From: an uncultured Candidatus Saccharibacteria bacterium
GTDB lineage: Bacteria > Patescibacteriota > Minisyncoccia > Sungbacterales > SURF-37
DNA length: 36,229 bases
Assembly (NCBI GenBank): GCA_964361655.1
Contig: CAYIBD010000002.1
Coordinates: 1 to 36,229 of the forward strand
Direction of reading: 5' to 3'
Positions 1 to 36,229 of the stretch are shown one piece after another. Under the pieces are notes generated by a model that was given only the letters and a program-made list of their open reading frames with translations, did not search any database and had not been told where the DNA came from. A program made the position numbers and the translations under genes. How positions within the stretch are numbered: the first letter of the stretch is position 1; every line of letters begins with the position of its first letter.

Positions 1-1
1 C

Positions 2-1822
2 TGGATCGCCGAGAAGATCGGGCAACTCACGTATAAAACCCTGGACGTCGCGACTGACCTCGTTACCGTTCCCTTTGTAACCATCGCCGGCGGGATTTTC
101 TCTCTAGCGGTAACCCTGGCCCTGCTGCCGATCTGGAACACTACCTTCGTTCAACTCGGTTCAGCCATCACCCTCGGGGTGGCCAACATGTTCTTTGTCT
201 TGATTCTCCTCTGGATTGCGATTGCCACCATCTTTGACTTTGAGCCCTACACGGCCCGGCGGCTCCTCCTCCGGCTCATCATTGCCGCACTCTTGATCAA
301 CTTTAGCGTGGCCATCGGCAGCTCCTTCATCCGGCTTTCGAACGCGATGGCCGACATCTTCTATAAGCAGATTGGCGGTAGTGCCATCGGCATTGGAGGA
401 GAGTTCATCAAGCTCTCGAAGTTCGCGCCCGTCAAAGACGCCACGCCGGGCAACCCAAAGACCGGACACCCGCCGGGGGTGCTGGCCGGCCTCCTGGGCT
501 ACCTCGTGCCTCCCTCCGGCAAGGACTTCAGCTTCACCGCCGGACTCCAGGCCATCATCGGCAAACTCGCGATCACGCCGGTCTTGATCTTTGTTCTGCT
601 CGCCGGGGCCTTTTTTCTCCTCGTCCGCCAAATCGCGCTCGCCTTTGTCCTGGTGCTTGCGCCGCTTGCCTTCCTGTTCATGATCCTGCCCCACACCCAG
701 CGCTTCACCAACGACTGGTGGGGAGCGCTCACCAAGTGGGCCTTCTTCTTCCCGGCCTTCATGTTCTTCCTCTTCCTCTCGCTCAAAACCGGCGGCGGGC
801 TCTTAAGCGCCTACACCGGCAATCAACAAGACCCGGTCTTGCTCCTGTTCCAATATTTCCTTGTCATCGGCCTCATGCTGGGTTCGCTCATTGTCTCGCA
901 CCAGATGGGCGTGTACGGCTCAAGCGCCATCATCAACTGGGGCAAGCGCTCCGCGGCCGCGGCCGGACGGTGGGCCGGGAGCCGCCTCCTCCTCCAGGCC
1001 ACCGCGCCGATCGCCAAGCGCGTGGAGGAAAGCCAAAGCCGTGCGGCGCGAGCCCTCATGAAGGTACCCTTCGTTCGCCGCGGCCTCCAGAGCTACACCG
1101 CGCTCGAGCGCGAGGAGGCCAAGCGCGTGAAGAGTCAGCTCGAGAAGTTCTCGAGCAGTGAACTCCAGCGCCGCTCCCGCGGCTTCGGCGCCACCCAGGC
1201 CGACCGCATAGCCATCGCCGACATCCTCATGGAACGTCGCGACCTTGCGCCGGAAAAGACCCCGACCGGCCAGTGGAAGAATAACTGGACGCCCGACATG
1301 GTGAAAAACACCATCGCCTACCAGCGCTCGATCGGCCGCGACGTTATCGGGCTTGAGCGCGCTGTCCCACACCTGGCGAAAGACACCCGGGCAACGGTCG
1401 CCGGCATGCGGGCGGAACACATTGACCGCATGGATCCGGCCGCACTCGATAATGTCGAAGTCCTCAAGGCCATCGCGGAGAACTGGAAGAGTGGCCAGTA
1501 TAGCCGCATGATGAGCTTTAGCCCGGTGATGGTGAAGAAGTTCCAGACCGCGGTTGAAGGCCGCCACCCTGACCTCGCACCAGGTGAAGCGCAGGCGCTC
1601 GCCGAAGAAATGATCGCCGCAATCAGGCGTGATCCGGGGACCCGCCAGTATTTCCAGGCCAGCGCCGGCCAAGGCTTCGGCTACGCGGTGCCGGGTGTAA
1701 CCGGCGTAACCACCGAAGTCACCCCTCGCGTCCGGACACCGCCTAGTGCAGGTGGGGAGACGCAGGAGGAATTCGAGGCCCGCCAGCGGATGCGTCAGCA
1801 GCTCGGACGACAGCAGCCCTAA
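2..1822 (+). CDS. Polytopic membrane protein, VirB6/TrbL-like T4SS component (5' end cut by the window edge)
   Basis: The frame of the listed 179..1822 ORF stays open back to nt 2: 59 sense codons and no stop, hand-translated as WIAEKIGQLTYKTLDVATDLV... The gene therefore begins upstream of the window. There are several hydrophobic helices in the first ~250 aa, followed by a ~300-aa hydrophilic tail. It is the first gene of an operon with PrgI-like, VirB4 and T4SS-pilin genes. The family call rests on topology and context, not on a motif. Confidence 0.45.
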   Translation, partial: WIAEKIGQLTYKTLDVATDLVTVPFVTIAGGIFSLAVTLALLPIWNTTFVQLGSAITLGVANMFFVLILLWIAIATIFDFEPYTARRLLLRLIIAALLINFSVAIGSSFIRLSNAMADIFYKQIGGSAIGIGGEFIKLSKFAPVKDATPGNPKTGHPPGVLAGLLGYLVPPSGKDFSFTAGLQAIIGKLAITPVLIFVLLAGAFFLLVRQIALAFVLVLAPLAFLFMILPHTQRFTNDWWGALTKWAFFFPAFMFFLFLSLKTGGGLLSAYTGNQQDPVLLLFQYFLVIGLMLGSLIVSHQMGVYGSSAIINWGKRSAAAAGRWAGSRLLLQATAPIAKRVEESQSRAARALMKVPFVRRGLQSYTALEREEAKRVKSQLEKFSSSELQRRSRGFGATQADRIAIADILMERRDLAPEKTPTGQWKNNWTPDMVKNTIAYQRSIGRDVIGLERAVPHLAKDTRATVAGMRAEHIDRMDPAALDNVEVLKAIAENWKSGQYSRMMSFSPVMVKKFQTAVEGRHPDLAPGEAQALAEEMIAAIRRDPGTRQYFQASAGQGFGYAVPGVTGVTTEVTPRVRTPPSAGGETQEEFEARQRMRQQLGRQQP

Positions 1823-1843
1823 TCACCGCAAAGCGGACCGCCC

Positions 1844-2821
1844 ATGCCCATTCACCCCCCGCCGGAAAAACTCCGAGAAACATTCGAGCAATTCTCTCCC
1901 GAGCTCCGCGGAGCTATTGCGGGCGTTGAAACCGCTAGCGCCATTTTCACCATTGCCGAGGCACACGGGCTCAACCGCGAAGATCTCCCGAAGTTCGCCG
2001 CCGAAGTCGGTCATGTCATGGGCGGGGTAGACCCGGCGCGGGACTTCGTCGCCATACTTTCCGAAGTGCTCCGCCTCCCGCTGGATCGAGCGCGAAAAGT
2101 CGCCGCCGAAGTAAAAACCAAAATCCTGATGCCGATTGATTCGCTGCTCCGGCCTATCCACGGTGCAAATTGGGCGAATGCAATTCTTGCCGAGCCGCTG
2201 CCACTGCCGCCGCGGCCGGTGACACAGCCGCCCCCAGCCGCGCCGGTTATGGCACGGCCGCCCGCACCTCCTCCACCACCTCCTGTCCCGGCCTTCGCTC
2301 CTAAGCCGTCCCTGCCGCAGCCGCCCAAATCGGTCCCGCCTCCGCTGCCGAAGCCCGCCCCACCTCCGCCATCAGGTCTTTCAAGGACGCCGCAACCCCT
2401 GATCATCCACCCCCTGCCGCGCGAACCCGAAGGCGAGCCCCCAACGGGCTTTCGGCCACTGCCGCCGCAAGAGCCGCCGGTGGCTCCTCAACCACCATTG
2501 CCAGAGGCAGCACCAATCATTGGGTCACGCGGTCTCCAGCCGCCACCGCTACCGGCTCCACCGGCCACCGGACTACCCCCGCCGCTAGCGCCCGGTAGTA
2601 AGCCGTCTTTGCCCACGCCGCCATCGCCGCACGTCATTACCAAAGAAGCCCTCCGCAGGGAAAAACCGGAGAAGGCCCTGCCGCCCTCCGCACTGATGTC
2701 GCAGCCAAGCGCAAGCGGCCCGCCCGCAAACCTGCCCACCACTGAACCGCCCCACCCGCCTTCGGCTCCCAGTGAACCGGCGCAGCATACCGTTGACCCC
2801 TACCGCGAGCCGGTGGAATAG
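1844..2821 (+). CDS. Proline-rich protein of unknown function (globular ~110-aa N-domain plus ~215-aa Pro-rich tail)
   Basis: 325-aa ORF starting 21 nt after the previous stop. The N-terminal part looks helical (ETFEQFSPELRGAIAGVETASAIFTIAEAHGL...). The remainder is dominated by PPxP/PxPP runs. No signal peptide or TM helix is visible. The antisense and out-of-frame ORFs here are GC artefacts. Confidence 0.6.
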   Translation: MPIHPPPEKLRETFEQFSPELRGAIAGVETASAIFTIAEAHGLNREDLPKFAAEVGHVMGGVDPARDFVAILSEVLRLPLDRARKVAAEVKTKILMPIDSLLRPIHGANWANAILAEPLPLPPRPVTQPPPAAPVMARPPAPPPPPPVPAFAPKPSLPQPPKSVPPPLPKPAPPPPSGLSRTPQPLIIHPLPREPEGEPPTGFRPLPPQEPPVAPQPPLPEAAPIIGSRGLQPPPLPAPPATGLPPPLAPGSKPSLPTPPSPHVITKEALRREKPEKALPPSALMSQPSASGPPANLPTTEPPHPPSAPSEPAQHTVDPYREPVE

Positions 2822-2823
2822 CC

Positions 2824-3294
2824 ATGCAGCAATTCCAAGTCCCCCAATTCATCGACATCGAGGACCGCATCGTGGGGCCGCTGACCCTGAAACAGTTTTT
2901 GTATCTTTTGGGCGCGGCCGGCGTCACGCTCCTCGGCTGGTTCTGGCTGAACCTCGTGCTCTTCGCCATCATTACCGTTCCCCTGGCTGCCCTGTTCCTC
3001 GCCATGGCGTTCTTGAAGGTGAACGGCGTACCGTTCCCAACGGTCTTTGCCAACGCCCTCAACTACTATCTCAAGCCGCGGCTCTACCTCTGGCAACACG
3101 TCCGGGAAACGCCGCGGGCGCGCCCCGCCGCGCCTCCGGGAGAGCCAGTGCCTCGAGCCGGCGGCGAGCATCCGTCGGACGCCTCCACCCTCACCCCCTC
3201 GATCGCCCCGCCCAAACCCTCCGGAGGCAAGCTCTCCAACCTCGCCTGGGCTCTTGATGTCCGAGAGCAACTAGACCGCCGCGAGGGACGGTAG
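2824..3294 (+). CDS. PrgI-family (VirB3-like) small T4SS membrane protein
   Basis: It starts 2 nt after the previous stop. The N-terminus MQQFQVPQFIDIEDRIVGPLTLKQFLYLLG, followed by two hydrophobic helices, matches the PrgI family pattern. It sits just upstream of the VirB4 gene, separated only by one short VirB4-N-domain-like ORF, close to the VirB3/PrgI position in Gram-positive-type T4SS loci. Confidence 0.6.
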   Translation: MQQFQVPQFIDIEDRIVGPLTLKQFLYLLGAAGVTLLGWFWLNLVLFAIITVPLAALFLAMAFLKVNGVPFPTVFANALNYYLKPRLYLWQHVRETPRARPAAPPGEPVPRAGGEHPSDASTLTPSIAPPKPSGGKLSNLAWALDVREQLDRREGR

Positions 3295-3318
3295 CGCTCG
3301 GGCCGCACTCTCACTCTA

Positions 3319-3999
3319 ATGGCCTCTCCATCCGCTCCACTCGCCTCTCGAAAAGCCAAATCTGCGCTGGCTGCACAGGAGTTCTTAACCATTGAAGAAA
3401 TCCGCGAGGATGTCCTGGTCTTGAAAGGGGGGCTCGGCCTCCGGGCGGTGCTCATGGCCTCGGCCCTGAACTTTGCCCTCAAGTCCGAGTTGGAACAGGA
3501 AGCCCTGACCTTCCAGTATGAGAACTTTCTGAACGCCCTTGATTTCCCGCTCCAGATCGTTGTCCAGTCGCGGCACCTCGACATTCGGCCCTACCTCGAA
3601 ACCCTCACCGGCCGCCAGAAGGAGGAGACGAACGAGCTCCTGAAAATCCAGATTGGCGAATACATCGAGTTCATCCGGACGTTCGTGGAGCTGACCAAAA
3701 TCGTTTCCAAGACCTTCTTCGTTGTCGTGCCCTTCCAGCCCTCCATAGCCGAGCGCCACGCCGGCGGGTTCTTAAAAGGGTTCCTCCGCGGCGGCGGGGA
3801 AGCCCCGCTCCCGAACGGCGGCCAAGAATTCGCCCAATACAAAACCCAGCTCCTCCAGCGCGTCGATACCGTTACCCTCGGACTGCGGCGCCTGGGGCTC
3901 CGCTCGATGCAGCTTAAGAGCGATGAGCTCATCGAGCTCTTCTACGGCCTGTATAACCCGGCCGAATCGCAGGCCGTACGCATCGTTGGCGAGGGCTAA
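3319..3999 (+). CDS. Stand-alone VirB4 N-terminal-domain-like protein
   Basis: 226-aa ORF. The segment EDVLVLKGGLGLRAVLMASALNFALKSELEQEALTFQYENFLNALDFPLQIVVQS follows the pattern I recall from the N-terminal domain of Firmicutes-type VirB4 ATPases such as Tn916 Orf16. There is no Walker motif. It ends 3 nt before the full VirB4 gene. Confidence 0.4.
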   Translation: MASPSAPLASRKAKSALAAQEFLTIEEIREDVLVLKGGLGLRAVLMASALNFALKSELEQEALTFQYENFLNALDFPLQIVVQSRHLDIRPYLETLTGRQKEETNELLKIQIGEYIEFIRTFVELTKIVSKTFFVVVPFQPSIAERHAGGFLKGFLRGGGEAPLPNGGQEFAQYKTQLLQRVDTVTLGLRRLGLRSMQLKSDELIELFYGLYNPAESQAVRIVGEG

Positions 4000-4002
4000 C
4001 CC

Positions 4003-5853
4003 ATGGCCTTACTCCCGTTTTTCAAAAAGAAAGAGCCGGCCGAGCCGAAAATTTTCTCGGTCTTCCCGAGCGGAACGCCGCAGGCGGGGCGAACGACGCT
4101 CCGCGACATTGTGGCGCCGGCCGCCCTGGAGATCAGCCCGAGCTTCGTGCGCCTCGGCGAAAAGTTCGTCCGCACCCTCTTCGTCTTCTCCTACCCGCGC
4201 TACCTCCACACCAACTGGTTCTCGCCCATCATTAACCTCGATAAGGTGTTCGATATCTCGTTTTTCATCCACCCGGTGGACACCGCCCTCGTGCTCCGCC
4301 AGCTGCGAAAGCAGGTGACCCGGGTGCAATCACAAATTTCCATGCGCCAGGAAAAGGGCCTGGTCCGCGATCCGGTGCTGGATACCGCCTACCGCGACCT
4401 CGAAGATCTCCGCGACAAGCTGCAGCAGGCGCGGGAAAAGCTCTTCAACTTCGGGCTCTACCTCACGCTCTACGGCTCGTCGGCCGATGAGCTCGACAAG
4501 CTCGAGAACGAGGTCCGCTCGGTGCTCGAGGCGCGGCTGGTCTACGTCAAGCCGGCGTTGTTCCAGCAAGCCGAGGGCTTCAACGCCGCCCTGCCGCTGA
4601 ACACGGATGAACTCGCCATCCATAGCTACCTCCCCTCCGGCCCGATCTCAAGTGCCTTCCCGTTCGTCTCCTTCGACCTCACCTCCTCGAACGGCATCCT
4701 CTACGGTATCAACCGGCACAATAACTCCCTGATCCTGTTTGATCGCTGGTCGCTCGAAAACGCAAACTCGGTAACCTTCGCGGTGTCCGGTGCGGGCAAG
4801 AGCTATGCCGCCAAGCTCGAGGTCTTGCGCTCACTCATGGTCGGGGCGGACGTCATCATCATTGACCCCGAGCGCGAGTACGAGTACCTGGCCGAAACCG
4901 TCGGCGGGGCCTACTTCAACATCTCCCTCACCTCCCCAAACCACATCAACCCCTTTGACCTCCCCACCCCGCGCGAGGACGAGGCGCCCTCGGACGTGCT
5001 CCGCTCCAACATCATCAACCTGATCGGCTTTTTCCGAATCCTCCTGGGCGGGCTCTCGCCGGAGGAGGATTCGATCCTGGATCGCGCCATCACCGAGACC
5101 TACGCCAGCCGGGACATCACCCCGGAGGTGGATTTTGGCACGGCCGTGCCGCCGACCATCGCCGACCTCGCCCTCGTCCTCGCCAACACCGAAGGCGGGG
5201 GGAGCTTGGCGGCACGCCTCAAAAAGTACACCGAGGGCACCTGGGCCGGATTTCTGAACCAGCAGACCAACCTCGACATCAAGAATCGCCTCGTCGTCTT
5301 CTCGGTCCGGGACATGGAGGAGGAGCTGCGGCCGGTGGCCATGTACATCGTCCTCCACTACATCTGGAACATCGTCCGCACCGAGCTGAAGAAGCGCCTC
5401 TTGGTCGTGGACGAGGCCTGGTGGCTGATGCGCCACGAGGACGGGGCCTCCTTCCTCTACGGCATTGCCAAGCGCGCCCGGAAGTACTTCCTCGGGCTCT
5501 CGACCATCACCCAAGATGTCGCCGACTTCATGACCTCGCCCTACGGCAAGCCGATTGTTACCAACTCCTCCATGCAGCTCCTCCTGAAGCAGTCGCCCGC
5601 AACCATCAAGGCCGTGGTGGAAACCTTCAACCTCACCGATGAGGAAAAGTTTCTGCTGCTCGAATGCGAGGTGGGAGAGGGAATTTTTTTCGCCGGCTTG
5701 AAGCACGTGGCCATCAAGGTCATCGCCTCCTACACCGAAGACCAAGTGATCACCTCGGATCCGGCCCAGCTCCTGCTGATCAAGAAAGCCAAAGAGGAAT
5801 TCGCAACCGCCCACCAGGGTGAGCGGAAAGACGCCCTGTCTCCTATGCCATGA
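4003..5853 (+). CDS. virB4: VirB4-family T4SS ATPase (TrsE/PrgJ-like)
   Basis: 616 aa. Walker A is FAVSGAGKSYAAK and Walker B is LLVVDEAWWLM. It has its own VirB4-type N-domain (VRTLFVFSYPRYLHTNWFSPIINL) and a C-terminal ITQDVADF motif region typical of the family. Confidence 0.88.
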   Translation: MALLPFFKKKEPAEPKIFSVFPSGTPQAGRTTLRDIVAPAALEISPSFVRLGEKFVRTLFVFSYPRYLHTNWFSPIINLDKVFDISFFIHPVDTALVLRQLRKQVTRVQSQISMRQEKGLVRDPVLDTAYRDLEDLRDKLQQAREKLFNFGLYLTLYGSSADELDKLENEVRSVLEARLVYVKPALFQQAEGFNAALPLNTDELAIHSYLPSGPISSAFPFVSFDLTSSNGILYGINRHNNSLILFDRWSLENANSVTFAVSGAGKSYAAKLEVLRSLMVGADVIIIDPEREYEYLAETVGGAYFNISLTSPNHINPFDLPTPREDEAPSDVLRSNIINLIGFFRILLGGLSPEEDSILDRAITETYASRDITPEVDFGTAVPPTIADLALVLANTEGGGSLAARLKKYTEGTWAGFLNQQTNLDIKNRLVVFSVRDMEEELRPVAMYIVLHYIWNIVRTELKKRLLVVDEAWWLMRHEDGASFLYGIAKRARKYFLGLSTITQDVADFMTSPYGKPIVTNSSMQLLLKQSPATIKAVVETFNLTDEEKFLLLECEVGEGIFFAGLKHVAIKVIASYTEDQVITSDPAQLLLIKKAKEEFATAHQGERKDALSPMP

Positions 5854-6536
5854 ACGGAAAGCGACTGACATCCGGAGGTGAGGGGGGCGATGCCTACGAG
5901 GAGCTTGCCCTCGAAGGCCTGCCGCCGACGGCCGCCGCACCGGAGGAACACTTCCGCATCCGCCTGAACTGGGTTCGGCGCCTGCCGCACTCGATCGACG
6001 AGGCGGTTATGGGCGCGGCCGAGGCGCTCGCCAACAAGCTCAACCGCGAAATTGAAATGGGGCACGATGTCATGGCCTTTACCATCGCCCTCCTCCTGGC
6101 GGCCGCCATGGACGGCCTTGATTGGGGTGTTACCCTACTTGCTGGACTCGTGGGTTTAATCCCGCTCATTGGTCAGGCGCTCGCCGCAGCCCTCCTCGCG
6201 GGCGGGCCCTATGTCAAGCTCTTCCTGTGGGCCTTTCTCACGTACTTCCTGTGGAGCAAGGGCTGGCTCCTGAAGTGGCGAGTGCGGTTGGGGCTCCGCA
6301 TCGGGTTATGGCTCCTGTCGTTCATCTTTGAGAACATCCCGGGGATCAATCTTTTGCCCTTGAATGTCATCACGGTCCTCTGGGCGTGGCGCAACGTCCG
6401 CCACGCCGCGGCCGAAGCCGAAGAGGACATGCGGAAGCTCGAGCGCGATCTTGAAGACCTGGCCGAAGAAGCGGCAGAGACCGAAGAGTCGGCGCCGATG
6501 CCGGAGGTTGCCCCCGCGCCCGCGGCCCAATCATGA
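5850..6536 (+). CDS. Integral membrane protein of unknown function (about 4 TM helices, acidic C-terminus)
   Basis: The ATGA start/stop overlap with virB4 at 5850..5853 implies translational coupling. Hydrophobic helices run from about aa 75 to 180. The tail is Glu-rich (EEDMRKLERDLEDLAEEAAETEE). Confidence 0.6.
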   Translation: MNGKRLTSGGEGGDAYEELALEGLPPTAAAPEEHFRIRLNWVRRLPHSIDEAVMGAAEALANKLNREIEMGHDVMAFTIALLLAAAMDGLDWGVTLLAGLVGLIPLIGQALAAALLAGGPYVKLFLWAFLTYFLWSKGWLLKWRVRLGLRIGLWLLSFIFENIPGINLLPLNVITVLWAWRNVRHAAAEAEEDMRKLERDLEDLAEEAAETEESAPMPEVAPAPAAQS

Positions 6537-7504
6537 ACCGAGGATTATCGCGTCTCCGTTCCCGTCTACTCGCTGCCGCCTTTTTTGCCGCGGCAGTAAC
6601 GGCGCTCCCCGCCGGATCACAGCCATCGCTCTTCACCCTCCGCACCTCCGCGCTTAACCCTGACCCCGGCACGGCCATTGAGCTTGAGGTGGTGAGCTCG
6701 GCCTTTGACCGCGCTGCCGCATCGTATCAGTGGTCAGTAAACGGGATCCCGGATTCGGGCCGGAGCGGCACGGGGAGGTACCAGGTCACGATCCCCGCCG
6801 GTGGCGATGGCGAGACGAAAAAAATCGCGGTCGCGGTGGCGACGACAACGGGCGGCCGAACCCAGCAAGCGTCCGTTACCGTACAGGCGGTGAGCGCGCC
6901 CCTGTACTGGTGGGCGGACACGGCCGTGCCGTATTGGTATAAGGGCAAGGCCCTCCCAACGCTCCATACCACGGTGACCGCCACGGCTCTCCCCAATATT
7001 CCGAATGCGGCGGCCTTAAACTACCGTTGGGAGTTCAACGGTGCCCTGATCCCGAGTAACTCGGGCGTCGGGAAAATGAGTGCCTCCTTCACGCTTGACT
7101 TCCCGGTGGAGGAACGGATCCGCGTCACCATGGAGCAGCTCCAGGGTTCGTTTAAGAAAGCGGCGGCCACGACCGCCAAGCCGCTGGCGCCGGCGGTCGC
7201 CATCTACGAGCTCCGGCCGCTCCGCGGCATCGTGTTCGAGCGCGCGCTCTCGACCTTCAGGGCGCTTGACGGAGAATCGTATGATTTCACCGCGCACTCA
7301 TTTTACCTTGGGACCAAACCGCAGGCCCTCTCCTACCGCTGGACCCTGAACAACCGGGAAATCGAGGGCGTGAGCGGAAAACCGTGGATCGTGAGCTTTA
7401 CCCCGAGCATTGCCGCCTCGAGCACAAACCAGCTTGCCGTAGAGGTTACGGATCCGGGAACGCCATTGGGCCGCGCCACCGCCGCCATTCGCATCGACCG
7501 CTAG
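6533..7504 (+). CDS. Secreted protein with three tandem ~100-aa beta-rich repeats
   Basis: ATGA overlap with the upstream gene. The N-terminus is signal-peptide-like (MNRGLSRLRSRLLAAAFFAAAVTALPAGSQ). A Y[QR]W-x-[VFL]N motif recurs at roughly 300-nt spacing: YQWSVNG near 6722, YRWEFNG near 7022, YRWTLNN near 7334. Confidence 0.6.
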   Translation: MNRGLSRLRSRLLAAAFFAAAVTALPAGSQPSLFTLRTSALNPDPGTAIELEVVSSAFDRAAASYQWSVNGIPDSGRSGTGRYQVTIPAGGDGETKKIAVAVATTTGGRTQQASVTVQAVSAPLYWWADTAVPYWYKGKALPTLHTTVTATALPNIPNAAALNYRWEFNGALIPSNSGVGKMSASFTLDFPVEERIRVTMEQLQGSFKKAAATTAKPLAPAVAIYELRPLRGIVFERALSTFRALDGESYDFTAHSFYLGTKPQALSYRWTLNNREIEGVSGKPWIVSFTPSIAASSTNQLAVEVTDPGTPLGRATAAIRIDR

Positions 7505-7514
7505 CTACCAGCGC

Positions 7515-7898
7515 ATGACCTCCCGCGCTCTCAATACCCTTCGGAGCACCGCCGGCCTCCTCCCCTGGCTTCTCGGGCCAGCGGTTACTTCGGCCACCAG
7601 CCACCAGCCGAACGCCTCCCAGTATCTCTCCGAACTTTACCTCTGGTTCCTGGGGTTCGTTGGCATTGCGGCACTCTTTGGCATTGTAACCGGCGGGGTG
7701 CTCTATATGTTCTCCGACAGCTTGACGGACACCAAGCATGCCAAGGACTGGATCTGGAACTCTATCGGCGGGATTGTGCTCGCCGCGTTCTCCTATCTCC
7801 TCCTCTATACCATCAGCCCGGACCTGGTGCAGGGGTTTGATATCCAAAAGATTATTACCAACGCCTGCCTAAAGCTCCCCACTCCTATTAGCTGCTAA
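7515..7898 (+). CDS. T4SS-type pilin (TrbC/VirB2-like; CPR T4SS_pilin family pattern)
   Basis: 127 aa with a signal-like N-terminus and then two hydrophobic helices flanking a short polar loop. The sequence FLGFVGIAALFGIVTGGVLYMFSD...HAKDWIWNSIGGIVLAAFSYLLLYTISPDLV matches the G-G-x-x-Y...AK...G-x-x-x-A pattern of the T4SS pilin family. Confidence 0.6.
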   Translation: MTSRALNTLRSTAGLLPWLLGPAVTSATSHQPNASQYLSELYLWFLGFVGIAALFGIVTGGVLYMFSDSLTDTKHAKDWIWNSIGGIVLAAFSYLLLYTISPDLVQGFDIQKIITNACLKLPTPISC

Positions 7899-7903
7899 CC
7901 GCT

Positions 7904-9076
7904 ATGAACCGGGTTGGGATCCTCATCTTCGGCGCGCTTGGCCTCCTGCTCCTCGGGGCTGGCGTCATTACCTACCTCACCCTCCGCGCCCCACCGCCGC
8001 CGCCTCCGCCGCCCGCACCCCCGCCTTCAGAGCTCCCCATCATCGGCGACCAGACCCCCACGGCTCCGCCCGGAGCAGGGACGCCGCCAACGCCCATCGC
8101 AGCGCTGCCCGGCGCGGAGCGCCCGTTGATCCAGGCCATTGATAAAGACATTGTCGGCCCAACGCTCGGCCGCGATAAACAATCCCTGTTCTACGCCCTC
8201 CGTGAGAACGGCCACCTCATGCAAGCTGACCTTGAGGGCCGGAATGAAACAACGCTCACGAACCTTACCGTGCCCGAGGTCTTTGACGTGGCCTGGTCGC
8301 CGTTAAAAACGCGGGCGGTGCTGGTGTACCACGAGGCCGGCGTGGTGAAAAAATTCCTCCAGCAGACCGCAACCACCTCGCCCTCGCGCTTCCTGCCTCA
8401 GGCACTGACGTCGCTTGCCTGGTCGCCCGACGGCCGGCAGATGGCCTACCTCCTGCCCCAAGGAGGAAAGTCAGCGCTCGTCATCGCGGACCAAAACGGA
8501 AAGAACGTGCGAACGGTGTATCAAACGCCGATCCCGGATTTCACGGTTCAATGGGTTTCGGCCAACACCATCCTCCTCGTCTCGCGGCCCTCCGGTCTTG
8601 CGCCAAGCTTAGTCCTCCGCTTTGACCTGAAGGCCAGAAGAACCACCACACTCCTTTCTAACATCGCCGGGGCCGTCCTCCTCGGGGCGCCTGACGGCAC
8701 CGGCGTTGTCTACTCGGCTTCAGGCCGAGGCGGCCGGCCAGAGCCGCTCCGGCTCCACACCCTCAAAGGTGCCACGACCGCTACCCTGCCGGTTACCACC
8801 GTCGCGGAGAAATGCGCGTTTTCCCCTGACTCGAAGCGCCTCTATTGCGGCGTGCCCAGAGCCACGATCCGGGCCGTGACGCCCGATGAGTGGTATCGGG
8901 GCGCGCTCTCATTCGTAGACGCCATCGTGAAAATTGATCTGGCCTCGGGCCGCGCCGAAATTATTGGCCGCGGCATTCCGGCGCTCGACGTTATCTCGCC
9001 CTTCCTCTCGGCTGATGAGAAGTTCTTCTTCTTCCAGGACAAAAAGACCGGGACAGTGTGGCGCGTTCAACTCTAG
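7904..9076 (+). CDS. Membrane-anchored TolB-like (PD40/WD40-like) beta-propeller protein with a polyproline spacer
   Basis: There is an N-terminal TM helix (ILIFGALGLLLLGAGVITYL) followed by PPPPPPPPAPPP. PD40-like repeats follow (WSPLKTRAVLVY, WSPDGRQMAYL, FSPDSKRLYCG). It is the last gene of the operon. Confidence 0.6.
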   Translation: MNRVGILIFGALGLLLLGAGVITYLTLRAPPPPPPPPAPPPSELPIIGDQTPTAPPGAGTPPTPIAALPGAERPLIQAIDKDIVGPTLGRDKQSLFYALRENGHLMQADLEGRNETTLTNLTVPEVFDVAWSPLKTRAVLVYHEAGVVKKFLQQTATTSPSRFLPQALTSLAWSPDGRQMAYLLPQGGKSALVIADQNGKNVRTVYQTPIPDFTVQWVSANTILLVSRPSGLAPSLVLRFDLKARRTTTLLSNIAGAVLLGAPDGTGVVYSASGRGGRPEPLRLHTLKGATTATLPVTTVAEKCAFSPDSKRLYCGVPRATIRAVTPDEWYRGALSFVDAIVKIDLASGRAEIIGRGIPALDVISPFLSADEKFFFFQDKKTGTVWRVQL

Positions 9077-9136
9077 GTCTCGCCTCCCGCATCTCACACC
9101 GGCGATACTCTGGCAGACGAACAAGTGAATAAAAAG

Positions 9137-9183
9137 AGCCCCGGAATCCAGAACCTTTTCGTCAGGTTTCTGGACCCGGGGCT
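9137..9183 (-). terminator. Intrinsic terminator between convergent operons
   Basis: The hairpin is AGCCCCGG-AATCCAGAACC / loop TTTTCGTC / AGGTTTCTGGA-CCCGGGGCT. On the minus strand it is followed by CTTTTTATT. There is no T-tract on the plus-strand side, so it mainly serves the 11858->9293 operon. Confidence 0.7.
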
Positions 9184-9292
9184 ACTTCACTTCCAAAGAA
9201 CGTATGGATGAGATCGAGTTTGCACGCCGAATCCAGTTACCTGGTGCTTGAGAACTCCTCAAGCCAGAGGTTCTGATTCGGCGGCGTCTCGC

Positions 9293-10588
9293 TCACCCGA
9301 CCTCGACGCGAAACTCCATCCGCACCCACTCCGCGTAGGCGCGGTCGCGGACGAACCGCTCCACGTCGCCGTTGAAGAGGATCACGAGCTCGAGCGGGAC
9401 ACTCGACTCGTTCCTCAACGCCATGGCGTCGCGCCCGCACTTCCACCCAACCGGCTCATGGTAGTGCCCCGGCTGGACGAGTAAGAGCGCAATGGCGTAC
9501 GGCCGGATACCGAGGAGGGGCGCCTTCAGGTTTTTCTCGGGCTCGGCACCGCAGACGCCGATCGGCCGGCCCTCCTTGTCGTAGGCGAGCGCTCCCGAGT
9601 CGTAGTGGACGCGCGCTGTCGCACCCGGCGGAACCATGATGGTGGTGCGGTGTCCGATGGCCTCTTGGTTCTTTCCGTTCGTGCCATCGATGGACACCCC
9701 CCAGGCGCTTGGCCCTATCGGCACTACGCGGGTTGCTCGCATGCGGCGGGCTTCGATCTCACGCTCGCGCTCCGAGGGACGCGGTGGAGCGACATATCGC
9801 GGTGGGGGAGGCGCGGCCTCGGCCCGCGGCATAACCGCAGGCGGCGGTGGCAGCGGTCTCTCTTTCCACACCGCCTCGTCGAGCAAAAGCGCTCCAATGA
9901 TGATGAGCGCCCCCACCCAAGCGAAGGTCAGGAACCTCGTCCGCCTGAAAATCCAGGCGAGCAGCACGGCGACCACAAGCCCGAACGTGGTCAGCCAGAA
10001 GAGCTCGCGGTTGCCGAGTTCAAGCGTGCCGCGCAGCCACTTGCCGACGCTACCGAGGATCCCGGCCTCTTCGCCGTTCTCCTGGAACGCGAGGCACTTC
10101 TCGCGGAACTCGGCGTCGCGTCGAATTTGCGCCGCGAGCTCCTTATGCCTTTGCTCGAAGACCTCGCGCGAGATGCCACGCGCCTGGAGGAGCCGCTCGA
10201 GCTCAGATGCGATGGCATCGGTCTTTCCCGCTTCCGTACGCTCGAAGGTGTCGCAGAGCCGCCGGAGCACGAGGTACTCCGGCAACCCATGGACTCGTCC
10301 CCGCTCTGCACCGACGATGTCGGTCCACACCGTCCGTTGATGCGTGGCCTGGCGGATACGAGGGAACCGTTCGAGCACGCCGTTCCACAGGGTCGGTAGG
10401 CCGATGAAAAGCACCACCCACCCGATAAAGATGACCGTCGCGAACCGCCGGTACGCCGGCAGGAGCTGGACCAACGCGATGGCGCCGCCGAGGGCCAGGA
10501 TCGCGAGCCCGACCCAGACGCTGCCGATTAGCCCGGCGAAACGGAGAAAGAAAACAATCGGAATCGCCCACAACCAATTCCAGTTCAT
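9293..10588 (-). CDS. Multi-pass membrane protein with a cytoplasmic helical region, a Pro-rich linker and a C-terminal beta-rich (lectin/PA-IL-like?) domain; unknown function
   Basis: 431 aa. The ATG at 10588 is preceded by GGAGGAGG and lies 3 nt after the upstream stop. TM helices lie at about aa 1-75 and 196-245. A PLPPPPAVMPRAEAAPPPPRYVAPPRP linker follows, then a ~150-aa beta-rich C-domain ending ...LELVILFNGDVERF..WVRMEFRVEVG. The fold guess is weak. Confidence 0.65.
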   Translation of the reverse strand: MNWNWLWAIPIVFFLRFAGLIGSVWVGLAILALGGAIALVQLLPAYRRFATVIFIGWVVLFIGLPTLWNGVLERFPRIRQATHQRTVWTDIVGAERGRVHGLPEYLVLRRLCDTFERTEAGKTDAIASELERLLQARGISREVFEQRHKELAAQIRRDAEFREKCLAFQENGEEAGILGSVGKWLRGTLELGNRELFWLTTFGLVVAVLLAWIFRRTRFLTFAWVGALIIIGALLLDEAVWKERPLPPPPAVMPRAEAAPPPPRYVAPPRPSEREREIEARRMRATRVVPIGPSAWGVSIDGTNGKNQEAIGHRTTIMVPPGATARVHYDSGALAYDKEGRPIGVCGAEPEKNLKAPLLGIRPYAIALLLVQPGHYHEPVGWKCGRDAMALRNESSVPLELVILFNGDVERFVRDRAYAEWVRMEFRVEVG

Positions 10589-10591
10589 GGC

Positions 10592-11149
10592 CTACCTCCT
10601 CCCTCGATGGGTGATCAGGTTTGCAATTGTGGCGCCCAGGATCTCCCGGAGCGTCACCCAGAACTGTCCAAACAACCCATGGACTATCTCGCCCGCGCCT
10701 GCCGCAGTTCTTCCCGTTGCGGGCGTAGCGGGCGGTGCGCCGCCAGTTGCCGGACTGCCGCGTCGTTCACGGACCCATCGCACTCCTGCTCGCCAGGCGC
10801 GACCGAATTCGTCGAACCGGCTAACGGGAATGTAGATGACGCTCACGACGAACAACACCCCCCATACAGCCCACGACCACCAACGGAGCTGCGCCCAGAG
10901 CGACCCCGCCGCTTCCCAAAACCACCACGGCGGATTGAGCTCGCGGTCAGTGGCGAACCGGCCGCGGAACTCGAGGTTGTTGTAGCGCTGGACTTCCTCC
11001 GCGATAGGGAAGAAATCCGTGGCCGGCCCAAACCCGAAGAAGGTCAGGTTTAACAGGAGGAGGGCCAGGACGAACACCCAGAGCGCCTTGAGACGGAAGT
11101 TGTTGTCGTTCCCGAGACGGTATCCGAAACGCCACAGAAAGTCAGCCAT
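10592..11149 (-). CDS. Trp-rich two-TM membrane protein, unknown function
   Basis: I moved the start from the listed 11191 to the ATG at 11149 (MADFLWRF...). This ATG sits 1 nt after the upstream TAG (11151..11153) and 5 nt after GGAGGAG. The C-terminal tail is EIVHGLFGQFWVTLREILGATIANLITHRGRR. Confidence 0.6.
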   Translation of the reverse strand: MADFLWRFGYRLGNDNNFRLKALWVFVLALLLLNLTFFGFGPATDFFPIAEEVQRYNNLEFRGRFATDRELNPPWWFWEAAGSLWAQLRWWSWAVWGVLFVVSVIYIPVSRFDEFGRAWRAGVRWVRERRGSPATGGAPPATPATGRTAAGAGEIVHGLFGQFWVTLREILGATIANLITHRGRR

Positions 11150-11150
11150 G

Positions 11151-11858
11151 CTATCTCCTCCGATCTCCCACCCCTTGCATGATGCTAGCAAGGAGCGTCC
11201 GGAACAGGCCGTGAACCGCAGGGGGCCTTACAGGAACCGTTGCCGCCGGACGTCTGAACTTCGAGGGGCCCTGGAGATTCTTAATTTCCTGTTCGAACCC
11301 GGGAACCTGAATCGTCACGTCAGCCTCGGGCTCGGTGAAAACGAGAGGCAACGACACGAAGCCGCTGGCATCCGTCACCTTATCAGTGACGTCCGCGCCC
11401 GGGCGACCAAGCCGCGAGACAAGGAACCGGACCGGAATGCCGCCTGCGGGTCTGCCCGCCCTGCGGGCGAGTGACCCGGAGATGGTGAACTCCCCCTCAT
11501 CGCCGCCGGCGTGGAAATTTGGCTGCAGAAGTTCCAGAATCGCCCGCTCAAAGGTATGGCGGTAGGTCACAGGGAGCCCACCGAGCTGGACCGAGATCAC
11601 GTGCGTCCCGAAGCCGAGACCAGCGTACGTGTAGGATACGCGGCCGTGGTCATCAGTCGGGTGCGCATGCATCTCGTCCGCCCCCAGCCAAAAGGTGATC
11701 GTCTCGCCGCGGATGGGATCCTGCGGCCGTCCCCGCTCGTCCTGCGTCAGAATCGCGGTGGCTAGGATGCTGCCACCGGTTTCGCTCGGCTGCGGGGTCG
11801 GCTCAAACGTGAGCCGCACGCGGCCAAGCCCAGCAATGATGGCGCTCGCTTGTGGCAT
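11151..11858 (-). CDS. Protein with two Ig-like (Big_1/invasin-like) beta-sandwich repeats, no signal peptide; unknown function
   Basis: 235 aa with AGGAGGAAACCACC-ATG at 11858. Two segments follow the usual bacterial Ig-like pattern: ATAILTQDERGRPQDPIRGETITFWLG...TDDHGRVSYTYA and FTISGSLARRAGRPAGGIPVRFLVS...TDASGFVSLPLVF. The C-terminal tail is AVHGLFRTLLASIMQGVGDRRR. Confidence 0.6.
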   Translation of the reverse strand: MPQASAIIAGLGRVRLTFEPTPQPSETGGSILATAILTQDERGRPQDPIRGETITFWLGADEMHAHPTDDHGRVSYTYAGLGFGTHVISVQLGGLPVTYRHTFERAILELLQPNFHAGGDEGEFTISGSLARRAGRPAGGIPVRFLVSRLGRPGADVTDKVTDASGFVSLPLVFTEPEADVTIQVPGFEQEIKNLQGPSKFRRPAATVPVRPPAVHGLFRTLLASIMQGVGDRRR

Positions 11859-11957
11859 GGTGGTTTCCTCCTGCGCCTGCCGGCGCGGTGAATGGGTTGG
11901 TGGGCGATGGATTTTGCTGTCAATGTCAAACGGCTTGCCGCGTAATTTCCTGGAATA

Positions 11958-11986
11958 ATCCTATAACTTTTCAATAAAAAAGTCAA
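11958..11986 (-). promoter_or_regulatory. Candidate sigma70-type promoter of the 11858->9293 operon
   Basis: The minus strand reads TTGACT (11986..11981), a 17-nt spacer, then TAGGAT (11963..11958). It lies in an AT-rich patch about 100 nt upstream of the ATG. Confidence 0.35.
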
Positions 11987-12011
11987 GGTTTTGGGGCGCT
12001 CCGGTGGCCGC

Positions 12012-12037
12012 AAATCAAAAACGGCCCATTTCCTGGG
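12012..12037 (-). terminator. Weak intrinsic terminator after jag
   Basis: The minus strand reads GCCCA-GGAAA-TGGGC followed by CGTTTTTGATTT. The stem is only 5 bp. Confidence 0.3.
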
Positions 12038-12073
12038 CGTTCCGCTGCCACGTCACGCTTGCCGCTTTTGACC

Positions 12074-12541
12074 TTACGGGTAGGGCTTGATGACCACTCT
12101 CCGCGACTCGCCCTCACCCACGGACTGGGTGATGATATCCGGGTACTCGGCGAGCGCCATATGGATGATGCGGCGCTCAAAGGGCGACATGGGCTTCAGG
12201 GCAAGCTCGGTGCGGTAGAGGCGCACCTTCCGGGCGATGTTCTTGGCCTCGGCCTTCAGTTCCTCAATGCGGTGGAGGCGGTAGCCGTTCACGTCTAAAA
12301 AGAAGCCGGTAGCCACCTCCGGACTCGCTTTCTCCAGCAGCCGCCGCAAGAGGTATTCGAGCGCCATGAGGTTCCGGGCGCGCGCGCCGATCAAAAGCCG
12401 CGCCTCGTCGGTGATGATGTTGACGTAGGGGATGGAGAGGTCGGGGATGGTTCGCTCTTCGACATCGGCGCTGACACCCATCTTCTCAAGCGTCGCGTTG
12501 ATGTGCTCGCAGATCACGCTCATGCTTGATGCGTCGCTCAA
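12074..12541 (-). CDS. jag: Jag/KhpB-like RNA-binding protein (KH + R3H domains)
   Basis: The KH-like segment is LLIGARARNLMALEYLL. The R3H-like segment is LKPMSPFERRIIHMALAEYPDIITQSVGEGESRRVVIKP. The position downstream of yidC is classical. The start is uncertain: 12541 overlaps yidC by 56 nt, and 12523 is an alternative. Confidence 0.8.
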   Translation of the reverse strand: MSDASSMSVICEHINATLEKMGVSADVEERTIPDLSIPYVNIITDEARLLIGARARNLMALEYLLRRLLEKASPEVATGFFLDVNGYRLHRIEELKAEAKNIARKVRLYRTELALKPMSPFERRIIHMALAEYPDIITQSVGEGESRRVVIKPYP

Positions 12542-13232
12542 TCCAGCGCTGCTCGACTATAGCAAAAATACTGAAGGCCGTCCAGTAGAGCGCCAAGGCC
12601 GATGGCAGCGACCAGGAAATGACCGCGATGAAGAACGGGAAGAAGTACGTCATCTGCAACCGGAGCGCGCGGTTGAATTCAGCTCCCATGCCCGGCTCGG
12701 TCGAGCCGGGCGGGGTCGCGAACTTCCCTTGGAAGAACTGCGCTACACCGGCAGCGAGCGCCAGCACCACGCTCCGGCCGGTGAGATCGAAGAGGCCAAA
12801 AGCCACGGGGTTGAACGCCGCAATGTGTGGCACGAAGGAGTAGAAGAGCGCCGGATCCTGGAGCGTGATGCCCTTCCAGAAGACACGGTAGAGTCCAATC
12901 AAGGCCGGCAGTTGAATTAAGAGGGGCAAGCAGCCCGAAAGCGGGTGCACGCCCTCCTCGCGGTAGAGCGCCATGGTCCGCCGCGCCTGCTCTTCACGAT
13001 TGCCCTTAAACCGTTCCTGAATCTCGCGGAGTTTTGGCTGGACCCGGCCCATGGCCTGCTGCGAACGGATGGCCTGGACCATTGCCGGGTGGAGGAGGAG
13101 ACGCACGAGCGCGGTCATCCCCACAATCGCAAGCCCAAGGTCGGCGAGAGGAAGTGCGACGTATATCAACACCAGGCCGTTCAAGAGCGGCCGGTAGATC
13201 ACTTCGGTAAAGAGCGATGCGAGGAAGCTCAC
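12486..13232 (-). CDS. yidC: Membrane protein insertase YidC (short, Oxa1-like form)
   Basis: Core motifs of the family are present (QPKLREIQERFK, MALYREEGVHPLSGCLPLLIQLP, SALALYWTAFSIFAIVEQ). I trimmed the start to the GTG at 13232, which overlaps the yidD TGA as GTGA. The longer listed ORF (to 13439) would run through yidD. Confidence 0.88.
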   Translation of the reverse strand: MSFLASLFTEVIYRPLLNGLVLIYVALPLADLGLAIVGMTALVRLLLHPAMVQAIRSQQAMGRVQPKLREIQERFKGNREEQARRTMALYREEGVHPLSGCLPLLIQLPALIGLYRVFWKGITLQDPALFYSFVPHIAAFNPVAFGLFDLTGRSVVLALAAGVAQFFQGKFATPPGSTEPGMGAEFNRALRLQMTYFFPFFIAVISWSLPSALALYWTAFSIFAIVEQRWIERRIKHERDLRAHQRDA

Positions 13233-13456
13233 GGTACGGGATCGTAGCCGCCGCGAGCCCAGGGGTGACAGCGGCTGAGGCGCAAAAAGAGGAACATAAA
13301 ACCGCGGGCGAGTCCATATTGACGGATCGCACTCAGTCCATACGCTGAGCAGGTAGGAACGTAGCGGCACCCGCCGGGGAGAAGGGGGAGACGGTGAATG
13401 AGCGGCGACAAGAACAAGCGGTAGGCGTAGAAGAAACAATAGGCCCCGCGCTTCAT
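13229..13456 (-). CDS. yidD: Membrane protein insertion efficiency factor YidD
   Basis: MKRGAYCFFYAYRLFLSPLIHRLPLLPGGCRYVPTCSAYGLSAIRQYGLARGFMFLFLRLSRCHPWARGGYDPVP is the typical YidD pattern (C-R-[FY]-x-P-[TS]-CS-x-Y ... RC-x-P). ATGA overlap with the rnpA stop at 13453..13456. Confidence 0.88.
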   Translation of the reverse strand: MKRGAYCFFYAYRLFLSPLIHRLPLLPGGCRYVPTCSAYGLSAIRQYGLARGFMFLFLRLSRCHPWARGGYDPVP

Positions 13457-13803
13457 GGTTGAAATCGGAGGAGGATTCGTTGCATGGCGTCCGCCCGCTC
13501 CCGGAGGACAGGGCGGGCGAGACGCGCCGTATCCGGTCTCACGAAGACCACGAGGTGATAGTGCCGCCGGAGGGGGAGCGTATGCTCCCGCGCCCACGCT
13601 TCAAGGTGCCGGCGGATGCGGTTACGCTCGCTCGATTTCTTTGAAACAGCGGCCGGCACAGAAAACAGGACCCGCCCGGATTGTCCCGGATGTACCGGTA
13701 TAACCGCGACCCGGCCCAGGGGAGTGTGGTAGCGGCGGCCGTTGCGGATCACCGCGCTAACATCCTGCCGGCTGGCAAAACGCATATGCGTTGGTAGCGC
13801 CAT
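13453..13803 (-). CDS. rnpA: Ribonuclease P protein component
   Basis: 116 aa, basic. It contains the KKSSERNRIRRHLEAW (RNR-motif) region and sits directly downstream of rpmH. Confidence 0.9.
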   Translation of the reverse strand: MALPTHMRFASRQDVSAVIRNGRRYHTPLGRVAVIPVHPGQSGRVLFSVPAAVSKKSSERNRIRRHLEAWAREHTLPLRRHYHLVVFVRPDTARLARPVLRERADAMQRILLRFQP

Positions 13804-13806
13804 GCC

Positions 13807-13944
13807 TTACGACGGGACGATCCGCTGGCGGCCCTTGGCTCTGCGTCGCGCCAAGATCCGGCGGCCACCCGGCGTTCTCCTGCGCCTCCGGAAGCCGTGG
13901 ACGCGTTTTCGCTTTCTCCGTTTTGGTTGGTACGTCCTCTTCAT
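13807..13944 (-). CDS. rpmH: 50S ribosomal protein L34
   Basis: [42 protein letters not shown] is a canonical L34 sequence. I trimmed the start to the ATG at 13944. Confidence 0.95.
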
Positions 13945-14074
13945 ACCCTGATCCTGCTGCGAACCTTCCCAGTATACCGCGTCGCTCGAGCGCACCCAAG
14001 CGTTGTCGTGGCGCCAGCAATAACACCGTTCTCAGGGTTAGGAAGAAGTTGTTCTAGTTTTGACACTTCCCATC

Positions 14075-14095
14075 TTCTCCACAAGTTGTGAACAA
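14075..14095. promoter_or_regulatory. Inverted pair of DnaA-box-like 9-mers upstream of dnaA
   Basis: TTCTCCACA (14075..14083) has one mismatch to TTATCCACA. TGTGAACAA (14087..14095) is the reverse complement of TTGTTCACA. The two are 3 nt apart. Confidence 0.4.
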
Positions 14096-14203
14096 ATCGG
14101 ATGGTTAAGCCGTCTTTCTCCCCACCGCAGTTACCGCTATAGTGTTAAAGAATACGTGAGGGCCCCGTTCAACCGCTCATCCGCACTACTTTTGATAACG
14201 CGT

Positions 14204-15601
14204 ATGCCGCCGCAGGTTATGGTCAACCACGAGGAGGTCTGGAAAAACGTACTGGCTGAACTTGAGGTCTCCATCTCTCGGGCCAGCTTCATCACGTGGT
14301 TCAAAGAAACAACCATCGCCGATGTTTCCAATGGCGTCGTCACCGTCTCGGTTCCCAATGGCTTTGCCAAGAACTGGCTCCAGGATAAATACCATAAGGT
14401 GATCCTGCGTTCGCTCCGGAGTGCGCTCGATGATATCCGCGAGGTCGGCTACGTCGTGGGGCCGATGCGGCACCTCCCGTCATCCAGCCGCGTAAAGCCG
14501 CGGGCTCCGGTGCGGCCCGTGCTCCTCGAGGTTCCCCAAGAGCGCCTCGATCTCAAAGATTCGGCTGTTGATCCCGAGAGCGGCCTCAACCCCCGCTACC
14601 GCTTCGATAACTTTGTTGTCGGATCATTCAACGAACTCGCCCACGCCGCTGCCGTGGCAGTCACCAAGAATCCCGGCACGACGTATAATCCCCTCTTCAT
14701 CTACGGCGGCGTTGGTCTCGGGAAAACCCACCTCATCCAGGCCATCGGCAATGAGGTCTTGAAAGAGCGCCCGGCCGCCCGGGTCCGCTACCTCCCCTCG
14801 GAGAAGTTTATGGGCGAAATTGTCGATGCCATCAATGATAGGAGTATGAACCAGCTCAAAGAGCGCTACCGGGGCGTGGACCTCTTGGCTATGGATGACA
14901 TCCAGTTCATCGCGCGCACCGAGAAGATGCAGGAAGAGTTCTTCCACGCCTTCAACGCTCTCTATGAACGGAATAAGCAGATTGTCATCTCCTGCGACAA
15001 GCCGCCGGCGGCCATCCCAACCCTTGAATCGCGCCTCCGCTCGAGGTTCGAAGGTGGAATGATCGCCGACATCGGCACGCCGGACCTCGAGACGCGTCTT
15101 GCTATTCTTAAATTAAAACTCAAAGGTAAGAGCGTTGCCATGGACGAGGCAGTGTTGCGGTACGTGGCGGAAAGCATAACCACGAACATCCGCGATCTGG
15201 AAGGGACGCTGAACCGCCTCATTCTTCGGAGCCAAATGAGCGCTCAACCGATTGACGTTGAGGAGGTAAAAAAGATCATGGCCCAGGTGGCGGCCGCACC
15301 TCGCCGCTTCATTTCACCAAAAAAAATCATTCGTATCGTCTCTGAGTTTTACGACGTGACCGAACGGGAAATCATGAACCACAGCCGGAAAAAAGAAATT
15401 GTTAAGCCGCGGCAGATTGCCATGTACCTCCTCCGCGAGGAACTTAAATGCTCGTTCCCATTCATTGGTGAAAAGTTGGGTAAGAAAGACCACACCACCG
15501 CCATCCACGCCTATAAAAAGGTGGTGGGCGCTCTTGCCTCCAATCCGGAGCTGGATAACGAGTTAAAGGCGCTGCGTGAAAAAATTTATTCTCCTGGGTA
15601 A
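14204..15601 (+). CDS. dnaA: Chromosomal replication initiator protein DnaA
   Basis: Walker A is GGVGLGKTHL. It also has LLAMDDIQF, the sensor region and a C-terminal DnaA-box-binding helix (HTTAIHAYKKV). The start is ambiguous. The ATG at 14204 gives MPPQVMVNHEEVW. The ATG at 14219 gives MVNHEEVWKNVL, which places the conserved Trp where B. subtilis DnaA has it. The listed TTG at 14060 is an unlikely extension. Confidence 0.96.
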   Translation: MPPQVMVNHEEVWKNVLAELEVSISRASFITWFKETTIADVSNGVVTVSVPNGFAKNWLQDKYHKVILRSLRSALDDIREVGYVVGPMRHLPSSSRVKPRAPVRPVLLEVPQERLDLKDSAVDPESGLNPRYRFDNFVVGSFNELAHAAAVAVTKNPGTTYNPLFIYGGVGLGKTHLIQAIGNEVLKERPAARVRYLPSEKFMGEIVDAINDRSMNQLKERYRGVDLLAMDDIQFIARTEKMQEEFFHAFNALYERNKQIVISCDKPPAAIPTLESRLRSRFEGGMIADIGTPDLETRLAILKLKLKGKSVAMDEAVLRYVAESITTNIRDLEGTLNRLILRSQMSAQPIDVEEVKKIMAQVAAAPRRFISPKKIIRIVSEFYDVTEREIMNHSRKKEIVKPRQIAMYLLREELKCSFPFIGEKLGKKDHTTAIHAYKKVVGALASNPELDNELKALREKIYSPG

Positions 15602-15795
15602 TACTTGCGGATAGGTACTGGAGAAACAACAACATAGTGTAGTACGCTTAAAAAAAGTTTTCAACCACCCCCATCCCACTAACAGTTTTTAGAATTGTTA
15701 TCTTTACATCAAATCTTAAAAACAAACCATTTTTATTACCGTAATCGCACTCATCCACACCTTTTTATCCCAACAACAATAACAAGTAGTTATGT
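15602..15795. other. Candidate oriC / DNA-unwinding region (AT-rich dnaA-dnaN spacer)
   Basis: This ~190-nt spacer is strikingly AT-rich in a GC-rich genome (CTTAAAAAAAGTTTTC, AAATCTTAAAAACAAACCATTTTTATTACC). DnaA-box-like sites are TCATCCACA (15751..15759) and TTATCCCAA (15765..15773). Confidence 0.5.
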
Positions 15796-16890
15796 ATGAA
15801 GATTACGTGCGCCACCGAACATTTCAAAACAGCGGTTCTCATCGTTGAACGATTCACTAGTAGGCACGTCACCCTTCCAATTTTGTCGCACATCCTCCTT
15901 ACCGTAAAAGAAAAAAAAATTTCTCTCATTGCCACAAATTTAGAAGTGGGGATTGAGTATCCAATCCTGGGTAAGGTTCAAAAGCTCGGGGCAGTTACCG
16001 TGCCCGCGCGTCTTATTACCCAAGTCCTCCAATCCATTACCGAAGAGGCGCTAACCCTTGAAGCGCACCAGCGGCAACTTATTCTCCATACCCCCACCAG
16101 CGATGCCACCATCCTCGGCTTGGATACTAGCGACTTCCCAACCCTACCCACTATTACTACCGAGTACTCCTTTACCGTACCAGCCGAGGCATTCCTTACC
16201 GCACTCCACCAGGTCCTCCCCGCGGTAGCCACCACTGATCTCAAGCCCCAGCTTGCCGGCGTGTTTATAGCCGCCAGCGGTGACACCGTAACACTTGTTG
16301 CCACCGACTCGTTCCGGCTCGCCGAGAAGACGATACCGTCAAGCGCCGGACCGGAGGCGGCAATGGAATGTGTCGTGCCAAGCCGCACCATGCAAGAACT
16401 TAGCCGAACCATCCCGTCGAGCGGCGAGGTCGTGGTACGCATTGGCGAACACCAGGCACTCTTTGAATGGGATGGCGCCCGTATCCTCTCGCGCCTGGTT
16501 GACAGCGCCTACCCGCCGTATAAGAACCTCATCCCCAAGGCCTTCGAGACGACGGTGGCCATCGAACGCGATGACTTTTTACGGAAAATCCACCTCGCCG
16601 CAGTGTTTTCGAGCCGCCTCAACGATATCACCCTCGCGGTTTCGCCATCGGAGGTAGCCATCAGCGCAACAAACCCCGAGGCCGGGGACACGACTTCGCG
16701 TCTGCCCGCCAAGGGGCGGGGCAGTGCGGGGAGTGTGGTGTTCAACCACCGCTACCTCACCGACGGTCTCGAGGCCGCGGGCGGCGGGGAGGTGGTCCTC
16801 CGGTTGAATGGTGTGGCCGGTCCGGCGCTGATCCAAAATCAAACCGACCCATCATTCCTCTACCTCCTGATGCCGATCCGCGCGGTCTAG
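15796..16890 (+). CDS. dnaN: DNA polymerase III beta sliding clamp
   Basis: 364 aa. The N-terminus MKITCATEHFKTAVLIVERF...LPILSHILL and the C-terminus ...YLLMPIRAV are typical of DnaN, and the gene lies directly after dnaA. Confidence 0.95.
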   Translation: MKITCATEHFKTAVLIVERFTSRHVTLPILSHILLTVKEKKISLIATNLEVGIEYPILGKVQKLGAVTVPARLITQVLQSITEEALTLEAHQRQLILHTPTSDATILGLDTSDFPTLPTITTEYSFTVPAEAFLTALHQVLPAVATTDLKPQLAGVFIAASGDTVTLVATDSFRLAEKTIPSSAGPEAAMECVVPSRTMQELSRTIPSSGEVVVRIGEHQALFEWDGARILSRLVDSAYPPYKNLIPKAFETTVAIERDDFLRKIHLAAVFSSRLNDITLAVSPSEVAISATNPEAGDTTSRLPAKGRGSAGSVVFNHRYLTDGLEAAGGGEVVLRLNGVAGPALIQNQTDPSFLYLLMPIRAV

Positions 16891-16946
16891 CCCGGCGCTA
16901 CCTTAGAGGGTGTAGTACCGGTCTTTGGTGGGCGGAGTGGCTGCTA

Positions 16947-19499
16947 CTACGGCACGGCCACGATGCTCCGCCCGATGTTCCCGACCGCATCGTAGGCCCG
17001 GACTTCGAATGCGCCACTGGCGAGCTGGATTTCGTCGGCCGAGAGCAGAAAGGTTATCGGCATAATCGGTTGGGGGCGCGAAGCAATGATTTCATCTTGC
17101 GATAGGAGCGTTACCTCCTTGAGGGCATAGGGGGCCTCGGCGGTGATCTCGAGTAGCACGCCACCCTGGGATGAGTGGCTTTTTTTCACGGTGAGCCGCG
17201 GGAGTTTCTCGGGCGTGTGGACGTCATCATCGGCAATCGGCGCGGCTTCCCGAGGGGCGGGGCGAAAGCCAGAGAGCGTCCTCCACCGCTGGAAGGCCGT
17301 TTCCCAATTTTCGAATTGCGGGTCCGCTGACGGATTGGCCGGAGGCGGCCCGGCGGGATCATTGCGATCGATCCAGTAAAGGGAGTCGTGGGGCTCTCCA
17401 AAAGCCACGTCTTTCCGGGTCTCCGGTGGCGTGAGGTCTGTGGCACGTTTTTGGGAGATGGTATCAATGGTGATAACCAGGTCGCCCTGCCAAATGCCTT
17501 TCAAGACGGGCTTGGCCGCTTCCGGCGGGAGCGGCGGCGCCGGGAGTTCCTCGAGCGGCAGGCGTTGGAAGGCGAACTCCATGAAGGCGTGCCAGGCCGG
17601 AGCCGCCGCCATGACACCCGACCCCTTTTGTTGCACGGGCGTGTTGTCGTTGTTTCCCGCCCAGACCCCGACGACAATCGATGGGGTGTAGCCAATGGTC
17701 CAGGCGTCACGGTAGTTCTGGGTGGTTCCGGTTTTGGCTGCGACGCGCCGGCCCTCAAAGTAGAGGGACGAGCGGGGCTGGAAAACGGGAACGCGCGCGT
17801 CGTTGTCCGAAAGGATGTCGTTGATGAGGCGCGCGATATCACCGTCAAGGACGGGGCGGGGAGCGTCACGCCGCTCCTCGAGAATCCGACCGTCAGCTGC
17901 GCTAATGGAGTGGATACCGGTAGGCGGGCTCAAGACACCATCGTTGGCAAAGGCGCCGTAGGCGCTCACCATCTCGAGGAGCCGCACCTCCGCACCCCCC
18001 AGGACGAGCGAGAGGCCGTAGCGGCTGCGGTCGGTGAGCGATGTGATGCCGAGCTCCTCTGCGGTACGGATTGAATCCTCTACACCAGCGAGGTAGAGGA
18101 GCTTCACCGAGGGGACGTTCAACGATTGTGCCAGGGCCTGGCGGACGGTAACCGGACCCCGGAAGCGTTCATCGTAGTTCTGGGGGTGGTAGCAGTCCGC
18201 CTGGCGCGCCCCGCTCGCCGGTCGCGGGGCGCCCTCGGCGGTACAGCGGGGGTTGAATTCCGTTGGCACATCGAAGAGGACCGTTTCGGGCGTGATGCCC
18301 TTACGGAAGGCCGTGGCATAGACGAATGGTTTGAACGCTGAACCGGGCTGGCGGAGGGCCGTGGCAACATTGAAGTTGCCGTCGCGCTCCACATCGAAGT
18401 AGTCCCGCGAGCCGACCATGGCGAGAATCTCTCCGGTCTTGGGGTTGACGGCCGTGAGCGCCATGTTGGTTGCCTTGATGAGCTTCTCGTTCCGTTCGGC
18501 GAACTCGCGGACGATTCGCTCTGCGGCCTCTTGGAGGGTCCAATCGAGGGTGGTGGTAACCACCAGGCCACCCTCTTGAACCTCTTCTTCTCCATAGCGT
18601 TCGCGGAGGTAGTCGCGGATGAACATGACGAAGTGCGGGGCGCGGATGTTCTTGGTCGCCGGCAGGAATTTCAAGGCCTCGCCCGTGGCCCGTCGGACGT
18701 CGTCCGAGGAGAGGTACCCGAGCTCCCCCATTCGAGCCAGGATATGGTCTTTGCGCCGGAGGAGCTCGTCCTTATGCTGGCCGTAGGGGGAGAAATAGGA
18801 AGGTGCGGCGGGAAGGGCCGCCAGGAGCGCTGATTCGGCCGTGGTGAGCTCGCGGGCGCGCTTCCCAAAAAATGTCTCGGCCGCGGCCTCGATGCCGTAG
18901 GCGTTTTGCCCGTAGGGGATTTGGTTCAGGTAGAGGTCGAGGATGCGCTCTTTCTCGAGCTTGGCTTCGAGCACGATCGCGAGGAGGGCTTCACGGAGTT
19001 TCCGACGGAAGGTCCGCTCGTGGCCGAGGAGCGAATTTTTCACGAGCTGCTGCGTGATCGTGGATCCGCCCTGGCGAAGGTCGCGGGCCGCAATGTCCTT
19101 GAGGAGCGCCCGCACTATCCCCCGAAGGTCAATACCGGGGTGCTGGTAGAAGTTCGCATCCTCAATGGCGATCGTTGCATTCTTTACCGCGTCAGGAATT
19201 TCCGTAAAGGGGATGACGGTGCGCCGTTCCTCGCCGTGGATTTCATAGAGGAGGACGGCGCCGCTGCGGTCGTAGATTTTCGTTGACTGCACGATGCGCC
19301 GCGAAAAGAGCTCCTCGGGCGCGGGGAGGGTGCGGAGAACGAGTAGCGTTGCTGCGCCAGCGGCGGCTACGCCGAGGGCGAGTGCTACAACGAGGAGCCG
19401 GATCAACCAGCGCCGCGCCCCTGAAGCTCCGCGTTGACGGTTGCGAAGGCGTCGCATTGCGTACGGCAGTATAGCACGGGTCTCGCGGAGTTGGAACAC
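16947..19499 (-). CDS. Class A penicillin-binding protein (glycosyltransferase GT51 + transpeptidase) with a C-terminal extension
   Basis: GT51 motifs are EDANFYQHPGID and GGSTITQQLVKN. Transpeptidase motifs are SAFKP (SxxK), SLN (SxN) and KTGT. There is one N-terminal TM helix and a ~200-aa C-terminal extra domain. An alternative start is the ATG at 19457 (MRRLRNRQ). Confidence 0.9.
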   Translation of the reverse strand: MFQLRETRAILPYAMRRLRNRQRGASGARRWLIRLLVVALALGVAAAGAATLLVLRTLPAPEELFSRRIVQSTKIYDRSGAVLLYEIHGEERRTVIPFTEIPDAVKNATIAIEDANFYQHPGIDLRGIVRALLKDIAARDLRQGGSTITQQLVKNSLLGHERTFRRKLREALLAIVLEAKLEKERILDLYLNQIPYGQNAYGIEAAAETFFGKRARELTTAESALLAALPAAPSYFSPYGQHKDELLRRKDHILARMGELGYLSSDDVRRATGEALKFLPATKNIRAPHFVMFIRDYLRERYGEEEVQEGGLVVTTTLDWTLQEAAERIVREFAERNEKLIKATNMALTAVNPKTGEILAMVGSRDYFDVERDGNFNVATALRQPGSAFKPFVYATAFRKGITPETVLFDVPTEFNPRCTAEGAPRPASGARQADCYHPQNYDERFRGPVTVRQALAQSLNVPSVKLLYLAGVEDSIRTAEELGITSLTDRSRYGLSLVLGGAEVRLLEMVSAYGAFANDGVLSPPTGIHSISAADGRILEERRDAPRPVLDGDIARLINDILSDNDARVPVFQPRSSLYFEGRRVAAKTGTTQNYRDAWTIGYTPSIVVGVWAGNNDNTPVQQKGSGVMAAAPAWHAFMEFAFQRLPLEELPAPPLPPEAAKPVLKGIWQGDLVITIDTISQKRATDLTPPETRKDVAFGEPHDSLYWIDRNDPAGPPPANPSADPQFENWETAFQRWRTLSGFRPAPREAAPIADDDVHTPEKLPRLTVKKSHSSQGGVLLEITAEAPYALKEVTLLSQDEIIASRPQPIMPITFLLSADEIQLASGAFEVRAYDAVGNIGRSIVAVP

Positions 19500-19527
19500 G
19501 ACTGGCTTTGTGGTATCGTCTCACCGT

Positions 19528-20724
19528 ATGCCGCCGCGCCGCCATGATTTTTTCACGTTTCTCGCCTCACGGAGTGCTGAGGTCATCGACCCATCGAGTT
19601 TGAAGCGGAAGCTTGTAACACGGCGAAAGCTCCGCGTCAAGCTCGGTATTGATCCGACGGCGCCGGATTTACACCTCGGTCATCTGGTTCCCCTCCGCAT
19701 GCTCCGCGCCTTTCAGGATGCCGGGCATCAGGCGGTGCTCATCATCGGCGATTTTACGGGCCAAATCGGTGATCCGTCGGAGCAAAGCTCCGCACGCCGT
19801 CAGCTGAGTGCCGCGGCGGTTAAGGCCAACGAGCGGACGTACTTGGGTCAGGCCGGCCGGATTTTGAATCTCAAGCGGACCGAGGTGCGCCACAACAGCC
19901 AGTGGTTCGGGCGGATGCGCCTGTCGGAGTTCCTCGGTCTCCTGGCGCGGTTCTCTCTCAAGAGCGCTTCGGAGCGAGCCGACTTCCAGAAGCGAATCCG
20001 TACCGGACGGGACGTACGCCTCCACGAAGCAACCTACCACGTCCTCCAGGCCTACGATTCGGTTGCTGTTCGGGCTGATGTGGAGATCGGATCGCTCGAT
20101 CAAAAGCTGAATATTCTTGCTGGGCGAGAGCTGCAGGCCAAGCTCGGCCAGGCGCCGCAAAGTGTTGTCCTGGTGCCCTACCTCATTGGGCTTGACGGGA
20201 AGGCAAAAATGGCAAAGTCCGTGGGTAATACCATCAACCTCCGCGACTCGGCCAAAGACATGTTCGGCAAGGTGATGTCAATCCCCGACGCACTCATTAT
20301 CAACTACGCTGAACTCGCGGCGTGGCTCCCATCCGGAGAGGTCCGCGGCATCACCCGCCGCCTTGAGCGCGGCGAGAACCCCCGCGATCTCAAGCTCGAA
20401 GTCGCGACCGCAGTCACGGCACTCTACCATGGGCACAAAGCCGCGCGACGGGTAGGAGATGAATTTTTACGGACGTTCGGGCGGAGCGCGTTTCCGGCTC
20501 GAGCGCCGCTCCGCCGGGTGGCCTCTGGGCTCCGGCCGGTTGATTTTGTCATGGCGCTCAAGGGAACCTCTTCTCACGGCGAGGCCCGCCGCCTGATCGC
20601 CGGGGGTGCGGTCGAGGTTGATGGCCGTAGGCTCACCCTCCGCGAGCCAGGCGTCACCCTCCGGCCGGGCAGTCGGGTTCGCGTCGGTAAAAAGCAGTTC
20701 TATCGGATTCGCCAGGAAAGATAA
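19528..20724 (+). CDS. tyrS: Tyrosine--tRNA ligase
   Basis: The HIGH motif is present as HLGH and KMSKS as KMAKS. There is a C-terminal S4-like domain (ARRLIAGGAVEVDGRR). I trimmed the start to the ATG at 19528 (MPPRRHDFF...), because the listed 19441 start would overlap the divergent PBP gene. Confidence 0.92.
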   Translation: MPPRRHDFFTFLASRSAEVIDPSSLKRKLVTRRKLRVKLGIDPTAPDLHLGHLVPLRMLRAFQDAGHQAVLIIGDFTGQIGDPSEQSSARRQLSAAAVKANERTYLGQAGRILNLKRTEVRHNSQWFGRMRLSEFLGLLARFSLKSASERADFQKRIRTGRDVRLHEATYHVLQAYDSVAVRADVEIGSLDQKLNILAGRELQAKLGQAPQSVVLVPYLIGLDGKAKMAKSVGNTINLRDSAKDMFGKVMSIPDALIINYAELAAWLPSGEVRGITRRLERGENPRDLKLEVATAVTALYHGHKAARRVGDEFLRTFGRSAFPARAPLRRVASGLRPVDFVMALKGTSSHGEARRLIAGGAVEVDGRRLTLREPGVTLRPGSRVRVGKKQFYRIRQER

Positions 20725-20760
20725 CAAAAACCCCGGCGTTTAAACGCCGGGGTTTTTGTT
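20723..20760. terminator. Bidirectional intrinsic terminator (perfect 38-nt palindrome)
   Basis: AACAAAAACCCCGGCGTTTAAACGCCGGGGTTTTTGTT is its own reverse complement. It has a GC-rich stem with an A-tract on one side and a T-tract on the other. It overlaps the stop codons of tyrS (20722..20724) and of the minus-strand ORF (20759..20761). Confidence 0.85.
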
Positions 20761-20911
20761 ATACTTCATCGGGTTCGCCCATCTCGAGGTCTTCGTCGTC
20801 CGTTTCGCTCGAGAGCTCCTCGCTCTCCTCGCTTTCGCTGGTTTCCTCGTCGTCCTGCGCGCGCGGCACGGACATACTTCCGAACTGTATCATGGCCGGA
20901 TGAAAGAACAT
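20759..20911 (-). CDS. Possible small, highly acidic protein (about 50 aa)
   Basis: MFFHPAMIQFGSMSVPRAQDDEETSESEESEELSSETDDEDLEMGEPDEV. It lies downstream of ruvC in the same orientation and before the terminator. Third codon positions are GC-rich in this frame. No clear SD is visible and the start is uncertain (internal ATGs at 20893 and 20875). Confidence 0.3.
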   Translation of the reverse strand: MFFHPAMIQFGSMSVPRAQDDEETSESEESEELSSETDDEDLEMGEPDEV

Positions 20912-20921
20912 TACCAGATAG

Positions 20922-21431
20922 TCATCGACCTTTGTTCCGAGCATGTGAGCCGGCCCCCGGCTGGCCGTGGACGTAGGCGGCCGTGAGCGCAAGCGCAATA
21001 GCGTCAACCGCATCATCACCGTACGGAATTGCCGTATCGCGGAGGATGGTATGGATCATCCGTCGCATCTGCGATTTATCCGCCCGACCGTAGCCGGTGA
21101 CCGCCAGCTTCACTTCCAGCGGCGCATACTCCCCGATGCTACGGACGAGACGGTGAGCTGTCAAGAGGATGACACCCCGGGCTTCGGCCACCGCCATGGC
21201 GGTTTTAACGTTCTTCCCAAAGAAGAGCCGTTCGAGCGCAAGCATATCCGGCCGATCGCGGCGCAGGCGGCCGCGGAGGAGGCGGGAGAGCTCGGTGAGG
21301 CGCGCGGCCGTCCCGAGGCCGGAAGACGTGACAATGGTTTCCGCCCGCCGGAGCCGGGGTGTCCGGTGGCTGACCTCGATCAGGGCATAGCCAATCCGGT
21401 GGGTGCCGGGATCGATGCCAGCGATTCTCAT
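20922..21431 (-). CDS. ruvC: Holliday junction resolvase RuvC
   Basis: MRIAGIDPGTHRIGYALIE... carries the catalytic Asp at the start, and DAVDAIALAL lies near the C-terminus. I set the start at the ATG at 21431, which overlaps the yebC TGA as ATGA. Confidence 0.9.
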   Translation of the reverse strand: MRIAGIDPGTHRIGYALIEVSHRTPRLRRAETIVTSSGLGTAARLTELSRLLRGRLRRDRPDMLALERLFFGKNVKTAMAVAEARGVILLTAHRLVRSIGEYAPLEVKLAVTGYGRADKSQMRRMIHTILRDTAIPYGDDAVDAIALALTAAYVHGQPGAGSHARNKGR

Positions 21432-22156
21432 ACCCGTTCTTCGGCGAGGTTTGTCCACACGTCAATGACGTCTGGGTGTTCTCCGAGCGCTGCGGTGAGC
21501 GAGTCAGCATCTTGGCGCTCAGCGAGGCCGAGGGCAATGGGGTTTTTAGGGATGAGGACGAGCGATGAGGCGAGGGGTGTCAAGCCGCGGCCGTTCGCTG
21601 ATTGCAGGAAGGCATCTTGGCGCTCCGGTATGACGAGCGCTCGGATGCGATCCTCGAGGAGCCCGGTGTCTTCAGCGCCGGCGTCGATGAGCGCGAGTTC
21701 AGCGTCTTCAGGATCAGCGGCGGGGCGGACGAAGTCAACGGCGATGCGCCGTTCAAACATCCATCCCACACTCCCGGCCTCGGCCATACGGCCGCCACCG
21801 TCGGCGAGGATGCGTTTCAGTTCGCCCGTCGTTCGGTTGGGATTGTCGGAGAGGGCTGACATCAGGATGGCAATGCCGCCGGGGCCATAGGCCTCGTACT
21901 CGAGCGGGCGGAGGTTTTCGCCCTCAGCGCCGCCTCCGCCGCGCGCAATCGCCCGTTCGATGTTTTCTTTGGGCAGGCCGGCATCGCGGGCCTGCTCAAT
22001 TGCGCTCCTGAGCTTGGGGTTCGCCCGCGGGTCCGCCCCGCCCTCGCGGCTCGCCACCGCAATTACCCGTGCGAGTTTTGAGAAAAGAGCCCCGCGCTTC
22101 GCGTCTGATCCGGCTTTCTTGTGGCGGATTTGTGCCCAGCGGGAGTGGCCGGCCAT
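21428..22156 (-). CDS. yebC: YebC/PmpR-family DNA-binding transcriptional regulator
   Basis: MAGHSRWAQIRHKKAGSDAKRGALFSKLAR...NPKLRSAIEQAR is the canonical YebC N-terminus. The yebC-ruvC linkage is common. Confidence 0.93.
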   Translation of the reverse strand: MAGHSRWAQIRHKKAGSDAKRGALFSKLARVIAVASREGGADPRANPKLRSAIEQARDAGLPKENIERAIARGGGGAEGENLRPLEYEAYGPGGIAILMSALSDNPNRTTGELKRILADGGGRMAEAGSVGWMFERRIAVDFVRPAADPEDAELALIDAGAEDTGLLEDRIRALVIPERQDAFLQSANGRGLTPLASSLVLIPKNPIALGLAERQDADSLTAALGEHPDVIDVWTNLAEERV

Positions 22157-22165
22157 AGTGACTGG

Positions 22166-22678
22166 CTAGAGGTTCTTGCCGCCGGCGCGGCGGGAGTATT
22201 GGAGGATGAGCTCCTTGGCCTCATAGCAGTCGGGAACCTCAACGATGGTGAAGTCGCTCTCGCCGGCGGTTTGAATTTTCAAGTTTCCGAAATGCAGCAC
22301 CGTGGCGATGAACCCCGGGATTTCAATGGAGATATTCTGGATGCGTTCGAGGGGGATCTCGGAGATGTCGCGGCGGAAGAGACCGTGCTGGTCAATGTCG
22401 ATCAGGCGTTGGTCGGTGATAATCCAGGTGTCGAGGTAGTAGATGGACCAGGTGAGAAGCATGGCCGTGAGCACCGCCATGAGGTAGAGGGCCAGGAGGA
22501 AGAAGGCGACGGCGTGCACCTCCTCCGTGATGGCGAAGGGGAGGTAGTACGGCGTTACGAGGAGGGCCAGCGGCGGCCCGACGAAGAGGAGCGCGAAGAT
22601 CACGAGCGCCCCGAGGAATGAAAACCAGTGGCGGCGGATGACGAGGAGGACGCGTTCGTTCGTACCGAGCTGGATCAT
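22166..22678 (-). CDS. Membrane protein with a bacterial PH (bPH_2, YdbS/YdbT-like) domain
   Basis: Two N-terminal TM helices are followed by ITDQRLIDIDQHGLFRRDISEIPLERIQNISIE..GNLKIQTAG, which is the typical bPH_2 pattern. Confidence 0.65.
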   Translation of the reverse strand: MIQLGTNERVLLVIRRHWFSFLGALVIFALLFVGPPLALLVTPYYLPFAITEEVHAVAFFLLALYLMAVLTAMLLTWSIYYLDTWIITDQRLIDIDQHGLFRRDISEIPLERIQNISIEIPGFIATVLHFGNLKIQTAGESDFTIVEVPDCYEAKELILQYSRRAGGKNL

Positions 22679-22896
22679 GTACTGATGCGAAACGTTTCAG
22701 GAACGCGGAGGAGCCAGTAGATCGCCATACCGAGGAGGATTACCGAGAGCGTGAGGTAGGTGGCCACGACGGTCCTGGCCACGGTCCATCCCGGCAGGGT
22801 GTATTTGCGGAGGTGGTAGATGATGGCAGCGACAATGAACGCCTCGACCGCGAGGCCGATGACGAGGAGGGAGATAAGAGCGGTGAAAGGCGTCAT
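22675..22896 (-). CDS. Small two-TM membrane protein
   Basis: 73 aa with two hydrophobic helices. ATGA overlap with the downstream PH-domain gene at 22675..22678. Confidence 0.5.
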   Translation of the reverse strand: MTPFTALISLLVIGLAVEAFIVAAIIYHLRKYTLPGWTVARTVVATYLTLSVILLGMAIYWLLRVPETFRIST

Positions 22897-22908
22897 GACG
22901 CTGGGATA

Positions 22909-23934
22909 TTACGTGAGGAGCCGCGGCTGCTCGGGGAACTCCAGGCCGAGGTGTTGCCAGGCCAGGCGCGTTGCCACCCGTCCCCGAGCGGTGCGTTCGA
23001 TCAGGCCGAGCTGCATGAGGAAGGGTTCGTAGACCTCCTCAATGGTATCTTCCTCTTCGGCGGTGGCCGCGGCAATGGCGGTAAGGCCGACCGGCCCGCC
23101 TTGGAACTTTTGAATGATGGTCTCGAGGATGCGTCGGTCAGTCGGCTCGAGGCCGAGGTGGTCAACCTCGAGCCGCGCCAGGGCGGCGTGGGCCGCGGCG
23201 GCCGTGACGCGGCCGCTGCCGTGGACGTCGGCGTAGTCGCGCACACGCTTTAAGAGGCGGTTTGCAATCCGGGGGGTGGAGCGCGACGAGGCGGCGATCG
23301 CGGTGATGGCTTCGGGGTCGGCGTGAACGTTGAGGATCCGGCAGGAGCGCTCCAGGATGCGTTCAATATCCCGCGGAGCGTAGAAGTCGAGCCGAAAGGT
23401 GACGCCGAAGCGCGAGCGGAGGGGCCCGGAGAGCATGCCAATCCGCGTCGTCGCCGCAATGATGGTGAAGGGCGGGAGTTCGAGCTGGATGGTTCGTGCC
23501 GAGGGGCCTTTCCCGATGATGATGTCAAGCGTCCTCGATTCCATCGCCGGGTAGAGAACCTCTTCGATGAGCTTATTCATGCGGTGGGCCTCGTCAATGA
23601 AGAGGATATCGCCCGGCATGAGGTTGGTCAGGATGGAGGCCAGATCGCCGACCCGTTCGATAGCCGGTCCGGAGGTCACGCGGATCGAAGTGCTCACCTC
23701 GCGGGCGATCAGGTGCGCGAGGGAAGTTTTCCCGAGTCCCGGCGGACCGTAGATGAGAACGTGCTCGATCGCTTCGTTTCGTTTCTTGGCCGCCGTGATG
23801 AGGATTTTCAAGTTATCTTTCACGGATTCTTGCCCAATGAAATCGTCCCACCGCTGGGGTCGGAGGGTTTGATCCAGGACAACGTCGTCAGGTTTTTGTT
23901 TTGGCTCGGCCGGCATCAGTGAGCGGCGCCACAC
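22909..23934 (-). CDS. ruvB: Holliday junction branch migration ATPase RuvB
   Basis: [12 protein letters not shown] and Walker [10 protein letters not shown] are present, together with LFIDEAHR, the sensor region and the winged-helix C-terminus. An alternative start is 23916. Confidence 0.95.
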
Positions 23935-23941
23935 CCGCCCA

Positions 23942-23970
23942 TTGACAGGTGGGCATGGTTTTGATATAAT
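23942..23970 (+). promoter_or_regulatory. Consensus sigma70-type promoter pointing into a gene-free region
   Basis: TTGACA (23942..23947), an exact 17-nt spacer, then TATAAT (23965..23970). This is a perfect match to both hexamers with optimal spacing. No credible plus-strand CDS follows before 27379. Confidence 0.6.
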
Positions 23971-23976
23971 TCTTGG

Positions 23977-24297
23977 CAGGAGCGTGAGGAGGGCGGGTAG
24001 CCCTTTTTCGTATTCTCGCCGTCGCCTCCTCGGGCTGTGGGCAATTCAGGTTGGCGGGCTCGCCTTCCTGAATGGGGGTTTTTATATGTTCGGCGTCCCG
24101 GTTCCCGCCTTGTCGCGGATCGGACTCGGACGCTCGGCTTCAAAACCCTGACCTCCGCGTTCCCAAACCGGAGTATTGCCCACAGCCCGAGGTGGTGATC
24201 GCTCGACCCCCGGCATTTTTCTCCACGCCTCTATTCTTGAGAAAATCGCTTCGCGATCGTGCACGGGCGGCTCTTTTTCATCACAGGCCCGTGTTTT
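23977..24297 (+). ncRNA. Candidate structured non-coding RNA of unknown class (rod-like core at about 24014..24206)
   Basis: It lies downstream of the consensus promoter. An 18-nt perfect inverted repeat, CCTCGGGCTGTGGGCAAT (24028..24045) and ATTGCCCACAGCCCGAGG (24175..24192), encloses 129 nt. The helix extends outward by about 9 more pairs, including two G-T pairs (24024/24196 and 24021/24199) that would be C-A mismatches on the minus strand. It also extends inward (GGTTGG 24049..24054 with CCAAACC 24063..24069... i.e. 24163..24169). I saw no RNase P, SRP or tmRNA signature sequences. Confidence 0.4.
24262..24297 (+). terminator. Possible intrinsic terminator of the candidate ncRNA
   Basis: CACGGGC (24262..24268) pairs with GCCCGTG (24287..24293) and is followed by TTTTAAATTT. 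The 18-nt loop is large, so support is only moderate. Confidence 0.3.
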
Positions 24298-24365
24298 AAA
24301 TTTCGATCATTGGGGTCTATTTAGGGTTTAGAAATTAGGATTTAGGGCTTCACCACGCCGGAAGT

Positions 24366-26030
24366 TCATCCAGCCCCAACCACGCGTTCTACTTCGGCTA
24401 AATCAGTTATCCCGGCCAAAACTTTCAGGATCCCATCCTGCCGCATGGTGATCTGGCCCTGCTCCTTGGCCGCCTGTTTCAAATCTACCTCGGAGGGCTT
24501 CCGGAACACCAGCGGTTCGACCACGTCGTCGACGAGGATGATCTCAAAGACGCCGATGCGACCTTTGTAGCCAGTGGCGTGGCACTCCACGCAGCTGGCC
24601 GCCTTGGCGAGGTGAGGGGGATTTTTTACTTGTGGCCGCGGCACGTCTTTGGGCAAGGAGTCGAGCTCTCTTTGGATGGCGTCAATTTCTGCCGCGGCGG
24701 GTTGATACGGTTGCTTACACTTCTCACAAAGCCGCCTGACGAGGCGCTGCGCCATGGAAATGTTGATGGCCGGCGCCATGATAGCCGGCTCAACGCCGAG
24801 GTCGAGGAGCCGCGGAATGGTGCCCGCGGCGTTATTGGTATGGAGGGTGGAGAAAACGAGGTGCCCGGTGAGGGCGGCGTGCATGGCGGTTTGGGCCGTC
24901 TCGAGATCCCGGATCTCGCCGACAAGGATGACATCCGGGTCCTGGCGCATGATCGAGCGGAGCCCGTTCGCAAAATCGTAGCCCGACTCCGGCTCGACCT
25001 GGGTCTGCTCAATGCCGGTGATGTGGTACTCGATGGGGTCCTCGAGCGTAATGATCTTTACGCCGGGCTGGTGGACCTCGCGGATGAAGGCGTAGAGGGT
25101 CGTGGTTTTGCCTGAACCGGTGGGGCCGGTGGTGAGGATCATGCCGTTCGGTTTTGCAAGCTCCCGCGCCATCGCCGCTTGGGTCCAGGGCTGCATGCCG
25201 AGGTCGGTAAACCCAACCGAGATGGCCTTGGGGTTCAATACGCGTAGCACAATGTTCTCGCCGTAGGGGCCGGGCAGGGTTGAGGCCCGGACCTCAATGT
25301 CTAGACCTTCCTCCCGGATGGTGAACCGTCCGTCCTGGCCGCGGGTGTGGATGTTCAGTTTCATCTCGGAGATGAGCTTGATCCGCGAGAGGAGGAACTT
25401 GTAGCGATCCACCGGGATGGTGGCGGCATCTTGCAGCACCCCGTCGAGGCGGAAGCGGAGCCGGATGCGGTCCGGCTGTGGCTCGAGGTGAATGTCGGAG
25501 GCATCGGTTTCGAGGGCGCCGGCAATGATGATCTCGAGGATGTCGGTGGTACGTTTGGCCTCGACGCCTTCGAGGAGTTTGGCAATGTCAGTGACGGCTT
25601 TCGTCTGGGAGCGGAAGCTCTGGAGGCGCTCGAGCGAGATTTCCACTTCACCGGTGATGGCCCGGCGGCGGCGGGCGATGTGAGCGTAGGATTCCCAGGC
25701 CCGTTCCAAGCTCGATACCGAGGCGAGGAAGAGGTCCCAGGTGTAGCGGAGCCCGCGGAGCCGTTCGAGAACTTCTTTCGTGCGCGGGTTCTCCGGGTTA
25801 TGTACGGCTATTTCAAGTTTCTTGCCAATTTTCTGGATCACCGCCAGTTCAGACGCCCGCGCATCGGCTTCGGGTACGAGCGCCAAGGCCTCGACGTTTA
25901 CCGGCGCGGTGGATAAGTCGGCGTACGGAACGTTATACTTCCCCGACAGGATCTTTACCGTGTCTTCCTCCTCCTTCCGCAGCAGGCGCGATAGCTTACG
26001 CTGTTGTCGGCTTTCCTCAAAAGTGACCAC
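24366..26030 (-). CDS. GspE/PilB-family secretion/type IV pilus assembly ATPase
   Basis: 554 aa with an N-terminal GSPII_E_N-like domain (YNVPYADLSTAPVNVEALALVPEADA). Walker A is GPTGSGKTTT. The Asp box and Walker B region is ILVGEIRD and the His box is TGHLVFSTLHTN. A tetracysteine motif is present (CEKCKQ...CVECHATGYKGR). Confidence 0.9.
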   Translation of the reverse strand: MVTFEESRQQRKLSRLLRKEEEDTVKILSGKYNVPYADLSTAPVNVEALALVPEADARASELAVIQKIGKKLEIAVHNPENPRTKEVLERLRGLRYTWDLFLASVSSLERAWESYAHIARRRRAITGEVEISLERLQSFRSQTKAVTDIAKLLEGVEAKRTTDILEIIIAGALETDASDIHLEPQPDRIRLRFRLDGVLQDAATIPVDRYKFLLSRIKLISEMKLNIHTRGQDGRFTIREEGLDIEVRASTLPGPYGENIVLRVLNPKAISVGFTDLGMQPWTQAAMARELAKPNGMILTTGPTGSGKTTTLYAFIREVHQPGVKIITLEDPIEYHITGIEQTQVEPESGYDFANGLRSIMRQDPDVILVGEIRDLETAQTAMHAALTGHLVFSTLHTNNAAGTIPRLLDLGVEPAIMAPAINISMAQRLVRRLCEKCKQPYQPAAAEIDAIQRELDSLPKDVPRPQVKNPPHLAKAASCVECHATGYKGRIGVFEIILVDDVVEPLVFRKPSEVDLKQAAKEQGQITMRQDGILKVLAGITDLAEVERVVGAG

Positions 26031-26034
26031 GGCT

Positions 26035-27207
26035 TCATTCTACCGCATCAGGGGAGCGGAGCAATTGGCTGATGGCGGCCTCGGCCGCTTCAAAGGAAGG
26101 ATAGGAGCGTTCGCTCGCGAGCTCGTTTTCCCGACGAACGAAGGCGCCCGACGCCACCAGCCCTTCGTTCTCGGCATCTTCGCCGCCGGCGGTCCACGCT
26201 TCAACCGCAAGGTCATCCGGGCGCTGCCAGAGCAGGATGGCGCGACGCGCGTAGGGGAGTGTTACCATCACGTCTTCCAGGACGGCCGAGAGCGACGATG
26301 CATCGGTACCGGTTGTTGCGAAATCTTCCTTGGTGAGGAGCGACCAGAGCGTTTGCGCCCCGGCATCAAAGCGCGAGCGGACAATGGCGCGGCTGGCGAG
26401 CTTGGCGACGGGGAGCGGCGGTTGGAGAACCGGGGCGAGCAGGTATGGTCCACGGTCAGCACCCCGTTCGAGGAGGTCGCCCGCGATACGAAAGGTGGCT
26501 GCGGTGGCGCGGCGGGAGCGGAAGTTCCTCGTGGCATGCGCCAGGGCGGCAAAGAGTGCGGTGGCTTCTTCGGTTCCCCGGGGGAGGGCCGAGAGCGCTT
26601 CGAGGAGTTCGTAGGTAAGCTCGGGCAGCGTTGCGGCGTTGTCTCCCGCCGGCGGCACGACGTCGAGCTCGCCATAGCGGGCGTTGGCTGGATTGGCATC
26701 GAGGTTCAGGATCGGTTTTTCATAGAGGAGTTCAGGCGCGCGGGCCATGCTCGCTGCGGCAGCTTCGATCGCCGGTACACCCACGGTGATTACGAGCTCG
26801 TAGCGGAGCGGGCCGGAGCGAAACTCCACATCCTCGCGGCGGATCCGTGCTCCCGTAGGCGAGAGGATGATGTTCAACCGGTTTGAGTCGCGCTCGTACT
26901 TCAGCTCCTTGATCGGCGAGCGCGCCAGATCAAAGGAGATAATGAATTCGCGGAGCGGCTCGCTGTCTTCGTCGATCGTCTGCCACGACATGGCGCGCGA
27001 CGCCGGCAAGCGCGGCGGACCAAACACGCTCACCGATTTTCCCAAGTGGCGGAGCCCGCCGGCGAGCGCTACGGCAGAGCCGAGGACGTCAAGCGCCAGT
27101 GCCTCGGGCAGGACAATGGCGATTGCCGTGCATTCCCGAATCCGTGCTACCGCTCCGGCGAGCGCGGTCTTCAGTTCCGTTGTCGTTTCCGATTGAGTGG
27201 CGGCCAT
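26035..27207 (-). CDS. DHH/DHHA1-fold (NrnA-like) protein with degenerate catalytic motifs
   Basis: It is colinear with the NrnA layout. IAIVLPEALALDVLGSAVALAGGL lies where H-x-x-PD-x-D-x-x-GS sits. ELVITVGVP lies where the motif II Asp sits. ILNLDANPANARYG lies where IDHH-x-x-N-x-x-FG sits. ALAHATRNF lies where G-x-x-TDTG-x-F sits. Confidence 0.5.
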   Translation of the reverse strand: MAATQSETTTELKTALAGAVARIRECTAIAIVLPEALALDVLGSAVALAGGLRHLGKSVSVFGPPRLPASRAMSWQTIDEDSEPLREFIISFDLARSPIKELKYERDSNRLNIILSPTGARIRREDVEFRSGPLRYELVITVGVPAIEAAAASMARAPELLYEKPILNLDANPANARYGELDVVPPAGDNAATLPELTYELLEALSALPRGTEEATALFAALAHATRNFRSRRATAATFRIAGDLLERGADRGPYLLAPVLQPPLPVAKLASRAIVRSRFDAGAQTLWSLLTKEDFATTGTDASSLSAVLEDVMVTLPYARRAILLWQRPDDLAVEAWTAGGEDAENEGLVASGAFVRRENELASERSYPSFEAAEAAISQLLRSPDAVE

Positions 27208-27378
27208 AGCGGTTACCCCATTGGTATCGTGCTTTTACCCGAAGTCAACGAGCGCTGTGTATAACCTAGCTGGTAGGTACCCCGCGCCTGGCCCTTGACG
27301 TTCGTATGCACATCTGATACAGCTTAGACTACGCTTAGCCCAGAAAGGTACGACTTCGTGCTGGAAGGAGGAGGGGGG

Positions 27379-28200
27379 ATGAAGAGTACGTTCGTTGCCA
27401 TTCTAGCAGTTTTGGTGCCGCTCCTCGTGAGCTGTGCGTCGCTTCCGCCGACGAGTACGGGCATCAGCCCGACCGGCACTGCGGCTGGCGCCGGTACAGG
27501 AATAGCTGTTTCCGAAGCGACGAAAAGCCCGGCCCTCGGCGCAGCCGCTGGCGTGGCTGCATACGCCCTGGGCAGCATCTGGGATGCTTTTACCGGAGAA
27601 CGACAGCGACAGTTCGAAGTCCAGCAGCGTGCCGCCGAGGAGGCGGCCCGGCGGCAAGCTCTGGCCGCCGGTACAACAAAGTGCAAGAACCGGTTCGTTT
27701 GGATTGACGGCAAGCTCGAATCTGACCGACGCGAGTGTGGTTCGGAGTTCGAGCGGCCGGGGTTTCTTGGTGAGCCACCTCCGATCTCTGACGTTCCATT
27801 CGTCGGATACAAACCGGGGGCGGTAACCAAGCACCCCTACGGTCAACCGCTTCAACCCCGACCAGAGCAGCGGGCGCCGTCAAGCGGCGTGCCAGCTGGA
27901 CCACCGGCGGCGATGCCGCAGTCCGGTTCCAAGCCGACACGATCGCAGGCTCAACCCGTGGCCCAAGGGTTTGCCGAGCTCGTGGTGTCTAACCCCACCG
28001 GAGCCACGGTGGGGCTCGAGCTTGATGGCAAGCCCGCGGCGATCCTGCCGCCCCGGAGCGAAATACGGATCGCCCGGGCGGTCGGACACGTGTACCTCAA
28101 GGCCACGGCCGGGAACCGGCTGTGGGATCGGGGGTTGACGCTGGGCCCCGAGGGCCTGCGCGTCATTCTCGACCTCGACGCCTTCCGGGCCAGTATGTAG
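27379..28200 (+). CDS. Lipoprotein of unknown function
   Basis: I set the start at the ATG at 27379, which is preceded by GGAGGAGGGGGG. The signal peptide has a lipobox (MKSTFVAILAVLVPLLVS-C). A Gly/Ala-rich segment, a Pro-rich linker and a beta-rich C-domain follow. Confidence 0.6.
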   Translation: MKSTFVAILAVLVPLLVSCASLPPTSTGISPTGTAAGAGTGIAVSEATKSPALGAAAGVAAYALGSIWDAFTGERQRQFEVQQRAAEEAARRQALAAGTTKCKNRFVWIDGKLESDRRECGSEFERPGFLGEPPPISDVPFVGYKPGAVTKHPYGQPLQPRPEQRAPSSGVPAGPPAAMPQSGSKPTRSQAQPVAQGFAELVVSNPTGATVGLELDGKPAAILPPRSEIRIARAVGHVYLKATAGNRLWDRGLTLGPEGLRVILDLDAFRASM

Positions 28201-28204
28201 TATG

Positions 28205-28261
28205 ACCCGAGGCCGGGAGCGATCTCCATAGCTGGAGCTCGTTCCCGCCTCGGGTTTTTCT
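28205..28261 (+). terminator. Intrinsic terminator after the lipoprotein gene
   Basis: The hairpin is nested: ACCCGAGGC...GCCTCGGGT encloses CGGGA/TCCCG and CTCCA/TGGAG pairs and is followed by TTTTTCTC. An extended -10-like TGATATAAA (28264..28272) follows and could drive tsaE. Confidence 0.6.
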
Positions 28262-28289
28262 CATGATATAAATCTGATAGGGTGGAGCC

Positions 28290-28745
28290 ATGATTATCTG
28301 GATGAGCCGCAGCCCGGGAGCCACGAAGCGCATGGCGGGGAGAATTCTCAAACGCGTTTTGAAGACGAAAGCCGGTCCCGCGGTTCTGGCCCTCTCGGGC
28401 AAGCTCGGATCAGGTAAGACCACCTTTATCCAGGGCCTCGCGGCCTCACTCGGCATCCGCGAGAAAGTCCAGAGCCCCACCTTTGTCCTTATGAAGTGGT
28501 ATAAGCTCCCGCGGCGCGCCGGGCTACCCCGTCACCTCGTCCACATCGACGCCTACCGCCTCGAGTCGCTGGCCGAAGCCAAGCATCTCGGGCTCCGCGA
28601 GGCATTCCGCGACCGCGATGCCATCGTGGTTGTGGAATGGGCTGATCGGATCAGGAAGCTCATTCCCCACGACGCAGTGTGGATCCAGTTCAAGCATGGG
28701 AAGCGTACGCGAGAGCGCATTATAACCCTGAAGCATGTCTCATGA
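28290..28745 (+). CDS. tsaE: tRNA threonylcarbamoyladenosine biosynthesis ATPase TsaE
   Basis: The P-loop is LSGKLGSGKTTFIQGL. It also has SPTFVLMKWY and HIDAYRL, all typical of TsaE/YjeE. Confidence 0.85.
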   Translation: MIIWMSRSPGATKRMAGRILKRVLKTKAGPAVLALSGKLGSGKTTFIQGLAASLGIREKVQSPTFVLMKWYKLPRRAGLPRHLVHIDAYRLESLAEAKHLGLREAFRDRDAIVVVEWADRIRKLIPHDAVWIQFKHGKRTRERIITLKHVS

Positions 28746-28825
28746 AGCGTGAATCAAGAGTAATTATCGAAGATAACGGCTGCCGTACTCCTTGCTTCTT
28801 GCTTCATGCTTCCTGATTCATCATC

Positions 28826-31399
28826 ATGAAACGCCTGGTTCTCCTCGACTCTCACGCCATCATCCACCGCGCCTGGCATGCCCTGCCGCCCTTGATGAGC
28901 CCGGATGGCCGGCCGGTGAACGCGGTCTACGGCTTTGCCTCAATCCTGTTGAAAATTCTGCGGGAGCTGAAGCCGGACTACCTCGCCGCGGCCTTTGACC
29001 ACGAAGGGCCGACCTTCCGGCACCTCGCCTTTGAACGCTACAAGGCCACGCGGGTGAAAGCCCCGGAGGCGCTCTACGCTCAAATCCCGCTTACCAAGGA
29101 CCTCGTCCGCGGCTTCGGCATCCCCGCGCTCGAGCTCAAGGGCTACGAGGCCGATGACGTTATCGGAACGATTGTCCGCGAAGTTGAGAAGAAGCACCCG
29201 GATATCGAAATCGTGATCGTTACCGGCGACCTTGATACGCTCCAGCTCGTGGACAGCAGGACCAAGGTCTTCACGATGCGAAAGGGCGTCACCGATACCG
29301 TGCTCTACGATGAGGCCGCGGTCCGCGGGCGCTACGGCCTCGCACCGAAGCAACTCATTGACTTCAAGGGGCTCCGGGGTGATCCGTCGGATAACATTCC
29401 CGGAGTAAAGGGGATTGGCGAGAAGACCGCAGCCGAACTCCTGAAGGCCGAGGGTTCGATAGAGGGTGTATACCGGGCGCTCAAGAAGGGGAAGCTCGCG
29501 GCAAAGCCGGCCGTTGCCGAGGCGCTGAAGAAGCACGAGGCCGACGCGCTCTTTTCAAAGACCCTGGTGACCATTGACTGCAATATACCCGTGCGGTTTT
29601 TGCTCGCCTCCTCACGGGTGCGCAAGGCCGCCTGGAAGGCCACAGCGCTAAGCGAACTGAAGAAGCTCGGCTTTGAGAGCTTAGTCCGTCGACTCGGTGG
29701 TGAGGGCATGCCGGCCGCACCCCACCTAGATGCCAGTGCTGCGGTAGGGACAGCGGTTACCCTTCTTGCCGTGAAACACTGGAAGGATATCCGGCGAGGA
29801 GGCCCAATGCTCCTTTGGAAACATCCCGATGAGCCAACGTTCCTCGTGGCGGTCGCATCCGACACGGTCGCAGCACTTCCCGGAGAAACGATTATTGAAC
29901 ATGACGCCGGGAAGCTGATTCAAGCCGGGCCCACGTATACCTTTGACCTTAAGGCGCTGATTGGCCTTGGGCTCCCCGAGGCGGTGATACCGAAGTTCCG
30001 CGACCTCATGATCATGTGGTGGCTCGCTGAGCCCGACCGGCGGAGCTACGAGCCGGAGATACTTATCCAAAAGGAGCTCCGCCGCGATCCGCGCAATCCC
30101 ACCGAGACCGCTTCGTGGCTCTTCGAGCTTGCTCCGGCTATCGAGTCGCGCCTCCGTGAGCGGGGGCTCGAGGCCGTGTACGAAACCATCGAGGCGCCGG
30201 TCACGCCGATCCTCGAGCGCATGGAGCGAACCGGGATCGGCCTTGATTCCAAGCCACTGGTTGCACTCTCGCGGAAGATGTCGCGGGAGTTAGGCAAGCT
30301 TGAACGCACAATTCATACCGCCGCGGGCGGCCCGTTTAACATCAACTCCCCCCGGCAATTAACCGAAGTGCTTTTCGAAAAGCTCAAGCTTGCACCCATA
30401 GGCATCCGCAAGACCGAGAAATCTGGGGCGCTTTCAACCCGCGAGTCCGAACTGGTAAAGCTCCGGAAGCTCCACCCCATCGTGGGCGACATTCTCCGTT
30501 ACCGCGAGCTCGCAAAGCTAAAGTCAACCTACGCCGATGCACTCCCGAAACTCATCGGCCCCGATGGCCGCGTCCATACCACCTGGAATCAGACCGGCAC
30601 CGCCACCGGTCGTCTCTCTTCCCAAAGTCCCAATCTCCAAAACATCCCCATCCGCTCGGAGTATGGGCGTGAAATTCGCAAGGCCTTTCGCGCCGCCCGG
30701 GGCTATACCCTTGTTGCGTTTGATTATTCCCAGCTTGAGCTCCGTATTGCCGCGGATCTGGCTCATGACGAAAAGATGATTGCGGCCTTTAGCCGAGGAC
30801 TTGACATCCACAAGCTCACCGCCTCCGAGGTCAACAATCTGCCGATTGAGAAAGTGACTCCGGAGCTCCGCGCCAGGGCCAAGACCTTGAATTTCGGAGT
30901 GCTCTACGGCATGGGCGCCCGGGCGTTTGCCGAAACCGCCCTCGTCTCTCGCGATGAGGCCGAGCATTTTATTGAAGAGTACTTCCGGGATTTTTCCGGT
31001 ATTGCCCGATTCATTGAAGAGCAAAAGGCGCTCGCCCGCACCCAGGGCTTCACTACGACCGCCTTTGGCCGCAAGCGCTTTTTCCCTGACATTGGTGTAA
31101 CCAACTTTCGTCTGGCGCGCGAGGCCGAGCGCCAGGCCGTAAACTTTCCCATCCAGGGCACGGAAGCCGACATCATGAAAAAAGCCATGATTGCGGTGGA
31201 TGGCTGGATTGCAACAGGCGGCTTGCGAAATGATATCCGGATGCTCCTACAGATTCACGACGAATTGATATTTGAGATTACGGCCGGCCGGGTGAAGATC
31301 GCCATCCCCGAGATTACGCGTTTCATGGAGGGAGCGTGGTCCGGCAGCGTAGCCATGAAGGTCGAGGTGAAGCAGGGCCGGACCTGGGGCGAGCTATGA
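28826..31399 (+). CDS. polA: DNA polymerase I (5'-nuclease + apparently degenerate 3'-5' exonuclease-like + family A polymerase domains)
   Basis: The 5'-nuclease region has LLDSHAIIHRAWHA, GYEADDVIGT and GVKGIGEKTA. Polymerase motif A is DYSQLELRIAA, motif B is RARAKTLNFGVLYG and motif C is QIHDEL. The middle domain lacks an Exo I D-x-E and an Exo III Y-x-x-x-D. Confidence 0.96.
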   Translation: MKRLVLLDSHAIIHRAWHALPPLMSPDGRPVNAVYGFASILLKILRELKPDYLAAAFDHEGPTFRHLAFERYKATRVKAPEALYAQIPLTKDLVRGFGIPALELKGYEADDVIGTIVREVEKKHPDIEIVIVTGDLDTLQLVDSRTKVFTMRKGVTDTVLYDEAAVRGRYGLAPKQLIDFKGLRGDPSDNIPGVKGIGEKTAAELLKAEGSIEGVYRALKKGKLAAKPAVAEALKKHEADALFSKTLVTIDCNIPVRFLLASSRVRKAAWKATALSELKKLGFESLVRRLGGEGMPAAPHLDASAAVGTAVTLLAVKHWKDIRRGGPMLLWKHPDEPTFLVAVASDTVAALPGETIIEHDAGKLIQAGPTYTFDLKALIGLGLPEAVIPKFRDLMIMWWLAEPDRRSYEPEILIQKELRRDPRNPTETASWLFELAPAIESRLRERGLEAVYETIEAPVTPILERMERTGIGLDSKPLVALSRKMSRELGKLERTIHTAAGGPFNINSPRQLTEVLFEKLKLAPIGIRKTEKSGALSTRESELVKLRKLHPIVGDILRYRELAKLKSTYADALPKLIGPDGRVHTTWNQTGTATGRLSSQSPNLQNIPIRSEYGREIRKAFRAARGYTLVAFDYSQLELRIAADLAHDEKMIAAFSRGLDIHKLTASEVNNLPIEKVTPELRARAKTLNFGVLYGMGARAFAETALVSRDEAEHFIEEYFRDFSGIARFIEEQKALARTQGFTTTAFGRKRFFPDIGVTNFRLAREAERQAVNFPIQGTEADIMKKAMIAVDGWIATGGLRNDIRMLLQIHDELIFEITAGRVKIAIPEITRFMEGAWSGSVAMKVEVKQGRTWGEL

Positions 31400-32313
31400 T
31401 TTATTTTCTCCACGGCCCGGATACTTTTCGCAGCCGGCAAAAGCTCCGCGAGATTATTTCTGAATTCGAGAAGAAGACCGGAGCCGCAACTGGTATGACG
31501 CGGATCGACGTTTCCACCAAACCCGAAACGGTTTTTGAGGTTGGTCGGACGGGTTCCCTGTTTTCGCAAAAAGAGCTCGTGGTTATCGAGAATGCTTCGG
31601 CGGGGAGCCGCGAGGGCGGGGATTATCTCCGCGGCCGGCTGAAAGATTGGGCCGGGGATCGCGACCGCACGATTGTATTTTGGGAAGGCGAAGTGAAAAC
31701 AGATGAAGGATTTATGGCCGCGATCGCGAAAGCCGCTGTCAAGACCCAAGAATTCAGGCCGCTTTCCTCTTCCGCGGTGAGCCGATGGCTTTATGCTGCA
31801 GCCGCGGAGCGGAAAGTCCAGGTGTCAGGGCGCGAGAAAGAGATGTTGATCGCCAAGCACGGGAGCGATCTTTGGGCCATTTCAAACGAGCTCGATAAGA
31901 TTGCTGCCGGCTGGACAACTAGTCACGATATTCGGGAAGAGGAGAAAATCTGGAGTTTCACCGATGCGTTCTTCCAGCACCCCCGGCGGAGTTTCCGGCC
32001 GCTGTCAGAGTTCCTTCAAGCTGGCTACGAACCCATCTACCTGGTGGGAGCACTGGCAAGCTCGCTCCGGACGCTCGCGTTGGTCTGGTGGGGGATGACG
32101 GCCGGGAAGTTAAAAGCCATAACTCGCGGCCTGCATCCGTTTGTGGTCCGCAAGAATAGCGACCTGGCTAAGCGTACTAATGCGCGCCAACTCTCTAAGC
32201 TCTTTGATCGCCTCATCACCGCTGATATCGAGCAGAAAACCGGCCGGTTGCCACCGCCATTGCCCTTAATCAAGCTCGTACTTGGGAAAGCGAAATCAAA
32301 GACCCCCGACTAA
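31396..32313 (+). CDS. holA: DNA polymerase III delta subunit
   Basis: The start MIYFLHGPDTF overlaps the polA TGA as ATGA at 31396..31399. The length (305 aa), the N-terminal pattern and the position after polA fit HolA. Sequence conservation in this family is weak. Confidence 0.75.
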   Translation: MIYFLHGPDTFRSRQKLREIISEFEKKTGAATGMTRIDVSTKPETVFEVGRTGSLFSQKELVVIENASAGSREGGDYLRGRLKDWAGDRDRTIVFWEGEVKTDEGFMAAIAKAAVKTQEFRPLSSSAVSRWLYAAAAERKVQVSGREKEMLIAKHGSDLWAISNELDKIAAGWTTSHDIREEEKIWSFTDAFFQHPRRSFRPLSEFLQAGYEPIYLVGALASSLRTLALVWWGMTAGKLKAITRGLHPFVVRKNSDLAKRTNARQLSKLFDRLITADIEQKTGRLPPPLPLIKLVLGKAKSKTPD

Positions 32314-32582
32314 GCGGGGGCTCTTGATTTGTGAATCCACTTCATCAGCCGCGATTTTCTCCTTGCGGCCGCGTTCTTCTTGAGCACCCCGGTCTTGGCG
32401 GCTTTATCCAGGGCCTTGTAGGCCTGCGGCACGAGCGCCTCGGCTTCTTTGATTTTCTTTGCCGCCAAAAGCTTCCGGATTTGCTTCAGAACTTTCCGGT
32501 AGGCCTCCTTCCGCCGGAGGTTCCGGATGGTGCGGTGTCTGGTCTGACGCAGGGCCTTCTTGGCTGAACGGGTAATGGGCAT
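32310..32582 (-). CDS. rpsT: 30S ribosomal protein S20
   Basis: MPITRSAKKALRQTRHRTIRNLRRKEAYRKVLKQIRK... is a canonical S20 sequence. Confidence 0.93.
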   Translation of the reverse strand: MPITRSAKKALRQTRHRTIRNLRRKEAYRKVLKQIRKLLAAKKIKEAEALVPQAYKALDKAAKTGVLKKNAAARRKSRLMKWIHKSRAPA

Positions 32583-32583
32583 A

Positions 32584-32817
32584 CTAGCGGGCGCCCACCA
32601 CGGCGCGCTTTGTTGCTGGGCGGAGGAGGGTTGAGGCCCGTTTCAAAAACTTGGCCGCTTCGAGAATTTCAAAGTAAACTGGAACCCCCTGTCGGCTAAA
32701 ATGCACCACAACGTTCCCGATTTCCGTTGCGTAGTCGATCGGCTGCCTGCCGGTTTCGATCCGTAGCACATCCGCCTCCGGCTCATAGCTCATTTTGACT
32801 TCTCTACCCCTTTTCAT
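32584..32817 (-). CDS. DUF2283-like small protein (putative antitoxin)
   Basis: MSYEPEADVLRIETGRQPIDYATEIGNVVVHFSRQGVPVYFEILEA follows the DUF2283 pattern (Y-D-x-E-x-D-x-L-x-I). The start is either 32817 or, more likely, the ATG at 32793. The stop lies 1 nt before the rpsT start. Confidence 0.5.
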   Translation of the reverse strand: MKRGREVKMSYEPEADVLRIETGRQPIDYATEIGNVVVHFSRQGVPVYFEILEAAKFLKRASTLLRPATKRAVVGAR

Positions 32818-33058
32818 ATTGAGTTTTCCTTCCCGGGTAGAATGTGATGATGAGTTTGATACCGCTTACCTCCCGATACACTACCCGCAATACATGGTGC
32901 TTGTCAAGCGGGCGCTGGGCGATTTTCAGCGGCAGGTGCGAGTAATCAACTATATCTGGATGAGCAACCGTGTCGAGCACTGCCATTCGTGATATTTGGA
33001 AGCCGTGCCGCTTCAGGATTTCAAGCTTTTCTAACGCGTGTTTAGTAAACCGTACCAC
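32804..33058 (-). CDS. DUF4258-like small protein (putative toxin)
   Basis: MVRFTKHALEKLEILKRHGFQISRMAVLDTV......HHVLRVVYREVSGIKLIITFYPGRK follows the DUF4258 pattern (HA-x-x-R-x-x-x-R-x-I ... V-V-Y ... I-T-x-Y). It is paired with the DUF2283-like gene. Confidence 0.5.
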   Translation of the reverse strand: MVRFTKHALEKLEILKRHGFQISRMAVLDTVAHPDIVDYSHLPLKIAQRPLDKHHVLRVVYREVSGIKLIITFYPGRKTQYEKG

Positions 33059-33077
33059 CGCCTAATCATATCGGGAC

Positions 33078-33150
33078 GAAAAGAAAAACGCCACGGCCGG
33101 TGTCTACCCGGTGCCACTACTTTGTCGTGGCACCGGGCTCCGGTCGTGAC
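33078..33150 (-). terminator. Intrinsic terminator after the zinc-finger gene
   Basis: An 11-bp perfect stem, CCCGGTGCCAC (33107..33117) with GTGGCACCGGG (33127..33137), sits inside an outer CACGGCCGG/CCGGTCGTG pairing. On the minus strand it is followed by GCGTTTTTCTTTTC. Confidence 0.65.
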
Positions 33151-33171
33151 GAGATACTCTAGACCTGGGAA

Positions 33172-33426
33172 CTAGCTCGGAAGGCTGTGTTTGGCGCGAA
33201 GTTTTTCGAAATGCTTCTGCAACTGTTCGTGCCGCTCTTGAACTTCTTTTCGTCCCGATCCTTCACAGGCAGGGCAGGTGGCGTAGATGCTGTGTGTGAG
33301 TGCGCACCCCACCGATATCTGTCCCATACCCTCGCATTCTGTGCACTGTGCCTCCTTCGGGATTGAGGCCTGCTGCGTGCGCATCCCTTTCTCAAGCAGG
33401 ATCGTCTGCGTGAAGTCCATTTGCAT
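33172..33426 (-). CDS. Small protein with two DnaJ-type CxxCxGxG zinc-finger motifs
   Basis: I set the start at the ATG at 33426, preceded by GAAGGGGGG. The listed longer ORF would overlap the uvrB 3' end. The motifs are CTECEGMG and CPACEGSG, with a basic helical tail (84 aa in total). Confidence 0.55.
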   Translation of the reverse strand: MQMDFTQTILLEKGMRTQQASIPKEAQCTECEGMGQISVGCALTHSIYATCPACEGSGRKEVQERHEQLQKHFEKLRAKHSLPS

Positions 33427-33466
33427 CCCCCCTTCATGGGGAAGGTAGCACACTCTGGATATATAA

Positions 33467-35560
<2,094 letters not shown>

Positions 35561-35603
35561 ATACGGTAAAGGTGAGCAGCTTCAATCTCCGACTGGGGAG
35601 GGC

Positions 35604-35990
35604 ATGATGGATCTGGTCAGTTTTGTTCTCTATTTCGTTCTCGGCGGCCGGCTCATTCCCAACGAGGTAACCATCCCGCTGAATGTAGCCGTGTGGGCCT
35701 TCTTCGGGGTCGTACTCTGCGGTCTGATCACCGAGCTCGCAGACAAGGCCGGCTTCCGCTATCCACTCGCCTACGGGATCGCGGTGGCCGTTATGCCGCC
35801 AGTTGGACTGCCGATTTTTCTCACGCTCCGCAAGCGGGTCGCCTTTGACCACCGCGGGCTCTGCCTCCGCCGCTGGGGCTACCGCGCGGCGATCGTGGCG
35901 GTCATTATCTTAGCGCTCCTCGAGTTCATGTTCGTCCCAGGTCCTGGTCCGACAGCAAACCCGCCGCGGCCTACCCCGTTGACGTTCTAG
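35604..35990 (+). CDS. Small integral membrane protein, unknown function
   Basis: I set the start at the ATG at 35604, preceded by GGGGAGGGC. The listed 35526 start would overlap the uvrB start. It has three to four hydrophobic helices and a Pro-rich C-terminus. Confidence 0.5.
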   Translation: MMDLVSFVLYFVLGGRLIPNEVTIPLNVAVWAFFGVVLCGLITELADKAGFRYPLAYGIAVAVMPPVGLPIFLTLRKRVAFDHRGLCLRRWGYRAAIVAVIILALLEFMFVPGPGPTANPPRPTPLTF

Positions 35991-36004
35991 CCCCACGGCG
36001 CTCC

Positions 36005-36032
36005 AGGATCGGCTCGGCCGATCCTTTTTTTA
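36005..36032 (+). terminator. Intrinsic terminator
   Basis: AGGATCGGC-TCG-GCCGATCCT followed by TTTTTTATT. Confidence 0.75.
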
Positions 36033-36062
36033 TTGCGGCACGCGAAGTAAGATGAACCTATT

Positions 36063-36229
36063 ATGATAAGCGCGCTCGAGGGTGCGGTGGAATTGAAAGG
36101 CGAGCGGGCGGTAGTGCTGGCTACGGCCGGTGGAGTTTCGTACCGCGTCTTCCTCAATCCCGCCGCCATCCGCAAAATAACAGAAAGAGGGCAAAAAATC
36201 GACCCTTCGACCCCGCTCCGGGTAAAGCT
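36063..36229 (+). CDS. ruvA: Holliday junction DNA helicase RuvA (N-terminal fragment; runs off the right edge)
   Basis: Hand translation from the ATG at 36063 gives MISALEGAVELKGERAVVLATAGGVSYRVFLNPAAIRKI... The frame is open to the window end. This matches the RuvA OB-fold N-terminus pattern (MI-x-x-L-x-G-x-(6-8)-V-x-(5-6)-GVGY-x-V). It is absent from the ORF track because no stop lies in the window. Confidence 0.75.
   Translation, partial: MISALEGAVELKGERAVVLATAGGVSYRVFLNPAAIRKITERGQKIDPSTPLRVK

Follow-up and report, generated by a model that had tools for sequence, protein, structure and literature searches.

[quoted passage not shown] VirD4-like genes are found elsewhere in most Patescibacteria genomes, and relaxases are carried by a minority (PMC12102498). 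In S. epibionticum the cluster SEML1_0006-0019 is essential, and essentiality has been demonstrated only in Southlakia (Wang et al. 2023, Cell, PMC10633639). A 2026 preprint on a cultivated relative describes tubular structures where it meets its host, and uptake of host RNA. PNAS 2024 called the role of the T4SS "completely unknown". Quinonero-Coronel et al. 2025, Microb Genom (PMC12102498) described the same system as that analyzed here and reached the same conclusions.

The source of the window (the whole stretch of 36,229 nucleotides analyzed here) is a Candidatus Sungbacteria-like groundwater bacterium of the class Paceibacteria (Patescibacteria/CPR). The window begins with nine tightly packed genes, all on the plus strand (2-9076), separated in operon order by 21, 2, 24, 3, -4, -4, 10 and 5 nt, the negative values being ATGA overlaps. 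[quoted passage not shown] As a whole, the locus is very probably best explained as an MPF-FATA-derived, non-mobile Patescibacteria T4SS for a host-dependent lifestyle. Because the system was published in 2023-2025, the operon is an unexceptional example of something already known. An earlier sequence-only reading had proposed a surface machine that is powered by VirB4, fixed in the chromosome and not conjugative, and whose accessory proteins are uncharacterized, and homology, synteny and the lack of mobility genes nearby bear this out. Not having identified the organism as CPR, it rated the novelty too high, since the absence of a relaxase, the stand-alone TrsD, the pilin and the proximity to dnaA are all published.

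Table 1. Features of the T4SS operon, in gene order, and of the adjacent chromosomal block.
Feature	Position	Strand	Basis
VirB6/TrbL-like polytopic membrane protein	2..1822	+	Pfam TrbL 31.2 bits (GA 25.9)
Pro-rich protein	1844..2821	+	27% Pro; N-domain (~aa 1-115), Pro-rich spacer, C-terminal peptide
PrgI/VirB3-like small membrane protein	2824..3294	+	Pfam PrgI 41.9 bits (GA 27)
TrsD-like, stand-alone homologue of VirB4 N-terminal domain	3319..3999	+	NCBIfam VirB4_plasma, TrsD; PF26593
VirB4 ATPase, C-terminal two-thirds of canonical VirB4, 616 aa	4003..5853	+	NCBIfam CD1110-family
Small polytopic membrane protein, about 4 TM, acidic tails	5850..6536	+	Position; weak L003 similarity
Secreted protein, three tandem Ig-like beta-sandwich domains	6533..7504	+	AF2 + Foldseek
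VirB2-like T4SS pilin	7515..7898	+	Pfam T4SS_pilin E 7e-6, 26.4 bits (GA 26.6)
TM anchor, poly-Pro stalk, TolB-like beta-propeller	7904..9076	+	TIGR02800 TolB E 7e-8
jag	12074-12523	-	Pfam, gene calls
yidC	12486-13232	-	Pfam, gene calls
rnpA	13453-13803	-	Pfam, gene calls
dnaA	14060-15601	+	Pfam, gene calls; 5 kb downstream of operon
AT-rich dnaA-dnaN spacer	15602-15795	.	GC 0.335
dnaN	15796-16890	+	Pfam, gene calls

Nothing essential separates the operon from other T4SS of the Patescibacteria clade. Common to both are a short (~610 aa) VirB4 that has a separately encoded TrsD beside it, a VirB2-like pilin, PrgI/VirB3 and VirB6, the absence of a relaxase and coupling protein nearby, and the location reported for Paceibacteria, beside dnaA, dnaN, rnpA and ksgA. 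SEML1_0006-0019 has the same core order, VirB6...PrgI-TrsD-VirB4. Unlike its counterpart, which has an array of six pilin genes, the operon has one, and neither a VirB1-like hydrolase nor an NTF2/VirB8-like gene was found within the window. The Ig-repeat, TolB-like propeller and Pro-rich DPYRE-tailed proteins encoded here are not discussed in the main text of PMC12102498.

The VirB4 function is divided between two genes, as had been read from the sequence, and both profiles and motif positions agree. The TrsD-like protein aligns only with the N-terminal region of VirB4 profiles (VirB4_plasma positions 110-232, E 6.8e-5); it also matches NCBIfam TrsD (E 0.0064) and has a precomputed PF26593 TraC-like assignment. 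The ATPase covers positions 185-733 of the 752 in the CD1110-family profile (346 bits, cut-off 325) and contains Walker A SGAGKS (aa 262-267, nt 4786-4803) and Walker B VVDEAW (aa 468-473, nt 5404-5421). It matches Thermoanaerobacter VirB4 (PDB 4ag5) with E 9e-46; a weak partial match to NCBIfam CedB (E 1.6e-8) reflects the common ATPase fold. Only TAA-CCC-ATG lies between the two genes, which are by chance in frame here. The TrsD-like gene is present at all 82 related loci, and its 1973 representative clusters include a natural 797-aa fusion with VirB4 (P0242), which we take as proof that TrsD and the ATPase together constitute one VirB4. The closest VirB4 relatives, all from Parcubacteria/Sungbacteria and 73-85% identical, are about 600-620 aa long, which makes the split ancestral.

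The neighbors of VirB4 are far less conserved, at 33-64% compared to 84% for VirB4. The VirB6/TrbL-like protein has six TM-like segments and a hydrophilic C-terminal extension of ~300 aa. Its 5' end is lost at the window edge, leaving it ~80-100 aa short of the 809-aa orthologue at a related locus (L003); orthologues occupy the same position at 63 of the 82 loci. PrgI/VirB3-like orthologues are found at 79 of 82. The Pro-rich protein between them has no TM segment or signal peptide and no match in Pfam or NCBIfam. Its N-terminal domain is all-alpha in an AF2 model (pLDDT 82.9) for which no fold match was found in the PDB, and it ends in a conserved peptide, DPYREPVE (nt 2795-2818). A C-terminal DP[YF][RKL]E motif marks the gene at this position in 57/82 loci.

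Downstream of virB4, the small membrane protein has no match in Pfam or NCBIfam, and its similarity to the gene at the same position in L003 is weak (E 4e-5, with a common IPxINxLP motif). An ORF of 130-250 aa lies on the plus strand between virB4 and the Ig-repeat gene at 30 of 51 tabulated loci, consistent with a fast-diverging protein that has a counterpart at the same position in relatives. The next protein had been described as a secreted triple-repeat protein, and its AF2 model (pLDDT 87.6, pTM 0.74) resolves the repeats as Ig-like domains, with a YxWxxN motif at aa 65, 164 and 268. Foldseek matched the model to multi-Ig proteins (phage Hoc 3shs 3.7e-9, NCAM, Sidekick, SiiE), with no VirB8/NTF2 fold among the matches. 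The gene is present at 72/82 loci, and homologues mostly have four domains (~430 aa). The pilin consists of two hydrophobic helices joined by a short polar loop, with a conserved (I/V)NPDLV motif. The VirB6, PrgI and pilin calls were all checked against profiles: the first two score above the Pfam cut-off, whereas the pilin of this genome falls 0.2 bits under it, although 14 of 15 positional orthologues match T4SS_pilin (PF18895) and two match TrbC/VirB2. The top PDB match to the pilin profile, Agrobacterium VirB2, is non-significant (E 0.22). In the propeller protein, encoded at 63/82 loci, the N-terminal TM anchor is followed by the stalk at aa ~29-70; a profile of 44 orthologues matches PDB TolB structures (E 2e-11), and K303, D339 and a cysteine pair (C304 and C315) are invariant.

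The flank is core chromosome with dnaA nearby, as the sequence-only reading had noted. The conserved anchor jag-yidC-rnpA-dnaA-dnaN (12074..16890) is accompanied by PBP1, tyrS, yebC, ruvB, pilB, tsaE, polA, holA and uvrB. The synteny comparison that had been suggested revealed conserved gene order, orientation and dnaA side. The operon order is repeated at 82 related loci and, in dozens of species-level Paceibacteria genomes, lies in the same order and orientation between ksgA and the anchor. The dnaA block is downstream at 48 of the 51 loci with enough flank, always in identical orientation, and ksgA is upstream at 46/55; both flanks are seen at 33 loci, 14-20 kb apart. Transcription thus probably runs head-on, toward the putative origin, a claim based on gene context, on the AT-rich spacer that separates dnaA from dnaN, and on a GC3-skew decomposition of a small sample.

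Both assemblies of this genome stop at nt 1 of the window, inside virB6, as does the ENA contig, and the evidence on the upstream side comes from relatives. The positions, gaps and overlaps of the nine ORFs stand as first read, but in relatives the operon has two additional genes at its upstream end, and the window thus contains nine of about 11 genes. In close relatives (VirB4 84-85% identical) the extra genes encode secreted or anchored proteins, one with TSP3 repeats and another that is secreted, and are preceded by ksgA and uvrD/pcrA. The truncated contig, together with the relaxases of a minority of Patescibacteria (PMC12102498), leaves room for an ordinary ICE or its remnant, whose VirD4, relaxase, oriT and integrase would lie immediately before nt 1. 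This is largely refuted and very improbable. The relatives' operon is bounded by ksgA/uvrD and jag-yidC-rnpA-dnaA, and in a census by Pfam family of 131 ORFs on the upstream side of ~30 related loci, the 25 most frequent families included no coupling protein, relaxase or integrase; together, these results indicate that the operon is not an ICE. Its GC and GC3 are the same as those of the flanks, its order and orientation are conserved class-wide, and VirB4 is far more conserved than its neighbors. An ordinary ICE was rejected on synteny, census and composition. Profile searches of the 27-kb downstream flank agree with the original statement that it encodes no VirD4, relaxase, VirB11, integrase or plasmid gene. 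The absence of a coupling protein refers to the locus only.

Among characterized systems, monoderm MPF-FATA systems (CTn2 with CD1110-type VirB4, pGO1 TrsD, pCF10 PrgI/PrgH/PrgJ) are similar in that CD1110 is the curated VirB4 family that matches best, partners resembling TrsD and PrgI are present, and the outer-membrane core genes VirB7/9/10 were undetected by profile searches. The operon differs in lacking a T4CP (PcfC/TcpA), relaxase, oriT and integrase, in lying off any mobile element, and in having a VirB2-like pilin, which to our knowledge Gram-positive systems lack; a PrgK/TrsG-type hydrolase and a PrgL/TraM VirB8-like protein were undetected here. Helicobacter pylori ComB and archaeal Ced are likewise VirB4-driven chromosomal systems that do not conjugate; both import nucleic acid and need neither a coupling protein nor a relaxase. 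As a diderm MPF-T system, ComB also has VirB7-10, and the Ced membrane and pilin proteins are unrelated; homology is limited to VirB4, VirB2, VirB3 and VirB6. Import is a feature of both, whereas for the Patescibacteria T4SS it is only proposed, with ComB cited as precedent in PNAS 2024.

Bordetella Ptl and Brucella VirB work without a VirD4 homologue, as T4CP-less exporters. Both belong to the diderm MPF-T type, have the full VirB7-11 set and act on known protein substrates, and they are phylogenetically distant (MPF-T VirB4 TrwK, E 9e-6). By analogy, the same machine might export effectors or toxins into or onto the host, either with no coupling protein or with one whose gene lies elsewhere. 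One suggestion is that the system "may instead export proteins" (Wang et al. 2023; PMC10633639), effector delivery has been speculated upon (noted in PNAS 2024), and the unlinked VirD4-like genes are common (PMC12102498). Yet neither the operon nor its surroundings, in this genome or in relatives, contain a candidate effector or T4CP, and the unlinked t4cp of S. epibionticum is non-essential while its T4SS genes are essential (PMC12102498); export is somewhat unlikely. A VirB2-type pilus with Ig-repeat and propeller proteins that only attaches to the host, transferring no substrate, would fit the conserved pilin and three or four surface-protein genes, and the absence of coupling protein and relaxase at the locus and in relatives' upstream flanks. 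It is quite doubtful, as the literature credits Saccharibacteria attachment to type IV pili, pilB is also in the window, and a role in adhesion alone is hard to square with an ATPase as strongly conserved as VirB4.

The analysis shows gene content, homology, synteny and a neighborhood without mobility genes; the assembly of the machine, its pilus, its substrate and its direction of transport are inferred. By homology, the split VirB4 would dock on PrgI/VirB3 and VirB6 to form a cytoplasmic-membrane translocon, which would pull the VirB2-like pilin out of the membrane and polymerize it into a tube or pilus. The Ig-repeat protein, the stalked propeller, and the TSP3-repeat and second secreted protein of relatives may build or decorate the wall-spanning, host-contacting part.

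Small additions of this analysis are the finding that the Ig-repeat and propeller proteins are conserved across the class, the conserved C-terminal DPYRE peptide of the Pro-rich protein, the natural TrsD-VirB4 fusion, and the conserved head-on orientation toward dnaA. Rather than in conjugation, the role of the machine most likely lies in the obligately host-dependent way of life. The reading we tentatively prefer is that it may be a channel through which macromolecules of the host, for example nucleic acids, are acquired; the analogues of this reading are the coupling-protein-less import systems ComB and Ced.

The operon that opens the window is the published "Patescibacteria T4SS"; it is an ordinary member and no new kind of system. 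In S. epibionticum the corresponding cluster (SEML1_0006-0019) was essential by Tn-seq, and the system is closest to Gram-positive conjugative T4SSs, yet has pilins and no coupling protein or relaxase that could be recognised (Wang et al. 2023, PMC10633639). The tables of that study and the window share a common core order, VirB6...PrgI-(hypothetical protein in the TrsD position)-VirB4. A survey of 3,035 genomes found 2,425 VirB4s, which group as a Patescibacteria clade within MPF-FATA, with TrsD as the commonest partner and PrgI/VirB3, VirB6 and VirB2-like pilins near virB4 (Quinonero-Coronel et al. 2025, PMC12102498). Relaxases were almost absent, homologues of the VirD4-type coupling protein (T4CP) were mostly distant from virB4, and in Paceibacteria and Microgenomatia the locus lay near dnaA, dnaN, rnpA, ksgA and rpmH. 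A 2025 FEMS review treats these T4SSs as newcomers to the superfamily. The sequence-only reading, which saw here a non-conjugative, chromosomally fixed surface machine powered by VirB4, is supported, and every element of its interpretation is already in print.

Features of the operon and its surroundings in the window
Feature	Position	Strand	Details
VirB6	2-1822	+	TrbL, 31.2 bits (Pfam gathering cut-off, GA, 25.9)
Pro-rich protein	1844-2821	+	C-terminus DPYREPVE (2795-2818)
PrgI/VirB3	2824-3294	+	PrgI, 41.9 bits (GA 27)
TrsD-like protein	3319-3999	+	PF26593, TraC-like
VirB4	4003-5853	+	Walker A SGAGKS, aa 262-267; Walker B VVDEAW, aa 468-473
Small membrane protein	5850-6536	+	Weakly similar positional counterpart in relatives
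Ig-repeat protein	6533-7504	+	Three Ig-like domains
VirB2-like pilin	7515-7898	+	Two-helix hairpin
Propeller	7904-9076	+	TM anchor, poly-Pro stalk, TolB-like propeller
Lineage-specific insert, propeller gene to jag	9293-11858	-	Three ORFs: 431, 185-199 and 235 aa
dnaA and dnaN	14060-16890		GC 0.55-0.58 (neighbours ~0.62-0.65)
PilB/GspE-type assembly ATPase, type IV pilus / T2SS, and the 390-aa ORF after it	24366-27207	-	T2SSE, E 2e-115; MshEN domain

The nine tightly packed co-directional genes that had been described were recovered as plus-strand ORFs in the first 9 kb, with spacings of 21, 2, 24, 3, -4, -4, 10 and 5 nt; both overlaps are ATGA. Nearly all of the proposed domain assignments (TrbL, PrgI, VirB4, TrsD-like, TolB) were backed by profile searches, and homologues of PrgI/VirB3 and VirB6 both lie near virB4, as in the Patescibacteria clade. 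The propeller matched TIGR02800 (E 7e-8), and a profile of its orthologues matched TolB structures (E 2e-11). The pilin assignment stands for the family, since 14 of 15 positional orthologues match PF18895 (best E 8e-10) and two match TrbC/VirB2 directly, but the window copy itself (E 7e-6, 26.4 bits) falls 0.2 bits below the cut-off of 26.6. Against the PDB, the pilin profile had VirB2 as its top match, yet a non-significant one (E 0.22). Promoter and terminator scans of the window remained at chance level, and an Rfam search of it returned no RNA families.

The best curated family for the window VirB4, whose Walker motifs are present as proposed, is the NCBIfam CD1110 type, an MPF-FATA type (346 bits against a curated cut-off of 325; profile positions 185-733 of 752). 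The closest solved structure is the C-domain of Thermoanaerobacter VirB4 (4ag5, E 9e-46), whereas Gram-negative TrwK reached only 9e-6. The best 120 homologues are 73-100% identical and about 590-630 aa long, and those that are named belong to Sungbacteria, Giovannonibacteria or Parcubacteria; those closest to it (73-85% identical) are proteins of Candidatus Sungbacteria and further Parcubacteria. When one genome per species was scanned, 80 loci emerged, in Patescibacteria MAGs throughout, including Sungbacteria, Giovannonibacteria, Kaiserbacteria, Niyogibacteria, Nomurabacteria and Taylorbacteria. The window thus comes from a CPR bacterium of class Paceibacteria; the sequence-only reading missed this, and it alters the judgement of novelty. 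Judged by these identities, taxa and the CD1110 score, the window VirB4 appears to belong to the Patescibacteria clade nested within MPF-FATA. It is 84% identical to its relatives, compared with 33-64% for its neighbours.

The gene preceding virB4 had been taken to encode a stand-alone VirB4 N-domain. Its product indeed matches TrsD and, among VirB4 models, only their N-terminal positions (VirB4_plasma). The TrsD-like family comprises 1,973 representative clusters; the PDB sequence search gave no match to the window protein. In a natural fusion protein from another Patescibacterium (P0242, 797 aa), residues 5-212 match the TrsD-like protein and residues 225-796 share 58% identity with the window VirB4; the two window genes therefore make up one canonical VirB4. 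The TrsD-like gene stops 3 nt upstream of virB4, in the same frame (TAA-CCC-ATG, 3997-4005), a coincidence that is incidental because the two genes sit in different frames in the close relative L003. Read-through or a pseudogene at this stop codon was rejected on that ground and because the genes are split in all 82 related loci. The split is thus real and ancestral.

The chromosomal setting was as claimed. The 27 kb downstream of the operon are core chromosome, with jag, yidC, rnpA, dnaA, dnaN, a class A PBP gene, tyrS and yebC, and further on ruvB, pilB, tsaE, polA, holA and uvrB; they contain no gene for a coupling ATPase, relaxase, VirB11 or integrase and no plasmid gene. When the window proteins were compared by tblastn with the 82 related loci, matches were found in 82 for TrsD, 79 for PrgI, 72 for the Ig-repeat protein and 63 each for VirB6 and the propeller, invariably on the strand of virB4 and in unchanged order. 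Downstream of the operon these relatives carry jag(-), yidC(-), dnaA(+), dnaN(+) and PBP1(-). Of 51 loci with 8 kb or more downstream, 48 have dnaA there, without exception in the orientation of virB4; of 55 loci with 9 kb or more upstream, 46 have ksgA on that side. Both flanks are carried by 33 loci, in which they are 14-20 kb apart.

Among relatives whose sequence extends upstream, the two closest (VirB4 84-85% identical) have virB6 preceded by genes for a TM-anchored TSP3-repeat protein and a secreted protein of ~300 aa, and further upstream by ksgA and then uvrD/pcrA. On this comparison the operon has about 11 genes, nine of which are in the window. Among 131 ORFs taken from 6.5 kb of upstream sequence at about 30 related loci, a Pfam census was dominated by KsgA, UvrD, TSP3 repeats, peptidoglycan-binding and Ig-like domains; coupling-protein, relaxase, integrase and rep/par families were absent from its 25 commonest families, and the window holds no integrase or rep/par gene. 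The locus thus lies near dnaA, dnaN and rnpA (downstream in the window) and ksgA (upstream in relatives). The pairing that marks conjugative MPF-FATA systems, a relaxase (MOB) and T4CP beside the mating-pair genes, was found neither in the window nor among those 25 families of the relatives' upstream ORFs. A mobile element is likewise at odds with the fixed ksgA-dnaA position across the class and with operon GC and GC3 that are indistinguishable from those of the flanks. The reading as an ICE, which was to be tested by what lies directly upstream, is rejected as far as relatives allow, because of these conserved flanks, the upstream census and the flank-like composition.

The window and an independent ENA contig from Hainich groundwater (Hain_H51, 22,580 nt) end at one base inside virB6. 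An exact 40-nt scan of metagenome contigs for sequence beyond window nt 1 found nothing, and a protein look-up with the Pro-rich product yielded no further contig. The shared end suggests that assembly fails in the N-terminal part of virB6 because of a repeat, heterogeneity among strains or a break in coverage. In close relatives, small genes of the PDDEXK_3 and 23S_rRNA_IVP (four-helix-bundle) families sit between operon genes around prgI (L002, 8465-8845; L003, 8085-8339 and 8894-9265); the window has none of them. Their appearance is that of selfish or accessory insertions in an otherwise fixed operon. The three minus-strand genes between the propeller gene and jag encode a 4-TM protein that has a Pro-rich segment, another with two TM segments and a weakly Ig-like (Big_1) protein; they were rejected as T4SS parts, having no homologues in the 82 related loci or among the genes at the same position in L003. 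That relative has there three other unrelated minus-strand genes and an SLT lytic transglycosylase gene, so that the interval is a variable "slot" adjoining a very stable operon. From the PilB/GspE gene it follows that the genome has a type IV pilus ATPase besides the T4SS; a 390-aa ORF without family match comes after it on the minus strand.

The operon had also been described as transcribed toward a putative origin, head-on to replication. Most window genes have a strongly negative GC3 skew on the coding strand (C > G, sense strand). Raw GC skew consequently follows the direction of transcription, and an origin called naively from it would be misleading; it was rejected as an origin marker for this confounding. 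Left of dnaA, GC3 skew is -0.16 for plus-strand and +0.04 for minus-strand genes; right of it, the values are -0.08 and +0.25. Decomposition by strand and side, on only 29 genes, gives a replication component of about 0.06-0.085 with a sign flip around dnaA, which supports an origin nearby and hence a head-on operon. The 194-nt dnaA-dnaN spacer has a GC content of 0.335, against about 0.62 overall, and is a plausible DNA-unwinding element of oriC. Seven DnaA boxes with one mismatch were found where 3.2 are expected; three of 100 shuffles reach seven, and the enrichment is not convincing. Orientation toward dnaA is invariant among relatives (48 of 48 loci), a modest addition to the published account. 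The "gene-dosage" rationale in the literature is hard to square with it, since an important operon would then run head-on to replication.

A second modest addition is the conservation across Paceibacteria of three operon members, the Ig-repeat protein, the propeller and the DPYRE-tailed protein; the main text of PMC12102498 mentions neither a propeller, nor an Ig-like protein, nor head-on orientation. The AlphaFold2 model of the Ig-repeat product comprises all-beta Ig-like sandwiches (pLDDT 87.6), and Foldseek matched it to multi-Ig proteins only; as modelled, it resembles multi-Ig adhesion proteins. Relatives usually have four such domains. The same results led to rejection of a VirB8-like NTF2 alpha+beta fold (as in VirB8, TcpC and PrgL), and comparison with PDB sequences gave only a chance antibody match. 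Propeller orthologues share an invariant Cys pair, consistent with an extracytoplasmic location. The Pro-rich protein has an all-alpha N-domain (pLDDT 83) to which no fold could be assigned (best Foldseek PDB match E 1.9) and a spacer of variable length; low-complexity words swamped its homologue search, which gave seven matches. Its only strongly conserved element is the C-terminal DPYRE peptide. The motif DP[YF][RKL]E occurs in the last 14 residues of the gene product between virB6 and prgI in 57 of the 82 loci, in proteins of 150-600 aa that are barely alignable outside it. The peptide may serve in docking or recognition, and its bearer could be a ruler, a tether or a secreted substrate docking on the VirB4/TrsD ATPase. 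It is a doubtful proposal that Paceibacteria T4SSs carry a so far undescribed, class-wide conserved extracellular and tethering module that would replace the missing VirB8, VirB1 and adhesin functions. Its parts would be the secreted Ig-repeat protein, the propeller on its poly-Pro stalk, the TSP3-repeat protein upstream in relatives and the signal-less DPYRE-tailed protein.

The analysis shows gene content, homology and synteny; from these we infer how the machine may be assembled, what it may carry and in which direction. Homology suggests that the ATPase made up of TrsD and VirB4 would sit on a membrane platform of PrgI and VirB6, where it would dislocate the VirB2-like pilin and polymerise it, and the Ig-repeat, propeller and upstream TSP3 proteins might form or decorate a wall-spanning, host-contacting part. 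A 2024 PNAS perspective called the role "completely unknown" and raised the delivery of effectors and the acquisition of nucleotides, with ComB of H. pylori as a precedent. Acquisition of host macromolecules is tentatively favoured here, because neither a T4CP nor a relaxase is linked to the operon and the T4CP-free systems closest to it in function, ComB and Ced, are importers. In a cultivated relative, a 2026 preprint (bioRxiv 10.64898/2026.06.21.733656) describes tubular structures at the host interface together with host RNA uptake. Export of effectors, the other function raised in the perspective, ranks second and seems rather unlikely. A purely adhesive pilus is less probable still. Conjugation deserves at best very little credence.

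The finding is real, had been read accurately and is, as a class, biologically important; it is already known, and the window adds a Sungbacteria-like copy to those of a published locus. A requirement for host-dependent (epibiotic) growth has been demonstrated by Tn-seq solely in S. epibionticum (PMC10633639). The T4SS is thus essential in the sole species tested, and it occurs almost universally across a radiation to which a quarter of bacterial diversity may belong. The system is a leading candidate for how these parasites extract host material.

Follow-up and report, generated by a model that had tools for sequence, protein, structure and literature searches.

To our knowledge, the substrates, adhesins and wall-spanning parts of Patescibacterial T4SSs are largely unknown. 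The Patescibacterial T4SS is the first that has been shown to be essential for the growth of its bearer (in Southlakia; reviewed in PMC12857230). In surveys of these systems, homologues of VirB1 and VirB8 were few and an adhesin was not found (PMC12102498). The closest described systems to the locus considered here come from several directions. VirB1-type wall hydrolases such as PrgK of pCF10 and TraG of pIP501 use a membrane anchor to present a peptidoglycan-active domain outside the cell and are encoded beside T4SS genes. VirB6/TrbL proteins, also encoded in T4SS loci, are polytopic with about five TM helices and a large extracytoplasmic loop; some of the 'extended VirB6' proteins carry large hydrophilic extensions. 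In the QseE/GlrK sensors (PDB 9M07, 9M08, 8JWD), an extracytoplasmic domain of about 120 aa, made of helices, sits between two TM helices, and QseG is the protein partner to which the bundle of QseE binds (PMC12691602). Lastly, small β-sandwich domains of about 120–150 aa are found in the PllA/LecA (PA-IL-like) lectins, the N-terminal domain of EclA and PliG, and domains of the Big_1 family typically occur in adhesins of the cell surface, invasin and intimin among them.

The window analysed here, a stretch of 36,229 nucleotides of DNA, contains three minus-strand genes that can be compared with these systems. By direct reading, gene A (11858..11151) encodes 235 aa, gene B (11149..10592) encodes 185 aa counted from its ATG, and gene C (10588..9293) encodes 431 aa. 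The junctions are TAG-c-ATG between A and B and TAG-gcc-ATG between B and C, and the ATGs are preceded at 5–7 nt by the SD sites AGGAGGA (A), GGAGGAG (B) and GGAGGAGG (C). The strong GGAGGA-type SDs and the 1-nt and 3-nt gaps of the original prediction could all be read directly. The mechanical ORF start of gene B is a TTG at 11191; its true start is probably the ATG, in keeping with the homologues and with the position of the SD site. When compared to the related locus L001, dN/dS values of 0.20 (A), 0.24 (B) and 0.21 (C) indicate purifying selection on all three genes. No paralogues of the three genes were found in the rest of the window, and the base composition of the trio is no different from its flanks. 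The genes belong to an ultra-small groundwater bacterium of the Parcubacteria group within the Patescibacteria; among named relatives, a Candidatus Sungbacteria MAG is the closest.

A, B and C define three new protein families for which neither Pfam nor NCBIfam has a model. None of the three had a PADLOC match at E ≤ 0.1, PHROGs and NCBIfam returned nothing, and searches of PDB sequences with the single proteins gave chance-level matches only. The reading tentatively preferred here is that A, B and C form one cytoplasmic-membrane complex found specifically in some Patescibacteria of the Parcubacteria group, and that this complex is an accessory of the T4SS/pilus serving glycan recognition, anchoring or remodelling.

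The trio faces a convergent T4SS operon of the Patescibacteria (MPF-FATA-like) type (179..9076, plus strand). The first five products of this operon are VirB6/TrbL-like, a Pro-rich protein of 325 aa, PrgI/VirB3-like, TraC/TrsD-like and VirB4 (4003–5853), and the last four are a membrane protein of 228 aa, a secreted protein of 323 aa, a pilin and a TolB-like propeller. The pilin gene (7515..7898, plus strand; PF18895, E 7.3e-6) is of the VirB2 type and is the second-to-last gene of the operon. Four genes lie between VirB4 and gene C, and the trio is within 20 CDS of virB4, the distance used as a criterion in the published survey (PMC12102498). On the other side, a promoter-like TTGACT-17-TAGGAT (11986..11958, minus strand) stands upstream of A, within the 215 bp that separate this gene from jag, and downstream of a terminator-like hairpin (12038..12024) that follows jag. 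A candidate promoter belonging to the trio had been expected and is present as a consensus match only, with a single site where shuffled sequences led one to expect 0.4. The intrinsic terminator of the trio (9183..9128, minus strand) begins with a 47-nt hairpin (9183..9137), after which comes CUUUUUAUU. The hairpin has a dG of -32.3 kcal/mol, and folding of the entire intergenic region gives z = -5.6. While the predicted strength of this terminator holds, its sharing with the T4SS operon is only plausible since the plus-strand reading of the hairpin is not followed by a good U tract. With its own promoter-like site and terminator, and in convergent orientation, the trio is not co-transcribed with the T4SS operon.

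This separate transcription would also suit a different reading, in which the trio is a stand-alone envelope module, either a sensor or an anchor for the wall or a surface glycan, that lies beside the T4SS owing to oriC-proximal synteny and a small, gene-dense genome. The distribution of the family bears on this question. Word-indexed searches found two to four relatives per protein, a profile search added one, and it was an exhaustive HMMER search of 1.84 billion representatives that revealed the C family. The homologues of C, of which window C is the founding member here, fall into about 50 clusters at 50% identity. As about 2,500 virB4 genes are reported for Patescibacteria (PMC12102498), the trio is not a general T4SS component, and this rarity again favors a stand-alone module. 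Scans of GTDB species genomes with patterns of B and A confirmed nothing, and a scan of JGI metagenomes returned two loci only, both of which duplicate lineages in hand.

A lack of synteny in any other genome was named beforehand as a finding that would refute the trio as a dedicated unit, and this refutation fails. The order A-B-C was found in 10 loci, comprising the window and nine others from at least seven other lineages, with GC contents of 0.37–0.63 and intergenic gaps of -8 to +19 nt (the loci L002 and L003 are contigs of the window organism itself). Co-inheritance in this order, along with purifying selection, upholds the prediction of a dedicated unit. From the gene order, A, B and C may form a physical complex and may work with the T4SS.

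In L020, L021 and the clade of the window, a VirB2-type pilin (PF18895) is no more than two genes away from A, B and C, and a pilin is found within two genes in most lineages with visible flanks. In the window, L001, L008, L020 and L021 the pilin is convergent, with or without the propeller; the contigs of L006 and L015 are cut inside the convergent propeller gene and no pilin is visible. A VirB4 fragment was detected only in L001 among the relatives, the contigs of L008, L006 and L015 ending before virB4. The window, L001, L006, L008 and L015 present a single ancestral arrangement beside jag/yidC, and adjacency within this clade could be inherited oriC-proximal synteny, as a stand-alone module would have it. 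The L009/L018 lineage points in the same direction: it has recG downstream, a 401-aa protein without known family upstream, and no pilin within the approximately 5 kb available. In favor of a T4SS link, the published survey reports recG as typical of ABY1-class T4SS loci (PMC12102498). In L013, however, same-strand pilin genes adjoin the trio on both sides: one lies directly upstream, and three are among the first five genes downstream. Here both the arrangement and the genomic setting are different. The divergent loci L020 and L021, whose C proteins are only ~24–29% identical to window C, also speak against a stand-alone module, their sole visible flank being a convergent pilin gene. A stand-alone module is considered possible, though somewhat doubtful. 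The recurrence beside VirB2-type pilin genes or a T4SS operon makes an accessory of the T4SS/pilus contact apparatus the most likely role. Of the link to the T4SS that was first raised from the window alone, the adjacency stands, as it recurs in the window clade, L020, L021 and L013; the putative functional tie is read from gene order.

The flanks also contain toxin-antitoxin or defence-type neighbours, namely AbiEii in L013, HicB in L019 and PDDEXK_3 in L006, as might be expected if the trio were cargo of a mobile or defence island. This is very improbable given that PADLOC and PHROGs yield no match, that the trio keeps a stable place by jag and the T4SS operon across the window clade, that its composition is like that of its flanks without integrase genes or repeats, and that it is under purifying selection.

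As anticipated, protein C has five TM helices, a helical segment (four helices, residues 76–190), a Pro-rich linker and a β domain (residues 286–430), from hydropathy and AlphaFold2. A single-sequence AlphaFold2 calculation was unusable (mean pLDDT 52) and was replaced by a model from a 52-sequence alignment (mean pLDDT 76.7). Residues 1–243 are conserved across the family while the C-terminal domains differ by lineage. The membrane core matched no named family in Pfam, NCBIfam, PHROGs or PADLOC; weak matches to DUF4131/ComEC and to Wzy_C, in two of 46 C members each, were treated as noise arising from TM composition.

The original prediction placed the ~120-aa helical segment in the cytoplasm and the β domain outside. 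TM4 and TM5 form a hairpin by way of the loop RRTRF, and the cytoplasmic loop is 4–6 residues long. As a result, the helical segment must share one side of the membrane with the β domain, and the predicted topology is internally inconsistent. Four further lines of evidence place both outside. Across the family, the short loops 42–49 and 213–220 have net charges of +1.65 and +1.98, respectively. Cys112 and Cys165, which in the AlphaFold2 model flank the helical-hairpin turn at distances of 26 and 27 residues, are both present in 31 members and both absent in 15, with neither ever occurring alone; Cys numbers in the tail domains are mostly even. In the family member P0025, an SLT domain (Pfam E 3.3e-32) is fused to a C-type membrane core. 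The fourth line is a match to QseE, described below. Taken together with the hairpin, these observations make it most likely that the helical segment is extracytoplasmic, and a Cys112–Cys165 disulfide would staple the four-helix domain.

This four-helix domain (residues 75–192; 10366..10013, minus strand) lies between TM3 and TM4, with AlphaFold2 helices at 76–97, 101–135, 141–173 and 179–190. The C-family profile matched QseE (9m08_C) over profile positions 48–219 with an E-value of 1.1e-3, which is borderline after correction for database size, and the isolated QseE sensor (9m07_A) with an E-value of 0.019. An HMM of the helical domain only scored 21.2 bits on the QseE sensor versus a maximum of 12.5 in 2000 shuffles. 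The family-conserved residues R85, D90, E95 and C112 align with R49, D54, E59 and C76 of QseE, an R-x4-D-x4-E-x16-C motif, and the second Cys is similarly spaced. From sequence, the resemblance of the C helical domain to the four-helix-bundle sensor of QseE/GlrK is borderline, and it may point to a distant link between the QseE sensor domain, previously unannotated, and a protein family that is not a kinase. C was rejected as a sensor histidine kinase since Pfam matches neither the DHp (HisKA) nor the HATPase_c domain in window C or in any of 46 family members, and TM4 is followed by a cytoplasmic loop of 4–6 residues.

The similarity to QseE, which itself senses via its protein partner QseG (PMC12691602), raises the thought of a kinase-less signalling device in which C senses host contact or wall damage and signals through B to a cytoplasmic A that gates or positions the T4SS/pilus. 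Lineage-variable heads on C, a conserved cytoplasmic tail on B and the adjoining T4SS genes would fit such a device. Only a slim chance is given to it, as none of the three proteins was found to have an output domain of a known kind, the likeness to QseE is borderline and the arrangement is without precedent.

TM5 of C is followed by a Pro-rich disordered stalk (PLPPPPAVMPRAEAAPPPPRYVAPPRP) and then a short helix (residues 243–285; 9862..9734, minus strand), as judged by sequence and AlphaFold2. The disordered linker spans about residues 242–272, with pLDDT < 50 at residues 252–268. The remaining residues, 286–431 (9733..9296, minus strand), are predicted by AlphaFold2 to fold as a β-sandwich head of mixed model quality (pLDDT 42–95 per 10-residue block). 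A Foldseek search of the head against the PDB had EclA/PllA lectins and PliG as its top matches: 6ygq_D (E 2.3e-3, TM 0.58 on target), 4dzg (E 8.2e-3), 5ofz_A (E 8.7e-3) and 5odu_A (E 0.014; TMt 0.49–0.52 for the last two). Foldseek against viral structures found nothing. No Pfam match was obtained at E ≤ 0.1, PF07828 included, and a PDB profile search remained at chance level. The head carries a 'SIDG[ST]N' motif and a separate, conserved pair of Cys residues, and the same domain is found on other membrane anchors (P0022, P0027, P0030 and P0044). At the level of the modelled fold, the head weakly resembles PllA/LecA lectins and PliG, and glycan binding is its most likely predicted function.

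Protein B has two hydrophobic segments (TM helices) and 7% Trp, in agreement with its description as a Trp-rich, two-TM protein. It is the best conserved of the trio in its sequence motifs, among them FNLVVFGFG. Its N-terminus, with an NNF motif, and its Arg-rich tail (FRDE.SRAWR...RERRGS) would be cytoplasmic, with the Trp-rich loop facing outward. Neither the single protein nor a B profile matched a family in Pfam, NCBIfam, PHROGs, PADLOC or the PDB. A relation to the 228-aa membrane protein of the T4SS operon was rejected by hhalign.

Protein A was predicted to contain two Ig-like repeats, and the first of these is Big_1-like. Window A matches Big_1 (PF02369) with 22.7 bits and an E-value of 1.1e-4, below the Pfam gathering cutoff of 34.9 bits, and in eight of 11 A-family members the match is at E ≤ 0.01 (best 6.4e-8). 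Weak matches of A in the PDB are to Big_1 proteins, intimin and SiiE. The stretch identified by Pfam is limited to residues 46–94, within the first domain. The second repeat was not confirmed: its sequence pattern suggests an Ig-like domain, there are weak MG4 matches in two members, a C4 MG-domain match (residues 124–185) is non-significant (E 0.23), and internal duplication is undetectable by BLAST. The view that no protein of the trio resembles a nameable family holds for B and the C membrane core, and needs qualifying for A (Big_1-like), the C helical domain (borderline QseE) and the C head (weak PllA/LecA). In two lineages, L013 and L019, a coiled-coil insert of 150–170 aa separates the two A domains.

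The expected lack of an export signal in A is upheld. A signal peptide or hydrophobic N-terminus was found in none of 11 homologues, and since ORF A is not extendable upstream, window A has no signal peptide. As Big_1 domains are normally extracellular, this is a poor fit with a cytoplasmic A. A could instead be a leaderless Ig-like adhesin or substrate that leaves the cell through the T4SS, or with B and C acting as a dedicated translocon or anchor, and is presented at the cell surface. The conserved motif 'NL.GPS+..+P' and the C-terminal amphipathic, basic helix of A, which often ends in basic residues, would then serve as a signal for export or docking, and the long coiled-coil spacers would suit a stalk. 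The Big_1 domain is typical of such adhesins, and it is for Patescibacterial T4SSs that an adhesin has not been found (PMC12102498). This reading is nonetheless improbable: A has no Cys pairing, conservation does not extend to its basic tail (the ends in L006, L008 and L015 are acidic or neutral), the locus has no VirD4 coupling protein, and translocons like B or C are without precedent.

Returning to the preferred reading of an accessory membrane complex, C would be the outward-facing subunit, a topology that is strongly supported, with its N-terminus inside, TM1–3, an external disulfide-stapled bundle, the TM4–TM5 hairpin and the Pro-rich stalk. The stalk would carry a head that varies by lineage, PllA/LecA-like here and an SLT lytic transglycosylase in another Hainich organism. 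B, with its Trp-rich outer loop and conserved Arg-rich cytoplasmic tail, would couple C to A. The conserved amphipathic helix at the C-terminus of A would hold this protein at the inner membrane face. What the trio presents at the cell surface is probably a sensor-like bundle of helices together with a sugar-binding-like head; such a complex may recognise, anchor to or remodel a glycan, of its own wall or a host surface, at the site where the T4SS/pilus apparatus works. A bolder and unlikely extension is that the trio is a new, kinase-less, three-subunit type of host-contact receptor in ultra-small epibionts. In it, swappable heads on a QseE-like bundle (lectin-like, lytic transglycosylase and others) would read or grip a host or wall surface and act through B on a cytoplasmic Ig-like or coiled-coil A scaffold that gates or positions the essential T4SS/pilus, or A itself would be the missing leaderless adhesin.

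The trio is a conserved, previously unannotated membrane set that accompanies VirB2-type pilin genes, which makes it a specific candidate for the means by which some Parcubacteria recognise a surface or keep their grip on it. Compared to Big_1 proteins of the invasin/intimin type, the likeness is confined to the first domain of A, which has no signal peptide, autotransporter or LPXTG context, or Cys pairs; the extracytoplasmic display of invasin and intimin does not extend to A, none of the 11 homologues having a hydrophobic N-terminus. Compared to PllA/LecA, the C head has no sequence-level match, and a Pro-rich stalk attaches it to a membrane protein. C differs from QseE in the absence of HAMP, DHp and catalytic kinase domains and in having three TM helices before the bundle in place of one, with TM4 leading through a short loop and TM5 to another external domain. 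C shares its polytopic form with VirB6; it was rejected as a VirB6 paralogue, there being no TrbL/VirB6 Pfam match in 46 members and an hhalign probability of 0.6% against the VirB6-like protein that the locus already encodes separately. The likeness to VirB1-type proteins is seen in P0025, where SLT is borne on a C-type core amid pilin genes. SLT occurs in the family only in P0025, and window C has no SLT, CHAP or other muralytic domain. In contrast to PrgK and TraG, window C bears a lectin-like head where these have a hydrolase domain, its anchor consists of five TM helices and a four-helix bundle and not a single TM helix, and it has A and B as obligatory partners.

Genes A (11858..11151, 235 aa ORF), B (11149..10592, 185 aa from its ATG) and C (10588..9293, 431 aa ORF) follow one another on the minus strand. 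A direct reading of the window locates a Shine-Dalgarno (SD) site at the start of gene A (gcAGGAGGAaaccaccATG), at the A/B junction (tcGGAGGAGaTAGcATG), where the gap is 1 nt, and at the B/C junction (gGGAGGAGGTAGgccATG), where it is 3 nt, in exact agreement with the original prediction. The mechanical ORF of gene B has a TTG start at 11191; the true start is the ATG at 11149, as judged from the SD site and the matching N-termini of homologues. The candidate promoter proposed for the trio was located as a TTGACT-17-TAGGAT site at 11986..11958, upstream of gene A, while a terminator-like hairpin (12038..12024) follows the upstream neighbour jag (R3H), which ends at 12074. Beyond gene C, the minus strand carries a strong 47 nt terminator hairpin (9183..9137, dG -32.3 kcal/mol) and, after it, CUUUUUAUU; because the plus-strand U tract is poor, it is no more than plausible that the convergent operon shares this terminator, as had been suggested. 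Purifying selection acts on all three genes, with dN/dS values against the orthologues of locus L001 of 0.20 (A), 0.24 (B) and 0.21 (C). Antisense ORFs of 163-264 aa overlapping B and C (9605-10399, 9636-10340 and 10344-10835, plus strand) were rejected as genes. They are Arg/Pro/Gly-rich, as usual for high-GC sequence, and are almost certainly not genes because the conservation pattern favours the minus-strand frames.

The contig originates from the 0.1-um filter fraction of Hainich groundwater well H51 (ENA ERZ1292643 and others). Gene order up to the trio is PBP1 - dnaN - dnaA - (rnpA) - yidD - yidC - jag - A - B - C. Read from the C side, the convergent operon encodes a TolB-like propeller, a VirB2-type pilin, proteins of 323 aa and 228 aa and VirB4, and continues with TraC/TrsD-like, PrgI/VirB3-like, Pro-rich 325 aa and VirB6/TrbL-like proteins. 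An oriC-proximal, MPF-FATA-like T4SS is known for Patescibacteria (PMC12102498), and the convergent operon is that system. Around dnaA (14060-15601) and in the spacer between dnaA and dnaN, within 14001-16000, the GC content is only 0.47-0.56, down from about 0.62, which is consistent with a replication origin; the entire trio and T4SS region is thus oriC-proximal. No tRNA or Rfam families were found across the 36 kb window. Some 13 kb away from the T4SS locus, the minus strand encodes a PilB-like type IV pilus/T2SS ATPase (24366-26030; T2SSE 2.3e-115 plus an MshEN domain), so the organism also has genes for type IV pilus machinery. Next to this gene, a 390-aa ORF (26035-27207) had no Pfam match. 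About 200 residues of the 325-aa protein, the product of the second T4SS-operon gene (1844-2821), are extremely Pro-rich, and the protein matched no family. Similar poly-Pro stalks occur in the propeller protein (7904-9076) and in C, and these may be wall-spanning spacers.

Word-indexed searches for homologues of the trio found almost nothing. When 1.84 billion cluster representatives were scanned exhaustively with HMMER, C proved to have 50 relatives (E <= 1e-3), most matching only within residues 1-243, the membrane core; the C-terminal parts of the family differ from lineage to lineage. The nearest named relative, MBI4132531.1, comes from a Candidatus Sungbacteria MAG of the Parcubacteria group and is 44% identical over the matched stretches. 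Nine C-family members were examined on their own contigs, and wherever the flank sufficed a Big_1-like A and a B of 184-249 aa were found upstream of C. Intergenic gaps within the trio run from -8 to +19 nt across loci with GC contents of 0.37 to 0.63. Because A and B precede C with such tight gaps on the contigs of relatives, the trio is syntenic in other genomes and its A-B-C order recurs. Sequence motifs are best conserved in B (NNF, FNLVVFGFG, IYIPIAFRDE.SRAWR...RERRGS), and C evolves fastest, as measured by identity to locus L006 (C 25%, B 46-51%, A 51-56%, depending on alignment). In two lineages a conserved ORF of 99-100 aa lies directly upstream of gene A (L006:595-894 and L015:8152-8454) and has a hydrophobic segment at both ends (MEL...GRASHVVFLPA..PIPV...). 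The 215-bp spacer of the window lacks this ORF, which could be a fourth, optional component.

In the window, L001 and L008 (a Candidatus Sungbacteria MAG), the convergent neighbours of the trio are the propeller and pilin genes; the contigs of L006 and L015 end inside the propeller gene. The pilin gene is the immediate convergent neighbour in L020 and L021 (PF18895, E-values 5.6e-5 and 2.4e-8), whose C proteins share about 24-29% identity with that of the window. L013, which belongs to another organism of the same well (GC 0.43), is arranged differently: its trio is flanked on the same strand by a 268-aa pilin-domain protein on one side and three more pilin genes on the other, and the visible part of the locus contains no virB4; its A has a coiled-coil insert and its C an SLT domain. 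Since these arrangements are distinct and both pilin-adjacent, we infer, from few independent lineages, a functional tie to the T4SS rather than mere shared ancestry. The linkage raised by the original prediction is to that extent upheld. L009/L018, the only lineage without a pilin in view, has recG after the trio, a gene reportedly typical of ABY1-class T4SS loci (PMC12102498). An envelope module independent of the T4SS would suit L009/L018 and would leave the recurrent pilin adjacency to shared ancestry; such a module is a serious alternative, though less likely than not.

Other genes also adjoin the trio. In L008, a separate SLT lytic transglycosylase gene (7701-8408, minus), divergent beside gene A, sits between jag and the trio; it recalls P0025 (L013:10001-11632), in which C is fused to an SLT domain. 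Small defence/toxin-antitoxin-type genes encode AbiEii (L013:11737-12306), a HicB-like antitoxin (L019:352-612) and PDDEXK_3 (L006:3545-3835). The L013 contig also carries a GyrA gene with an intein and LAGLIDADG endonuclease (1-4377, precomputed Pfam). In L006 and L013 the defence-type genes separate the trio from its T4SS/pilin neighbours, so this junction seems to tolerate insertions. That the trio is itself mobile or defence cargo is very improbable.

A had been described as a double Ig-like protein lacking an export signal. Its first domain is Big_1-like: 8 of 11 members match Big_1 in Pfam (best 6.4e-8), with window A below threshold, and weak PDB matches are to Big_1 proteins, intimin and SiiE. 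For the second, spanning roughly residues 110-200, only the sequence pattern is Ig-like, besides weak hints of MG4 and MG domains, and here the description is less secure. Beyond this domain lie the conserved motif 'NL.GPS+..+P' and an amphipathic helix, and two lineages carry a coiled-coil insert of 150-170 aa between the domains. The lack of an export signal stands, with no signal peptide in any A member and, in window A, no Cys. Because the ORF finder opens every ORF at the earliest start codon past a stop, the ORF has no upstream extension and a hidden N-terminal signal peptide is impossible for A. A role of A as an adhesin that is exported without a leader, with either B and C or the T4SS serving it, would accommodate both this lack and the Big_1 likeness, but is unlikely.

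B crosses the membrane with two TM helices; its N-terminus is basic, its C-terminal tail very basic, and both are probably cytoplasmic. Its loop is Trp-rich (W76, W85 and W93 are conserved), as predicted, except that part of the noted stretch is the start of TM2. B matched no family in Pfam, NCBIfam, PHROGs, PADLOC or the PDB.

The AlphaFold2 model of C (52-sequence alignment, mean pLDDT 76.7) reproduces the expected five TM helices, Pro-rich linker and beta C-domain. TM1 (residues 3-17), TM2 (24-41) and TM3 (47-74) are followed by extramembrane helices (76-97, 101-135, 141-173, 179-190), TM4 (193-214), TM5 (219-241), a disordered Pro-rich stalk, a helix (273-284) and the beta domain, or head (286-430). 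The helical segment had been assigned to the cytoplasm, which is contradicted by the model and by four observations. TM4 and TM5 are linked by the loop FRRTRF, and this hairpin puts the helical segment and the post-TM5 domain on one side of the membrane. In the 46 members compared, net charges are +1.65 for the short loop 42-49 and +1.98 for the short loop 213-220, and the helical domain is neutral, so the positive-inside rule places that domain outside. Cys112 and Cys165 lie 26 and 27 residues to either side of the turn between two long antiparallel helices; 31 members have both, 15 have neither and none has just one, a disulfide signature that implies an oxidising, extracytoplasmic location. 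The tail domains mostly have even numbers of Cys, and in P0025 an SLT lytic transglycosylase (3.3e-32) follows the same core plus one additional TM hairpin. The fourth observation is the match of the family profile to the periplasmic sensor of QseE/GlrK. The helical segment and head are thus very probably extracytoplasmic.

Foldseek against the PDB found nothing for the membrane core. For residues 286-430 it returned the EclA N-terminal PllA-like lectin (E 2.3e-3, TM 0.58 on target), PliG (8.2e-3) and PllA (8.7e-3). Neither Pfam nor a head profile against PDB sequences supports a lectin identity, and the resemblance is therefore at the fold level only. The model, together with the SLT domain in the equivalent position of P0025, suggests that the head may bind glycan. 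Four proteins of 244-464 aa (P0022, P0027, P0030 and P0044) share only this C-terminal domain with C, on other, unrelated membrane anchors, and the head is a mobile surface module. The domain has the motifs W.VSIDG[ST]N and GH.TGI and a conserved Cys pair; in these four proteins it contains an extra 'Y.TPDGQ.H.DGFAYAGWDG' segment that window C lacks.

The best PDB match of the C family profile is QseE/GlrK (E 1.1e-3), with profile positions 48-219 (TM3, helical domain, TM4) aligned to QseE 7-194 (TM1, periplasmic four-helix-bundle sensor, TM2); the isolated sensor structures score lower (9M07, E 0.019; 8JWD, E 0.1). A helical-domain-only profile scored 21.2 bits against the QseE sensor, compared with a maximum of 12.5 in 2000 composition-matched shuffles. 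The conserved R85, D90, E95 and C112 align with QseE R49, D54, E59 and C76, and QseE C76 and C126 are spaced like the co-varying Cys pair of C (PDB 9M08/9M07). Through its sensor, a four-helix bundle, QseE binds the lipoprotein QseG; the QseE study mentions no disulfide and describes the sensor domain as unannotated in InterPro (PMC12691602). The match is statistically borderline and is therefore treated as probable remote homology. Unlike QseE/GlrK, C has no kinase domains (Pfam), and the family may be the first detected non-kinase relative of this sensor domain. A signalling device working without a kinase would draw on the sensor likeness; it seems quite improbable.

We tentatively prefer a model in which A, B and C would assemble as one three-subunit membrane complex and serve the T4SS/VirB2-pilus contact apparatus as an accessory for recognition or anchoring. 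C would face outward as a disulfide-stapled, QseE-like bundle whose head, interchangeable and borne on a stalk, would bind or cut glycan, B would be a conserved 2-TM adaptor, and A would be a cytoplasmic Ig-like scaffold (coiled coil in some lineages) docked via its C-terminal helix. Interest in the trio would rise sharply if a receptor/adhesin role in epibiotic contact were true. Pfam, NCBIfam, PHROGs and PADLOC hold no model for any of the three families, and the accounts of Patescibacterial T4SSs consulted here (e.g. PMC12102498) do not describe these proteins. The claim that none resembles a nameable family therefore holds for family models and gives way at the level of likeness, A being Big_1-like, the C bundle QseE-like and the head, at borderline scores, lectin-like. 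As a T4SS-associated envelope accessory the trio is not categorically new, because its folds are recognisable and its locus is of a known type.

Follow-up and report, generated by a model that had tools for sequence, protein, structure and literature searches.

Locus organization and promoter

The window, that is, the whole stretch of 36,229 nt analysed here, carries ruvB and a pilB-like gene on the minus strand, and the spacer between the two (431 nt, 23935-24365) almost certainly contains a gene for a structured non-coding RNA of an undescribed family, which is encoded on the plus strand. The features of the locus are as follows:

22909-23934, minus strand: ruvB, with the domains RuvB_N, AAA lid and RuvB_C
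23942-23970, plus strand: sigma-70 consensus promoter, 12/12 match, the sole such site in the window
23987-24007, plus strand: 5' leader hairpin AGGAGGGC-GGGUA-GCCCUUUU, recognized from its sequence and its recurrence in homologues
24017-24203, plus strand: conserved RNA core, a four-way junction closed by P1, delimited by model R1 scores and covariation
24019-24045, plus strand: 5' strand of P1, pairing with 24175-24201 over about 25 bp, among them the 18 bp of the perfect repeat
24044-24073, plus strand: P2 hairpin AUUCAGG...CCUGAAU with a variable loop, 7/8 pairs compensatory
24075-24149, plus strand: P3 arm, with 6/8 and 9/13 compensatory pairs in helices 3 and 4, respectively
24153-24173, plus strand: P4 hairpin CUCCG-C-GUU-CCCA-AAC-CGGAG, 8/8 pairs compensatory class-wide
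24175-24201, plus strand: 3' strand of P1, supported by fold, alignment and covariation
24204-24300, plus strand: lineage-specific 3' tail, about 100 nt, unconserved and outside the covariance models
24366-26030, minus strand: pilB-like gene for a PilB/GspE-type ATPase (T2SSE domain), converging on the RNA gene

The initial annotation had described a gene-free spacer of about 430 nt preceded by the best promoter match in the window, and both descriptions hold: the ORFs of the spacer show neither conservation nor Pfam matches, and the whole-window promoter scan recovered no other site with fewer than two mismatches. The promoter consists of a TTGACA -35 box (23942-23947), a 17-nt spacer with TG preceding the -10 box, and a TATAAT -10 box (23965-23970), so that transcription would be expected to start near position 23977. 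Perfect 12/12 promoters are found 11 times in the 668-kb genome, the promoter of the RNA gene included, and another drives the RNase P RNA gene of the same genome.

Depending on whether ruvB starts with the GTG at 23934 or with the in-frame ATG at 23916, its start codon is separated by 8-26 nt from the -35 box of the RNA gene, and the single promoter-like site on the minus strand of the spacer is weak (8/12, 24243-24215), which implies that the ruvB mRNA must traverse the RNA gene in antisense orientation. Transcription of ruvB through the RNA gene thus probably originates from the pilB-like operon. In distant members of the class, the gene order is DHH-like, pilB-like, RNA (on the opposite strand), ruvB, bPH and yebC. 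The position of the RNA between the pilB-like gene and ruvB is retained in nine of ten distant genomes; in the tenth region, ruvB was not found within 7 kb of the RNA. Given that the whole gene block is syntenic, the identity of the neighbours of the RNA is weak evidence for its function.

In three relatives (loci L009, L011 and L013 of genomes G002, G003 and G006), the RNA is followed by a plus-strand gene for a small membrane protein instead of pilB. In two of these loci, the stretch GTAAACCGTTCGGATGCCGA(A/G)C...GCTCGG is located about 60-120 nt past the RNA and before the Shine-Dalgarno sequence, and the third carries its first part only; this stretch may represent a separate leader element. 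In the window itself, a degenerate array of TTTAGGG-like heptamers is found just after the stop codon of the pilB-like gene (24310-24352), and the genome contains six comparable copies at other sites. A lenient tandem-repeat scan returned 237 period-7 arrays genome-wide, often arranged as inverted pairs (e.g., TACGAAT xN ... ATTCGTA xN), and heptamer arrays are present downstream of the RNA in relatives as well.

A four-way junction supported by covariation

The initial annotation drew attention to an inverted repeat in the spacer, and its arms (24028-24045 and 24175-24192) are indeed perfect complements over 18 bp. The helix extends outward, as had been proposed, reaching 24 nt at 92% complementarity (24022-24045/24175-24198), and corresponds to the closing stem P1. 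Two pairs of the extension are G-U and would read C-A in a minus-strand RNA, in agreement with the earlier reading of these positions as pairs that work only in a plus-strand RNA. The plus-strand fold of the spacer has an energy of -151.3 kcal/mol (z = -5.1), but the minus strand folds nearly as well, so that energy alone cannot assign the strand. Assignment to the plus strand is instead based on the conserved G-U pairs, namely, the closing pair of P3, which is G-U in 39 of 43 sequences, and a tandem U-G/G-U in P3b, along with the scores of covariance model R1 on the core, which amount to 177.2 bits on the plus strand versus 42.9 bits on the minus strand.

The conserved core is 187 nt long (about 185 nt of conserved product) and comprises five helices in the consensus of 16 sequences, with linkers of 0-3 unpaired bases each at the junction. 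Of the four arms, P1 and P3 are long and are placed on opposite sides of the junction, whereas the short arms P2 and P4 are approximately 8 bp each. The junction-proximal pairs at 24044-24045 may join either P1 or P2. In P3, the base helix is formed by 24075-24082 and 24142-24149, followed by P3a/b, in which 24090-24102 pairs with 24124-24137 and which contains the conserved tandem G-U (CUGG/CUGG type). The P3 apex (24104-24119) is variable; here it forms a small hairpin, and in relatives it accommodates insertions of up to about 100 nt. The sequence of P4 is nearly invariant in the order of the host, and its CCCA loop is common, albeit not universal, in the class. The conserved nucleotides are located in the helices adjoining the junction. 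Among the inner helices suggested earlier, GGGTTTT/AAAACCC (P3) and CGGCGTCC/GGACGC-T-CG (P3a) are borne out by covariation, whereas GGTTGG/CCAAACC is not, its bases belonging to two local hairpins, P2 and P4, both of which covary.

Conservation and covariation among related genomes had been put forward as a decisive test of the RNA, and strong covariation is found across about 100 genomes. In a plain MAFFT alignment of 16 sequences, 33 of the 62 pairs are compensatory. Larger alignments of 43 sequences (fitted to model R1) and 99 sequences were model-fitted and therefore favour the model. With this proviso, in the 43-sequence alignment both sides have changed in 54 of the 62 pairs, including 24 of the 25 pairs of P1, and 93.3% of the cells are paired. 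The covariation score of this alignment is 0.644 compared to 0.234 in shuffles, none of 500 shuffles reaches 0.644, and sliding the pair partners reduces the score to 0.11-0.17. In the 99-sequence alignment, each of the 23 pairs with the highest mutual information belongs to the model; the same analysis yielded no convincing pseudoknot or tertiary pairs beyond the secondary structure, and no conserved single-stranded seed was found among the 99 sequences.

Distribution of the RNA

BLAST searches identified the region in all 11 genomes of the same family and in some of the other genomes of the order, and the 3' half of the element (24142-24192) is up to 96% identical among these homologues. Model R1 detects one copy in 60 of the 62 genomes of the order and recovers the RNA in 60 of the 151 sampled genomes of the class, the ultra-small Paceibacteria (Parcubacteria), whereas the broader, trimmed model R2 finds one copy in 127 of these 151 genomes and in 121 of the 142 high-quality ones; the E-values of both models are rough and the sampled genomes are related, so that the counts are not independent. 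Two families that scored negative possess a diverged version, with the promoter, the closing stem and the U-run at the same site.

Outside the class, the search of the phylum sample with model R2 returned no homologues in other classes of Patescibacteria apart from one match that lies within a membrane-protein gene and hence is false. Twenty-nine ruvB loci of other classes have neither a pilB neighbour nor a perfect promoter. Named records carrying the P4 motif belong to Candidatus Sungbacteria (Sungiibacteriota) and to Parcubacteria-group metagenome-assembled genomes, and the exact P4 motif was not found in viral contigs. The genomes of the RNA-bearing class are small, 0.5-1.2 Mb, that of the host being 0.67 Mb. 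In one AT-rich genome from a family without the RNA (locus L188, G080:C1), the region upstream of ruvB contains a GC-rich, hairpin-rich stretch with the T-arm-like sequence GAGTTCAAGTC.

Transcript ends and transcription unit

A promoter is present within 170 nt upstream of the core in most homologues, with a perfect match in 41 of 99 and at most two mismatches in 88 of 99. The end of the -10 box precedes the start of the trimmed model by a median of 47 nt, that is, it lies roughly 34 nt before P1. In the 5' leader hairpin, a Shine-Dalgarno-like strand is paired with a U-rich strand. The same hairpin, AGGAGGG...CCCUCUUU, occurs directly 3' of the promoter in most homologues from the order of the host, and a strict scan recovers the leader hairpin in 20 of 93 homologues class-wide; we infer that it is an optional module that stabilises or protects the 5' end.

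At the 3' end, a run of at least four T starts no more than 45 nt past the end of the model in 60 of 99 homologues. The median distance is 9 nt, directly after P1, indicating that P1 acts as the terminator stem in many relatives. Hence, the transcription unit appears to consist of the promoter, an optional 5' hairpin, the core and a terminator made, in many relatives, of P1 and the U-run. In this window, P1 is not followed by a U-run, so that the primary transcript probably continues to about position 24297 and may be trimmed to P1. The terminator that had been proposed at this end, CACGGGC...GCCCGUG-UUUU (24262-24297), does exist as a hairpin in the fold, but it is rejected by the terminator scan because of its 18-nt loop and is not conserved, whereas the relatives end at P1 and the U-run. 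Likewise, the transcript length of about 320 nt suggested earlier is uncertain: about 185 nt belong to the conserved unit, the final 100 nt in this window being lineage-specific.

Within the 3' tail, the segment 24216-24257 (TTTTTCTCCACGCCTCTATTCTTGAGAAAATCGC) matches a dispersed element of relatives, which is present in six copies in one genome and in single copies in two others. In one relative, the RNA is immediately followed by a long inverted repeat that contains this element. The segment looks like a remnant of a small palindromic insertion.

Comparison with known RNA classes

A search of the whole window against Rfam 15 at gathering thresholds gave no match. With the region alone at E<=10, only noise was obtained (miRNA and snoRNA models), and no family recurred among 20 diverse homologous loci at E<=5. 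The covariance-model search that had been recommended for 6S RNA and all bacterial families was thus negative throughout, and we found no description of the RNA in the literature. Taken together with the single copy and the covariation, these results support the original proposal of a promoter-driven, ORF-free, structured plus-strand RNA of no recognized class.

Several housekeeping RNAs reside elsewhere in the genome or in relatives and were rejected on these grounds. The tmRNA gene is located at C33:5270-5695, and ARAGORN finds nothing in the window; RNase P RNA is encoded on contig C8 (about 19030-19721); and four complete relatives carry their 5S rRNA at other sites. The earlier statement that the spacer lacks signatures of RNase P, SRP or tmRNA is borne out, with no match to any of the respective models. 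The RNase P RNA itself (G000:C8:18991-19721) scores 57.8 bits, against a cut-off of 100 for the bacterial type A model, and has a perfect 12/12 promoter upstream and GGAAAGTCC about 50 nt downstream. It appears to be a divergent RNase P RNA that would escape standard annotation.

SRP RNA was rejected as well, the RF00169 and RF01854 models (helix 8/domain IV) showing no match at the region and the partner proteins Ffh and FtsY not being found. RF00169 was not detected in the genome or in any of 41 relatives, and RF01854 has one weak match in the genome, located elsewhere and not reproduced. On the protein side, SRP_SPB (the Ffh M domain) was found neither in the genome nor in the 41 relatives, an HMM search of the genome revealed no SRP54-type GTPase, and its six-frame translation contains no Ffh/FtsY-type GTPase with DTAGR or TKxDG signatures. 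In samples of 151 genomes each from the class and the phylum, the SRP54 GTPase family gave marginal P-loop matches only. The pattern is consistent with either the loss of Ffh, FtsY and 4.5S RNA in Patescibacteria or a failure of the first-look filter to recognize them; we found no literature statement that Patescibacteria lack the SRP pathway.

The resemblance to 6S RNA (ssrS; RF00013 and related models) is closer. Both RNAs are about 180-190 nt long with their ends paired in a long closing stem, and both are encoded by stand-alone genes with a strong sigma-70 promoter, present in one copy and conserved across a broad lineage. Accordingly, the size, closing stem and strong promoter of the 6S-like architecture noted in the initial annotation stand, but the centre does not fit: 6S RNA has a large open central bubble, in contrast to the covariation-supported four-way junction of the present RNA, which is paired, so that the latter is not a recognizable 6S RNA. 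Furthermore, the closing stem is almost perfect, and the 6S models do not match the region (E<=10) or the 20 homologues (E<=5). Neither the rest of the host genome nor five genomes of the class that are complete or nearly so gave an RF00013 match; however, this model missed 9 of 14 control genomes, and little weight can hence be given to the lack of a match in the rest of the host genome.

The RNA further resembles the raiA motif RNA, OLE, ROOL and GOLLD, orphan RNAs discovered through comparative genomics, in combining an ornate, covarying fold with restriction to one lineage and an intergenic location. However, it has no Rfam 15 match to any of these and is smaller than OLE, ROOL and GOLLD. 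Moreover, in contrast to these orphan RNAs, which are patchy or prophage-associated, it is a single-copy component of the core genome at a fixed position. With Y RNA/YrlA and other RNAs that dock proteins it shares a compact module of several helices carried on a long stem between the two ends, and its conserved paired nucleotides hint at recognition by a protein; unlike Y RNA, it carries no T-loop-like or Ro-binding motif, and no Rfam Y RNA model matches. On inspection, the loops of P4 and P3b do not fit the UUCRANY T-loop pattern.

Proposed function and alternative explanations

The reading that we consider somewhat better than an even bet is that of a stable trans-acting RNA that serves as a protein-binding scaffold or ribonucleoprotein component. 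According to this proposal, the strong consensus sigma-70 promoter would drive synthesis of a plus-strand RNA from near position 23977, and the core would fold such that the 25-bp P1 carries the hairpins P2 and P4 and the long arm P3, with its tandem G-U and variable tip. The near-invariant pairs around the junction could then offer a surface on which a protein partner docks, given that the conserved nucleotides lie within the helices adjoining the junction and that neither a seed nor pseudoknot covariation is detected. The RNA would act in a ribonucleoprotein with a housekeeping or regulatory role, much like 6S, Y and SRP RNAs, rather than by base-pairing with targets. A stable and abundant RNA is suggested by the consensus promoter, by the hairpin at the 5' end and by the long helix that joins the ends; high expression is likewise inferred, with the caveat that promoter scores do not prove abundance. 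The retention of one copy per genome in genomes of 0.5-1.2 Mb suggests housekeeping-like behaviour. Because the next gene converges, the RNA is not expected to act in cis on a downstream gene. It would nevertheless be antisense within the probable read-through from pilB to ruvB, and selection may maintain it in part for a cis or antisense effect.

Among the alternatives, a functional analogue of 6S RNA appears unlikely. Such an RNA would mimic a promoter and sequester sigma-70 RNA polymerase, with the AU-rich P2 and the junction melting into a bubble. The length of about 185 nt, the long closing stem at the ends and the consensus sigma-70 promoter fit this idea, as does the lack of a canonical 6S RNA in the searches of the host genome and the five complete or near-complete class genomes, which leaves the slot of a widespread housekeeping RNA unfilled. 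However, the insensitivity of RF00013 in control genomes weakens this argument from absence, no 6S-family signal is obtained even at the permissive thresholds used for the region and the 20 homologues, and P1 is near-perfect, without the bulges typical of 6S RNA. The tightly paired junction, with its 0-3 unpaired bases per linker, and the compensatory maintenance of P2 and P4 argue against a melting centre. A local role is quite unlikely: here, the strong convergent unit and its antisense RNA of 185 nt or more would insulate ruvB or trigger RNase III processing of the pilB-like read-through. The closeness of the ruvB start to the -35 box, the weak minus-strand promoter-like site and the retained position in distant genomes are in line with such a role, but this position belongs to a syntenic block and is not independent evidence. 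Moreover, a gene on the plus strand replaces pilB after the RNA in three relatives, one of the ten distant regions lacks ruvB within 7 kb, and neither an antisense RNA nor an insulator needs a compensatorily kept four-way junction or plus-strand G-U pairs.

We regard a ribozyme or ligand-sensing RNA acting alone as very unlikely. Tandem G-U pairs are a common metal-binding site, and the ornate conserved junction, the invariant nucleotides and the conserved tandem G-U are features that an RNA of this kind might have; nevertheless, no known ribozyme or riboswitch model matches, there is no downstream gene to control, and the analysis revealed neither a conserved internal loop nor a pseudoknot of the kind seen in active sites. 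Similarly, a riboswitch or cis-acting leader was rejected given that the pilB-like gene is on the opposite strand and that P1 and the U-run end the unit in many relatives. A connection with the adjacent ruvB can be imagined in which the RNA mimics a four-way DNA (Holliday) junction and docks the RuvAB branch-migration machinery, by analogy with 6S RNA, which mimics an open promoter. This idea is derived from the paired four-way junction with P1 and P3 opposite each other, the AAUU at the P1/P2 border, where two base pairs can migrate between helices, and the back-to-back arrangement of the promoter and ruvB across the class. Yet RuvA reads B-form DNA, and this, along with the synteny of the block, counts against the idea, which we deem highly improbable. 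The RNA was also rejected as a replacement for RuvA, a short RuvA-like ORF being present at C2:36063-36443. This 138-aa ORF, which extends beyond the end of the window, is the only RuvA-like sequence; its similarity to TIGR00084 is weak (E about 1e-3) and confined to the two termini, with the middle of RuvA apparently missing.

The perfect 18-bp inverted repeat and the 75-codon ORF might be taken to suggest an element that acts as DNA, such as a MITE, a REP or a palindrome bound by a protein, or else a gene for a small protein, but the likelihood of this explanation is negligible. Multiple copies of the repeat would have indicated a MITE or REP element, but neither arm has a second copy in the genome at up to three mismatches, BLAST of the spacer against the whole genome gave no second match to the core, and each relative genome has one copy. 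The element is orthologous and syntenic in more than 100 genomes and maintains strand-specific G-U pairs. As to a protein, the spacer ORFs (51-75 aa) have no Pfam match, and the longest one (24072-24299) is not conserved: in homologues, its frame stops after 11-76 codons, and one lacks the ATG.

Implications for Paceibacteria

Besides rRNA and tRNA, we know of only a handful of RNAs that are present in one copy throughout a lineage, namely, RNase P RNA, tmRNA, SRP RNA and 6S RNA. The host genome, similar in size (0.67 Mb) to most others of its class, devotes about 250 bp and a perfect promoter, of which it has few, to a fifth RNA of this kind, one that matches none of the other four. In the same genomes, our searches found no SRP RNA, Ffh, FtsY or recognizable 6S RNA. 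If the RNA were, after all, an analogue of 6S RNA, sequestration of the polymerase would be possible by a fold quite unlike that of the known 6S RNAs. Covariance models R1 and R2 would allow annotation of the gene in thousands of metagenome-assembled genomes. The Paceibacteria (Parcubacteria) make up a very large share of the candidate phyla radiation and are uncultured. Most of their biology has been deduced from protein genes, and a new ribonucleoprotein or regulatory RNA would provide a direct handle on the biology of these organisms.
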